A stretch of DNA of 61,391 nt, filler included. It is 10 parts of 10 records of this genome, joined end to end, with 100 filler letters (N's around TTAATTAATTAA, not from the genome) between each part and the next. Parts side by side here need not be neighbours in the genome. Positions count along the whole stretch, not along the records: positions 49,754 to 57,865 come from SRR7504441_8051; 9 more parts are not named here. One strand, written 5' to 3'. The notes below the pieces were generated by a model that saw only the letters and a list, made by a program, of their open reading frames with translations, was not told where the DNA came from and ran no database searches. Shown piece after piece: positions 1-61,391 of this stretch (position 1 is its first letter; each line of letters starts with the position of its first letter). The position numbers and the translations under genes are program-made.

Positions 1-717
1 CACTTTGTACATCACCTCAACCCAGCCCTCTCGCAGCCGCTCAGCGAGTGCTTTGCCTAGCCTAAGGGCACCTGGGATGAAGTCCACCAGCCCGAACACC
101 ACAATCATAAAGTCTAACCGGTTCCAGCCGCTATCCAGGTACGCCCCGGGGCCCCAGAAGGCCATCGCAACCACTTTAATCACGCACCTGCCGCACCTCG
201 GCCCTAGCCTGAGCAGCCACGCACTCGACTGTAAACGCGGCGGTGAATCCGAGGTCAACGTAGGCCAGGATTTGGCACTTTTCAGTCTCGCATTCCTGCC
301 GCCGGCTCACCAACCGGCGTCTGGGCCGGGCACCCTGTCAGACGGATCGTACATGGCCAGCGTGATGCAGTTGGCGAAAATCACGATTATAAAGAAAGTA
401 TCGAACCCCGGCCACTCGATCGCCCCAATCGCCGCCTGCCGGAGCCGCCCGTGGAAGTCCAGGCAGCCGCACGACCAGCGCGGGTACCGCAGCCCTTGAT
501 TCAGTGCAACCGGGTCCCTCGCCGGCGAATCGGGCAGCCCGCGGCAGGCTTGAGCCTGCTCGGCCGCCCGGACGCCCCACTCCGGCTGGACCACCGCAGC
601 CCCCACCACCGGCTTCACCTCGTCCTTGAGGAACCCAGTCCGGCGGTTGGGGCTCGCCATCCCCCCGCAGCGCCTCCGGAGTGCCAATCTGGGCGTCCTC
701 CAAACTGGGTCTGACAT
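1..717 (-). CDS. Voltage-gated calcium (four-domain cation) channel alpha subunit, 5' part (domain I S1-S3); runs off the window
   Basis: Removing introns 296-333 and 188-224 gives IEWPGFDTFFIIVIFANCITLAMYDP..ECETEKCQILAYVDLGFTAAFTVECVIKVVAMAFWGPGAYLDSGWNRLDFMIVVFG, the typical Cav/Nav S1-S3 sequence (WN.LDF). Confidence 0.85.
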
Positions 718-1425
718 AACGGACGATCGCGATGTTCAGGCTCGGGGCGCCGGTGGCGGCACTCGGGATCGCCGGTAGCGCCATGGCAGGGTGGAGGACC
801 GGGGCTGAGGGGCCGGTGCAGCCGGGCTGGTGTGGAGTGCCCAGGCCAGCTCAGCCAAGACCAAGCAGCATCTCCAGGAGAGCGAGACGGCAGCCGGCCG
901 GGCCGCAGCGGCCGACCGGCGGGCAGGTCCGCGAATACGTGGAGCTGCACCGGACGCTGGCCGCGGCCGGGGTGCCGCCGCTGGAGATCGACCGGGCAAT
1001 CGCGGTGCTTGGGGTGGAGAGGCCGGACGAGCGGGCCCTGGCCCGGGCGGCGGTGGAGAAGCTGTGAGCGGTGGGGGCACTCGGCGGGGGGAGGCAAGGT
1101 GGACAGGGCGGCCAGTGGCTTGGGCTGTGCTGCTGGGTTTAGGCCATAGCTACAGTCCGTGCACGCAATCGTATTCAGCTTTGCATAATATACAATTATT
1201 GCGCTATACTCGTAGTGTAGTCTCGTATCACACTCGTGTACAAAATACATCGGATCGGTTCGTCGGGCGAGGAGTCTCGAGCTGCGCCCTGGCTGCTGGG
1301 CGGTCTGGCCGACGCTAGCTCGTTGTTTGAATTACTATTAAGGCACTAGTCATTTACTATCATTTGTGCGCTAAGACACGCCCTAGAGCGGCGCAGCCTG
1401 CCCTCTGCCCCGCACCGGCCAGTCT

Positions 1426-1845
1426 TCAGAGCTCCTGCCTAGCCAGTCAGCCCAGCCACGGCCCCCGCCGCACCGGCCTGGCCCGGAGCGCCTGCAGCCG
1501 CTTCCTGTTCCTGCAGCAAAAACGCTCACCCAGCCCACCGTGTGCCCGACCGTGCGGTGATGATTCGCAGCACCCGGGCCCGATCCACCGCGTCCATCGC
1601 GCCCCAGTCGGCCACCCGCGAGGTGCTCCCATCCTGCCCGGGCTCGGCCGGCCCCCGGCTTGCGGCGCCTTGTGCACCACCAGCGGCCCCAGCTTCTCGA
1701 GCAGTACCGCCGATGACTGGGCCAGCGGGGCGGTCCCGTCCCCCGGTGGCAGCCCGCGGGATGCGCTCGCCGGGTCGGGAAGCTCGCCCACCGGCTGCCC
1801 GGCCGCCACCAGCGCCCCGAGCAGCAGCAGGCCACGGTGTCGCAT
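1426..1845 (-). CDS. Small conserved protein (LGP.VV..DG..SR...W..M family known from fungi/protists) with signal peptide
   Basis: Introns 1634-1668 (GC-AG), 1511-1550 and 1435-1473 give [16 protein letters not shown]...[53 protein letters not shown]. Confidence 0.65.
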
Positions 1846-1918
1846 TCAAAGTCCGTTAGCAGTCTCTGTCACGGGAGTTAAGGGGGGTGCCGACCGACAC
1901 AAGGCAACACTGCTCCGC

Positions 1919-3911
1919 ATGACAGCGGCGGAGAAGGCGCCGGCGACGGGCGCGGAGGGGCTGATGCGGCAGTGCGTGGCGGGCGGGGTGCGGGTGTGCT
2001 TTGCCAACCCCGGGACCACCGAGATGCACCTAGTGGACGCCCTGTCGGACACGGAGATCCGGACCGTGCTAGGACTGCACGAGAACGTGGTCACCGGGGC
2101 CGCCGACGGGTACGGCCGGATGACCGGCGCGCCGGCGATGGCGTTGCTCCACCTGGGCCCGGGGCTGGCTAACGGGGCGGCCAACCTGCACAACGCCCGC
2201 CGGGCCTGCTCTCCGGTGCTCAACCTGGTGGGTGACATGGCCAGCTGGCACGCCGATGCCGACGCCCCACTCTCGGTGCGGCCTGTGCCGGCGGGCGGCT
2301 GAGGAGGTGGGGCAGATGGACATTGAAGCGCTGGCCGGGACCTTCTCCGGCTACGTGCAGGGCATGCGGTCCAAGGCGATCGCCAACCACGTCAAGGCCG
2401 CGCTGCGAGCGACTGAGCTGGACCCTGAGCGGCCGCTGCGGAATCGCGTGGCCACTCTGGTGGTGCCGCACGATCTCCAGTGGGAACCGTTGGCCGAGCA
2501 GCTAGAGCGGCCTGCCGAGCCCCCGCTGGCAGTCAGCTTTGAAGCTCAGCTGAGGCTGGAGCGGGCTCAGCAGGCGGGGGACGGCATGCTGGGCTACCTC
2601 GACACCATCAAGGCGGCCATCCAAGCAGCCGGTCCCAACGGGCTCATCTTCCTCGGCACCGGCGCCCTGCTGGCCGAGCCCCAGCTGGCCGCAGCGAGAC
2701 TAGCAGCTGCCACCGGCGCCACGCTCGGTTGCATGAACAACTTCAGCCGGGTCGAGAGGGGGAGCGGGCTGCCAAACCTGGTTAGAGCGCCGTATTTCCC
2801 ACAGGAGGCGCTCCAGTTCTTTGAGAAGTTTCAAACGGTGGCTCACTGTGCCCTGCCGGGGTTAGCGGTGTGCCAGGTGCTCTGTGTGGGCGCGCCGTCG
2901 CCTGTGGCCATGTTTGGCTACGATAACGGACCCACCCGGCTGGTCCAAACTGACAAGCAGGTCGGCAGCTCGATCGCCTCAGGCTGACGGGTGCCGGCAG
3001 GGGATATACTGTATCGACTTCAGTGCCGACTTTGCGGGCGTGCTCTCGAAGCTTGCCGACGGCCTCGGAGCGCCCGCGTCGGCCCCAATTCCAACTGCAT
3101 CGCCCAAGGTGCGCCGCCCACACTAGCTCGCCCCTCACCCCGGCGCAGCCGGCGCCGCCAACCGGCAGGCTCAACGCGAAGAAGCTCTGCCAAGCTGTGG
3201 CTGCTCTTCAGCCGGAGAACGCCATAGTCGTGGACGAGTCCCTGACTTCGGGCGGCGCGTACTGGGAGCTGACGCACGACGCGCCCCGATTCTCACACCT
3301 TGCACTCACCGGAGGTCAGCCCGGCGCAGTGCGGGGCGAGCTGTGTGTCAGGGGCTATCGGACAAGGGATTCCCTGCGCCGTCGGGGCGGCCGTGGCGTG
3401 CCCCGACAGAAAGGTGGCCGCTGCGTGCTCGAAAGGTTGAATAACCGACAGGTGATCAACCTGCAAGCAGACGGCAGTGGGATGTACACACTGCAGGCGT
3501 GATTCGGCTGTTATGTTTGGCTGAGTGGTCGAGCCAGGGGCTTTGGACCCAGGCGAGGGAGCAGCTTGACGTGACCACTGTGATCTGCAACAACTCCAAA
3601 TACGCCATCTTGCACGTCGAGATGAATCGACAGCAGCCGCCACACGGTGGCCGGTGCTTTGCTCTCTAGCCGCCGTCGGCTCTGAGCTCGGGCCGCAGCA
3701 AGCCGTCGAGCCAGTCGTTGCTGTCGCTTGATAAACCGGCGATCGACTGGGTTCTGCTGGCATCGGGTGTGCTGCTGCCTAGGCCATGCGTGAGTGAGCC
3801 GCAGGGATGGGGGTTCCGGCTAAGCAGGCGAGCACTGTCGAAGAGTTGTGCGAGCTGCTCGAGCAATCATTTGCCACGCCCGGGCCGTTTTTGATAGAGG
3901 CGTGCATCTAG
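1919..3911 (+). CDS. ThDP-dependent acetolactate synthase large subunit-like / decarboxylase
   Basis: [42 protein letters not shown] and the ThDP motif [11 protein letters not shown]...CNN. Eight introns of 37-45 nt (e.g. 2276-2315, 2838-2876, 2961-3000, 3109-3148, 3315-3351, 3414-3451, 3497-3537) restore one frame ending GPFLIEACI*. Confidence 0.9.
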
Positions 3912-4100
3912 GAAACTTTTTGTACATATGTAACTATTTAAATCAACTAAATAACTTGATGATCAATAGGTAAGTTCTTGTAAAATTCCTCAAGTGTGTC
4001 AATCGACCCAATGGAGCCGCAAATGGCTCCATTGGCTCGATTTGGCTGTGTGTACGTACGTATACTCATTTGCTAATGTAGGCTTGCTGGCCGAGGGGCT

Positions 4101-4870
4101 TCAAATCAAGGCTTCGTGGCTATTTGGCCAGTACTGGAAGCACCCAATCAGCACAGCAGCCACCAGCCAGACTGCCCAGAGCGTCATGACAGCAGAGTGC
4201 AGCTGCCGCTTCCTGCAGCCAGGCTGGCCGCTGCGCCCGAGCCTATGCCACCTCTGTAGCGTCGATCTCTGTGTGGTCTCGGCGGCGGCCTCCGAAGCAT
4301 CCAGATGTTCATTCATCCTCGCTATCCGATCCTCATAGCCATCCAGCTCTTGGTTCATCGTTGCCATCCAGCTCTGCCACACATCAGCCCGCCAGCTCTA
4401 CAAGAGCGCACCGCCGCGCTCGCCACGGGCTTGACCATGTCCAGCCCTCGCCGCTTCATCATGCCCTTGACCTGACTCCCCTATCAGCCCGGCCCCAGAC
4501 CCACCCACCGAGGACAGCAGCTCGTCCACCTCCTGCCGCTGCGCCTCCAGCCCTGCCGTGTGCTCGCTCTCCGCCGCCCGCTCCGCCTCCAGGGCCGTCA
4601 GCTGCTCCTCCGTCTCCTGCACCCACCGGTCGGCCCCGCCCGGCCCTCTGGCAGTGCCTGGCCGACTTGCTTAGCCCAATCTCCCGCCTGGCGCACTCCC
4701 TCGAACTTCACCCGGGACAGCGCCCCAGTCTGGCCGTCTCGCTTCATCCCGCCTCGGAGCGCTCCGCCCTGCGGCGTCCAGACGCCCCGCTCTCTCGCCC
4801 GCGCCCCGCGGAGCCGGTCGGGCTTGCTGGGAGGGGCCGCCGCCTGCTGGGGCGAGGCTCCCAGGTTGGC
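4101..4870 (-). CDS. Hypothetical coiled-coil protein with C-terminal transmembrane helix (5' end uncertain)
   Basis: Consecutive minus-strand segments QETEEQLTALEAERAAE..., MNQELDGYEDRIARMNEHL... and hydrophobic LWAVWLVAAVLIGCF near the stop, separated by about 40-nt intron-like gaps. Confidence 0.4.
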
Positions 4871-5070
4871 CTGTAGCGGCTGCAGCGGCCGTCGCGCTGC
4901 GGCCCGTTTGGTCCCGCCGGACGGCACTTGCAGCGCGGGGGAGGAGCCCACGGCGTATGCTATGTTTGCGAAATTCGCCATGGCGTATGCGACCTGGGAC
5001 CGAGGACCACGCACGCCTCAACCCGACAACGCCTCGATTTTCGTATCAAACCAAATTTTCCCACATCTCG

Positions 5071-7569
5071 ATGGCTGCTCGGCGCCTGACGCAGTCTGGC
5101 GCCGGCTCCCGTCTCAAGCAGCCCACCAAGGCGCGCCCCCTGCGCCAGCCCGGCCGCCACGAGCCGGCCCGGCAGTTGTCCCGCGGACGCGAGTCTGTCC
5201 GCCCCACAGGGCCCTTCCTCTCGCCCGAAGCGGCCCTGCAGGCGCCCAGCGCATGGCACCAGCGCTCGGCTCACTCTCGCGGCCGCAGGAGGCTGTACGT
5301 GCTTTCGACGGGGAGGTGGACTGGCGGGATCTGTGCACCGGGGTCCAGTCGGTTCAACGACTGCTCGCGCACCACCCAGCCGCGCTCGAGCCGGCACTGT
5401 GACACTGGCCAGCGGCCCTCGGCGGCTGAGATGGCCGGCCAGGCCGCAGATCGTGCCCGGGCTGGCCTGCGCGGCGGGTGCGAAGCGGAGCCAAGTGGCC
5501 AGGGAGGCTGGGCCGGTGCTCTCCTCCCGCCCTGATCGTCGGCTGACCCCTCGGGCAGTGCTTGCTGGCCGTGCTCTCTCGGCCGGAGGCCGCGGCTGCC
5601 GGCACCACCCCTCTGTTTGTGCAGCACGCGGTGGGCGCGCTGGTCAACGCCGCGGTGGGCGCCGGGCCAGTCAGGGATGGGAGCCACGGTGGCAGGCGAC
5701 ACTGACGCTCGAGAAACTAGCTGGGCTGCACCCTGCGGCGGTGCTGAAGGCAGACCTCGGCGGCGGCCGCCGGCTGATGGGAGGGCAGGAACTGTGCCGG
5801 CCGAGTGCGTTCGAACTCAAGCTGGAACGGGTGGCCTGCTGCCTGCTGAACGCTCTGCTCGGGCTGTTGCGGTGCTGCCGCTAGGGCCGACTGTCGGCTG
5901 AGCGGTCTGTGGCCCAGCACGCAGCAGGTCGGGAGGCACTGCAAGGGGATAGCCGGCGCCGTCAAGCAGGCGCTCGGATCGCGCTCGGCGGTGGCATGCC
6001 CCGCGGGCTGCCAATGAGTCGGGCCGCAGGAGGTGAGGGCGCTCGCCAGACAGCTGTGGGCGCAAGTCGAGGAGCAGTGCGAGCCTGAAACGCTATTGGG
6101 CTTGCTCCCTGCTGGCCTGTTGGATACCCCCGGCAAGGCTTCCAAGCAGGATGACCAACCGGACAGCGGGAGGAAGGCTCGGACTCCCCGGAGCGAGCGG
6201 CGGCCTCGTCGAGTCTCTGAGCTGTGCAAGCCGCGAGGGTGCGTGACGCCTCGTGGCGATGGCAAAAAGACCACCCCACGCGGCGGGCGGCTGAGCCAGG
6301 CTGGCACTAGCCCGCGATGCGGGGGAAGCGCGCGGCAAAGCCAACGGCTGGTCGTGTCGCAGCGGGTGGCTCGACAGGATGAGACGCAGATCGAGCTTGA
6401 GAGCGCGTATGCTGCCTTCAAGCAGGCAAGCACCGTCGAAGCCTGCCTCGAGAGCAAGGCAAGAGTGCTCGCGGCCCGGGCGGCTTTAGTCAAGATGCAG
6501 ACCGGCTCACCGAGCATCGGCGGTGCTCAGACACCACTAAGGGCTGCCCGACTCACCGTGGCAGCAGGCGAGAGGGCGAATGCCAGTGCGACTCGAGTCT
6601 CCAGGCCTTCGGGGCTCAAAGCGTTGCTCACGCCAACCCTCTCCTCTCGAGCCAAGAAGCGGGAACTGCAGCCTCGCGGTGCGCCGGCCGTCGAATGCCC
6701 TGGCCCACTCCTGGGCTCAGCTATAGGATTCCCTGAGCAGTCTCCGTCAGTGGATAAGCCTCACGAGAAGCAGCAGACTCCTTCGCCTCTCCCGCGGAAT
6801 ACCGAGAGGACGCCAATCGATGAGTCAGCGGCTACAGAAGAGTTCAGGTGAGCATGTTCACCGGGAAGGCCTGCTGAATAGGTTGGGCAGCTGGCCAGGC
6901 GTGGCGCGGATTTCTCGGCTCGGGCTGTCCTCGAAGGCGAGTGCTGTGCAGCAGCCCGGACTGACCGGTTGAGCAGCTAGCCGAGATGGACTTAATGGCG
7001 CAGCACAATCGGACCAGCTCGGTGGCGACCCAGTATCGGTTTGTGGCCGGGCTGGATAGCGTCTACCGCAAGATCGTCAAGGCCATGTCTCAAGACCTCG
7101 GGATGTCGATTCAGCTCCACGACGCGGCGCTGATCAAACCAGTGCCTCAGGTGTGCTCAGCCCTGGTGGCCGTCAAGCCGCATGCAGGCGACGACACCGG
7201 CTAGCGCAGTCGTCACTCCTGTCGATAATCTGGCCAGGTCAGCGGGTGCGGTGGCGACACCAGTCAATAACCCGGCTGTATCTCCCCTTTGGGCGACTCC
7301 TAAAGAGGCCACACCCAAGGACGAGCACGCGTGTAGAAACAATCCTTTCGGATTTGACGGTTGGGAGCAGTCTCCTATCAAGGCGGTGCAGCCGCTCCTG
7401 AAGGTAAGAATCGACCAGGCCGAGCTGTTCTGACGGAGTGCAATGACAGGTGGTGCCGCCGTCTCCAGGGCTAGTCAAAGGCCCAGCAACGCCAGGCGCA
7501 ATGCTTCGCACGCCGTCACGGCTGCGAGATCTGCGCCGGGTTTCGATTAGCTCGCCCAATGTTGCATGA
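5071..7569 (+). CDS. CLASP-N/TOG (HEAT-repeat) protein with long basic Ser/Pro-rich tail, likely microtubule-associated
   Basis: DWRDLCTGVQSVQRLLAHHPAAL ... IVPGLACAAGAKRSQVAREA ... EVRALARQLW resembles a TOG/CLASP_N fold; multi-exon; last exon ends ISSPNVA* at 7569. Confidence 0.55.
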
Positions 7570-7825
7570 GTGCGAGCGTGGTTGGGGTTTGGAGTCATGA
7601 TTCTATGCTTGACTCAGTCAATGAGTCACGAGCGTTCGTATGTGCACGCAAGTCTATCAAAGGCATGCATGGAACTTGTGTGAATATACATGTAGCTAGT
7701 GAATAGTTTGAATATATCATTTTACCGTAAGTTCATGTTAATTAATAGTTATTGTTGATTGTGAGAATTCTATACCTGTACCTAGTAGGATCCATCGGTC
7801 AGTATTAGCAAGTATCAGGCTAGTA

Positions 7826-9396
7826 TCAAGCCGATGTCCTGTTACACTCGGCGAGCAACGCGTCGACCGCCGTGTCCGCCTCAATTGTGGGACACACCTG
7901 CAGGTCCAGCTGGACACCGCCGCTTTCCACAGGCGACAGCACTTCCCTCAGCTCCCCAAAGTATTCGTGCGCCAGGCACTCGGCGGCAGTTGGCCGCCTG
8001 GATGGGTCAAACTCGAGCATCTGTCGCAGCAGGTCCACGGCGCAGGCTGGGGCCGACTCAGGGACACATTCGGCCAGAGGGATGCGTGGGGCGCCGGCCG
8101 TGGCCAAATAGGCCTTGAGTTTAGGCTCAGTGACCCAGTCGTCATGCCCTGGCTGCGGAGCCCCGAGCACCGTGAGAATCAGCTGGAGCTGCTCAGTCGA
8201 CGTCTCACCAGGGAACAGAGGCTTCCGCCGGAGCAGCTCGGCCAAGATGCACCCAACTGACCAAATATCGATGGCGGGGGTGAACAGTTCTCGGTGGCTG
8301 AAGTCGTCCTGCGCGAGAAGCAGCTCCGGCGCCCGGTACCACCGAGACACGACATAGTTAGACATGGCGGCTGACGGATCCGTCCCACCCACAGCCAGCC
8401 CAAAGTCTGCAATCTTGAGGCTGCAGTCCTGCTCGAGCAACAGATTGTCCGGCTTGATGTCACGACTGGCACAGTAATCAGGCGGGCGAGGGAAGCTTGA
8501 CTCACTGCAGTATGCCACATCGGTGGCAGTGGGCTAACCCACGTAGGCACTGGTAGATAAGATACTGCACGTGCTCGTCCGAGAGCGGATGGTTGGCTCT
8601 CACCACCTGTCGATGGTCAGCTGGACCCGGGTCGGAGGTTGACCTTGCCCAAGTCGGTGAATGAACGCTCAAAGACAAGGTAAATTTCATCGGAGCGAGT
8701 CTCGCTGTCTCTCGAGGGCGGCACAAGAACCTCCGTCAGCGACACGATGTTGGGATGCCCCTGCAGCAACAGCTCAGCTGGTGCTGCTATTAGGTTTGAT
8801 CGCCTGCAGGTGCCGCAGACACTTGATTTCGCGTAGCATTCGAATCGCCAGGAGGCAGTCCATCTGCTGTAAGCCTGGCACCTGCCGCTGTGTGAGGGCC
8901 AGTCGAGACTGGACTGGTCGCCTTCTTGATTGCAACAGCCTCCCCAGTGGCCTTGTGGGTGGCAGCACAGACCACGCCGTACGAACCCTGACCCAGCACA
9001 GCTGCCCCATACTCACTCAGCACAGTGGTTAGTCGAGAGGCCAGTCACATTCGAGCTGATAGTCGTTGGGCAGCTCGAAAGCAATAACGCCTTCGCCTCG
9101 TACTGTCGACAGCTGCTGCCACACCCTCGAAGCTGAGCCGGGTTGGACCTTATTGCACAGTGAGCTCAGGCGCGCAGCCACACACGCACCCGGGGCAGGC
9201 GAAGCCTCCCCTCGCCCAGCTTGCATTCGATCTGTGTGCTCTGCTCTTCTGTTGTCCGAACCAGCGCTGACTGCTCCTGGCAGCGGGACACAGTCCCGTC
9301 GACCCAGCCACTGGAGGTGAGAACTTGCACATTGGCGCCTACTGGCACCCCAGAGGGCATCCCGAGGTCCTCGTCGTTGGTAAAGGTGCCTGCCAT
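7826..9396 (-). CDS. MAP kinase (CMGC) with N-terminal extension
   Basis: Spliced: FELPNDYQLESVLGQGSYGVVCAA..VAIKK, LREIKCLRHLQGHPNIVSL, EHVQYLIYQCLRGL, HRDIKPDNLL, DFGLA, RWYRAPE, DIWSVGCI. Introns include GC-AG 8882-8921 and 8761-8803. Confidence 0.9.
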
Positions 9397-9562
9397 GCTT
9401 CAAAAGGCTGCGCTCAGGACGGATCGACCTGTCTGCCTGAGCCGATGCAATCCGGCCGACTGCGATACGTCGATCCACTCACAGGCTCGGAGCCCGTCTG
9501 CCCACGGCTCAGCCCGTCCCTCGCTGGCTTGGCACCCAGCACCACCGCGGGGGCGCTATATT

Positions 9563-10384
9563 TTACCAGAACTCTATGCGAATTGTTGCAGACAGCGTGC
9601 TGTGCCCCGCTGTTAACAAGCCACTCCCTGAGGCCTGCGCACCACCACGGCCCGCCGCCAGCACAAGTCGCTCGCCAGGCAGTCCACCCGGGCCTCCACT
9701 GGCCACCCGCCGGCCGGGGCGCTTCCAAACAAGTCCTCCAGACTCTCGAGCCTCACAAAGCTCCGCGATTCCGCCTTGGCCCTCAGCAACTGCAGCTGTC
9801 GGCGCAGCCCGAGCTGCCAACAGCGCCTCGGCCCCGGCCCAGCCACACCGGCGCACCTTCAGCAGCCGGCGGGTATCGGCGTCGATCGGGAGTGCTTCTG
9901 CAGGGCTGGCCGGCGAGGTGTGCGGACCGCGCCATGCTCGGAGAGAGCTGGCCACCATCCGGTCGCTGTACGGCACCACCTCGGTGGCCTCTGTGAGTGC
10001 GGCCGGGGCAGCCATCATCTGCTGCTGCCCGGCTTGCAGCTGGCCCTCGAACAGCTGCCTTGCCAGCGCCTTCCCGTGGATATCCTGGGCCGCCTGTTGG
10101 TATCTCTCCCGGGCTGACCGCTTCTGCCGGTCCAACCAGGCGTCCTGTGGCGACTGCCCGGCCCCGTGAGCCTCCCGCACGTGCGCCGGGCTCGCCTGGG
10201 CCGGCCGGGCCAGCGGGTTCGCTTTGCTCTGCTCGAACTGCTCTCGGGCTGCCCCACCGGTCAGCCCAGCGGCGGCCGGCCCACCTGTCCGCTTCTGGCG
10301 GTCGAGCCAGGCCTGGCTGTGCGCGTCGCGCTGGTCGATTGCCGGGTGCCGGATTGCGGTGTCGATGAAGGTCGGGCCGCTCAT
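9563..10384 (-). CDS. Hypothetical protein with internal duplication (AWLDRQKR x2); 3' end uncertain
   Basis: 273-aa ORF with repeated AWLDRQKR...AR(E/Q).(F/Y)(E/Q)Q units; starts head-to-head with the PX gene. Confidence 0.45.
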   Translation of the reverse strand: MSGPTFIDTAIRHPAIDQRDAHSQAWLDRQKRTGGPAAAGLTGGAAREQFEQSKANPLARPAQASPAHVREAHGAGQSPQDAWLDRQKRSARERYQQAAQDIHGKALARQLFEGQLQAGQQQMMAAPAALTEATEVVPYSDRMVASSLRAWRGPHTSPASPAEALPIDADTRRLLKVRRCGWAGAEALLAARAAPTAAVAEGQGGIAELCEARESGGLVWKRPGRRVASGGPGGLPGERLVLAAGRGGAQASGSGLLTAGHSTLSATIRIEFW

Positions 10385-10517
10385 TGTGGCGCCACGGCTT
10401 CAATATAACCGCAGGACAAGCCGAGAAAATCATATCGAAGCACTTTTTTATGGGTTTGTGGACTTTGTCGGTTGTGGCGCTCTCCCCCGGCTCTCGGCGC
10501 CAATGCACGCCCTCCCG

Positions 10518-11945
10518 ATGGCGGTGCCCTCCCGGCAGCGGTCGCCGCCGGGGCTGGAGACGATCGCCGAGTCGCCGCCGGACCTGCCCGACTTCTTTGG
10601 CAAACTTCGCGTCAAGGCGCCCGGTCGGGGGGAGGGCCGGCCGAGCGGCGGGGCAGGTTTCGCGGTGTGAAAAGTCCAAGGACGGGGGCGAGCACATCAA
10701 TTACGTGTTTGAGGTGACGCACGACCGTCAAAAGTGGCTGGTGGGCCTGCCCCCCCTCACCCCCCATGATCTGGCCGGCCAGGTGAAGAGGCGCTATTCG
10801 TCGTTCGAAAAGCTACACAGCGCAGTGACCCGCCGGTTTAGAAACCTAAAACAGGGCCTGCCGGAGCTGCCCAAGACCGCCTGGTGCGGCCGGGCCCGGG
10901 GGCGCTGAGCCGGGTGGAAGGTATCGGAAGACCGACGCCGATTATGTGAAAAAGAAGGGCTACAGGCTAGAGGGATACCTGCAGGGTGCCGGGCCCGCCG
11001 GATCCCCTCCGAGCGGGGGCAGGGCTGCTGACCATCCCGGAGGTGGCCAACTCCCCGGAGCTGTACAACTTCCTCTTCAAGGCACGCCGCTCCCCGCGGT
11101 TGACCGTTGACAGTCGTGGTAGGCGCGATTTGCAGTAGGCATGCGGGCCTCATTCAGCGGCTGCCCCGACCCAGGAAGCTTCGTCCAGCCCAACAGCTCG
11201 ATGGCCGGCTCGCCGCCCGAGGCCCCGCCGGCGGCCCCTAGAGTGCTGCCCGGCAGCTTTACCGCCACCTGGGAGTCGGACGGGGCTTCGCTGATGGCTG
11301 ACCTCCCTGACGGCTCTGCTGACCTGATCTGGCTCCGCGAGATTAGCGAGGCAATCAAGGCCAAGAAGGGCGAGCTCGCGCAGCTCGAGGTGCCGTTGGT
11401 TGCCGCTCCGCCTTGATCTGCCACGCAGGCCCAGCGGGAGGCGAGGCTACGGTCCTTGCTGGCAGCGCAGGCTGAGTCACTTGCCAGGCGCCGCCGCGGA
11501 TCTGGCTTGTGCTGACCGTCGGGGCAGCTCGGTGAGCGAGGTAGGGGTGGCTCAGTCGCTCGAATCTGTGGAGGAGGAGGGCCAGCCGGGCGATCACGAA
11601 TTGATATCGCTGCTTGCGCAGAAACAGTCGCTAGATTGCTCGTGCTATGGCCAGCGGAGTGCGGTGCAGCAGGCAATAGAACTCGGGGTTCTGCTAGTGA
11701 TGTTCCCCGAGGCGAGTCCGGGCCGCTGTTTGGGGCGGAGCGGGTGGGCAGGTGGGGACGGAGGTGGCGGTGCAGCTGCAGCAAGCCTCCGAGGGGACGC
11801 TGTGCGGCCAGACTCTGCTCAATGGACAGTCGATGCGGTTCGAGGGCTCGCTGCATCCACAGCTTACTACGGGGACTGGCTGCTTGCTTGCGGTCGAGGC
11901 ACGCTGACTTCCTTAGCATGGCCGTGGCAATTATCCAACGCTTGA
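10518..11945 (+). CDS. PX (phox homology) domain protein; 3' end approximate
   Basis: Spliced HINYVFEVTHDRQKWL|VKRRYSSFEKLHSAV...LPELPKTAW...KRRATGLEGYLQG|LLTIPEVANSPELYNFL shows the PX signature. GC-AG introns at 10617-10656 and 11082-11122. Confidence 0.75.
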
Positions 11946-12194
11946 TCTGGACAACAACAATGAATCCTTTTATTTCATGCTCGTACTCGTACCTACTCGT
12001 ACAAATCATGTTCTCAGTCTCATACGCGCGCGTATAGTGTACAATATATGGGGTCGGCTCCGGACGGGCATTTCTTAACTTACCTCCCAAATTTATGGTT
12101 CTATACGTATACGTGTGCTCTCCAACGACTGAACAATTACATTAATTTCATTTAAATTTCATGGACAATAGATCAATGATGTTGTTGCTTTCCT

Positions 12195-15165
12195 CTAACT
12201 TTCCTCCTTTTCGGGAGCTAAAGAGCGGCCTGGAGTGCTCAGCTCGTAACCGCCCACCACCACCGTAGGCCCGCTGATGGCTTTACAGGTCGCTGCCTCG
12301 TTTTTCTCCTCGATCACCTCCAGTTCACAACCTGGGATTCCTGGCAACTGCTCGACTGTGGCTGCTTTGTCTCCGCCGACCAACTTGAGCATCACAGGCA
12401 GCACGACGAGACCGTGGAAGATAGCGAGCACAGCAGCAAGGAACAAAGCTCGAAAGAAGCTCTCAAAGACGTAGCTATTTGACGGCGCCAGCACGACGAT
12501 TGCCAGGAATGTGCTCATAAAACCGTGCCAAACGCACGTGCCCATCTCGACTAGAGCTTGGACTGCTCGGTCTTCCGCAGGGCCCCTGTTGACGACAAAG
12601 GCGTGACCTACATGGCTGGCATAGTCCACCGAGATCCCGATGCTGACGATTGTCATGACCACCGTCACATTATCGATGCGCAATCCCCACCAGTGGATGT
12701 AACCGCAGACTTCGATGATCGTGCAGCAGACAGTGAGGACAACCAAGCTAGCCACAACTGGGTGCGGGATGAGCAGGGCAACGACCACCGTGATGGCCAG
12801 CAGAGCCAGCGCCACATTGCGATGGAACTCATCCTTCACCACTTTAAACCCCTCGTAACTCGGATAGACCGGGCTATACCCGAAAGGATCGCCTTCCGAG
12901 CCGTAAAGAGCGGACGAGTATAATCCAACTGTGCTACGAAACGAATCCATCCCCTTCACCTGGTCGTCGGAATCTGACATCCAGATCTGGTTGCAAGGGA
13001 TCCGGGAGATGGTGATTGGATTACTCGCCGATCCGGTTGCGGAGTTGTCCGTAAAGACCACGTCGTCGCGGTACTGTGAGCCGTCGGAGCCGGCCAAGAA
13101 AGTATTTAGCTGGGTATAGTAGTCAGCCTCAGTGGAAACCGACAATCCGTTGGTAGTTGCCCATTGCTGAAACGCGTACTCCCATGAGCGCACCGACGAG
13201 GACACAATGTAGGGGTCAGACATCATAGACGACCGGAGGGCGCTCATTTGTGACGTCTTTTGCCAGTAGTCAGGATTGCGCACAAACGCATCTAGCCCCA
13301 CCAGCAAGTCAGCACAGCGCTCAGTTGCGGCCGACTTACATGCAATCACTCCGACAGTATTGAAGTATGTGTCATCGACATCCAGATAGTCGAGTGCATA
13401 CGAGCCATCTGGGAAGAACCGATCAAAATCTGAGTCGAATTTCAGCATGATGAAGCCAACCACCCCAGCAGCGAGCACGGCAAAGAATGCAGCTATTGCC
13501 GCGACGTTGCCCCAGATCGAACGGATCAAAGGCCCGCTGAACCATCGAAGGAACCTCTTGACCAGCCCTACCTTGCAGCCTATGCAGTTCCGTATGTCAT
13601 CCTCATCGGGCTTGCTCTCTCCATGTTGCCTCGGAGTGCCATCTGGCTTAGTCTGATCGACATCCGACGGCTTGCCAGAGCAAATACAGCACTCGCAGCA
13701 GCATACACGCCAGCAGCACAAGAAATCGTTCGAGCCCGATGCCCGGCGTTTCTCATCAATTGCAAGGCACGGCACAAACATCAGGACCTGGAAGACCATC
13801 ACAAAGAATATACACACCCCAGTCGTCATACAAAAATACGACAGCGCCGGCAGAACAGTGGCCCCACCAATCAGGAAAGCCACCATGTCTGTTAGCGAGG
13901 TTAGCTGCCCCAGAGTCAGCGTGCGAGCTCATGCATGGAGGCACCAGCACAGCCGAGCCCGAATGGGCCAGAGAGTCGCCAATCCGCTTGGGCACTGGGT
14001 CGGTCGGGTCCGTTAAGTCAAAGGCGGTGGCAATAAGGAAGATGTCGTCCACGCCAAGCCCGAGCAGCAAGAATGGCAACACCTGCACAACATTGGCTCC
14101 GCACACGCAGACACGGCACCTGATGCAGCGGCGTGTAAGGGATCTGGCAGTAGCCACACATAAACCCTAGCCCGGCCACGGCCGCCAGCCCTACCGAAAG
14201 CACCCCTAGCAGCGCGACCCCAAATCGCGTCTGCCCACGTCGGAGCACGCCGAGATTAAAGCAGCAGTAGAGCACACAGAGCAGCACCGCGACGTTGACA
14301 AGCAGCACGTCGGACTTGATCGCGTCGCCGAACTCGTCATTCCGTGTGCGGGCGGCGAATCTATAGACAGTGATCCCATCTAGAGAGAGCCCATCTGCAG
14401 CATCAAGGAACGCCTGCTCCCACGCCTCGGCGCGCGGCGACTCCCAGCCGCCCTTGCTGTCGCGCTGCTCGTCATTGTTCACCACGAATATCAGCTTGGC
14501 TGCTTGGGCGGCAGCAATGTCCCCTGCGCCGTTGTAGCTGATGCCGCCCAGCACGAGGGTAGAGTCTATCTGGGAGCCCCATCGCATCTGCAGCATCCTT
14601 GCCGAACCGTCCGGGTTGGCGTTAAGCGTGCTCAGGATGGCCGATTTAGTGCCCGGCACCGTGTAGCCGAAAGGCTCAAGCGGGTTGTATGCGGTGCAGT
14701 AGCTGCTGTCCGCCATGCTGCAAACGTCGGTCCACCCAAGTGTGCTGCCGTCATAAGTCGCCGTGGCCCCAGCCAGCGCGTTGTACGCATTGAGCATTTG
14801 GTTAAAGTTGGCCGGGGTGGTCATGTCCCCGTCCGCTGGGCTGAGTATCACTGAGCTGTACCGGGCCGCCTTGGGGTAAAACCTCTCCACCACCTTCTTG
14901 TCGTCCGCTGCCTGGCTATCGTTGGGCACCCACAGCTCCTCGGACCGGCCTTCCTTCTCCAGCAGGGCCAACCCACCGCCGAGGGCCAGCGCGAGGACCA
15001 CCGAGGCCAGCACGAACCGCCAGGGCGACTCGGCCATATATCTGCCGATCGCACCGAACTGTTGTCCCGTGAAGGTGAACAGGCTGTTGGACATGTCTAT
15101 GTACCAGCCGCAGCACCCACTCGACTCGGTCGGCGGTCCCGGCACCGCTTCTTCACTGCCTGGCG
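12195..15165 (-). CDS. Patched/NPC1-like sterol-sensing-domain RND membrane protein (5' end at or near the contig edge)
   Basis: EELWVP, LPFLLLGLGVDDIFLI (SSD), LTSLTDMVAFLIG, SIGISVDYASH, FHGLVVLPVML; introns 14083-14119 and 13905-13944 join the ORFs. Confidence 0.9.
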
Positions 15166-15265
15166 NNNNNNNNNNNNNNNNNNNNNNNNNNNNNNNNNNN
15201 NNNNNNNNNTTAATTAATTAANNNNNNNNNNNNNNNNNNNNNNNNNNNNNNNNNNNNNNNNNNNN
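15166..15265. other. Artificial contig spacer N44-TTAATTAATTAA-N44 (also 19338-19437, 29882-29981, 34344-34443, 37870-37969, 42450-42549, 46365-46464, 49654-49753, 57866-57965)
   Basis: Nine identical 100-nt blocks whose core places stop codons in all six frames; genes are truncated at these blocks. Confidence 0.97.
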
Positions 15266-15283
15266 GCTCATGTCATAACGGCA

Positions 15284-16477
15284 ATGGACAGCAGCTCGCG
15301 AGAGGCAGACCTCGCGGCGCACACCGCGGCCCGGATCGGGGACCTGGCCGGGCTGGAGCGGGCACTGGCAGATGGAGCCAGTCCGGACGCCACGGACTTC
15401 CTCGGCCGGTCGGCGCTCAATCGGGCCGCCCGGCTGGGGCACCTAAATTTGGCGCGACGGCTGCTCTCGGCCGGGGCGCGGCTGGACTCGGCGGACGTTA
15501 ACCTCAAGACCGCGGTGGACGTGAGCCGGAGTCCGGAGCTGCGGGATCTGTTGATCGAGCACGCCGAGCGCACTTTGGCGCCTGAGGACCTCCGCGCGCT
15601 GCAGGAGCCGTCCGAGGCCGGACGGCGGGCCGGGTGGATCCCCGTCACGCTCCGGCGGGGCGAAGCGCCGCGGGCGGTCCAGCCGGCCACTGAGTCTGTG
15701 CGCGTGGCGGGTGGGTCTGAGCTGGTTGACCGTTTGTTCGAGTACACAGAGGAGGACCATGAGCGCTTTCAAGCGCGAGGGGTGCATGTAAGCTCCAGGC
15801 TGCTGAGCGAGGCCGGGCTTGCCATGGCCCGGGAGCGGGTCGATCAGGTGCTGGCGCGCGCGGAGCGGTGCGGACAGGCCGACCGGTTGAGGATGTACAA
15901 CCTGCATCAGTGCGGTGAGGCGTGGGTGCTCCAGCTGGCAATGTCGACCGAGGTGCAAAGGTTGGCTCAGGTGCACTGCGGGGGGCCGTGCGAGTTCTAC
16001 CTGAGCCACGTGATAGCCAAGCCGCCGCACAGCGAGTACGCGGTGCCGTGGCACCAGGACTACCGCAAGAATGCTGAGAGTCGCCCGTGCACGATCTGGA
16101 TTGCGTTGGACAACATGACTGAGCAGAACGGGGCAATGGCGTGCCTGCCAGGCTGGCATCGGGGCGTGCTGGCCGTTGAGGACTGCGGCAGTCCGGACTT
16201 CAAGTCGGTGATCAGACCGGAGCTGCTTCCTCAGCCGCTGGCAGAGCACAGTATGAGCTTGGCTGTTGAGGCAGGACAAGCCGTGATAAACCACCCACTG
16301 CTCCCACACATGAGCCCCCCCAACCGGACCGGCCAGTGGCGGCGGGCGCTGCTGCTCCGGTTCAGGCGGCAGGGGTATGTGCCTGCGGGCGGGCCCGCCG
16401 ATTGGGCCTGTGACTTTCGGAATGGGGAGGCTTTTGTGAGGCGAGTGTATGCTTGTGGCGAAACGCCGACGACTTAG
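15284..16477 (+). CDS. Ankyrin repeat + phytanoyl-CoA dioxygenase (PhyH, Fe/2OG) fusion protein
   Basis: Ankyrin GRSALNRAARLGHLNLARRLLSAGA; PhyH motifs IAKPP..VPWHQD, IWIALD..TEQNG, HPLLPHMSPPN..RR; single ORF. Confidence 0.8.
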   Translation: MDSSSREADLAAHTAARIGDLAGLERALADGASPDATDFLGRSALNRAARLGHLNLARRLLSAGARLDSADVNLKTAVDVSRSPELRDLLIEHAERTLAPEDLRALQEPSEAGRRAGWIPVTLRRGEAPRAVQPATESVRVAGGSELVDRLFEYTEEDHERFQARGVHVSSRLLSEAGLAMARERVDQVLARAERCGQADRLRMYNLHQCGEAWVLQLAMSTEVQRLAQVHCGGPCEFYLSHVIAKPPHSEYAVPWHQDYRKNAESRPCTIWIALDNMTEQNGAMACLPGWHRGVLAVEDCGSPDFKSVIRPELLPQPLAEHSMSLAVEAGQAVINHPLLPHMSPPNRTGQWRRALLLRFRRQGYVPAGGPADWACDFRNGEAFVRRVYACGETPTT

Positions 16478-16591
16478 GACTGGGTTCAAAATTCAAGGTT
16501 ATACGTGTACATGTACCTATGCAATGTATGCAATGCCATGTACCGCGTGCATGACCGCGTGTACCGGTACGGTATCTTTATTTTGCGAGAT

Positions 16592-17902
16592 TCAGGAGGG
16601 CTGCTCTAAATTGCATGCCTGGCTCCAGTCGTCATACGAGTAACTAGGGAACCGGGCCGCCCAGTCATCGACCGTGCACAAGCCGTCCGGGCTGGCTTGA
16701 CAGAAGGGCAGATGCACTATTCTCTCGTTGTGGAAAGTTTGGACTTGTCGCCGCCCACTGCAGTCATAGAGCACGAGCAGCAAGTTGGTGGCCATCGGGG
16801 ACACTTGCGACATATTCCACTTGCGCCCCTGCATCAGCTCGTCGGGCGTGTCGGCAGTGAGCACGAACGAGTCGTTATACAGCCCGAGTGCAGCCAGCAA
16901 CGGCAGCACAGTCTCTGCATGCCCAAACCTGAAGCTCCCGCTAAGGTCAGGCAAGGCCCACTCCCGCTGGATCAGCTGCAAGAGCGGCCTGGCCAGCTGC
17001 AGGTTGACCGGCCGGCCGTATCCATACCCGTAAAACTTCTTTAGATCAACGTAGTATTCGATCGCAGAAAGGTCAACACCGTCTAACAGTCGGCAAAGGC
17101 CCGGCTCCTCCGGACTGCCCATCTGCCAAGCATCCTCGGAGAGCATCAGGTAGCCGCAGCTCTTGAGCAGCGCCAGCAGCTCGCCCACGCTCATCTGCAC
17201 GCCCAGACGGCCCGAGAGCAGCCTGGCGGCCTCGGTGAGTCGCTCTCCTTGCTTCCACTTGTCGGACTCCTCGTCCGCCCTCTCGCTGTGAGCCTGATCC
17301 CGCCAGGTCCCGCAGGCATCAAACGCCCGCAGGATCCTGTCCGACTGACTATCCTCAGTCTCACGGCTCTTAACGGGCAGCTGGCTGCCCTGGCCCCATG
17401 CCCCACGCCGGAACCATTCCGCCGACTGGACAGCGCGCCGCTTGTACGAGGCCTCCAAGTTCGCGCGACCGCCGTTGGGACCGACCAGACCGGGGAACAC
17501 CGCGGCCACCCGCCGGCCTAAGCCGGCCAGCTGGCGCTCTCCGCGCGGGGTGAGCGTGCCCAGCTGCTCTTGGGTGTAGTTTGCCAACGGAAGATCGAGC
17601 CGGAGCCCCCGGAGCCGTGCGAACAGCGGGCTGATCTTGCGGCGCCAGTCCTTGGGCGTCGGGTACCGCGCCCCGTGCCGGCTCACTAGCTGGAGCTGCA
17701 CAGGCAGGCAGCCGCGCTCTCGGGCAGCAGCCGCCCCTGCTGAGAGTTCGGACTGGCTGTCGTCGTAGTCGGTCTTGGTGCTGAGCCGGTGGCGGAGGCT
17801 GGCGGGTGCCGGGCAGCTGGGCCTGCCTACGCACTCCTGCCACCGGCCGGGGAGCGCGGCCAGGCAGCCGATCACTAGCATACTCAGTGCTACGAGTCGC
17901 AT
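16592..17902 (-). CDS. Secreted histidine acid phosphatase, multiple inositol polyphosphate phosphatase (MINPP1)/phytase-like
   Basis: Signal peptide MRLVALSMLVIGCLA, LSTKT.Y, catalytic RHGARYP, GTLTPRG, FGHAET, PMATNL. Confidence 0.88.
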   Translation of the reverse strand: MRLVALSMLVIGCLAALPGRWQECVGRPSCPAPASLRHRLSTKTDYDDSQSELSAGAAAARERGCLPVQLQLVSRHGARYPTPKDWRRKISPLFARLRGLRLDLPLANYTQEQLGTLTPRGERQLAGLGRRVAAVFPGLVGPNGGRANLEASYKRRAVQSAEWFRRGAWGQGSQLPVKSRETEDSQSDRILRAFDACGTWRDQAHSERADEESDKWKQGERLTEAARLLSGRLGVQMSVGELLALLKSCGYLMLSEDAWQMGSPEEPGLCRLLDGVDLSAIEYYVDLKKFYGYGYGRPVNLQLARPLLQLIQREWALPDLSGSFRFGHAETVLPLLAALGLYNDSFVLTADTPDELMQGRKWNMSQVSPMATNLLLVLYDCSGRRQVQTFHNERIVHLPFCQASPDGLCTVDDWAARFPSYSYDDWSQACNLEQPS

Positions 17903-17945
17903 TGTGATGCTGTAGCAAAATTCTCTCGAGAGTGACGCCCTCGGC

Positions 17946-19274
17946 ATGGGCTCGGCGACATCGCGCTTCTATCTGGGGGTAGCCTGCTACCGGACGGTGC
18001 TGGCTGTAGCCTACACCCTTGGGTTCGGCCGGGACGCCGCCAAGGTTGATCTTGGCAACCCCGTGGCGCTGTGTCCCTCATGGCTGCCGTACGGCGCCCT
18101 GCTGGCAAAACTGCACCATCCATCTGTCTACCGGGCGCTCTACCATGGGCTGCCGGTGACGCTGATCACGGCGGCCTGCTTCCCCTCCTACTGGCCGGTT
18201 CGGATGCTCGCGGCCGGGCACGCGGCTGTCCAGCACCTGAGCCAGGCGACACTCACTCGCGGGCACGATGAGTATGCCAGCTGCTACACCCTGCTCGCCC
18301 TGGGCTCGCCCTGGGCCCCGGAGGCGCTCGGACCGGGGGTGGCGCTCGGGAGCGCCATATACATGATGTTTGCCTCCGGGGTGTCCAAGCTGGCGGTGGG
18401 CGGGCCGGCAGACTGGTGCAAGCCGGACACCCTGGGGCACATGCTCCGCAAGATAGGCAGCATTCCGCTCCCAGGCGGGGCACTCGCCCCTGGACTGATG
18501 CGCTGGATGCTCACAAAGCCGGCGCTGCTGGCCGGTGGGGCTGCATCGACGCTGGTTTTTGAACTGGGGTCTCCTGCTGCCTTCGCTCTGCCTTCGGGAG
18601 CTCCGATGCTCCTGGCGTGCCTAGCGCTGCACGCGGGGCACGTGGCGCTCATGTCGCTGTACATTGGGCTGCCGTTCGCACTGTGCGGACTTCCGGTGTA
18701 TGCACTTGGCTTTCTCGGCAGCTGGCCACGGGACTCAGCGGCGTGGTGGATTGGACTCGGCTTCTTTGGAATCTATGCTGGGGCGGCCCTTTTGGTTCGG
18801 AGAGACAAGATGCTTCCCGAGGACTGGCCGTGCACCTGCTACCCGCTGTTCGCCCACTCGGGTCGGCAGCACTCTTTGCTCGCCTTGCCGCTCGACTCGT
18901 CTGAGGGCCGGACGAGGCTAGTGGTGTGCACCGACCGCGCGCCCGACCCTCCGATTGGTTGCCTGCTCTCCAAGGAGTCGACCCCGCGGCAGGGCGAGAA
19001 CGCGCAGGGCCCATTGGTGCATGCGGGAAAGGGCGGCGAGGTGCACGATGCCTGGGGCAACTGCTTTGGCTGGACCGCCTCTGTGTGGCCCCGGCTGTAC
19101 CGAGAGGCTAAGGATCCGGTGCACCTGGCGCAGCTGCTGCAGGACCGGCTGCAGGCCGAGCGTCGATGCATGGAGCGTTCGAGCGGGCTGCCGCTCACCC
19201 GGGCTTATGTGATCCGGCTAGAGGAGAAGGAGGACAGAGTGGCCGAGCTTATCAGCGAGTGGGACGCCGCTTAG
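17946..19274 (+). CDS. Multi-pass membrane protein, HTTM/vitamin-K-dependent carboxylase-like
   Basis: Several hydrophobic helices with Y..SGVSKL..GG..W, LVFELG, LHAG and WP...YPLFA motifs typical of HTTM-like proteins. Confidence 0.5.
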   Translation: MGSATSRFYLGVACYRTVLAVAYTLGFGRDAAKVDLGNPVALCPSWLPYGALLAKLHHPSVYRALYHGLPVTLITAACFPSYWPVRMLAAGHAAVQHLSQATLTRGHDEYASCYTLLALGSPWAPEALGPGVALGSAIYMMFASGVSKLAVGGPADWCKPDTLGHMLRKIGSIPLPGGALAPGLMRWMLTKPALLAGGAASTLVFELGSPAAFALPSGAPMLLACLALHAGHVALMSLYIGLPFALCGLPVYALGFLGSWPRDSAAWWIGLGFFGIYAGAALLVRRDKMLPEDWPCTCYPLFAHSGRQHSLLALPLDSSEGRTRLVVCTDRAPDPPIGCLLSKESTPRQGENAQGPLVHAGKGGEVHDAWGNCFGWTASVWPRLYREAKDPVHLAQLLQDRLQAERRCMERSSGLPLTRAYVIRLEEKEDRVAELISEWDAA

Positions 19275-19437
19275 CGCCTAACCTCTCTATAGTCTAATAT
19301 ATATACATGTATAGATACATTTATTCGTGAAGTCGAGNNNNNNNNNNNNNNNNNNNNNNNNNNNNNNNNNNNNNNNNNNNNTTAATTAATTAANNNNNNN
19401 NNNNNNNNNNNNNNNNNNNNNNNNNNNNNNNNNNNNN

Positions 19438-22400
19438 CTCACTACCACACTGTGGAGAACACCGTGCCGCCTTCTATGACTTAATGCGCTGCCATATTGC
19501 AAGCAGTGCGGTGTTGAAAGCGCGCGTTTGCAAATGCGTGCTACCGTTGTCTGCTCATTAGGCCGGGAGGCATATAATGCTTTCAGCTTAGCAATGTTAC
19601 TCAAGCTCAGCAACGCATCCTGGTGATCCGTGACAAAGTCGATTAAGCAGGCTAATTCATTGATGTGGGCTACCGATGTGATCTTTGAAGCCATTTGCTT
19701 GCACGTTTCGATGGAGCCTATTAAGCTGGCCTGCTCGATGAATCGGTGCGCAGCCACGCTTGCTAGTTCTGCGGCTGGCAAGCTTGCATATTCGGGAAAT
19801 TGTTGGCACACCAACGCGATGCTTTGCAAGAGATACACTTCAAGGTGTGGTTTGGCCACTTTCACCGAAACCGCGTCACTGTCATGAACAAATGTGTGTA
19901 CAAGGCATGTGGCAGTACGGTGGGCTGCTGTGAAGCCATGGTATGTCAGCGATTTAGCATGAAATGTGACTTTTGTTCCAAGGTCCTCCCATGTCTGCCC
20001 AAAGACTGAGCATAAGACGTTCGCTCCAATTGCCCCAGCATCCCAGAATGTTTGCGGATTTAGAAAACTCGAGACCCAAACTTCGAGTGAGGTCTGGACT
20101 GGGCGTGGGCGTGTTTGAATCGCTGTCGGCCTCCCAAGTCCATCGGGTACTTCAAGCTGGCCGCCCTGCCATAACGTCCGAACGGCCCTTATTGATTCCC
20201 ATAGTACCACTTTGTTGATCAAGAAGTTCTGAGGTTGCAAAGCAAAGTCAACTACGTTCCAACCAGCTCCAAAACTGATATCAACACGGCCACCTGACAA
20301 GTTGTCAACCATTGCCCAATCTTCGGCAACGCGGATAGGTGTAGCGTGCTGTGGAGTATTCACACTGCCTGCACGCAATCTGATACTCCAAGTAAGCCGA
20401 GCCAATGATGCTACGAGAGGGTTTGGGTTCGGAAATGTACCACCAAAGGCGGCAAAGTGACGCTCGGGAAACCATGCAGCCTTAAAATCAAGTTTGTCTG
20501 CAGCGCACACCGCGTCAACAACGAAGTCGTATGTTTGTGGAGCGTCATCAGTGTCAGAACCAAAAAAAAGAATGCTGAATTCTAAGTGCTGCGACTTCTG
20601 CTCTGTTATGCCATTTCCTGGCGCGTTGTTTTCGTCCGACCTTACCGGCTCGTGACAGGTCGCAATCACGGTCTCGCCGACCTTAGGACTTGGCGACTTT
20701 TCCTCAGCAACAGACAGCAATTGCTTCGGCTCTGGTGATCCAGACAAGACTTGCGCAACACGAAAGATGGTTTTATGGACAATTACCATTTCGAGTGTCA
20801 CTGGAATTCCAAGGTCGTCGTTGGCTCTCTGCACCATTGTTACCAGTTTCACCGAATTCAGTGCGTTACCTAGAAGCTCTGAATCGACATGTACCGAATG
20901 TCCCGCGAGATCTGTCGCCACATTTGTGAGCAGAGAGCACACATGATCCTCTGGGCCCAAATTCATTGAACCATTTGTCGTTTCAGCTGCCGGTACACCG
21001 TCGTCTTGCGATCTAGATGGTTCTTGTGATCTCGATGGTTCTCCCCGACAAACGGACGCAGCACGTATACTTGCTGGCGGGTCACCAGTAGCTGGGCTGC
21101 TTGATGCAAAGTGATTTGTGGGAATCAAGACAGGCGGCGCACAACAGTGATGAGCTGCTAGGTTGTGGCAGCCTACTTTTGCATCGACATCACAGTGCTC
21201 AAGTATGATATGAACGTTTAAACCGCTCACAGAGTGCCCATTGATTGAAGTCATAATTGGTTGGTTGAGCTCACAGGCTCGAGGCAAGGATGTAGGAAGA
21301 TGCACAGCTGATACCTCGGACACAGCTCCAATGGTTGGCCAACACTTGACAGCAACTGGGACCACACGATTCTGCATGCACAACGCTGATACAACAATAG
21401 CAAATATTCCTGAAGCAAGAGTGGTATGCCCAATGCTTGCCTTGTGAGAAGCTAGTGCAAGAGGCGACAAGGCGCGATCCTGCGTCAGAGTTGGCAGTAC
21501 TCCCAGAGCCTCGGGGACATCTGCTGCTGGGTTTCCTGTAGCATGCAGGTGTGCGATGGCCATCGTGCCATCCTTTGCATGGCGAAGAGCAGCTGTAACC
21601 ACTTCGCGGATCTTCATTGGGTCAACAAAGCCAACCGGTAGCCTTGCACTGTTGAAACCTAAGCTCGTAGCGGCAACTGAAAGCGATGGCAGAGCTATTG
21701 CTTCCTGATCACTCTCGAGATAAACGGCTGCGCAGCCCTCTCCGACTACTTGGCCATCAGCAGACATGCTCAGTGGCGCCATGTTGCCTGAAAGTGAAAG
21801 GATTCCCTTCTCGATATCTTGGAGCCGGGTATCCACTTTAAGTAAAAGGCCTGCTCCTCCAACCACAGCTTGGTTGCAAGTTCTGTCAGATAGTAGAAAG
21901 CTCTGTATGGCGTTGTGCACAGCAGCATATCCTGCTGAGCATACAGCATCCGAGTTGGAGTGCGGTCCGCTACAACCCAGGTCATGTGCAACCAACCGAG
22001 CAAGGAGGAACGGTGCAACTGGTACTAAAAAATCATTGAGAAAAGCAGCCGTGAAGATTCCAACTCCTTCAAGATTCGATTTGGACTGTGATTGGCCTAA
22101 AGTGCCACGCATGGACTCAGACATCACTTCAACTAGAAGCAAGATGTGTGAATCGATTTGATTCACTCGTATCTCTGCGATGTCCATGAAAGCGCCATTG
22201 TGCAAGGCGCTTGGCGCACTGGCAGCACGGCAAGCTGCCTTCCATCGAGGTGGCGCATTGCTTGTGATTTTGGTCGAGCTTGAGCTCAAGATGCTCCACA
22301 GATGCCCTGGCAACGTGCACCCAGCTGCTTTGCAAGCAATGCTGGCGATTGTAGCGCGTCGCTTGGGGATTTGAGATGGCGGTAGCACTTCGATTTTCTG

Positions 22401-25400
22401 AGCAATACCTTGGGTGTCCTGCAGATGATTGGTGCAAGGACTTGTGCCACCTTGCACAGCTGCTGTGCGAGTTGTGTACCAACGGCGTGGTTGGTCACTC
22501 GCTATTGCATTCTTTTGATCGACCCTGTGCAACTGATCCAGTAAAAATGCCGTGACATCGTTCGCACTGGGGTGGTCAAACAGGAATGTACCCGGCACTT
22601 CGACCTGGTTATTGAGTTTTTTCATCAAGAGGTGCTGCAACTCGGTTGCTGCCAGAGAATCGACCCCTATGTCCATCAGTGAATCCGTTGGAGTAGGGTC
22701 GGCGTTTGACACTTCGCGGACTGATTCAAGTACAATATCCAAAACTCGAGCTGCGTTCAGATCGGAGCCGGTGGCTGAGATGAGTTCCTTTGCAGTGCCA
22801 CTGTCAGGAGGCGGAATAAGACCCCTCATCAGCAGATATGTCATCTGAGGCTGGCGCAACAACGCCAATTCCAGTGCTAGCCACCCAATGACGTTCGGTA
22901 CAGAGGGTGCTGGCACCTCGGCTGGCCGATTGGCTGCCCACATGCCCAATTGCACGTGTGTACCAGGCAAGCCAGCACCGCGCTCCTGATAAAGGAAAGA
23001 CTCGCACCAATTGCTTGCGTGCGCATCATACTCTGCTGAAAAGGATGCTACCATACACCAGTCCAAGGCGTTGCTGGCCGTCTCGCTCGAAGCGTGCATC
23101 AAGCTTCGCTCGTGCATTCCAGTTGATAAATGAAACATTCCTGCAAAGCCATCGGATTGACTCAGAGTTGTAGATACTGAATAGGGTTCAGCAAAATCGC
23201 ACGTTAGTATGTCCACTGCGGCGAATGAGCTTGACAGTGACCGTATGTGCGATAGATCCGCCTGATGTGGCGTGAGGATCGCAATAGATTGCTCGGGACT
23301 ATGTTGCGCAAGCCATTCAATACAAAGCCCTCCAAATGAATGGCCATTCGTGCTGATCAAACATCGACTGTCTGGAGGTAATGCTGGAATCGAAAGAGTT
23401 TGCAAGGTTATTCTTACCAGTGGCGGGGCGGGTGCTTGTATAACCTTATCTATTGAGAAGTCGTCACAGAAGGAATTGAAACAACACATGATGGCATTCA
23501 CAGAGGTTGCATCACAGCGACCGATGTAAGTTCCCGGTATGACAGATGCTACTCTGCGTGTTGACAAAGATAGACTAGAGATAAGTTGGTTGCTGCAAGA
23601 TGCATGCATACTAGCGACGTGTTGCACGGAGACAACATAGGAAATATTGGCAAGTTGGTTGTTCTGCTTGACCAACTGGCGTGTAGCCAACTGTGCAGCT
23701 ACCAACCTTTCGTCACAAATCAGCAGCACCCGGATCTCCCTTGAGATACTAGTCCTCGAAGTGGCTGGCCACATTTGATGGTACGTGTGTGAGCGAATCT
23801 GAGATGCTTCTAGAACCCGCATTTTGAACGTACCAAATTCGGATCTGTCACATTCACACACCTGGTTAAGACCAGCATCGTAAGTTTGACTGCTGTGAGA
23901 GGTCTCGCCTTGACCAAGTGTCCAAACAACAGCATCTCGGCATCCATGAGGAGACATGTGGAAGTGACCAAGTGCCTTGAAGTAAATGATTTCCCTCTTG
24001 TTTGATATTGCAAGCAAACTGAGCGGATATAACGCCACGTCGCAGACTGCGACGTCCCTCAAATGGTTGCTAACTTCGCTGTGATTTTCTTGCTCATCTA
24101 AGATCAGCTTTGCGACTACAGCGGTGCTGTCTCCAGTTTCGAAGCACCAACCAAATGCTAGCGATCGGAAATCTCCTGTACAGGCGTTTGGGTGCACATC
24201 CCGATAAAACGATGTTTTCGTCAGATGGAGGGTAGTTTGAGCAACTGAACCTTTGGCAGGCTCTGGTCGCCTAATTGGTTGGATGTTGGTTGAGCAGCAC
24301 ATATTGAGCGTTTCTCTATCAACACTAGTTCCTCTGGAGGATACCTCAACCAGATTTGACACACAGTCTGCAAGGACCTGCACTTGTGGAGCGCTTTCTG
24401 TATCTCCGAGGTAGAGGAAGTTGCTGAATACGACATCCTTGAGCGCACGATTGGGGTCCGCTGCAAGTGATGCCAGCTTGCAGAAGGCAGTTCCCGGTAC
24501 AACTGGAACAATGCCAACGCGATGATGGGACAGATACTGCATTGTACCAACACCCCACGAGTTCTGCCAACACTGTGCTTGTTCGTTGTTCTCTGTCATC
24601 GAGCCAAGGAAGCTATGCTCTTGATGAGATGGCTGGGAGCGAATGACTTTGTTGTCGAGTCTCGCTGAGGCTCGGCCCTTGCTTAATGCTGCACACATGA
24701 CGTTCTCTGCGATGAGCGTTTCCTTCTGCGCTCGATCTGCCGTCCTTTGTGCCTTCAGTAGGCCATACAGCTTCGAGGCAGAGCTAGCACTACGCTTTGC
24801 ATCAGAAAGTCCTAATTCTGTTGTGTCTACAAGCCCTGTAGCCAAAGCACCAACCCTAGACATGCTGGTGTCTTTCAAATGCAGCTCCTGCGCTAAACTG
24901 GATCCTGTGTGCTCCCCTAAAGAGCAGCTAAAGCGTGTGATTGGATTCATGTTACGGGGCAAGTTGCCGTGGTTCAGAAAGACTCCAGAGGTACAGACCC
25001 GCCAGTCTGCACTCAATGCCAGGGCTACTCCACCACCTATCAGCTTGCCATGAAGTACTGCAACTATCGGAGCTGGCACATCCAATAGCATGGTCACACA
25101 ATCCTCTAAACTCGCGATTGCAGCGGCAGTTGATGCTGTTGTTGCCCTGACTAGCGCCATCGCAGAATCCTTCTGCTGTGCACCCCCAGTGCAGAAATGC
25201 GGTCCTGCTCCATGGAGCATCATTGAGTGGATATGCTGCCCTGTGTTCACAGAAGTCAGCAGTTGCGAAAGACGATTCCGAAGCGCAAACATGAGTGGGA
25301 GGTCCTCCTGCGCACACTAAGTTAGATATTCCGCCTACACTCGGCCCTGGCTTACCGCATTATAGTGTCGCGCGTCGTTCAATTGGAGCTCAATGCTGCC

Positions 25401-28400
25401 GCAATAGTCCCAGTGTGCTAGCACAAGGACATCGTCGATTGCACCGAGCTGCATCAGTGTGGTTGGCAGATAGAGGTCCCCAGAGACCAGGAGTGACTTT
25501 GCAGGAGAAGCCAACATGGATTCAGGGAATGTAAAGCGCCATGAAGCTGAAGGTAAGTGATGGTCAGCTGCACGACAAGGAGCTGCGCCATGGTACTTGA
25601 CCTGATTGTCCAAGAGAGCAAATCGGATTGTGCAGATATCACGTTTTGAGCTTACTATTTTGTTCCGTTGTGCAGCATATTCCCGTAGATCTGGGGCACG
25701 TGAATGTGTTCTGCGTGTTCTCATGAGCTGTAGGGTGTGCTGCAGACCGAGCATTGGCACCTGGCTCATGCTTGAAGCCAGCCTTACTGCATCAACCAGT
25801 GTATTTTCGATCCCACTGTCGACCTTTAGCACGTGCATTCTTTGACCAAATGAAGAAACCTTTAGCACGAAAGCAGTAGAAGCCATTCGACCAAATAACA
25901 CTGCCTCAGATGTGCAAACGCGTAAATCGCATGCAAGCGCAAAGTCTGTTGCATAGAGCTCATTCCAGCCACTCAATATGACCAAACCTGGCACCGAAAG
26001 ACCGGAAAGTAACTGTGCCGCACTGAAAATTGTCGACGTCTGTGTGTGCAGACAGCTCGATTGGTCAAGACAAAACACCACAGAGTAGAGCTCGGATTGA
26101 TACTGCAGTAGCTCAATGCTCAGATTGTTCAAATTTCCCGTGAGACTGACAAGTGCGACGCCCACTGTTGGCCAAAGAATCTTGTTGCTGCATTTAGAAA
26201 GATTTTTTGAATCTACCACGTTGCTGAGATTGCATGGGCGTGGGTCATCTTTGATACCGCAGTACACTGACTGCGGCAATTGCTCACAGCGCCGTCTTAG
26301 TTGCTCCTGAAAATCGATGTACGCAGAGCTTTGTACCATATTACACGATAACAACACGTTGATGTGCTCCGGACACAAAGCATCTAGGACTTCGGCGAAC
26401 AGCTGTGGGTCGGACTCCTGGTGTGGCATGTCAATCTCGACACCAAGGTTCCCAAGTCTTCTCCTGCGTACTCTTGAAGCCTTGCTCTGCTGCAAATACT
26501 GCCTCACTCCTAGTGGGCCGACTGAGATTAGGTAGTACACTCCTGCAAGCCGGTTTTCATGGTGGCTAGGCTGGAATGGAAAGCTCTGGTACGCAGCCTC
26601 GAATCGCTGTACTAGCTGGAGGGTCTCCTCTACTGATTTGACTGCTCGGGTTGACAGCTGCAATAGCACATCTTTTGGGTAACTCGGCAGCTGGACGGCA
26701 CGGATCGAGAACATGCTGGCTGCGCAGCCGGAGCCATACGACATACACAGCATCCTCTGCCCCACAAGCGTCTGAGCCTGCTTCACTAACAGCGAGACCA
26801 ACGAAGCATACAGTGGGCAGGTATAGGTTGTAGCATTCTCAGCACTAATTCCGGTACCGTGGGCTGCATGTTTCTCATATAGCTGCTCGTGTTGTTCCCG
26901 CGTCAGTTTGCCATACATGATGTCACACATCAGCCGTAGATTTCGCTTGGTGTGGTATGGTGCATTGTTGTGAAACAACACCCACTGAAACTGCTGCAAC
27001 AAGTCGCTGACTCCAAGCCTGTTGCAGTATTCTCGCTGGCACCACAGCAGCGACTCTTCGTATTGACTAGTGGCTTCCACCATATCCACTAGAGCGTCAT
27101 TGTTATGCCAGCCAATTGGACGATAGAAGTCCCAGGCATGCTTAACAAAAGATACGCGCACCGGCTCAATCACAAAGACGTCCTGTGCACCCACAAGCAT
27201 GGCTATTGCTGACGCTCCGACACTTGATAGAGCTTCTTGTTGTGGGTGCACCGCCGGGTCTGAGCACACAACCACCCCGTACTGCCCAGTCCAGGCAGAG
27301 CTCTGTATCCAGCTTACAGTGCTGAAGAGTGCATTTGTACCGCCGTAGCATGCGTTGTAAGTATCTACTCCTTCGACGTCATGCAGCCCGTCTGGAGCAA
27401 AAAACGCCATGAGAAATGACTTGGTAGACTTGGCGCGATCCACTTGACACTCCGTGCCCACCTCAAGCCGTCCAATCTTTCCAAGTGGTAGATTGGATCC
27501 CTGAATCAGTCGCTGGAATACCGTCATTGCCATCGAAACGGTGTCCTCGTCGTTACTGCAGAAACCAATGTGATGTTGGCCTCGTCCGACAGTGTAGCGT
27601 CCAGGACAGCCGTGAATTAGCTCAATATCAGCTGCGCTGCAGCAAAGATTCGGAGCATAGTACTCAAAGCCTTGAATCCCAGCTGCAGGGGAGCTTCTCA
27701 CGGGTACGGGCCCTGATTCTTCAGGAACTGCCTGAGTACCGGCCAAGCGCCACCATGCAAATGATACTCGATTAAAGCAAACATTTGACACACAGGTGCG
27801 TGTCGTACGAGGCTCTCCCCGTCCAGCTTTAATAGCTGCATGCGCATTAGTCCCTGTGAATCCGAAGGAGTTTACACCTACTGTGCTTAAAGGTATATCC
27901 ACAAGCTGTGATGGCAGCAAAACTGCGAACTGAGTCAAGTCCAGGAAGTCGTTCGGGCGCTGCAGGTGTAAATTTGGGTGCATGCAATTCCTAAGCTGTA
28001 TTGTCACTGCCTTCACCACGCCACAGCACCCTGCAGCATACTCGGTATGTCCAAACCGTGTCTTGACTGCGCCTAGCACAAGGGGCATGAAAGCGGTCTG
28101 TGTGTCAAAAACACTGCGGATTGCCTCAACTTCAATGGGGTCCCCAAGCGCTGTACCTGTGCCATGTGTCTCTATTGCTTTCCGAGCGCTTGTACCTTCT
28201 TCAAGCGCTTTCCTCAGTACCATCTGTTGTGCCCGACCATTTGGCGCTGAAAAACTTGCACTGCGGCCATCCTGATTGCTCGAAGTGGCTTCAAGGCATG
28301 CACAGGTGGAATTACAGGCCGACGTTGAGTCTAGCACTACAGCAAAGCAGCCTTCTCCTCGGCCATACCCATTGGCTGCTGTATCGAAAGTCTTGCAGAG

Positions 28401-29881
28401 ACCATCTGGTGAGAGTGGGAGGCTCAGTGAAGCTAGCCACGACGACAGATGCGGATTCAAGGATACACCCGCTACAATCGCGCTGCTGCAGCACTTAGTC
28501 GAGCGCAATGCGTGGTCTGCGCCACTCATTGCCACTAGAGACGCTGAGCAGGCAGTGTCGACAGTCAATGAAGGTCCATGCAATGCAAAAGTGTATGAAA
28601 TGCGGCCTGCAGCAGCCGAAGCCAGCATGCCATGCGCAGAATAGACGCTTTGCGCCATGTCTTTCTGAATGAGCGCCCAAGTTGTTTGGCCAAAGCCGAC
28701 AAACACCCCAGCACCCGAATGCATCATTGTCTCGTATTTACCTGCTGTCACAAATGCACACAATGCAACCTCAAGCAAGACTCGCTGATTTGGATCAGTC
28801 ACTTTCACTTCAGCAGCACTCATGGAGAATCGCACATGATCAAACAGCTCGATTCCTTGAACGAAATGTCCCCGGAGCACTTTGTTTGCATCTATGTCTG
28901 CTTTTAGCCCGCTGCTTCTCGACACAGGTGGCAGGTCAATCGTGTCTGTGCTGCAGAGGGATCGCCACATTCGGGGAACGGTTGAACACGCTCCTGGCGC
29001 AGCGCAGCTCGTTCCCTTGAGGATCGTCGAAGCAGACGATAGTACAGGCCGGTGCTTTGGGCTGTGCACCACAGCAGATTCTTGTTCGGTCCCCTCGAAA
29101 TGCTGCTGCAATGCTTGAAGCGTGGGATAGTTGAAAAGCAACATGGCTGGCACCTTTGTGTTGGCTCTTTGGGATAGCGAACGAGATATAGCAACAGCAT
29201 CATTCGAAGTCAGTCCTAGCTGCATCAATGGAGTGGAGAACAGCAAACGGGAGTATTTCTCAGATCCGATCGAATCTTCTATTGCGCGGAGCACCATGTT
29301 CAATGTCAGATTGGGTGGCAGGGTGGGAGTTCTCGCTTGGGGCTCCGAACGAGAGGACACTGCGCCCTTTGTCTTTAGAACTGAGCTAAACGGCATTGCA
29401 TTGCAGCTCACCGAGCACCTTGCTTCGCGAAGGACAAGATGCACATTGTCGCCACTGGCTGATGTGCCGCTGATTGCAGATTTCCAATGCCCTGTGAATT
29501 CGGTGTCACTGAAAGGCAAACGCCTGGGTAGCAAAAGGAAAGAGCTCTGCTGGATTGGAGGTATCAGTATGCCGCTAACAGGGCAGCTAGGGACTTGGTG
29601 ATGTTGCAAGGCGAGAACACTGACAATTGCTCCAATCAATCCTGATGCACACTGAGAGTGTGCAAACGTTGCTTTGTGGCTCAGCAGTACTAAACAGCTT
29701 TCTTGTCTGTCGTTACGGGAACCTTCATGAACTGCTATCTTCGATATGCGATCCAAGATGCCAAGCAACTCTGGAGTATCTGATCCAGGATTTCCCATTG
29801 CATGTAAATGAATGAAACCGTACTTGTCCCGGGGATCTTCTGAAAGTGCCATGGAAGCTGCCTGTGTTATGGATTCCGGGT
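19438..29881 (-). CDS. Giant AT-less type I polyketide synthase fragment (PKS-A): KS(partial)-ACP-KS-HMGS-ECH-ECH-DH-KR*-ACP-KS-ACP-LLM monooxygenase; open at both contig ends
   Basis: KS with DTACSAS/HGTGT/KTRFGH (about 27830-29025); ACPs GLTS, GVDS, ALNS; HMGS NACYGG (about 26500-27680); crotonase HFCTGG..LHGKLIGGGVALALSADWR; DH HHRVGIVPVVPG; LLM FSILFF..AWFPERHF..RVAEDWAMVDNLSGGRV (about 19570-20585). The two long ORFs are joined in frame by intron 25308-25355. Confidence 0.92.
25308..25355 (-). other. 48-nt spliceosomal intron joining the two PKS-A ORFs
   Basis: GTAAGCC...CTAAC.TTAGTGTGCGCAG; removal deletes the stop and gives NDARHYNA|EDLPLMFALR in frame. Confidence 0.88.
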
Positions 29882-30149
29882 NNNNNNNNNNNNNNNNNNN
29901 NNNNNNNNNNNNNNNNNNNNNNNNNTTAATTAATTAANNNNNNNNNNNNNNNNNNNNNNNNNNNNNNNNNNNNNNNNNNNNGAGACGGCGGCAGCAAGAA
30001 GAGGAGGAGGCAAGACTCTCATATCGCCGCCGGCAACTGATTACTTTCACCACGATCACGCTTGCTATGGCTTGGGTATTTTCCGAGCTAAGCAGAAAAG
30101 GGTACCTGCGCGATATTTCCTTTCTCTTCGGTCTCGTCTCCTCAGGCGG

Positions 30150-30287
30150 TCTGGGTAAAGGAAAAGCGGAATGAGTTTTTCAAGCTTCTACGTACATCCA
30201 GACAAGGGCCTCATTGAAGACCCTAAACGAGAAGCCTGGAAAAAAGTCCAGGCTGCCCACGAATACGTGAAGGGCAAGGCCAAGTAG
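30150..30287 (+). pseudogene. Possible frameshifted J-domain (DnaJ) remnant
   Basis: KEKRNEFFKLL in one frame followed by VHPDK...EAWKKVQAAHEYV* in another; no clear intron bridges them. Confidence 0.3.
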
Positions 30288-30531
30288 AAATGCTTGGTGA
30301 TGACGACAGCGACACCTCCGAGGAGGTGAGCTACTGTCGAGTTACTAGACCGGCTATAGCTAGAACTATTAAACAAGTGCGAATTGGTGAAGCCCATAGA
30401 CACCTAATAGACACCTCAGGGAGTATCAGGGAGACCCATTTGTATTTCCATGCTACACCGCTACACTGAGTAGATCTGCATTACTTGCGTGCGATAGTGC
30501 GCTCATCGGCATTGACTGAACACTTCATGCG

Positions 30532-33147
30532 CTACACGGCATTGTATACAATTGGGGGATCACGAGTCTTGGTGCCTCTGGGACTTTCGTAACTCCTCCT
30601 TGAGCACCTTGAGGCGCGCCAAGGTTGTTTGCACGTTCCTCCTCTCTTCATCCAGCGCAGTATATGCCTCTTGCAGCTGGGTCCGCAGCCGGAGTGCCTC
30701 CTCCTGCCAGTGGCCATCTCAGCTACCCGCCACCCGCCCGCCGGACCGCTCTCTCCTTCCTCTCCGCCTGCAGCTCGTTATCCAACGTCTCGATCTCCCT
30801 CCTCAGCATTCTGTCGCCGAGCTCAGCCCAGCCACACGCCAGCCGGCCACTTGTTCTCCTCCTTTGCGGCTAGCACCATCTCGTCATCCCGCCCGGCCTT
30901 TCGCCCAGCGCCCTGCCCAGCCGCAATCACAGCCTCGTCAACCCGCCAATGTACCGCCGTCTTGGCTGCCTTTTGCTCGACTTCCAACAGCGACTCCTGC
31001 CCTGCCCGCTCGCTACATGCCACCAGGCCCGGGCGCCTTGAGCTTGCGCCGCTCAGTCTTGAGCGAAGCCACTGTCTCGTGCGCATGGGCCAGTTGGGCC
31101 ACCGCCTCCATGTGCGCTCTGTCGTCGCTCCGCCGGTCATCATCTGGCTGCTCGACAACCTCGCGCATCATGCTCTCCACGTCAGCTAGCGCCGGGTCGA
31201 GCCCGTCCAGCTGCTGCTGGTACTGATGGCTGTTCTCAGCCAGCACCCGGCCGGCCTCACGCAGCAGCTTCACCTCGCGCTGGCCCTGCCTCTGCTGCTC
31301 GACTGCCTGGCCAAGCTCTTCCTCCAGCTGGTCCAGCCTGCCACCCGATCCGGCGGCCCCGGCACCGGGCGGCACACCGGGCCTGCAGCGCCGACAGAGC
31401 GTCGCCCATTTCAACCACCAGCTCCGAGTGCGCGAGCAGCTCCGTCTGCGCGTACATCATCTGCTCCCGCGCACTCTGGGCTCACCAGTCAGCCGGGCTG
31501 GCAGCACTGCAGGCACCTCCACAGGCTGGACAGCCTGGAGCACCGCGTGCTTATCCATCTTGGACGACGCCCAAAGCACTGAGACTTGGGTATCCAACTG
31601 CTCCAATTCGCCGGCCAACTGCTCCGCCGGGCCTGCGCTTCGCTCGGCGGCCACCCCAACGGGCATGCATGCCTGGCTTGCTGGCGTCCGACCGTGGCAG
31701 CACGCTCAGCAGCACACCAGCGGAGCTTATGTACTCCCGCAGCGCAGCCTTGAGCTGGTCTGCAGTGAGCCGCCCGGAGCGGGCCGCTTCGTGCCGCCTG
31801 AAGTTGTGCTGCCGGTTGGACAGCAGCCATTGGGCGAAGCAGCCAAAAGCTGACCCTTCGAGGTAGGTGGAAACCTCGTTGACCGTCACACTGTCAGGCA
31901 CCCCCGACGGGCGCAGCAGCTGCATCATGGCGCTCGAAAGCCCGTTCAGTTCAAGCAGCAGGTCTCCGTCTGCCGGCCGGTCAGCAGACAGGCTGCAGCA
32001 GCCGGCACCGGCCAACGATTCTGTTAGGCCTCGGGGCCAAGGTTTAGTCTTGCGGTCCATCCCTTGCTGAAGCAGTGCTCGGAGTGGCACCAGCGGCTTG
32101 CCCGCCAACTTCGGCCGCAGGACCAGCCAATTGGGCCTGTCCACCGCCATAAAGTCTAGCCTCAAGGCCTAGATATACCCTTTATTGGCCCGAAGCGCGC
32201 AGTCCAGCGCCTGATCCCCCCGGTGTCAATCACGCCCGCCATGCAGCCCACCCGTTGCAGCATCGCCCGCGCCTTCTCCGTGACCAGCGATGCCTCACCC
32301 AGGACCTTCTCCAAGTTGGCCCGCTCAGGCTCACTCCCCGCCTCCTGCTGGGCTAGCGCTTGGCACAGCTGGTCGGCCTCAAACTGCCGGCTCATCTCCT
32401 CCAATTGGCCCTGCGCCTCGGAGGCCTGCTGGCTCATCAGCTGCCACTGGCCCTCGGCCTGGTCCAGCTGCCGGCTCACCTGCTCCAGATCGGCCTGCAC
32501 CTGATCCCTCTGCCCTTCAGCTAGCGACCGCTGTGCCTCCGATTCTGTCAGGGCCAGCATTGCCTTGTCCAGCACGCCGCGCAGCTCCTTGTTCTGCAGC
32601 TCGGCCGCCTGCAGCTTGCTCGCCAGCAGCCGCTCCTCCTCCTCCTCCCGCCCACTGCGCGGCTCCGCCGGCGGGCCCTGCGGGGCGGCGGTCGCTGGGT
32701 CGAGCCCATCCTCCAGCCCCTCCACAGCCGGCAGAATCATGTTGGCGTATCGGCGGGGCTCCTGTGGTGCAGGCCCAGCCGCGCCTCGGCTAGTCGGCGG
32801 CCCGAGCCGCCGCCGGGAGAGCTCGGGGGCGGCCGGCTGGCGGAGCGGCGACCCGCCGTGCACCTGGGCGGCTCGTTTGGGGGCCCCGCGAGGCTCGGTT
32901 GTCTGGATGGTGGGGTTGTCTAGCCGGGTCCTGGTCGGGGGCGCCTGGGGGCCCGGTAGGTGCTGCGGGCGTGGTAGCCTGCCCAGGGGTGGGAGGCCGG
33001 GGTGCCTGGGGGGTGCCTGGGGGCGGCATTGCTCGGGGCGGCCGCGGGGGGCGGCTGATTGGTTGGTTGGACCAAGGAGTCGGCCAGCGTCTCCAGGAAG
33101 GACACCTGGTCCAGGCACTTCTTGTACCGGTCCCGGTCGCCGGGCAT
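30532..33147 (-). CDS. Multi-exon coiled-coil protein with a degenerate EF-hand-like pair
   Basis: Long heptad segments (ERLLASKLQAAELQNKELR..., LDQLEEELGQAVEQ...) and DSVTVNEVSTYLEGSAF...RHEAARSGRLTADQLKAALREY. Confidence 0.45.
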
Positions 33148-33417
33148 CCCCCTACACCCACACTGACAGTGGTGCTTCGAATCAACACTGACGGATCGGA
33201 TCGTGGAGGTGAGTCTGAATACCAGAATGTGACTGCGCACAGCTGCAGGCGATTAAATGGCACTGAGCTTACGAGTATGAAAGTACTACACAACGACAAG
33301 CTAATGAACTTATGATTGTGGCATGCGAGTCAGAATCTCAGAATCTTAATAATTATTCTACCATCATCGCATTATCATCGCATGCCATGGAGACACCAAT
33401 GATGAGCGCATTCATTA

Positions 33418-34343
33418 TTAGCTCATTCGGCTCTGGCCACTACTTCGCACCGGTCGGCCCTTGTCTCGGCTCATCCTACGTATCCGCTCTCGCTTTGGCG
33501 TGTCTGGTTCCACACTCTTCTTCAGCTGCCGCTTCGCCGCCCACCCAGTCAGAACTGGCTTGGCCGGTTGGACAGCGGTCTCCGTAGAGAAGTCGAGGGT
33601 CGAAGGCTTCAAGTCCGACAAGTCGAGAGATGGCAGCTCAGAAGCTTCGGCCGAACTCCACCCACGGGCTCGGGTGACGATATCTGGATCGTCGAGCACG
33701 TCACTAATGTCGATATCCGGATCCAGGTCGGTTTGCTGGACTAATGTCGATACCTGGGCGCTACTTCGGACCAGTTCAGGTTTCGAAGAAATGTACGCTT
33801 CAACACACGTGTCGACTGCTATGTCCACCACAGCTTCCATCTCAGCGTGCGACATCCCCTGCTCCGCCATGCGCTGCCCGGGACTGGCCGCGCCTGCTGC
33901 CGCGCTCAACTCACGAGACTGAATAGCAGCCAATGCTGCCTTCCTGGCCCGGCCAAAGCTGCTGCTCGACTCGAGCTTGGGGCACTCGCCATCTGTCAGT
34001 GTCGGCGACCGAGGAGATTTGGGCATTGCTAAACTGTCGGGGTGGACCCGTGGTGAGGCCTGGGGCGAGGTGAGCCGCTGCACCACTCGATCATAGTCGA
34101 CTGCCTTCCTGCTTTTCACCTCAGCAGGCGGGTCGCTGCACTGTGTCCGTGGCCTGCTGATCGAATGCTTGGCCCCGGCCCTTGGAATCACCACACCGCC
34201 TTCTGTGGTCTTGGACCAGAGCAGCGTCTTGGTGCCCTTGGCGTCGGTCACTGGCTGCAGCGCATCCACAGCAGCCCGCTGGTACGTCTCGCACTTGAGC
34301 CGCGGCTTTGAGTACCCACGATGCACCGGCTCGGAATCCGGAT
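33418..34343 (-). CDS. Hypothetical protein, 3' part (5' truncated by contig edge)
   Basis: About 300-codon open frame running from the contig edge to a stop followed by an AT-rich intergenic tract. Confidence 0.45.
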
Positions 34344-35153
34344 NNNNNNNNNNNNNNNNNNNNNNNNNNNNNNNNNNNNNNNNNNNNTTAATTAATTAAN
34401 NNNNNNNNNNNNNNNNNNNNNNNNNNNNNNNNNNNNNNNNNNNCCATTAAGCCGAACTATCAATACAATCGATCATGCAATCGATTAATTATTGAAGCAC
34501 ATGTACGCCCGTGCAAAAAATCGAATACAAATTAAAAGTCATTTGCACTATAATGGGCTGGCCTCGGCGCAGTGTCACACTCCCGGGTGCACTCCAAACA
34601 CTCTTATTAGTGCGGTGAGCACGAGAGTCACGCTTGGAGGGGCGCTTTGAAATGCCGCCATTGGGGCGGCGCCGAGTTCAGGCGTTGGTGCACATCCTCA
34701 GAGGGGTCGGCTCCACGCGTCGCACGCGCTGTGCGAGATCGAGCGGCACCGGGCCGAACAGGCGCACGTGCACGCGGCGTGCGGGCAAGAGACGACTCGG
34801 AACAATGAGCTGAGAGCCTGGGCACACGTGAATGCACTGGAGGACCAGTTGGCTCGGTATCGTGCAACCCAAAGCCAGCTCGAGCAGATGGTGGTACGAA
34901 TCGGGAGTCCGGTGCTTGTGCAGGTGCTGTCGGAGGCACTCGCGCGGGTGTTGGAGTCTCCGGTTGAGCCCGAGCCCGATCGGTCGCCCCGTTGACGCAG
35001 CGCGGTAGCAGTCGAGCAAGGCGGTCTTGCATCGCAATAGGTTAAAAACACACACATTGAAGTAAAGAGGTGAAAACTTTAACCGCAACTATGAGGACTT
35101 ACAATACCGCCAATATTTATCGAGATCGGAGTCGCCCTATGCTTCTAGGCCAC

Positions 35154-37632
35154 TCAGGCCGGCCAGGCCGCCGACTCCCATCCCTTCGAGTGACCATGCT
35201 GGGATGCTTGTCTCAAACGAGATGACCGCTGCCTCGTCCCAGAACGCGTGCCGCCACTGCGCAACCAGCCGGGCCGCCTGCCGCCCATCTCACGCCTGCA
35301 CCGCCCAGCCCACACCTCGAACAGCACCATCATCCGTCCAGTCAGCCGCCACAGCACCAGGTATATCCCCGCACGTGCCACCCGCAGCTGCCTCTTGCTC
35401 TGCACAGCGTCGTGCGTCGCCTGCTTGCACTTCCGAAACAGCAAGGTCGACCGATTTATCTCCGCGTCCACCTGCCTGCCTTGACAACCACCAGGCGGGT
35501 CGGTGCACCGTCTGGACACGAGTCTCGTGCTCACGCTGGAGCCCCTGGAGCAGCGCGACTCGGGCCCATCCGGCCACCAACCGGAGTAGCACGCGCTTGG
35601 GCACAGTCAGCATAGCCTCAATGGTCTCACACGCTTCACGGTAGTGCAGCGCTTTGTCCAAGGTGAGACCTGCCCAGCCGAGCTAAGCAGCCCGCCCACC
35701 CGCACAGCGCGCCTTGTTGGGTGTCGATCAGCGCGAGCGCCGATAGTTCGGCCTGCAGGCTGTCGATCTTCTCTTGGAGTGGCGCCACAGCTTTCTCCAC
35801 TTCGAGTGCACTCCTCGTCCTCTCTCGAACCCTCACCAGCGCCCTGCCGATGCTCTGAGCGCCCATGGCTGGCTAGGCGCACTTGGCAAACATGATCTCG
35901 CGCTGGCGACGGGTCCAGGCATTCACCACCCGGACCGCCGTCTCGGATCGCATGGCTCGAAATAGCATGTCCTGTGCTCGGTCAGGCCTGGCCTGCGGGG
36001 CGCGAGACGCCTGGTTGTCGTCCTGAAGATTGCACTCCCAATCTCGGAGCGACCAGTAGACCGCCTTATTCTTGAGCACTCCAATCACCCGCTTAAGCAT
36101 TAACATCTTGGACCTCTCGACCCCTTCAACTGCCCGTACACACTCAGGCCGGCCAAGACCACAGCCACGCACAGCCACGTGTCTCGGCCAGCGAGGCTTT
36201 GGCAGCGTTCAGCTCGCCGGTGGTCCGAGACCTCCAGCGCCCGACGCACCGGCACATGACCACTGCATTGATCTTGCCCCAGCGCTTCCAGAGCAGCACA
36301 CACGCGGCTTCGTGAGCCATCTCGCGAGCCAGCCCTTCGGCCGCTTGCACGCGCGCCGCCACCCGCCAGCCGACAATTGCCCGGCCGGGTGCGCCCAGCC
36401 GCCACCGCTCAGTGGCTCGTTGGAACTTGCCGGCCACTTGCAGCTTGATCTGCCCCAGCGAGTAACCCGCCGCGCTAGCCAGCGGCTCTACCCGCAGGAG
36501 ACCCAATTGAGAATTGACACGCCACCGCCGTATTGCCCGGCTGTATTCGCCAATCAGGTCACCGAGCGCGTTCCCGATGGCTTGGGCCATCTGCTTGGCA
36601 GCCACCATGGAGGCTCTCGCCAGCAGCGACGCGGCGGTATGCGCGGACGCTGCTTCGGCGGCCGCGCTGGCTTGGCTGCAACTGAGTGGTGAGAGCGTTG
36701 CTGCGGGTTAAGACTCGCCTATCCGAGGTGGACACAGCGATCCGGTCGAGGCACCAGCGCCACTTAAAGCTGTGCCAGACACCCGACACCCGCGCCCGGG
36801 CCAAGCTCCGCCCGATGGCTCGCATCCCAATCTGCTGCTCGCTCACAGCATCCGGCCAAGCACGCCGCACCATTCGCGCTGTCATCAGGGCGCGCGCGCA
36901 CTCCTGCAGAGCCTGCTGGTGCTCGGCACGCCGGCCGCCTTCCCGGCCCTCGTTCCGAGCGATCTCGGCTGCCAGTTGCTGCCGAGTCTGCTGCAGCGCC
37001 TCAGTAGCTTTCTGCGCGGCCGCCTCGCATGCCGCTGCCCAGCCGCTCAGCTGGGACCCTCCTCTGGGCCCGATCACCGGCCCGCTGCCGCATCTCGCCG
37101 CCGTCCCGCGAGGCCGCCTCCATTGCCGCCGCCCCAGCCACCAGCCGGGCCTGTGCCTCTTCCGCCTACTCCGGCTCAGACCCGGGCCCGAACCGGCCGG
37201 CTACCTGCGCCTTGTATTGCCGGGCGTCCTCGGTTAATCGCGCCAACTGGTCCGCCTGCAGCCGCGCCTGCGCCTCTACGCTGGCCAGATCCGCCCTTAG
37301 CTGCGTGGTCTGCCCCCCCCCCCCGGTTCTCGGGGCCGGCTCCCGGCAGCGCGGACCTCGCTGGCCTGTTGGCTCAGTTCCTTGAGCTGGTCCATCAGGT
37401 GCTGCTCGTGCACCCCGGCCGCACCCCCGGCTGCCTCCCAGACCGCCTGCCGGCGCTGGGGCATCGACTGGTCCAGCTCCCGCAGCACCGGGGCCAGCGC
37501 GCCGCCCGGGGGGGAGCCGAGCGATGGATCCGGGAGCTGGTCGATGTGCTGGCGGGAGGCCCGCTGGAGCGACTCGAGCCGGGCCTTGTACCCATTCAGC
37601 TTGGCCAGCTGGGACTGAGAATGCTGCGCCAT
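35154..37632 (-). CDS. Multi-exon coiled-coil protein with Trp-containing helical repeats (Sfi1-like)
   Basis: MAQHSQSQLAKLNGYKARLE..., repeated RAIRRWR / VYWSLRDW / VVNAWTRR / LVAGWAR segments separated by about 40-nt introns. Confidence 0.4.
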
Positions 37633-37969
37633 CAGCGCCTCATCCTGTGAGCTCTGCAGCCATTTTGATGGTCGAAAATGATCATGAAAAAAGTTCAACC
37701 CGTCGACGTCGCGATCGGTGCCAGGATCATGATCAGTGGATCCATGACCCAGGATCCGCGGCCTACGTACTTGGTACTCGTTCATGTAGCTACCTAGGAT
37801 TATACGTATACGTCTCACGGCGTCTAGATCTGAAGATCGTGGCTCCCTTTTAAAAGACCGCTTGACGCTNNNNNNNNNNNNNNNNNNNNNNNNNNNNNNN
37901 NNNNNNNNNNNNNTTAATTAATTAANNNNNNNNNNNNNNNNNNNNNNNNNNNNNNNNNNNNNNNNNNNN

Positions 37970-39001
37970 GGATTGTTTGAAGATGTGCGTCGGGTCGAAA
38001 AACTTGGGGTCGACCTTCCGTGGCGCCTTGTACCCCTGCCCGCCGGATCGCGCCAGCCCCGGCCGAGCCCGACCTGGCAGACGACGAAGATTTCGGCGGA
38101 TACACCGCGCGAGGCAGACGGCTTGTGCGCTGTCACCTGCACGGGATGCTCGGCACACAGGCAGGCGAGCGGGTGCCTTGGCGAAGAACTGGCTCATCAC
38201 CCAGATCACCGAGTTGTAGTCCTGCGACCGGAACACCTTGGTCACGTACGTCCCGCCCGCCCGAAGGATCTGCCCCAGCGTCGGCCCGCCCACCGGTGCA
38301 GCTGCCCACCTCGCACGCCAGCCTGAGCGCAGAAAGCACCAGCTCGTTCTGGGTGTACGCGTCGCGCACCCAGCTGGCCCCGACGTTGGGCGCGCCGTCG
38401 TTCAGCACCACATCCACCTGCGGCCCAGCTCGCACCGCGCCCCGCCGCCGCCGGAGCACCATGTGGTTGAACTTCTCCTTGAGTGCATTCTTGACGATCG
38501 ACTTACACTTGTCGTACTGGGTGATGTCCTGCCGCCAGCTCGCCCCGGCCACCCGCGCTGGCTGCCTGAGCGAACGTCTGCACGTTGGGTATCGGACGGA
38601 TCGCAACCTGCAGCGCGGTCGGGCCGGGGCCGGACATGCGGGGCACCAAGTCGAGCCCGATGATAACAGAGCCCACCGGGGTGTGCTTGGCGGCCACCTG
38701 GCACCAGGAGCCCGGAGCCGCGCACAAGTCGACCACGCAATGCGCCCCGCTGAGGAAGTCGAACTTTTGGTTCAGCTGCCGGCCACATCGCCCCGAGCCA
38801 GGCCAGCCCACTCGCCTGAACCAGCTTGAACGCGGCGCGCGAGCGGAAGCCCTGCGGTGCGGGTGGGCGGCCGGGCGGCCGGGCGGCGGCACCTGCTCCT
38901 TGGCCAAGTGGTAGAACTTGTCGAGGCGGCCTTTGGCCGTCTGCCCCCGCGGGCTCAGCCAGCGGGTGGGCAGCCCGGCCCACCTTCTTGTCTCGCGGCA
39001 T
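37970..39001 (-). CDS. SPB1: rRNA 2'-O-methyltransferase Spb1/FTSJ3, 5' part
   Basis: Nine introns removed give [65 protein letters not shown]-like [40 protein letters not shown]. Confidence 0.93.
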
Positions 39002-39200
39002 GCTGGGCAGTCAGCGGCGCTGCAGCCCCCAGCCAGCTCGCCCCTCCCCGGGCCGGCCCACCCACCGCAGCGGGGCGGTGCAAGCAGGCGCAGGTGCTGT
39101 GGGCGTCTGCGTTCGCGGTGCAGCTTGTTCGCGCGGGAATGCAAAAATCTGGAGCTGAGAGAGAGAGCAGTTGCGGGTGCGGCAGGAAGGCGGCGGCGGG

Positions 39201-40421
39201 ATGGACTTTCACCCGGACCGTGCGGCGGCCGAGGCGCGGGAAGTGCCGAGCTCGGAGGCGGGGGAGGTGGCGCTGACCGGGCAAGAGTACGAGTTCCTCG
39301 AGAAGATCTGGCTCCGGGCCAACGTGCGGGCGGACGACGAGGTGGATCCGGAGGAGCTCGAGGTGCTCTCGGACAACTGGGGCGACCCGCACGGGATCCT
39401 GAGCCACCTGATCTCGGAGTGGGCGGCCTGGAAGACCCGACACGGGGTGACGCTCAAGCAGTGGCAAAAGTTCTTTAAGCAGCAGTGCGCGCTGGACGGG
39501 CAAGCGGTGAAGGCTTGGGTGGCCGTGTACGCCCAGGCGCTCCGGCTGGACAAGAAGGGCCGGGGCCGGATAAAGCAGTCGCAGTACATCTCTAAGCAGG
39601 AGTTCGCCAGCTGGTACGACCGACAGGCCCGCACCCAGCGCCGGCACGACCAATGGAAGGCCGGCGAGAAGATGGACCTTCTCACCGAGGAGCTCGAACG
39701 GCTGCAGCCCACCCCGACCATATCGGCCCGGTCGCGCTGGATGGCCAAGGACACCCCGCCGCTCAGCAAGCGGCTGTACGATGTAATCAAGGACCACGAC
39801 TTGCTCATGCGGCAGGTAACTGAGACTGTCCTCGAGGAGGAGGCGAACCGCGCCGTGCAGCCAAAGCAGCTCACACCGGCCCAGGCCGACCAGATCTTCA
39901 CCACCATGGCCAGGCGGGGCGCCGCCGCCCGCGAGCGCAAGCGGCAGGCCGAGAAACAGTGGCAGCGCGACCAGCTCGCCGAGTGCACCGCCAGCCCGGC
40001 CATCTCTGCGCGCTCACGCCAGCTGGCCACCGAGCGCCAGCGGGCCAGCGGGGCGCCCACCGACCCATACGCCCGGCTCAGCCGGTGCAGCACGGCCTCG
40101 AGTCGGTCCAAGACCTCCGGGAGGCACGCACGTTCCCGGCCGCAGTCGGAGCGGCCACAGTCAGCGAGGATGCCGGGAGACGCACCGCCCCCGGTTGCGA
40201 TGGTGGAGCAGCCGAAGCGGCGGGTGAACGTGGCGGCTTGCCAGGCCACCGAGCGGATGTACCAGGAGGCGACTCGGGGGAGGCAGAGTCGGCACGAGAT
40301 GATGGTGGCAGCGCTCCAATCGGGAGAAAGGAGGTGCTCGCAGCACGTGGTGGACGGGCTGTCCGAGCCGGACAAGGGGGTGGTCTACGTGTACAACAGG
40401 CGGCGCACCCCGCTAGTCTAG
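39201..40421 (+). CDS. Hypothetical protein with EF-hand-like N-terminus and P.IS.RS / ECT..P.I repeats
   Basis: Intronless ORF of about 406 aa; [10 protein letters not shown] and [15 protein letters not shown] repeats, RLY/RMY motifs of the kind seen in protist cytoskeletal proteins. Confidence 0.55.
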
Positions 40422-40722
40422 AGCTGGCAGATGTGCTCGGGGCCAGAGCAGCGCTGTGATGTGAGCTCAAGACTTAGTGTGCTGTCGACTCTTGAGTTGC
40501 TCACACGAATCAGCGGCGTGCGCTCAATTATTGTACATTTATCTATGATTAAACCTAAAATCTGCGTTGCCCGGGCACAACATGCCATAACATGTCAACC
40601 TCGCAACTAGCAAGTACTTACCAAATGTTGCCTTATTTGCCTAGGCTTTCACGGCTTTCACAACATGCTGAAACAGACCTTTCTATGCGAGTAGAGCTCT
40701 AGGCTGCTATGCTGGGCGCCGA

Positions 40723-42087
40723 TCAGCTTGACGGCTCAGGCTTGACGGCTCTAGGCTTGGCTGGCAGCTCCGGGACCCCCGCCCCGCTCCGAGGCTCAGC
40801 CTCCAGCATCTGCACCCCACAACTCACGCCGCGCCCGGACTGGCAGCCACCGCCCCGTACAGCACGCGGTTGCCGTCGAGCGAGCCCTCGGCCAGCGCGC
40901 AGATAAACCATTTGAAGCCGCCGTCCCTGCACTTGATTCTCTCCTGCACCACTGAGCTAGCGACTCGGCCGGGCCGGGGTGCACGTGGTGCTGGATGTGC
41001 GGCTGGGCGTGGGACATCAGCCCGGCCATGTCCTCGTACACCCGGCCGGCGAACTCGGGGTGGATGAAGCTCATCGCAAACCTGCCCGGCTCAGCCCAGC
41101 TGTGGTCGGCACGGCGCACCTGTGGTCACCGGGCCGCACATGCTGGTCTGGGTCATAGCCCAAGGTCCGCCACAGCCACGGGCACGCGGTCTTCACCTGC
41201 CGCCCGGCTCGCCCCGCCAGTCGCCCGCCGCTCGCCTCCAGCTGCAACGACAGCACAAAGAGTCCCTGCCAGCCGCGGCTCGCCCGTCGCCAGCAGCGGA
41301 GCGCACCGCAGGCTCCTGCCAGAGCGCCGAGCCCTCCAGCGGCTCCTGTCGGGTGGCCGCGGCCTGCAGCTGCTGCCGGAGCCGGTCGAGCAGCTGCCCG
41401 ACGTCCTTGCGCAGCCGGAGGACAGATGCGACGTGCGAGAGCACAGCACACTTGTCCTTGTTGGTAGACTTATACTCGATCTGGAGCAACCCCGCCAGCT
41501 CCTGCCGGGCCCAGTCACCGGCCGCCCGGGTCGGCCGGCTGCCGCGATGCAGTTGTTCAGCCTGTCCCTCCGCTTGGCCTCGCATAGCGTGTTCGACTCC
41601 CGGCTGTCCCTAGTCAGTCGACAGCCCCCCGGGAGGCCACACCGGGTGAGTTTGCGCTTGAGCTTCTCGCCGGCCAGGTCGGTCCTGCCAGGCCTCAGCC
41701 CGACCGGCCAGGCCCGCACCGGCTGCGCTTGCCCGACGGTTTGGGCGCCGGTTCTGAATCCTGCTGCTCGGCCTGGGCCGGGCTCGGCCGGGCGCCGGGT
41801 GCGTGGAGCACCGGGGCGCTGAGCGGGCAGCTGGGCTCCGGGGGCAGCTGGTCGATCTCGAACTGGGGCCGTTCAGCCGCGGGCCGAGCCCGGGGCGGCA
41901 CCAGCTCCTCCGGGTCTAGCGACGAGAGCAGCTGCTTGAGGTCCTCCGGCCAGCCTGGCCCGGCCAGTCGGCCCCAACCGGGCGCGGCCCAGTGGCACTC
42001 TCGGGCTCGTGGCTCAGTGTCTGCCCCCCCCGCTAGTGAGACCCCGCCTGCGCCAGGTCGGACCCCTTCCAAGTCCTGGAGCTCCAT
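40723..42087 (-). CDS. bHLH-PAS transcription factor
   Basis: Spliced bHLH RESNTLCEAKRRDRLNNCIA|ELAGLL..NKDKCAVLSHVASVL and PAS GLFVLSLQLE|VKTACPWLWRTLGYDPD..|FAMSFIHPEF..|ERIKCRDGGFKWF. Confidence 0.72.
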
Positions 42088-42140
42088 CTCAGAAAGTCCG
42101 TTGCCAGCTGCAGCAGTCCGCTCCGAGAGGCACTTGGACG

Positions 42141-42449
42141 ATGCAAGACGTCGAGCAGGGCAAGCCGTCGTACGGCTCGGTGCCGCCCGCCACGCCCAAG
42201 CCGCTCCGAGGGGTGCGGGACCTTCCCGGCTGCCACGACGCGTTCTGCGCCCTCCTGTTTGTTGCCAACCTGCTGGTGCTCGCCGGGCTCGGATTTCTCC
42301 TGCCGCACCCCCAGATCGTGCCGGCGGACACCCTGCTCGGCTGCCTGGCGCTCGGGCTGCCGGTCGCGCTGGCCGGGGCCTGGCTGCTCGCCTGGGCCGT
42401 CTCTCTCAACCCGCATATGCTCATCCAGGCCGGGCTGGTGCTCCCGGTG
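42141..42449 (+). CDS. Choline-transporter-like (CTL/SLC44/PNS1) membrane protein, 5' part
   Basis: CHDAFCALLFVANL motif followed by further hydrophobic helices; truncated at the contig edge. Confidence 0.55.
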
Positions 42450-42550
42450 NNNNNNNNNNNNNNNNNNNNNNNNNNNNNNNNNNNNNNNNNNNNTTAATTA
42501 ATTAANNNNNNNNNNNNNNNNNNNNNNNNNNNNNNNNNNNNNNNNNNNNC

Positions 42551-42976
42551 TGGTGCGAGAATCACGACTGCGGCTTCCACAAGCTCTGGAAAGCCGAGTG
42601 CCTGTGCTTTGCGTGCGACTGCGGCGACGGTCTCTGCGGGCTTCATAGTCCGAAATGCTCCAAGACGTTCTCATTTCCTGACTTCTGCCGCTGTGGGCTC
42701 TGCTGCAATCATTGCTGTAAGAGCCAGGCGGCCGGGAAGATGCTGAGCAGGCGGGGTGCAGGGCATGACAACTGGTGCTGCTCCTATTGGAACAACATCC
42801 TCGGAGATAACTGCTGCGACGCCTCCTACCTTTGCTGCGATTCCAACTGTGGTCTGACCTCCACTGGCTTCATTGAACTGTTCTGCCTTCAATGTGTGCT
42901 GTGTCATTGCAAACAGACGCCCCCGCATGGATGGCGCTTCCACACCATCCACAGTGGGATTAGTCACCATGTCTAG
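42551..42976 (+). CDS. Cysteine-rich protein, 3' part (5' truncated)
   Basis: Open frame WCENHDCG..ECLCFACDCGDGLCG..FCRCGLCCNHC|WHDNWCC..NCCDASYLCCDSNCG..FCLQCVLCHCK..*, with in-frame intron 42717-42761 (GTAAG..CTGAG..CAG). Confidence 0.6.
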   Translation, partial: WCENHDCGFHKLWKAECLCFACDCGDGLCGLHSPKCSKTFSFPDFCRCGLCCNHCCKSQAAGKMLSRRGAGHDNWCCSYWNNILGDNCCDASYLCCDSNCGLTSTGFIELFCLQCVLCHCKQTPPHGWRFHTIHSGISHHV

Positions 42977-43502
42977 GCCTACTTTACTAGTATATTCAGT
43001 AGGCTCGAGCTCTCAGTCACATGCACTGATGCCACTCACACCGAGTAGTAATCGCGTCCATGTGCCCATCTTAATAAAAGCGAGCTCTGGCATGATACTT
43101 TTCAAACGCATACATTCTGCGCGTATTTTTATTGATCATGTACGAGTAGCAATAGTCTGGCATGCTATACGAGTACTTTAATTATGCAAGATTACAATGA
43201 TACCTATTACTTACTGTGCCAAGCCACTCACTTGGTTCGCTTGGTTGTAGCTTGATTGGCCCGGGCATAATTATACGTATGCATCTTGCGGCGTGCTATT
43301 GAATTACCATTGAATACGACTGAAATGCTTTAATAGGACACGTTCAATACGTATACAGGCGTGGAGCACAATTAATTATTGTGTCATTCTTGGGTCCGAT
43401 GGTTTGTTGCAACAAGCCCATGCAGTCTTTGCTCCAAACGTTGTTGAATGCACAGTGCTCGCCACGGCAAAGTGCACATTACCAGCTCTTGGTATCGGCT
43501 GA

Positions 43503-46364
43503 TTAATCTTGCCCGGATTGGATGGGCTGCAGTGCATGATCAGGCTTCTGGAGGGCTGCAGGCTTCAACACTGAAACAAACTGCCGCGGCTGCTTGTCCG
43601 CATTCACTTCGAGATCCTTCTTCATGAGCTGCTCTTGCTTTCCTTTGGTCTCCTCGTGCTTCTGCCTCTGTTCATGCGCCGTCGGGTAGATCTGGGCATT
43701 GAACCGGGCAGTCGCACAGGTAGCGCTATTGTTCAGGATGGTGACCTTATTGTTCTGCCTCTGCCACATAGCCCGCATCGCCTCCTCCACCTGCCACCAT
43801 CGCGCTCAGGTCTATCTAAATGCTTCTCACAAACCTGAGGCCGAAGGGTTTCGTCGTCGAGTTTGAGCCAAGTTACCACTGTTGCTGGATGCACAGTCCC
43901 AGGCGGGAAGCCCTCCAAAGGCGCCGGATTCAGCATCGCCGCGGTGATAGCCATCACAGCACCTCGCGAGCCCTGCTGCTTCTTTACCTTGTGGGCAAGC
44001 ATCGACCGCAGTCGGTCCTTGATCGCCTCAACCTCGACAGGCGGCACCTCGTGCCCGACCTCCTGCAGCTTAACAAGCTGCTGCACTCGCATCTCAATCT
44101 CAACCAGCAGCGAGTCGAAAGGCCCGCCCAGTTCTGGAACGTCGGGGTCTAGCTGTTCAGGCTGGGCCGCGGGCTCGGGCTGCGCATGCCAGCTGCTCAT
44201 CTCCCACGGGGTGACCGACGGAGGCCGTGGCACCCACTGGGCCGGAAGTCGCTCACCAGAGTCTCTCTGGATTCCGAAGAGCCCGTATTCTTGCCCAGCA
44301 CAGATCATGGACTGCGCCAAGGGATCACCCATCGAATAGTTGAAGTTGGCGCTGGGCAGAGCGTGCGTGAAGCGGCCAGAAAGGGCAGGACGGCCAGAGA
44401 GACCTCGGTGATAAACTCCCGGCGAGTTCTGCAACATCCTCTGAAGCTTGATCTTGGGCCATTTGCTGCTTGCATCTTGGGCCTGTTTGATTACAGAGAT
44501 GAGATCTGCCAGGTGCATGTTTGTGTTCCTAACCGTAACGCCCATGGCATTCAGAGTAGCATACTCAACCAACGCACGCACGCTGGCAAACTCCAACGAG
44601 AGGAGCTGGCTGCACACAATGGGAGTGAACGGCTGGTTCAGATGCAGCTGGAGCGCTGTTAACACACAAAAGACTGTCAACAAACAGAAGAAACAGACTC
44701 TACTGTACAAGCCTACCCTGGCAGAGCGTGTACAGTAGAGACTGCTTCTGCTGACGGTTCAAAGAGTTCAAAGATAGTCTGTCAGGCGTGCGGTGATACC
44801 CAGCCTTCGAGCCGGCCATCGCCAGTGCGTTAAGCGCAGTGTGCCAGAGCCTAAACAGAGCACAGGCAGGTCAACCATAGTGATCTGAGGCTGCTGACCG
44901 TTCGCGCAGCCGCGCTATCTGCAGAATCTTGTTCAGCTCCGCAGAGCTGCTGGCCTTGAGCGCGACTGACCGAGCCTTTTGCGCAAAGTAGTGAACGAAT
45001 CCGGACTGGCACACAACCTTGCTCTGCTTGTTGTTGTTGAGCGCGCGCATCGCGTCGAACACCACCTTCGAGTCTGACATGGTCCAAACGGTGGGTGCGA
45101 ATGGATAGCCCAGCAAGGAGTAGAGCGTGTGCACGTTGACCAGGTCGATTCCGTCCGCTGAGGTTGCGTAACTGACCGCGTCAAACACCATCTTGAAATG
45201 ATCCAGGTCTGGGATGCCAACTATCTTCTTCTTCTTCTTGCTGTTCTTAAACTTGGAGCTCCTCCTAATCGACTGGGTGTTGGTCACGTCACTCAGACCG
45301 CGCGAGCCGCAGCCACCGTTCCCGAGAGCCAACTGTTGCCGCTTTCGACGGTAAGCCTGGCCGCCACGGTCAGGGCTACTCGCCATGCGGCCATGCCTGG
45401 AAGCTAGACGCATTGTCGATGATCCTGGCCACGATGTAGGCGGACGGGTTCTCGACGATCGCTCGCTTGGGTTTGCCGGAGCGTTTGTCCACGGCCCAAT
45501 ACTCATCCAAGGACTGCCGAACCACCCACTTGTCCTTGACTGCATGATTAGCCAAGAATTCACAGCAACGCTACAGCCCTCGATCAGTCACCGCCGGGTG
45601 GCCAGGCACCATGTCGAAGTCGAGCAGCTCCTGCGGCAGGCACACTCCCTCCAGGGCGGTCTCCACGATGCTGCTCGGCCAGAGTTTGTTGACCTCAGTG
45701 CTCTCGACGCCGAATATCAGCTTGTCCGGCAAGATTGCGATCGAAATCTCGGACCGGGAGGTGTCGATCAGCGGAACTCCGCGCGGGACCGCCGGTCGCA
45801 GCGCCTGTCCTCCCGGGCTCGGCCCTCGGCTGGCCGCGGCAGCCACACCAGAGTGGAGACAGACGACTCGCAGCTGGACTCGTCGTCGGAGGAATCAAGC
45901 AGCTCACAGAGGTCAAGCCGGCTCGAGTCGCTCTCGGTCGACGCAGTCTCGCTGTCCGAATCGGAGCTCCTGGTGGCCTCATCGTCGGCCTCGGCCTCGG
46001 CCTCGACCAGCTCCTCTGCCTCGGCCTCCTCCTTGGGCTCGGCCTCATCCTTGAGCTCGTGCGACTCTTCCCCGCCCGGGGCAAGTTGCTTATTCACCCA
46101 GAAGCGGAGGATGAGCCGCTGCCAGTCCTTGCTCGACTCCCGCCCAGCGTCCGCCCCCCGGCCGAACGCGCAAGAGTCCGCCAGGAGCACCTCGGGCTCG
46201 GTCACATCCTCCTGGCTCGCCGCAGGCTGACTGGGCGAGAGCTCGTCCGGTTGCGGGGTGAAGCCCGGTCCGAGCGCCGGCGGAGAGGCCATCAGCGGCG
46301 CATCGTCGGGCGGGGATCCAGAGGGGGACTCGGCGTCGAGCGAGTAGGTGAATTCAAACGTCGG
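43503..46364 (-). CDS. Large multi-exon hypothetical protein (acidic N-terminal region, internal hydrophobic helix); may be more than one gene
   Basis: Chain of same-strand ORFs (45768-46292, 45571-45846, 44871-45563, 43733-44710, 43503-43790) with no AT-rich intergenic gap between them. Confidence 0.4.
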
Positions 46365-46735
46365 NNNNNNNNNNNNNNNNNNNNNNNNNNNNNNNNNNNN
46401 NNNNNNNNTTAATTAATTAANNNNNNNNNNNNNNNNNNNNNNNNNNNNNNNNNNNNNNNNNNNNCCCCCCATATCAGCCAGCACAGCGCCGACCACAACG
46501 CCGCCCACATCGACTCAGCCACACCCCACACCCGACGCGCCCTACCCGCCCCGTCCCTGTCCACGTCAGCCTCCATGCCGTAACGGCCCTTCTCCGGGAT
46601 TAAGTCTACTTTAGGATTGATCACAGACTCTCGTTTACTATTCATTACTAATTTACATCAAGTCTCAGTCAATCAAGTCCTAATATTTGTCGTGCGTATT
46701 GCACCGATTCCAACTAGAATTGTCCGGAATCGTTG

Positions 46736-49149
46736 TTATTGATTGGATTGGCTATTCAATGTTGCCTTGGCCATTGCTTGCTGCATGCCGGTCATACTTG
46801 ACACTGTTCGGTTCTCCTCCTTGCACTCGCTAGCTGTACCATCAGCTGCTGGCTCGCTCATCTTCGCATCACTCACCTCGCTCCCCTTATCGCTCGCCTG
46901 CCGGGGCGAGTGCTTGCTCGATGGCCCCGTCCGGCAGCCAGTCGACCAGAACTTGTGCCTGAGCGCCTTGGACGGCGTAAACCTCTTGTCAGGGTCTATC
47001 TCCAGGCAGCGTGAGATAAGGTCAATGAACTGCCCACCAGTGAGCTCACCGGCCGATCTGCAAGCCCACCTGCAGCAGACTCTCATCCGTCACTCGGCCG
47101 GTGTCGTCTGTCTTGATTTCATCTGAGAGGGACACTCCATCAGTTCGCTTGCGGCGTGAGATACACGCGTAGCTGCCCCAGTCATGAGCGGCCAGCCAGC
47201 AGGCAGGAGCTACCCAATTGCGCGGAACCGATCCTGGAAAGAGAGAGGTTTGGGCTGGCTCTCAAACCGCTCGCCCTCCTTGGTCCCGGGCAGGAAGAAC
47301 CGCCGGCGCTCCATCATATCAGCGGGGGGCAGCCCGAGCAGCGAGGTGATCTTCATCAGCTGGTCTTCAGGCCCCTTGCCGTTGAACAAAGGCCGGCCTG
47401 TGTACAGCTCGAACAGAATGCACCCAAACGACCACATGTCGATCTGGGTGGAGTATGGACAGCCGATCAGCACCTCCGGGGCCCGGTAGAATCGGGACTG
47501 GATGTATGTGGAGCCTTGCTCACCGCCAAAGCAGGACGAGCCAAAGTCTATAATGTTGATCTTTGTCTGTTTTCGGTCAACAACCATCACATTCTCTGGC
47601 TTAAGGTCACAGTGGATTAGATTGACTCCGCTAGACGCCGACAGTATCTGCAGCGTGGGCAAAATTTGGATCCCAAACTTGCGCACCAGCTTGAGTGAAA
47701 GCCCTCGAAAGTTTTGATTCTTGAGCAATAAGTACAGGTCGTATGCGAGCTGCTCAAACACCAGCGCCTGGTGGCCGCAGTGCACGAACGAATTATGCAG
47801 CTTCACAATCGACGCCTCCGGGTGTTTACTGTTCAAGAATCGCAGCGTCTTGACTTCGCGTCGTGACTGCTCAAAGCAGTGCTTCCGGCTGCAAGTCACC
47901 TTGACGCAGACTCGTCGGCACGTCTGCCGGTCGAATGCAAGCCAACACTTGCAGAATGCTCCCCCACCAATTACTGTGTGGACCACGTAACGGCCGTGCG
48001 TGTCGATGCACTCGCCAGGCTCACACAGATAGTTGCCCTGCTGGTCCTCAAAAGTGTTGTTGTTCTGCTTGAGCCGTTCGACCGCCTGGCCTCAAGTTAG
48101 GCAGAGCCCCAGAGCTCAGAGGCACCTGGAGCAACAGATCTATCTTCGCGTATAGAGCGAACGCATTTGGGGTCGGCGTTGATAACACACATTGCTCGTA
48201 GGCTGTCTCTACTGCCACACTCTGCGACAGTATCAGGAGGTGGGAGCTGGCATGGCAGAGCACCTCTGGCTGATGGCCGTTTAAATGGAGCCAGCGTGTG
48301 ACTGCCTGTTGTAACTGAGCCTGCAGGTGTACGTGCTCCTCGTCCCACCCAAGGCCCCACGACTCCGTGGCTGCCTGATGGTCTGCTGTCCCATTTGCTG
48401 CGCAGCACCCACTCAGCCCTGCAGCACCGGTGGCCAGCTCACTGTGGGCAGTCCAACTAAACTCGCGGAGCATCTGGCAGCGCTTCATTAGCTGCCACAG
48501 ATGGCATTTACGCGCAGCAGCAGACCTGTGCCAACCAGCCCTGCTCAGGCGTTTCTGCCAACCCAAACCAGCTACACAACGCTAGGCAGATCCAGCGGCA
48601 CACAGGGCAGAGTGGCGGCGGGAGGTTGGGCTCGCACCCTGACTTCTTCTTCATCTGGGTTTGCTGTTGCTGCTTCATCTTGATCATCTTGTACGTCTGA
48701 GCAATGTTGACAGTCAGCTTTGTCACCGGGCCATTCTCATTCACTCGGCGCCGGTCGGCCGGCGATTTCCTGTAAAGGCCCCAGAATCAGTCGCACGAAT
48801 CGACAGCGCGCGCTAGGCAGGCGTGGGTGGTGCTCGCTCACTTTCGCTTTTGCGGCTGTGCAGCCTCCGGATTGGCTTTTTGCACGTTGTCCTCATTTGA
48901 GGCGGAGGTCTCGTTGGTGGTGGTCTCTGTCGCTACCGGCTTCTCATCCGTGTCGCGCGATCCGACCGAGGACTCGTCCTTTGGCCGCTTGGCTGATTGG
49001 TCGTTGGCGTTGGCTGCCGCCTCTGCGCGCTTCCGGGACCGGGTGGTGGGCGGGGAGCATCGGCTGGATGAGGTGTCGTTGTTTATCGCCGAGTCAGACG
49101 ATGACTCTGGCACGTTTTTGCACTCGTCGGCGGTCTCGTTGAGCTCCAT
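46736..49149 (-). CDS. DYRK1-like dual-specificity protein kinase (5' end uncertain)
   Basis: PVTKLTVNIAQTYKMI (DYRK1 N-terminal motif), DH-box-like EDQQGNY, LLKNQNFRGLSLKLVRKF, IHCDLKPEN, IIDFGSSC, YIQSRFYRAPEV. Confidence 0.88.
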
Positions 49150-49754
49150 TGCCGCCGGATCGAGGGATTGGGCCTGAACCTCTGAACCAGCTATGTGCCC
49201 GGGCGGGCTCGGTCGGAGCGCGGGGTGAAGCAGTCGTGCGGGGGCGCTGTGGGCACCAGATCGCCGGCACTGACCGTGCGCGCCGGTGCTCAGGTGTCGC
49301 CTTGCACTGTCAGCACAACAGCGGGTACGCCAGCTGGGGGATCTGGCGTTGCGCCACCATGGATTCCGCTGCAAATCTTTGGTTGAGGAGTGTTCCACGA
49401 TTAGCAATGCTTGAAAGGCATCTTGAACAGTGACGTGGACTGCTGGACCAAACCGTCGTCTAGAACCTGAATTAATTAATTACGCCCTCTTTCTACAAAT
49501 TCGTAGCTAAGAAGAACCAAAGGTGAGTTTATCATAGACTCCCACCCTGCTCAGTTACCGCTCAGCCCACTTACACTTGTAAACCCGTGGATTGTTCACA
49601 CTTGAGGACTGCGCGACTGCGCACAGTCGGGCCTGTCAGACACTGATCAGCACNNNNNNNNNNNNNNNNNNNNNNNNNNNNNNNNNNNNNNNNNNNNTTA
49701 ATTAATTAANNNNNNNNNNNNNNNNNNNNNNNNNNNNNNNNNNNNNNNNNNNNC

Positions 49755-52700
49755 AGGGAGGGCTTGGCTCACTACGCTGACGCGTTCAAGATGCACAAGA
49801 TCGATGGCAAGAAGCTATGCCTCTTGGATGAAGCCAACTTGCAGGACCTTGAAGTGGCACTCCAGCTGGACCGTCAGGCTATCTTGCAGGCCATTGCGTG
49901 CGGCGAGCCTGCAGCAGGCTTGACGTATGCTGGCTTGTGTGGGGACCAGTCCGATGTCAAGCAATATTTGCCACAGCCACTCAACGGAGGCGATACTTTA
50001 GCCGTAAATGACAGCTGCATGCCAGAGCCGATGGGAAAGGAAGCTGGGTGTCGTCAGCCCATGAGCCCTCTTAGGTATGCATTGAATGAGTCACAAGAGG
50101 GTCCACATCATCTGCATCAAAGCATGGCTCTATGGAATGCTCGACTTTTGGAATTGCATCAAGAAGTTCTTCAGAGTCCTCAGGAGTCTCGGGCCAGGTT
50201 GATTACAAAGGTGAAAGTGTTTGAAGATCGCCTACATAGAGCACAAGACGAGTCGACTAAGCCAGTGTTGACTAAGGCTGGGTATTTCACCAGCCCATCC
50301 ATCACTAAATTGCGAGCAATGACAGCAGATGAGCTGAGCCAGGTCTGTGGGTTTCTCGTGGGTCGGGTTGGAGTTGGTTGCATCGAGTGGGACGGGGCAG
50401 TTGACCTCAGAGGCGCCAACATGGATCGGGATATTGTGATCGAACGAGCAGCTGTTGAAGTGTATCCGGTAGGAACACGTCCAACTCGCGGTATGCTGCT
50501 CAATCGAGCTTGTGCAGTAACACTGTATGGGATATCTACCTCTTTGGTCAAGGAGTTACAACCTATGATTGTGGCTGGGGGCGCTGAATCCATGGCTCAC
50601 GATGAGGGCTCGAGAACATTTCAGTTCCGAATGACGCACTCTTCACACTATGGCATCGAGTCTTCCAAGCTTGACCAGACAACAGGAATCGACTGTGACA
50701 TGCTGAAAACGTATTCGAGTGCGTCCCTTGCAGATTGGGTGCGTCAACGGAAATGGATTTGCTGTCCTGTTGCAAGCGTTATCCTAGCAGAGGTGATCAT
50801 AGACTTAGAAATCGATGGCAGGCAGCTTGCAACAAATTGCACTACAGTAGTAGGGTTGCTATCTCAAGAAATTGGTATGGACCTGGAAGTCATTGGCCAC
50901 AAAGCCAGTCATGCACCAGAAGCTGACGAGTGTAGCAGCTCCGAGACAAAAGCTAGCAGCAGTACCACCCATGAGAAGGATGACGGCTCGCCTAAAGGAC
51001 CCACCCATGATTCGAGTACAACCCTTGACTTTGTTGATCAAAGTATACACAAGATTTTGGGCCAGCTTCCACCAAACGACAGCAATTTGTTTGAATTCGG
51101 ACTCACAAGTAGAGAAGCCGAAAGGTTAATACAAGAGTGCAGAAAGCAGTTTGCTACCGAGATACTAGTCACAGATCTGTTTGCAAACCCAAGTTCAGCT
51201 GCCTTCAGTACTTTTTTGACAGCGAAGCTTGACTCATCGGGGCTGCCAAAAGGCCCACAGTACAGAGGACCAAAGTGTGTACCTGGTGCTGAGCATAATG
51301 CTGTGAAAGACAAAAAAGGACAAAATTCTCATCCAGGGAATTGTCAAATTCGCGAGAATATAGACGACGGCAGCACACCACCATCACCGCGAATTGCTAC
51401 TGATGGAATGATAGACTCTGTGGAACTTAAAGAAAGGCCAGTCACTCTACCTCAGCTGGGGTACAAGCAGATCAATATAGCTGGAATGGCTTGCTGCCTG
51501 GCTCATCCCATTTGTACTCCTCAACAAGCCTGGTGTTCTTTGCTCAGTTTGCGGTGTCACCTTGCGCAACATGTGCCAAACAGATGGCAGCAAGCCTGCA
51601 CACCTGCTTGTGTACCAGATGCTGTTTTGAAAGGAGGCTTTCTTCGTGACGACCTTGAGACTGACTTGCTCAATGCTGGCAGTGTTTCAGCCGACAAAGC
51701 GCCCAAGCTTGACTTGCACATCCGACTGTTGCTTGACAGCACCCTCCGAGCTCTCAAAGACGCCAGTGTTGACAGCGCGTCTATAAAATCTAAAGCTCTG
51801 GCAACATGTACAGCTTCGAACCCAAGTGATTTTGTATTACCCATCAGTGACTTCACTATAGCCCGTTCTTTGGCCTCAATGCTGCGGATCTCTGGGCCTC
51901 ATCAGAATCATAATGCAGCATGTGCTTCAGCCTACCTGGCCATCCACCATGCCTTAGAGATGCTGAAGAGTGATCAGTGCTCTGATGGAGTGGTGGTGTC
52001 CGGAGTGTCATTGCTGCTGAAACCCGACTCAGCACTAGCGCTATTCTCTGGGAAAGTCCTGTCACCTTCAGGCAAGATGCGACCATACGACGTTGCTGCT
52101 GATGGGATGGTGTGGGGTGAGGGCAGTGGGGCGCTCTTGCTCCGGCTTGGAAGCGAGCACCACGCGCTACTGGCAGGATCAGCAGCCAACTGCAACAATT
52201 CCTTGCTGCCAGCTGGATTCACATCGCCAGAGAACATCTCACGTGCTGCAGAGGAGGTGCTCACAAAGGTGCAGATTTTGCCAGATGCGCTGGCTGTGTG
52301 CCACCCTCACGGCATGGGCAATCCAGGCTCGGACTTGCCAGAACTGGCGGGGTTGTTAAAGATGTTGAGAGGCCGGAAGCAGAACTCAGACCCTGTGGTG
52401 CTCGTTGGGCACAAGGCAGCCTTTGGGCACTCAGTCAGTGCAAGTGGATTAATTTCAGTAGTAGCTACGGCATTGACTATGCAGCATCGCAAAGTCTCGG
52501 GCCATGTTGGGGTGTCAGCCCCGGCACAGATCATACAAGACGCACACCCAAACATCCACTTGCCGATGGGTGCACCTGTGGTGTTCACGACTCCAGAAAG
52601 CGCCCACCTGCATGGTTCTGTCAGTGGCACGTCATTTTCAGGTGACAATGTGCACTTGGTGGTGCAAACAAGGGATTCTCCTGAGACTTTATGCTTAGCC

Positions 52701-55700
52701 GGTCGGCACGTGCAGCTAGCTGCCATCACAGCAGAAACTGGGTCCATAGATATTTCAACCGAGTCTGCAGTCACAACAGACTGCAAATTACATGTGGTAG
52801 ACCACAATCCAGAAAATAGCCAAGAGTATTTGGATCTACCGAACAGAAATTTGAATTCAAAACCACACAGTTTCACATCTGTCCCAGCAGTCACCACTGA
52901 AGTATCCCTTATGACTTTGCAGCTGGGAGGCAGAAATAGGAAACACGAATGGAGGCAAGATCAGGATCTCGGCCCAGACACGTTGTGCCAGATAGCTATC
53001 ACTGCAATGGCGTGTCGCCTACCTGCCGGGATTGATACCCTGGATGACATGTGGATATTTCTTAGCGATTGTTACTGTGCCATCACCAACACCACGCCTG
53101 GCTTTCTTGAACCGCTCCTTGAACATGGGGCTGTATCTTCTGCTGCTGCCTACCTGGAAGAGATCATAACAACTGAAGAACGGATTGATCCTGTCCCAGC
53201 TATAGTGGTCGACACAGCACGTGAGGCGCTTGCTGAGGCTAGGCTGGATCTTGCCAACACTGTTGCCGTGTTTGCATGCAGCCCTGTGGTTATGGCTGCG
53301 CAAAAGCTGGTCGAAGCTGTAGGGCCGCACCCCACTGTCTGCGAAACAGTCGACGCCACTTCAACCTCCTCACACCTGGCCTTACATAAGGCAAAAGAAG
53401 GCTTGTCAGCAGGCACATATCCAGCGGCACTTATTGTAGGCGCAACCCTGATCATTAGCAATGAAATCTCGAACCCTGCCATCGTCTCCATCGTCTCGAG
53501 CAGCAATCGGGTTTCTGCGTTCGATGAAGCTGCAGATGGGCTCCTGTTTGGTGAGGGAGTTGCAGCGGTGGTCCTGCAGCGCGCTGATGTTGCCTGTGGC
53601 GAAAGCCACGCCTATTTGCTTGGTTCTGCGGTTACACACAACGGATCAGAATCCCTAGATTTTCCAGACGAGCAGGCAGAGCGCAGAGCAGTCCAACTCG
53701 CGCTGCAATCATCATGTGTGAAGCCGCAGGAGATCAGTTTTGTCGAGATGACTGCCAATGGCACCCCCGTGGGCGATGATGTTGAACTCCATGCCGTAGG
53801 CAGTGTGCTCAATGTTGAAGCTCGGACTGAACCAGTGGTAGTTGGGGGATTCAATGCGAACCTAGCACATCCAACTCATTGCTGTGGATTAGTATCTCTT
53901 TTCAAGGCAGTGATGCAGTTGAAGCACAGGCAGGTGACACCAAACATCCATCTACACAATGCGCTCAGTCCGATCACTACTGGCCAAGCTTTGGCACCCG
54001 TTACGAGGCCACACGACCTGCCGCCAGATGGCCGGATTCTGGCGTCGGTCCACGGGCATGCGACCAGCGGTGTGAATGTCCACCTGATTCTCTCAAGCTC
54101 CAAGCCAGCTGACCGGGACCAAAGGGTGCAATCTGCCGTCCCACAGGCTCCCACCCTTTACCGCCCAGGCTACAGTGCTGTGCCCCCCATCGTGCAGCTG
54201 CGGAGGATGAGTGCTCAGCAGCTTAGCAAGGTAGCTGGCTTTAAGCTGCAGCGAGTGGACATAGGATCTGTTCAGTGGGAGCAGCCTGTGGATCTGCGAG
54301 GAGCTGACTTGGACCTTGTGGAGCTCGATCATGCAGGCATCAGTGCTGCTCAGCTGCCATGTCTCAACCAACCCTGCGTGGTGCACTTGCAGGGCATGTT
54401 TCCAAAGCCTGGGAAGGGACTCAAGTACTCTGGGAAGCTGCAGCGAGCAGTGGAGCGGCGGGGACAGGAATGGCTAGGCTATGATGAAGCTGCTGGAGAG
54501 ATGATGTTCAAGGTGCACCACTTCTCTCGAATCCGGTTTGACGACGACCTGTCGGATTCAGACGAGGCCCGAACCGATTCCAGCTCAAAATTGCGCAATC
54601 AGTCATCTGGCCAGGACAGTTTAAGAGTGTACGTTAGAGGGAATGGACCTGCAACACAAATATCTCCTGGTACCTTCGAGATATCAGAGTCAGATGGGAG
54701 CGAGTCGGATGGCTCTACCGCGCCTGAGCAACAGCCAGTGGGACATGCTGTCAAGAGCTCGGACCAACTGAAAGGAGCAGTTGATGCATTTGTAGTGAAC
54801 TCGGCTAAGGAAATAATAGGTTACGCGGTTGACAGAGATTGTAATGTGTTTGAAGCTGGATTCCAGAGTGTCGACGGCACTCAGTTGGTATCCCGCTGTG
54901 CTCAGCACTTTGACATGGATGTCACCCCGATCGACTTGTTTGCGCGACCTGTTCTTGCTGATTTTTCTGAATTTCTGGTACAAAGATTGAGCAGCAGTGT
55001 ACCTACCATGCTTAGGAGCACTGCCAAATCTCCACTACAAGGCAGTGGATTCTTGGACTCGACATTGCCAAAACGTAGAGGGGATGTCACTTCCACGAGA
55101 ACTGCAGGTGACCCAGACGCGGACCGACTGGCGTTGGCAAGTTCAATCCAATCTCGCATTATACCAATTGTCCGCCAAGTGCTCGACGTGCCTGACAGTG
55201 TGACTGATGAGGACATTGTGGCAAGCCATGGTGATTGGTTTGGGCAAATAAAAAGTGTGCAAGCAGTTAAGCTGGCGCGAGAATTGAATCGCCAAATCCC
55301 TGAGATGGGGATCACACCACTTGATATCTTGAAATGCTCCTCGGGAGCTGAGCTGGTGTCTTGTTGCATCGAGAAGATCGCAGGTGTCGGAGTCGAAACC
55401 CACGCGACTATGGTTGAACCCCCCCTGCTAGCAGCAGGACCTCAAATCGACACAGGCGCTTCTGCAGACAATTACAAGGTGCGCAAGGACAGTGTCGCTC
55501 TGCAGGTTGCGCAGCGGCATTCGACGTGCAGCACCACGATAGCTGCCCTGCTGCAGGCACTAGGTATCTTCAGCCTAGTATCCATCTCTGCCATCGCCTT
55601 CCTACCGGGCTGGCTTCTGCTGGCGCTGGCAGCAGAGCACATCGGGGATGCCGCGGCGCTCTACATGTTGCCGCTGGTATTTGTGCCGCTGCTACTGTCT

Positions 55701-57863
55701 CTCATGTTCGTTGTGGTCCTGCTGCGTCGTCTAGTCTCAGTGGTCCCACCAGGGTCGTACCCACTCTGGAGCTGGCCCTACCTCCGGTGGTGGTACGGTC
55801 AACTGCTCTTCCGCACGACACATGCCGTCTCGGGCCCGCTGTTTGAGGACAGTATCTTCATGCTCTTGTGGCTGCGGCTGCTGGGCGCTCAGATCGGGGC
55901 TGGATCGCGCATCTCCATCGGCGACGGCAGCTGCTTTGAGTTGCTCTCTGTGGGTGACGAGGCAAGCTTGGGCAGCAGTCTCTACTGCCACGAGGTGTGG
56001 GACTGCCTGCTCCACATTCGACCGGTGGTGATCGGGTCGCGGTGCAGCAATGGCACCGGGAGTGTAATCCTGCCTGGAGCAGTGCTCGAGGACGATGCGC
56101 ATCTGATGCCACTGTCCTCAGTGTGCTGCGCCACCTTACCGGCCAGCAAGTGGATAGGCACTCCGCCCCAGCCCTATCTAGAGGAGAGCGAGCGAGAGAG
56201 ACGTGTTGCAGACGTGCCTGAGGATGACAGCAGGCAGTATGTGGTGCGCCAGATGCTGCAAGGTCTAGGGATTTTGCTGCTGCCCGGGCTGCTGCTCGCG
56301 ATGGCGCTACCGTCGATCTACATGATCCTTTACACGCCCGCAGGCACCATCGACTCCGACCTGTCGCTGCTGATCTTCGGGTTCCTGGGGCTGCTGCTGT
56401 GGATTCTGGTGCAGTTTGTGCTTTTTGTGCCGCTGTACTGGTTGCTGCAAGGCCGGCTGCGCGACGGGCAGAGCTGCCACAGGGACTCCTTCTTGGTGGT
56501 CCGCATGTGGCTCGTGGATTGCTTAGGGGCTAATCCTCAGTTCTGCTTGGATTACTTGCTCTCCAATGTTTCCATTAAACTATGGTACTGGGTTTTGCTT
56601 GGAGCCGAAGTTTACATGCCGTCTACAAACCTCTCCGGCCGCTATCGCTTGTCACAGGTTAGTCTGATCCAGATTGGCAGAAACACTTTTATTAGTGGTG
56701 GTGCATTCGGTCCAACATCCTCACAGGGGGCACGGTTGGATTTTCATATAATTTCAGTTGGATCCCAGTGTGACATGGCGCTCATGTCGAACATACAGGG
56801 TAATATGGAGGAGCGTAGTATGCTTGGTAGTCTAGCTTGGCTACCTCAGGGCAAATCGGTTCCAGCTGGCCATACAGGCCTGGGCACACCAGTGAGTATG
56901 TTGAAGATGGGGCATGGGCAAGAGAGTGAGAAGAAAATCCCCACCCGGCCAACTTGGAGCACCGTAGTGCTAATATCATGGGTTGTGCTTGTCATACCGC
57001 TTGTGTTCTTACTTGGTGCAGTCGCTGGCTTTGAAGCCGTGTGGGCATACGATTCTGACACCCTGCAATACATCCTCGGAGGTTGTAATCGCAACGAACT
57101 TCGGTTGGTGTACGGCACTGCAGAGCTGCCTATCAAGGAGTGTCTAGACCTCGTAGGCTCAATACTATTTTCTGCATTTAGTATCTCCAACGTTGGCGAG
57201 ACCCTAGAACGGTTGATTATCTATGCAATGTGCCTAAATTTGAGTGTGATGACTCTACCGCCATGTGTGATCGCGCTCAAGTGGATCACTATGGGACGAT
57301 ACATGCCCCATGAAACTAGAGCTCAGGATCGCCCTGACAGCGATGCGTATGACTTTCAAGAAGCCGTGCGTGGCCTAAAGTACCAGTGTGCATACTTGAT
57401 GCACATCAATGTTGCTGGCGGCACCTTGGCACTCTTGCGGGGGACGGGCATCATTACGAGTATCATAAAGCTCCTTGGTGGAGGTGTCCACCCGTTGTCC
57501 CAATTCATCGACTCGGGCAATATCCTTGATTTTGACCTTTTGACTATTGGCGAAGATTGCTGCATCAACGCAGACTCATACGTCATTGGCCACATGTTTC
57601 AATACGGCGAGTTGCAGCACAACTTTGTGGACATGGGAGCACGCTGTAACGTTGGGGCCGGCGCCATGGTAGTTCCGGGCGTCACTATCAAAGACGATGC
57701 CAGCTTGTGCACTTTGTCACGGGCATTTAATGGAGAAATTTTAGAACCAAATCGGGTGTATGCGGGTGTGCCCGCCAAGAAATTGCATGCGGCACCAAAC
57801 CAGACTGAGGGGCTTCGACGCCGTTTCCAAGGTACCCCTCTGGCTTGCTCACGACAGCCTTGA
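49755..57863 (+). CDS. AT-less PKS-like megaprotein (PKS-B): SAM-S59-SAM*-ACP-KS-KS*-S59(HFS)-ACP-ACP-Pls-type membrane terminal domain; 5' truncated
   Basis: Single open frame of at least 2700 codons from the contig edge. SAM (YADAFKMHKIDGKKLCLL..LQDLEV); ACPs GLTS, GFQS, QIKS; KS NAACAS/HGMGN/FGH; degenerate second KS; two Nup98-like autopeptidase domains; three TM + hexapeptide-repeat units (PGSYPLWSWPYLRWW, LRLLGAQIG, DFDLLTIGEDC). Confidence 0.9.
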   Translation, partial: REGLAHYADAFKMHKIDGKKLCLLDEANLQDLEVALQLDRQAILQAIACGEPAAGLTYAGLCGDQSDVKQYLPQPLNGGDTLAVNDSCMPEPMGKEAGCRQPMSPLRYALNESQEGPHHLHQSMALWNARLLELHQEVLQSPQESRARLITKVKVFEDRLHRAQDESTKPVLTKAGYFTSPSITKLRAMTADELSQVCGFLVGRVGVGCIEWDGAVDLRGANMDRDIVIERAAVEVYPVGTRPTRGMLLNRACAVTLYGISTSLVKELQPMIVAGGAESMAHDEGSRTFQFRMTHSSHYGIESSKLDQTTGIDCDMLKTYSSASLADWVRQRKWICCPVASVILAEVIIDLEIDGRQLATNCTTVVGLLSQEIGMDLEVIGHKASHAPEADECSSSETKASSSTTHEKDDGSPKGPTHDSSTTLDFVDQSIHKILGQLPPNDSNLFEFGLTSREAERLIQECRKQFATEILVTDLFANPSSAAFSTFLTAKLDSSGLPKGPQYRGPKCVPGAEHNAVKDKKGQNSHPGNCQIRENIDDGSTPPSPRIATDGMIDSVELKERPVTLPQLGYKQINIAGMACCLAHPICTPQQAWCSLLSLRCHLAQHVPNRWQQACTPACVPDAVLKGGFLRDDLETDLLNAGSVSADKAPKLDLHIRLLLDSTLRALKDASVDSASIKSKALATCTASNPSDFVLPISDFTIARSLASMLRISGPHQNHNAACASAYLAIHHALEMLKSDQCSDGVVVSGVSLLLKPDSALALFSGKVLSPSGKMRPYDVAADGMVWGEGSGALLLRLGSEHHALLAGSAANCNNSLLPAGFTSPENISRAAEEVLTKVQILPDALAVCHPHGMGNPGSDLPELAGLLKMLRGRKQNSDPVVLVGHKAAFGHSVSASGLISVVATALTMQHRKVSGHVGVSAPAQIIQDAHPNIHLPMGAPVVFTTPESAHLHGSVSGTSFSGDNVHLVVQTRDSPETLCLAGRHVQLAAITAETGSIDISTESAVTTDCKLHVVDHNPENSQEYLDLPNRNLNSKPHSFTSVPAVTTEVSLMTLQLGGRNRKHEWRQDQDLGPDTLCQIAITAMACRLPAGIDTLDDMWIFLSDCYCAITNTTPGFLEPLLEHGAVSSAAAYLEEIITTEERIDPVPAIVVDTAREALAEARLDLANTVAVFACSPVVMAAQKLVEAVGPHPTVCETVDATSTSSHLALHKAKEGLSAGTYPAALIVGATLIISNEISNPAIVSIVSSSNRVSAFDEAADGLLFGEGVAAVVLQRADVACGESHAYLLGSAVTHNGSESLDFPDEQAERRAVQLALQSSCVKPQEISFVEMTANGTPVGDDVELHAVGSVLNVEARTEPVVVGGFNANLAHPTHCCGLVSLFKAVMQLKHRQVTPNIHLHNALSPITTGQALAPVTRPHDLPPDGRILASVHGHATSGVNVHLILSSSKPADRDQRVQSAVPQAPTLYRPGYSAVPPIVQLRRMSAQQLSKVAGFKLQRVDIGSVQWEQPVDLRGADLDLVELDHAGISAAQLPCLNQPCVVHLQGMFPKPGKGLKYSGKLQRAVERRGQEWLGYDEAAGEMMFKVHHFSRIRFDDDLSDSDEARTDSSSKLRNQSSGQDSLRVYVRGNGPATQISPGTFEISESDGSESDGSTAPEQQPVGHAVKSSDQLKGAVDAFVVNSAKEIIGYAVDRDCNVFEAGFQSVDGTQLVSRCAQHFDMDVTPIDLFARPVLADFSEFLVQRLSSSVPTMLRSTAKSPLQGSGFLDSTLPKRRGDVTSTRTAGDPDADRLALASSIQSRIIPIVRQVLDVPDSVTDEDIVASHGDWFGQIKSVQAVKLARELNRQIPEMGITPLDILKCSSGAELVSCCIEKIAGVGVETHATMVEPPLLAAGPQIDTGASADNYKVRKDSVALQVAQRHSTCSTTIAALLQALGIFSLVSISAIAFLPGWLLLALAAEHIGDAAALYMLPLVFVPLLLSLMFVVVLLRRLVSVVPPGSYPLWSWPYLRWWYGQLLFRTTHAVSGPLFEDSIFMLLWLRLLGAQIGAGSRISIGDGSCFELLSVGDEASLGSSLYCHEVWDCLLHIRPVVIGSRCSNGTGSVILPGAVLEDDAHLMPLSSVCCATLPASKWIGTPPQPYLEESERERRVADVPEDDSRQYVVRQMLQGLGILLLPGLLLAMALPSIYMILYTPAGTIDSDLSLLIFGFLGLLLWILVQFVLFVPLYWLLQGRLRDGQSCHRDSFLVVRMWLVDCLGANPQFCLDYLLSNVSIKLWYWVLLGAEVYMPSTNLSGRYRLSQVSLIQIGRNTFISGGAFGPTSSQGARLDFHIISVGSQCDMALMSNIQGNMEERSMLGSLAWLPQGKSVPAGHTGLGTPVSMLKMGHGQESEKKIPTRPTWSTVVLISWVVLVIPLVFLLGAVAGFEAVWAYDSDTLQYILGGCNRNELRLVYGTAELPIKECLDLVGSILFSAFSISNVGETLERLIIYAMCLNLSVMTLPPCVIALKWITMGRYMPHETRAQDRPDSDAYDFQEAVRGLKYQCAYLMHINVAGGTLALLRGTGIITSIIKLLGGGVHPLSQFIDSGNILDFDLLTIGEDCCINADSYVIGHMFQYGELQHNFVDMGARCNVGAGAMVVPGVTIKDDASLCTLSRAFNGEILEPNRVYAGVPAKKLHAAPNQTEGLRRRFQGTPLACSRQP
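50262..50657 (+). other. Nup98/Nup145 autopeptidase (peptidase S59)-like domain 1 in PKS-B, motif variant HSS
   Basis: PVLTKAGYFTSPSITKL..VCGFLVGRVGVGCIEWDGAVDL..IVIERAAVEVYP..RPTRGMLLNRACAVTL..FQFRMTHSSHYGI parallels Nup98 ILTK.GYYTIPS..F.IGR.GYG.I.F...V.L..EV.VY..G.GLN..A.VTL..W.F.V.HFSKYGL. Confidence 0.82.
54150..54565 (+). other. Nup98/Nup145 autopeptidase (peptidase S59)-like domain 2 in PKS-B, intact HF|S site (54519-54527)
   Basis: PTLYRPGYSAVPPIVQL..LSKVAGFKLQRVDIGSVQWEQPVDL..LNQPCVVHL..KYSGKLQR..WLGYDEAAGEMMFKVHHFSRIRFDDDLSDSDE, including the acidic stretch after HFS as in Nup98. Confidence 0.85.
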
Positions 57864-58006
57864 GTNNNNNNNNNNNNNNNNNNNNNNNNNNNNNNNNNNN
57901 NNNNNNNNNTTAATTAATTAANNNNNNNNNNNNNNNNNNNNNNNNNNNNNNNNNNNNNNNNNNNNCAGGGGGGTGCCCACTTCCGATTCTAACGGCAGTC
58001 GTTGTT

Positions 58007-58732
58007 TTGGGGCTCCCGATGTCTCGCGAGTACTGGAGCCGGCAGCGGCGGACCTGGCTGGGCACCGAGATCGTGGCCGCCCCGCCCGCCGCCCAGCAAC
58101 TCGCCCTCGACTCTCGGCTGCCCCCGGGGCTCCGCCAGCCGCCGCCAGCCGACCGGCCGCTCTGGGTCGGGCTGGTGCTCCGGGGCTCTCTGGCCGACTG
58201 GCAGGCGCACCGTGCCGCCGGCCTGCTCCAGCTGGCCGACTGGCTCGGCGTCAGGAGCACCGCCCTGCTGGTCGGCACCGCCGCTGCGCACCCCTGGCGG
58301 GCCGGGCACTGCGACGTCTGGATCCGGCTGGAACCGCCTGTCGAGGTCGCCGCGGCCGCGGAGCTGCAGCGCTCAGCCGAGGAGCGGCGGCTGCGGGTGG
58401 GTGGGCTTTTAGTGCTGCAGCTGCAGTTCCGTTGCGAGCCGCCCGGGCCGGATAGCTGCAGCGGGGATGCCGCGGCGCTTCGGCGACACCGACTCAGGCG
58501 GGCGGCCGCGGCGTGCGCTGCGGTGGAGCTGAGGTCGGCAGTGGTGGGGTGGAGGCAGGGGCTGGTGCTTGCCCGGGCCGAGGGGTTTGTGAGTGTGAAG
58601 CCTTCAATGGAGGCGCTGAGGGGGCTGCTGGGCCGGCTGGAGGCGGCTGGGAGGTGGATCGAAGCAAGGAGGGTGGCTGAAATGATCCCCGTACTAGACC
58701 GTGTGGCGGCGTGGACAGATACAATCAAGTAA
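58007..58732 (+). CDS. Hypothetical protein (possibly 5' truncated)
   Basis: 241-aa GC-rich ORF whose stop is followed by an AT-rich intergenic region; no family recognised. Confidence 0.4.
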   Translation: MGLPMSREYWSRQRRTWLGTEIVAAPPAAQQLALDSRLPPGLRQPPPADRPLWVGLVLRGSLADWQAHRAAGLLQLADWLGVRSTALLVGTAAAHPWRAGHCDVWIRLEPPVEVAAAAELQRSAEERRLRVGGLLVLQLQFRCEPPGPDSCSGDAAALRRHRLRRAAAACAAVELRSAVVGWRQGLVLARAEGFVSVKPSMEALRGLLGRLEAAGRWIEARRVAEMIPVLDRVAAWTDTIK

Positions 58733-59122
58733 ACACTTCGATTCACAGCGTTTCCACCTAGTTTCTGTAGTTTCTGCCCTTCCAATCATGTGTTTAATTT
58801 GCACGTCTCAAGGGTGGACAAAAGGTTAAATAACTTAGTTGACCATGATCATTAATTTGTCGTTCGTACACGTAAACGTACAGTACTATAGTAGTACTAG
58901 AGGGATGTGTATTTTACAGATACTGTACCGAAGTCCTGCACTTAATTGTATCAGAAACTTCTGCTGTATACAACGGATCCAACATGTCTACCTACTTGTA
59001 TATCGATCTATCAAGCCCCTTGAGTTGAGCGACTTGAGCCCGGGATTGATCATAGAGAAACAATTGCAAGCGCATGCTTTCCATGAACGCAGCAAAGTGG
59101 GGTTCCGGCTGTGGAGTGCCCG

Positions 59123-59779
59123 CTACGCCCGCACAGTAATCCTGGACTCCTCCTTGATGGGAATGCAGGGATTGCGATCAGAGGAATGTGGCATCAACTG
59201 CTGACTCGGAGAAGAGCCAGCGTCCTGTTCTTCAGAGCCCATGTCGTAGGTGTGCGTTCTACTCATGGTGGCGCAGTAGAGCTCGTGGTGGCTGCGGGGC
59301 TGTGTGAGGGCGTCGACTATGTTGTTGGCGACCACCGTGAGCGGCGGGCTGCCCCTCAGGAACAGGATAGGGTTCAGGCAACTCTCGGCCATCTCAGACA
59401 GCTTGTTCGCTAGCCAAAACGCGTCCCGGGCTTTCAAGCCCAAGATGCGCAAGCTGTCCCCGGGTCCCACCGGCGCGCCCACCTGCTCGGCCACTAGCTG
59501 GACCAGCAGCTGCCGCACCGCCTCGACTAACTGCCCTCGCGCCGGCCCGATGTCGGTCGACTCTGCCCGCGCCCTCATCGCGAGATCCGCCAACCCGGTC
59601 GGCTCCAGGTCCTCCTTGTCTGCACGCGGCTCGCTGAGCAGCCGCTTCTTGCGCTTCCCGGCCCCAAGCTCCTTCTGGGATAAAGGCTCGACCGCGGCGA
59701 GGCCGGCTGAATCGGGTTGGGGCGGTCCGGCGAGGCTGAAGGCTCCGGCCAGGTGCGCCTGGTGTCGCGGTGCGGCCAT
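59123..59779 (-). CDS. Small protein containing an acyl-carrier-protein-like domain lacking the pantetheine serine
   Basis: LVEAVRQLLVQLVAEQVGAPVGPGDSLRILGLKARDAFWLANKLSEM...LNPILFL..PPLTVVANNI matches ACP helix spacing, with GLKA in place of GLDS. Confidence 0.55.
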   Translation of the reverse strand: MAAPRHQAHLAGAFSLAGPPQPDSAGLAAVEPLSQKELGAGKRKKRLLSEPRADKEDLEPTGLADLAMRARAESTDIGPARGQLVEAVRQLLVQLVAEQVGAPVGPGDSLRILGLKARDAFWLANKLSEMAESCLNPILFLRGSPPLTVVANNIVDALTQPRSHHELYCATMSRTHTYDMGSEEQDAGSSPSQQLMPHSSDRNPCIPIKEESRITVRA

Positions 59780-59929
59780 GCGCGCCTGGTTTGCGGCAGG
59801 CGCGAGTCTGCACGCCCCTCTATCAGCTGTCTATTCAATCCAGATTCAAGTCTGCCAGACTTCGAGTCTGCGCCCGCGGAATCTGCAGACACATCAGCTG
59901 CTGCAGACACAACTGTTGGTCATTATTCA

Positions 59930-60802
59930 ATGGAGCTGAGAGCGGTTCTTTCTGGGGCGGTCGCCTTAGTATGGGCGGCCACCGCGGTGAGCGGGTCGGG
60001 CGCTCCGGCCATCTCGCAGCTCAAGTCGATGGCTGGGATCTGCGTCCAGCCCCGCATCCCTGGGGTGGCCGGCACCGTGCTTGAGACCGCCAGCTGCACC
60101 GGCGGCCCAGACCAGAGGCCCCGCCCCCAACCCGCGGCCCGGTGAGCCCAGCGCAGGTGGCGGTTCGTGGACACCGACGTTCGGCCCAACGATGGCTATT
60201 TGTGCCTCACAGTAGGTGCCCGGATCCCTGCTAGCGCCCGTCTAAATCGATTGGCGCCGCAGGTCAGAGCTGGCTGGCCGAGACGGTGGTCAGCCTCCTC
60301 CCGTGCCAGAGCCCGCGCCCGGTCACCCAGAAGGTGCCCGGCCGGTGCCCCGGAGCTGAGCAGCTGGCAGTGGCACCTTAGCGTCAATCTGACCACCATA
60401 CAGCTTATCGAGACCCAGCTTTGCCTCTACGGTGATCCCACGGCCCTGTTGCTCGATCTGAGTCGATTGCACGCAGCGACCAACCCGTTAGGCGAGGGGT
60501 CCGGAGTGCGGGCGATGACGTGCGTGGGGAACCAGCGCAACCAGCAGTGGAACTACACTGATCCCAGATCGTTCAATCAGACCGGCTGCAACCCTTCGTG
60601 TGAGGGGTTCGCCGTGTGTCTCGATGGCCATTGCACGTGTGACAACGAGGTGACCGGGAAGGACCAATTTGGGCAGCAGTGTGAGATGGAGTGCCTGAAT
60701 TACTGCTTCGACGACAGTGGGAACGAGTATTGTTGTGTGAGTAAGCAAACGCCGATCGCCGGGACACCTCATGAGCTATCTTACAAGCCGAAGGTCGGCT
60801 AA
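59930..60802 (+). CDS. Secreted ricin-B (beta-trefoil) lectin with C-terminal EGF-like cysteine-rich region
   Basis: Signal peptide; three C...C..QxW repeats (DQRW, TQKW, NQQW) after splicing three short introns; CNPSCEGFAVCLDGHCTC..FGQQCE. Confidence 0.72.
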
Positions 60803-60865
60803 CTCCTCATTTTAAGTGCGGGTTGTATGCGCCTCGGGAGTCAAATTGTAAATTGATTGTAAAGT

Positions 60866-60934
60866 ATGTATCATTGATGTATCATTGATGTATTAAAAAG
60901 CTATTGTTTCGTGCAGTTTTCACGCAGTTTTCAC
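60866..60934. repeat. Two short 11-nt tandem duplications in a convergent 3' intergenic region
   Basis: ATGTATCATTG x2.5 (60866-60893) and GCAGTTTTCAC x2 (60913-60934). Confidence 0.7.
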
Positions 60935-61391
60935 GTTTTGATCGAGCTGCAGTACCTTCGGGGTTGCCGTCGCCTTCATGCGTAGACTAATCTCGCTCAG
61001 ACCGGGGCCACGATGCCCTCCCCCCTCTTGCGCCGGGCCTCCGACTCGGCGAGCCTGGCCGCCTCCAAGGCACGTGCTTTCTCAGCCTGCTCCCTCTCGC
61101 ATCTGGCCCACCGCAGCCTCAGCCACACGCCAGCCCGTTCGGCTGCACCGCTCGAGGTCCTCCAGCAGCCGTTTCTCCATCAGCGCCTGGTCACCCAGCG
61201 GGGCTCTCGCTCCGGACCGCAGGCCGGCGCCACCTGGCATATCGCGGTGAGGCGATCCACGATCTCCTTAGTGTCGCCGACCGCATCAAACGAGTACGTC
61301 CTACCCGGGGTCAGCATGCCCGGGGCGGTGGCGGCTGCCGGGTCTTCTTTTCGGCGGCCTTGGTGCCCGGCTGGATCTCGTACAGCTCGAG

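Follow-up and report, generated by a model that had tools for sequence, protein, structure and literature searches.

Two Nup98-type S59 domains in a polyketide megasynthase: candidate cleavage and docking junctions between subunits

What would a domain regarded as a speciality of the nuclear pore do inside a polyketide synthase (PKS)? The question is raised by one open frame in the window analysed here, a stretch of 61,391 nucleotides in which ten contigs are joined, with spacers of the form N44-TTAATTAATTAA-N44 between them. The frame encodes a synthase of 2699 aa, counted from the TTG at 49764, whose domains follow one another in the order SAM, S59-1, ACP, KS1, KS2, S59-2, two ACPs and a membrane domain of Pls/PosA type (Table 1). 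The gene is truncated at its 5' end, as the SAM match begins at profile position 17.

Table 1. Features of the synthase contig, in positions of the window (aa numbers refer to the 2699-aa protein)
Feature	Position	Strand	Basis or remark
Contig with the synthase gene (8112 bp)	49754..57865		N runs and spacer letters at both flanks
Open frame	49755..57863	+	5'-open at contig start; stop 57861-57863
SAM (sterile alpha motif), N-terminally cut	49764..49898	+	PF00536, 29.9 bits as piece, profile positions 17-61 of 64
S59-1, Nup98-type autopeptidase-fold domain	50259..50651	+	PF04096, 80.3 bits scanned as piece; Pfam aa 172-284
H-S-S (aa 292-294), S59-1 counterpart of catalytic H-F-S	50637..50645	+	P1 Phe replaced by Ser
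ACP1 (PP-binding, aa 427-485)	51042..51218	+	PF00550, 28.3 bits
KS1 (aa 569-980)	51468..52703	+	PF00109/PF02801; Cys-His-His triad present
KS2 (about aa 1083-1444), non-condensing KS0-like	53010..54095	+	PF02801 aa 1283-1397; NF053555 aa 1176-1444
S59-2, Nup98-type autopeptidase domain	54147..54542	+	PF04096, 64.6 bits as piece; Pfam aa 1468-1589
H1586-F1587-S1588, predicted scissile bond F1587|S1588	54519..54527	+	aligned to the HF|S site in Nup98-96 proteins
SRIRFDDDLSDSDE, Nup96-N-terminus-like strand and acidic tract	54525..54566	+	compared with HFSRYGLDDDSDDE in most nucleoporin matches
ACP2 (PP-binding, aa 1677-1738)	54792..54977	+	PF00550, 40.9 bits, 2 stretches
Pls/PosA-type C-terminal membrane domain	55551..57860	+	TIGR02353, Hexapep, hydropathy scan

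The initial annotation had described two Nup98-like domains in one uninterrupted frame together with ACP and KS domains, and the checks by profile and by structure prediction bear this out. Against the whole synthase, the Pfam profile PF04096 (Nucleoporin2; cut-off 28.4) scores 127.3 bits (E 6.7e-37) in two stretches, and each domain exceeds this gathering score when scanned as a piece (80.3 and 64.6 bits). S59-2 covers profile positions 2-145 of 148. S59-1 reaches 155 bits in a profile match, and ahead of it runs a helical stretch that is conserved, 'SMALW...'; the two copies share 33% identity. A phmmer search of PDB sequences with S59-2 finds the APDs of Nup145N and Nup98 (Nup145N 5hb6, E 2.2e-8), and the alignment stops at the HF C-terminus of the solved APD chains. 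The AlphaFold models (AF2) have a pLDDT of 89.2 and a pTM of 0.83 for S59-2 and a pLDDT of 81.6 for S59-1. In Foldseek searches of the PDB, the S59-2 model finds 1ko6 (E 1.6e-10, TM 0.80) and the S59-1 model a Nup98 APD (E 2.1e-11, target TM 0.70-0.75). Each model has 22 matches at E<=0.001, the next match reaching only E 0.2-0.3, and among the matches listed all are APDs of Nup98, Nup145N or Nup116. These profile matches and models support the presence of two genuine Nup98-type S59 domains in the synthase.

That the frame is nevertheless not the nucleoporin gene itself, as had been stated, is confirmed: neither Nucleoporin_FG (PF13634) nor Nup96 (PF12110) matches the synthase at E<=1 in Pfam, and the 2699 aa hold six FG dipeptides and no GLFG. 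With no FG/GLFG region upstream and no Nup96 domain downstream, a nucleoporin gene is ruled out.

The assignment to a PKS-type megasynthase stands as well, since the Pfam profiles for ketoacyl-synt N and C, PP-binding and SAM_1 all match. KS1 carries the Cys-His-His triad in an alignment with an erythronolide-synthase KS, and PP-binding matches occur at three places, the third being a weaker stretch downstream of ACP2 at about aa 1800-1860; a KS with this triad together with carriers is what defines a type I PKS. The proposed KS-KS part is present in so far as there are two KS domains, but KS2 has neither the catalytic Cys nor the first His: the alignment gives Ser/Thr/His, with Ser in place of Cys and only the second His kept. 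No acyltransferase (PF00698) matches at E<=1 in the part of the synthase present, so that the enzyme is AT-less or trans-AT-like, at least in that part.

The C-terminal membrane domain had been called Pls-type. The TIGR02353 profile (Pls/PosA C-terminal domain) indeed reaches 182.9 bits over aa 1930-2314 and further along, short of the curated cut-off of 423.1; the domain is therefore best described, on its sequence, as a relative of that family and not as an equivalog. In a simple hydropathy scan, six segments look membrane-like; they form three pairs (aa 1921-1998, 2160-2230, and 2396-2429 with 2484-2505), the layout that in the Pls/PosA family sets apart soluble acyltransferase-like domains. 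A hexapeptide repeat lies at aa 2624-2647 (Hexapep, 27.2 bits). Pfam finds no adenylation domain (PF00501) in the synthase; the gene lacks its 5' end, yet the carriers directly follow S59-2. We take the Pls-type part to be a putative membrane off-loading domain.

The C-terminal motifs of the two S59 domains bear on their capacity to cut themselves. S59-2 has HHFS at aa 1585-1588, its H-F-S lies exactly at 54519-54527 where it had been annotated, and the acidic tract follows within SRIRFDDDLSDSDE, where the true Nup98-96 proteins among the S59 matches have HFSRYGLDDDSDDE. The cleavage site thus holds for S59-2 but not for S59-1, which ends in T-H-S-S. HFS is the tripeptide needed for Nup98 autocleavage, according to passages of PMC4483485; in the relevant section of PMC3210808, Ser attacks through an acyl shift and a buried Phe is essential, being structurally required, and its mutation to His abolishes cleavage. 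Because S59-1 has H-S-S where Nup98 needs this Phe, it probably does not cut and would have a binding or scaffold role only. In S59-2, the intact motif and the analogy with Nup98 lead us to infer self-cleavage at F1587|S1588. The putative cut would release a C-terminal product of 1112 aa with two ACPs, the Pls-type domain and its six membrane-like segments, in agreement with the membrane part of about 1112 aa (ACP-ACP-Pls-type) that had been foreseen.

Special attention was given to relatives, drawn from Logan, MERC, JGI/IMG, ENA and NCBI. S59 is joined to KS, ACP or KR-ACP in about 16 independent clusters of public sequences, and related sequences of marine origin carry this pairing. In a search of 1.84 billion representatives, seven of the best 150 S59 matches carry KS, ACP or KR themselves, and for four more among these 150 the mates in the 90% cluster do; a profile search among longer proteins gave 11 matches, seven of them with KS or with KR and ACP. 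The claim that no PKS with this domain has been described therefore needs qualification: the fusion recurs in public data, although we found no paper joining a PKS with S59, PF04096 or a nucleoporin domain; PF04096 could still appear in the domain tables that accompany surveys of algal PKSs. In the portions of the PKZILLA preprint and of the Karenia brevis PKS proteomics paper covered by a term look-up, nucleoporin, cleavage and docking are never mentioned.

Other searches define where such relatives were not met with. The whole-protein homology search returned generic bacterial-type PKSs only, at 24-34% identity and covering 9-22% of the query; PF04096 is absent from all of them and no full-length orthologue is among them. 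The S59-2 region had no match among proteins of 1484-4724 aa. No relative was present among 207 or among 42 pattern matches on prokaryote genome contigs, among 26 viral contigs or among 154 metagenome contigs, and a further metagenome scan gave five loci that match the KR-ACP part only, without S59.

The relatives fall into recurring arrangements, with stop positions taken from gene calls on contigs of 12-63 kb. Ten proteins from five clusters have the order (ACP-)KS-S59, then HFS[RK] and another 10 or 23 residues to the protein end; H-F-S-[RK] is exact in S59-2 and in all ten. They resemble the short Nup98 isoform, which has a tail after HFS that is removed by autocleavage (described in a portion of PMC4483485). 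At least six clusters have the order KR-ACP-ACP-S59, lack both the His and the Ser of the site, and have the P1 aromatic as their very last residue (..DQF, EQF, EGF, DVF, DCW, ECF). Closest to S59-1 is P0136, with a KS 49% identical to KS1 (326 aa), an S59 domain 43% identical to S59-1 (181 aa) and H-S-P in place of H-S-S, while the S59 domain of P0273 has 43% identity to S59-2. In the S59 tree, S59-2 falls with the KS-S59 set (13 rows, support 95), S59-1 pairs with P0136 (support 95) and the KR-ACP set forms a separate clade (support 100); deep branches lack support, and the AU test does not reject a single origin for the whole set of PKS-linked S59 domains (p 0.653). The earlier proposal of a cleavable linker or docking module gains strong comparative support from these proteins, in which S59 is C-terminal on KS or KR-ACP subunits and is followed by HFS and a short tail or ends where the cleavage product would end.

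With slightly more confidence than doubt, we read the synthase as the 5'-truncated gene of a eukaryotic, AT-less type I PKS that is fused to a membrane off-loading domain of Pls type and whose S59 domains would form the junctions between subunits. S59-2 would cut its own chain at F1587|S1588 by the same N-to-O acyl shift as Nup98-Nup96, here on Ser1588, giving a soluble part (..SAM, S59-1, ACP, KS1, KS0, S59-2) and the membrane part, and the two would be held together by the new N-terminal strand (SRIRF...), which would stay in the groove of S59-2; S59-1 would most likely serve as a binding or scaffold module. A complex prediction of S59-2 (aa 1455-1587) with the next 73 residues scored 0.18, the mark being 0.34. 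Among protist PKS subunits, S59 would act as a docking domain in three forms: internal, as in the synthase; C-terminal, with HFS ahead of a short tail that can be removed; and C-terminal with its end at the aromatic residue, that is, in an already 'cleaved' form.

It is also conceivable that both S59 domains stay uncleaved, with the polypeptide whole and S59 serving as no more than a rigid spacer or a domain for oligomerisation or partner binding. Such a role would suit the H-S-S of S59-1 and the H-S-P of its closest relative P0136, and in the KR-ACP-S59 proteins without His and Ser the fold would be kept for binding alone; moreover, S. pombe with an uncleavable Nup98-Nup96 is viable and the Nup158 of Trypanosoma is uncleaved by nature, so that these junctions work uncleaved (both from passages of PMC4483485). 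However, the exact H-F-S-[RK] of S59-2 and all ten KS-S59 relatives is hard to explain without catalysis, and a tail of 10 residues between HFS and the protein end makes sense mainly as a removable plug. We regard an entirely uncleaved synthase as unlikely, though well short of negligible.

Considerably less probable is that the S59 domains keep nuclear-pore targeting and tether the synthase to the pore or to the nuclear envelope/ER via Nup96 or a Nup88/Nup82-type propeller. The structure search is indeed headed by solved complexes in which the S59 fold is bound to Nup82, Nup88 or the N-terminus of Nup145C, and the C-terminal domain of the synthase is membrane-embedded in the hydropathy scan. 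Against this, the PKS-linked S59 domains form clades of their own, far diverged from nucleoporins, with a best identity of 46%, to other PKS-linked copies; they are placed where modules meet and at the C-terminal end of KS, ACP-ACP and KR-ACP subunits, a pattern typical of docking domains and unlike that of a localisation tag. A fragmented assembly and a contig with one cut end could also point to a chimera of PKS reads and nucleoporin reads. This we reject as highly improbable: it would need two separate in-frame joins in 2703 codons, FG repeats and Nup96 sequence are absent, the GC3 along the frame has no sharp break at the S59 segments, and the two copies, only 33% identical, have their nearest counterparts in PKS-linked S59 domains of independent assemblies.

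Comparison with known systems places the proposed junctions between two fields. The S59 domains share the fold of the Nup98-Nup96/Nup145 domain (MEROPS S59, PF04096; TM 0.7-0.8 to 1ko6, 2q5x and 5hb6), and S59-2 also shares the C-terminal H-F-S and a similar strand and acidic tract (HFSRIRFDDDLSDSDE in the synthase, HFSRYGLDDDSDDE in nucleoporins). Unlike in Nup98-Nup96, S59 here sits between KS and ACP domains, without FG/GLFG upstream or Nup96 downstream, and in two copies, one of which has H-S-S. The C-terminal domain of Nup116/Nup100 (3pbp, 2aiv, 3nf5) has the same fold and is a non-cleaving, pure binding module. The KR-ACP-ACP-S59 relatives resemble it, since in them the fold closes the protein and leaves nothing to be cleaved, which implies a binding role; the partner would presumably be another PKS subunit and not a Nup82-type propeller.

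Known docking domains of modular PKS and NRPS comprise helix bundles, DHD, COM and beta-hairpin docking (as outlined in part of the review PMC9113145). They occupy the same positions as S59, at subunit C-termini or between modules, and have the same presumed job of ordered, non-covalent subunit assembly. S59 differs from them in its unrelated fold of ~130-140 residues, its eukaryotic origin and its potential self-cleavage, by which a fused precursor could become docked subunits. In the text of PMC9113145 covered by a term look-up, 'nucleoporin', 'proteoly' and 'eukaryot' are all absent. Cis-autoproteolytic modules with an H/S-F-S-type site, an acyl shift and fragments that stay non-covalently bound also occur as ZU5/FIIND (CARD8, NLRP1), GAIN/GPS and SEA (in a section of PMC3210808). 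These cleave-and-hold modules differ from S59 in fold and cellular context. No ZU5/FIIND, GAIN/GPS or SEA module is known in a biosynthetic megasynthase. With the Pls/PosA synthetases (epsilon-poly-L-lysine synthetase family), the synthase shares the layout of its C-terminal ~770 aa downstream of the carriers, with three pairs of membrane-like segments and soluble domains of hexapeptide type; it differs in having no adenylation domain, in carriers that are fed by KS domains, and in its score (182.9 bits against 423.1).

The wider proposal, which we put forward tentatively and with rather more reserve than the reading of this one synthase, is that Nup98-type S59 domains make up a class of PKS docking domain that is specific to eukaryotes and has gone unrecognised, and that some protist PKSs are self-cutting polyproteins whose subunits dock via the same domain. 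The Nup98 domain would then have been exapted with cleavage site and partner strand intact, bringing a pore domain into secondary metabolism as a joint of enzyme subunits. If cleavage and docking were confirmed, megasynthases would gain a new docking class, the first of eukaryotic origin and also the first that could turn a fused precursor into docked subunits. Such a class would supply a mechanism to assemble the numerous PKS proteins of marine protists that are small, discrete and type-I-like, a testable idea for the assembly of protist polyketide (toxin-type) lines, and a ready-made self-cleaving, self-docking linker for megasynthase engineering. That KS and ACP domains are combined with a membrane off-loading domain of Pls type is unusual in its own right.

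It is important to note that the organism behind the synthase contig is uncertain, given the fragmented assembly, the cut 5' end and a GC3 of 0.54, which differs from the 0.66-0.81 of ORFs on the contigs that make up the rest of the window. On a neighbouring contig, one ORF is MINPP1-like and eukaryotic, and its taxa are uninformative. The top protein cluster for the KS2-S59-2-ACP region is a eukaryotic KS-ACP cluster, 'commonest Haptophyta' (0.89), which we note as a lead only.

P0001, the megasynthase under study (49755-57863, + strand), is encoded in one frame that stays open from the first bases of its contig to the stop codon at 57861-57863, with 2699 aa counted from TTG 49764. The gene occupies the whole contig (49754-57865, 8112 bp), and the N-terminus of the protein is missing, since its match to the sterile alpha motif (SAM), an unusual partner domain for a PKS, begins at profile position 17. 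The open frame, together with the Pfam and NCBIfam matches, bears out the initial annotation, which had described carrier (ACP) and ketosynthase (KS) domains and two Nup98-type autoproteolytic domains (peptidase S59, PF04096; here S59-1 and S59-2) in a single uninterrupted frame. A profile of PKS-linked S59 domains, run over all six frames, located exactly two copies in the window (50259-50651 and 54147-54542). The annotation had also seen neither FG/GLFG repeats nor Nup96 sequence; in agreement with this, Pfam matched no FG-repeat or Nup96 family in P0001, which holds 6 FG and 0 GLFG. No AT, KR, DH, ER or TE domain was found by Pfam in the sequenced part of the protein. Alignment with the erythronolide-synthase KS indicates that KS1 keeps its Cys, His and His, and that KS2 has Ser in place of Cys and keeps only the second His; because the Cys is replaced and the first His is lost, KS2 is a non-condensing, KS0-like domain. 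In a hydropathy scan, membrane-like segments came in three pairs, six segments in all (aa 1921-1958/1960-1998, 2160-2191/2194-2230 and 2396-2429/2484-2505), which is the layout of Pls-type synthetases.

Features of P0001 and of the remaining contigs (nucleotide positions along the window; aa, residues of P0001)
Feature	Position	Strand	Basis or remark
SAM (sterile alpha motif)	aa 1-45, 49764-49898	+	Pfam; at cut N-terminus
S59-1	aa 172-284	+	Pfam, 80.3 bits
ACP (first)	aa 427-485	+	Pfam/NCBIfam
KS1	aa 569-980	+	Pfam/NCBIfam
KS2	about aa 1083-1444	+	Pfam/NCBIfam
S59-2	aa 1468-1589	+	Pfam, 64.6 bits (cut-off 28.4)
ACP (second)	aa 1677-1738	+	followed by another, weaker PP-binding stretch
Pls/PosA-type C-terminal domain	from aa 1930	+	TIGR02353, 182.9 bits, below cut-off of 423.1
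Hexapeptide repeat	aa 2624-2647	+	Pfam/NCBIfam
Split NPC1/Patched-like gene	12195-15145	-	sterol-sensing domain and NPC1 middle luminal domain in separate frames
Second PKS contig	19438-29881	-	open at both ends; two frames parted by stop at 25293-25334
Kinase-like frame, 293 aa	47210-48091	-	HCDLKPENV motif, judged by eye
Spacers	15166-15265, 19338-19437, 29882-29981, 34344-34443, 37870-37969, 42450-42549, 46365-46464, 49654-49753, 57866-57965		N44-TTAATTAATTAA-N44

The assignment of both S59 domains to the Nup98 type rests on sequence and on predicted structure. S59-2 matches the solved autoproteolytic domains of Nup145N and Nup98 by sequence (5hb6 at E 2.2e-8), in an alignment that extends to the HF at which processed chains stop. 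AlphaFold2 models, built from small alignments, reached pLDDT 89.2 and pTM 0.83 for S59-2 and pLDDT 81.6 and pTM 0.74 for S59-1. Searched against the PDB with Foldseek, each model returned 22 matches at E<=0.001, the next match coming only at E 0.2-0.3; the matches listed for both models are all autoproteolytic domains of Nup98, Nup145N or Nup116 (TM 0.6-0.8). The two copies are just 33% identical to each other and are thus old paralogues rather than products of capturing the same nucleoporin gene twice.

At its junction S59-2 reads ..MMFKVHHF/SRIRFDDDLSDSDE (the slash marks the predicted cut), and the nucleoporins among the 150 best S59 matches mostly read ..HF/SRYGLDDDSDDE; the tripeptide, the Nup96-type strand and the acidic tract after the cut are therefore all retained. 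This comparison upholds the earlier description of a Nup98-like H-F-S followed by an acidic tract, and the H-F-S does lie at nt 54519-54527. Excerpts of PMC4483485 state that Nup98-96 autocleavage requires HFS, while excerpts of PMC3210808 describe a Ser that attacks the preceding bond via an N-O acyl shift, a buried Phe that is structurally essential (F-to-H abolishes cleavage) and a His whose change to A or Q affects cleavage only slightly. Judged by these published residue requirements, S59-2 looks competent for cleavage. S59-1 reads T-H-S-S-HYG and probably does not cut, since the Phe is absent. It may still do so, a possibility that we keep because the nucleoporin-like fragment P0195 (HHSS-RYALLDDD) likewise has H-S-S, although its Nup98-96 junction is canonical in other respects.

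In P0001 and the public proteins from our homology searches, S59 domains beside KS, ACP or KR (PKS-linked S59) occur in three configurations. Class A (10 proteins, 5 clusters) is (ACP-)KS-S59 ending in EHFS[RK] plus 10 residues (SRVSTELHPN, SRLSTELQTR) or 23, and then the protein end. Class B (at least 6 clusters, some members on contigs of 12-63 kb) is KR-ACP-ACP-S59 or ACP-ACP-S59 ending exactly at an aromatic P1, the residue before the scissile bond (..DQF, EQF, EGF, DVF, DCW, ECF), the site lacking both His and Ser. Class C comprises internal copies, namely S59-1, S59-2 and that of P0136, whose site is H-S-P followed by about 100 further residues. Proteins of Classes A and B appear to end at real stop codons. 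By its ending, Class B is a processed form encoded in the gene, comparable to Nup116-type domains, which bind only, and Class A resembles the short Nup98 isoform, whose tail is removable. In that isoform the tail is removed by the same autocleavage and the uncleavable form is non-functional, according to parts of PMC4483485. Such a spread is to be expected of a docking domain that is also supplied fused and self-releasing.

We placed 163 distinct S59 domains in a FastTree phylogeny with heuristic labels (16 PKS rows and 96 nucleoporin rows, 'Nup' meaning >=8 FG dipeptides or >600 aa after the domain). All 16 PKS rows and 15 context-unlabelled rows formed one 31-row group without nucleoporin rows (support 76). 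A mixture-model IQ-TREE analysis of 71 rows, those 31 plus 40 nucleoporins randomly drawn from the 96, grouped S59-2 with Class A (13 rows, support 95), S59-1 with P0136 (support 95) and Class B by itself (9 rows, support 100); its deep branches were poorly resolved, with Class B placed among nucleoporins (support 86-88). A single recruitment of S59 into PKS is possible, since uniting the 16 PKS rows in one clade, apart from the 40 nucleoporins, was not rejected by an AU test (p 0.653); the constrained single-clade tree was better by 6.03 log-likelihood units.

Among 1.84 billion representative proteins, the two-domain S59 profile had 1989 matches at E<=0.001 and 0 at E<=1e-30. Most of the 150 best are Nup98-96-like; seven carry PKS domains, detected using parts of P0001 or P0295 as queries (P0136, P0139, P0142, P0190, P0191, P0237, P0243), and the 90% clusters of four more (P0135, P0221, P0164, P0256) include proteins with KS, KR or ACP. 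A word-indexed search of longer proteins with a seven-sequence profile gave 11 matches: seven with precomputed KS, or KR with PP-binding, alongside PF04096, one with S59 alone, and three nucleoporins. It is important to consider that an assembly artefact could have joined PKS and nucleoporin sequence, which we regard as very improbable: the pairing recurs across Logan, MERC, JGI/IMG, ENA and NCBI records (contigs of 1-63 kb), and two relatives match P0001 in both parts. P0136 shares 49% identity with KS1 in its KS (326 aa) and 43% with S59-1 in its S59 plus the preceding 'SMALW' helix (181 aa); for P0273 (ACP-KS-S59) the figures are 35% between its KS and KS1 and 43% between its S59 and S59-2. 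GC3 along the P0001 frame (0.43-0.64) also lacks a sharp break at the S59 segments. Scans of IMG/VR and of the genomes of 185,579 prokaryote species yielded no confirmed relative. Seven non-nucleoporin S59 proteins lie in or beside the PKS-linked groups (P0170, P0176, P0231, P0239, P0244, P0229, P0253), and S59 was the sole domain recognised in these; in P0170 it occurs as two tandem copies with the ending ENF/G.

From the observed domains, folds, motifs and recurrence we infer a mechanism that, as a whole, is somewhat probable. S59-2 would cut between F1587 and S1588 soon after folding, yielding a C-terminal product of 1112 aa, the length calculated in the initial annotation, and the soluble chain ending in S59-2 would stay bound to the SRIRF strand heading the membrane subunit. 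On the carrier domains a chain would be extended by KS1, probably together with an acyltransferase acting in trans, KS2 would be non-condensing, and the Pls-type domain would hand the acyl group from its carrier to an acceptor at the membrane or on its far side. S59-1 would not cut but would hold on to either another subunit or an upstream part. That both copies stay uncleaved and act as a scaffold or in docking is an unlikely alternative, though one of appreciable weight; we give little credence to the idea that the S59 domains target the nuclear pore. What is new is that a known self-cutting, docking domain has been put to use in a new machine, a PKS. Our full-text literature search, which covered the main text of openly accessible papers, found none that connects S59, PF04096 or any nucleoporin domain with a PKS; among the matches listed, co-occurrences of 'polyketide synthase' and 'nucleoporin' were, by title, gene lists or off-topic reviews. 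The text of a docking-domain review contains no 'nucleoporin', 'proteoly' or 'eukaryot', and neither the PKZILLA preprint nor a proteomics study of Karenia brevis PKSs contains nucleoporin, cleavage, docking or related terms.

Nine spacers, each 44 N, TTAATTAATTAA and 44 N, split the 61,391 bases into ten contigs; as these are artificially joined, genes on opposite sides of a spacer need not be physically linked. The NPC1/Patched-like gene lies in separate frames, which implies that it has introns and that the DNA is eukaryotic and genomic. Other split, intron-bearing eukaryotic genes, such as those for an ankyrin-PhyH protein and for a phosphatase of MINPP1-like type, likewise identify the assembly as eukaryotic genomic DNA. 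GC3 is 0.54 for the P0001 contig (49764-57863), 0.48-0.51 for the second PKS contig (19438-29852 measured) and 0.66-0.81 for the six ORFs outside the PKS contigs that were measured (12195-19274 and 47210-48091). Such a gap could stem from another organism in the assembly, from genes of a special class or from a transfer in the recent past, and the contigs may come from more than one organism. The 293-aa frame resembles a protein-kinase catalytic domain. The second PKS contig, from which S59 is absent, encodes a partial KS, ACP, KS and HMG-CoA synthase in its first frame and ECH, DH, a weak KR, ACP, KS and a luciferase-like monooxygenase in its second; its KS domains carry the same motifs (HLHAMGNPGSD, SGTSASGDNVHLVL) as the KS group linked to S59.
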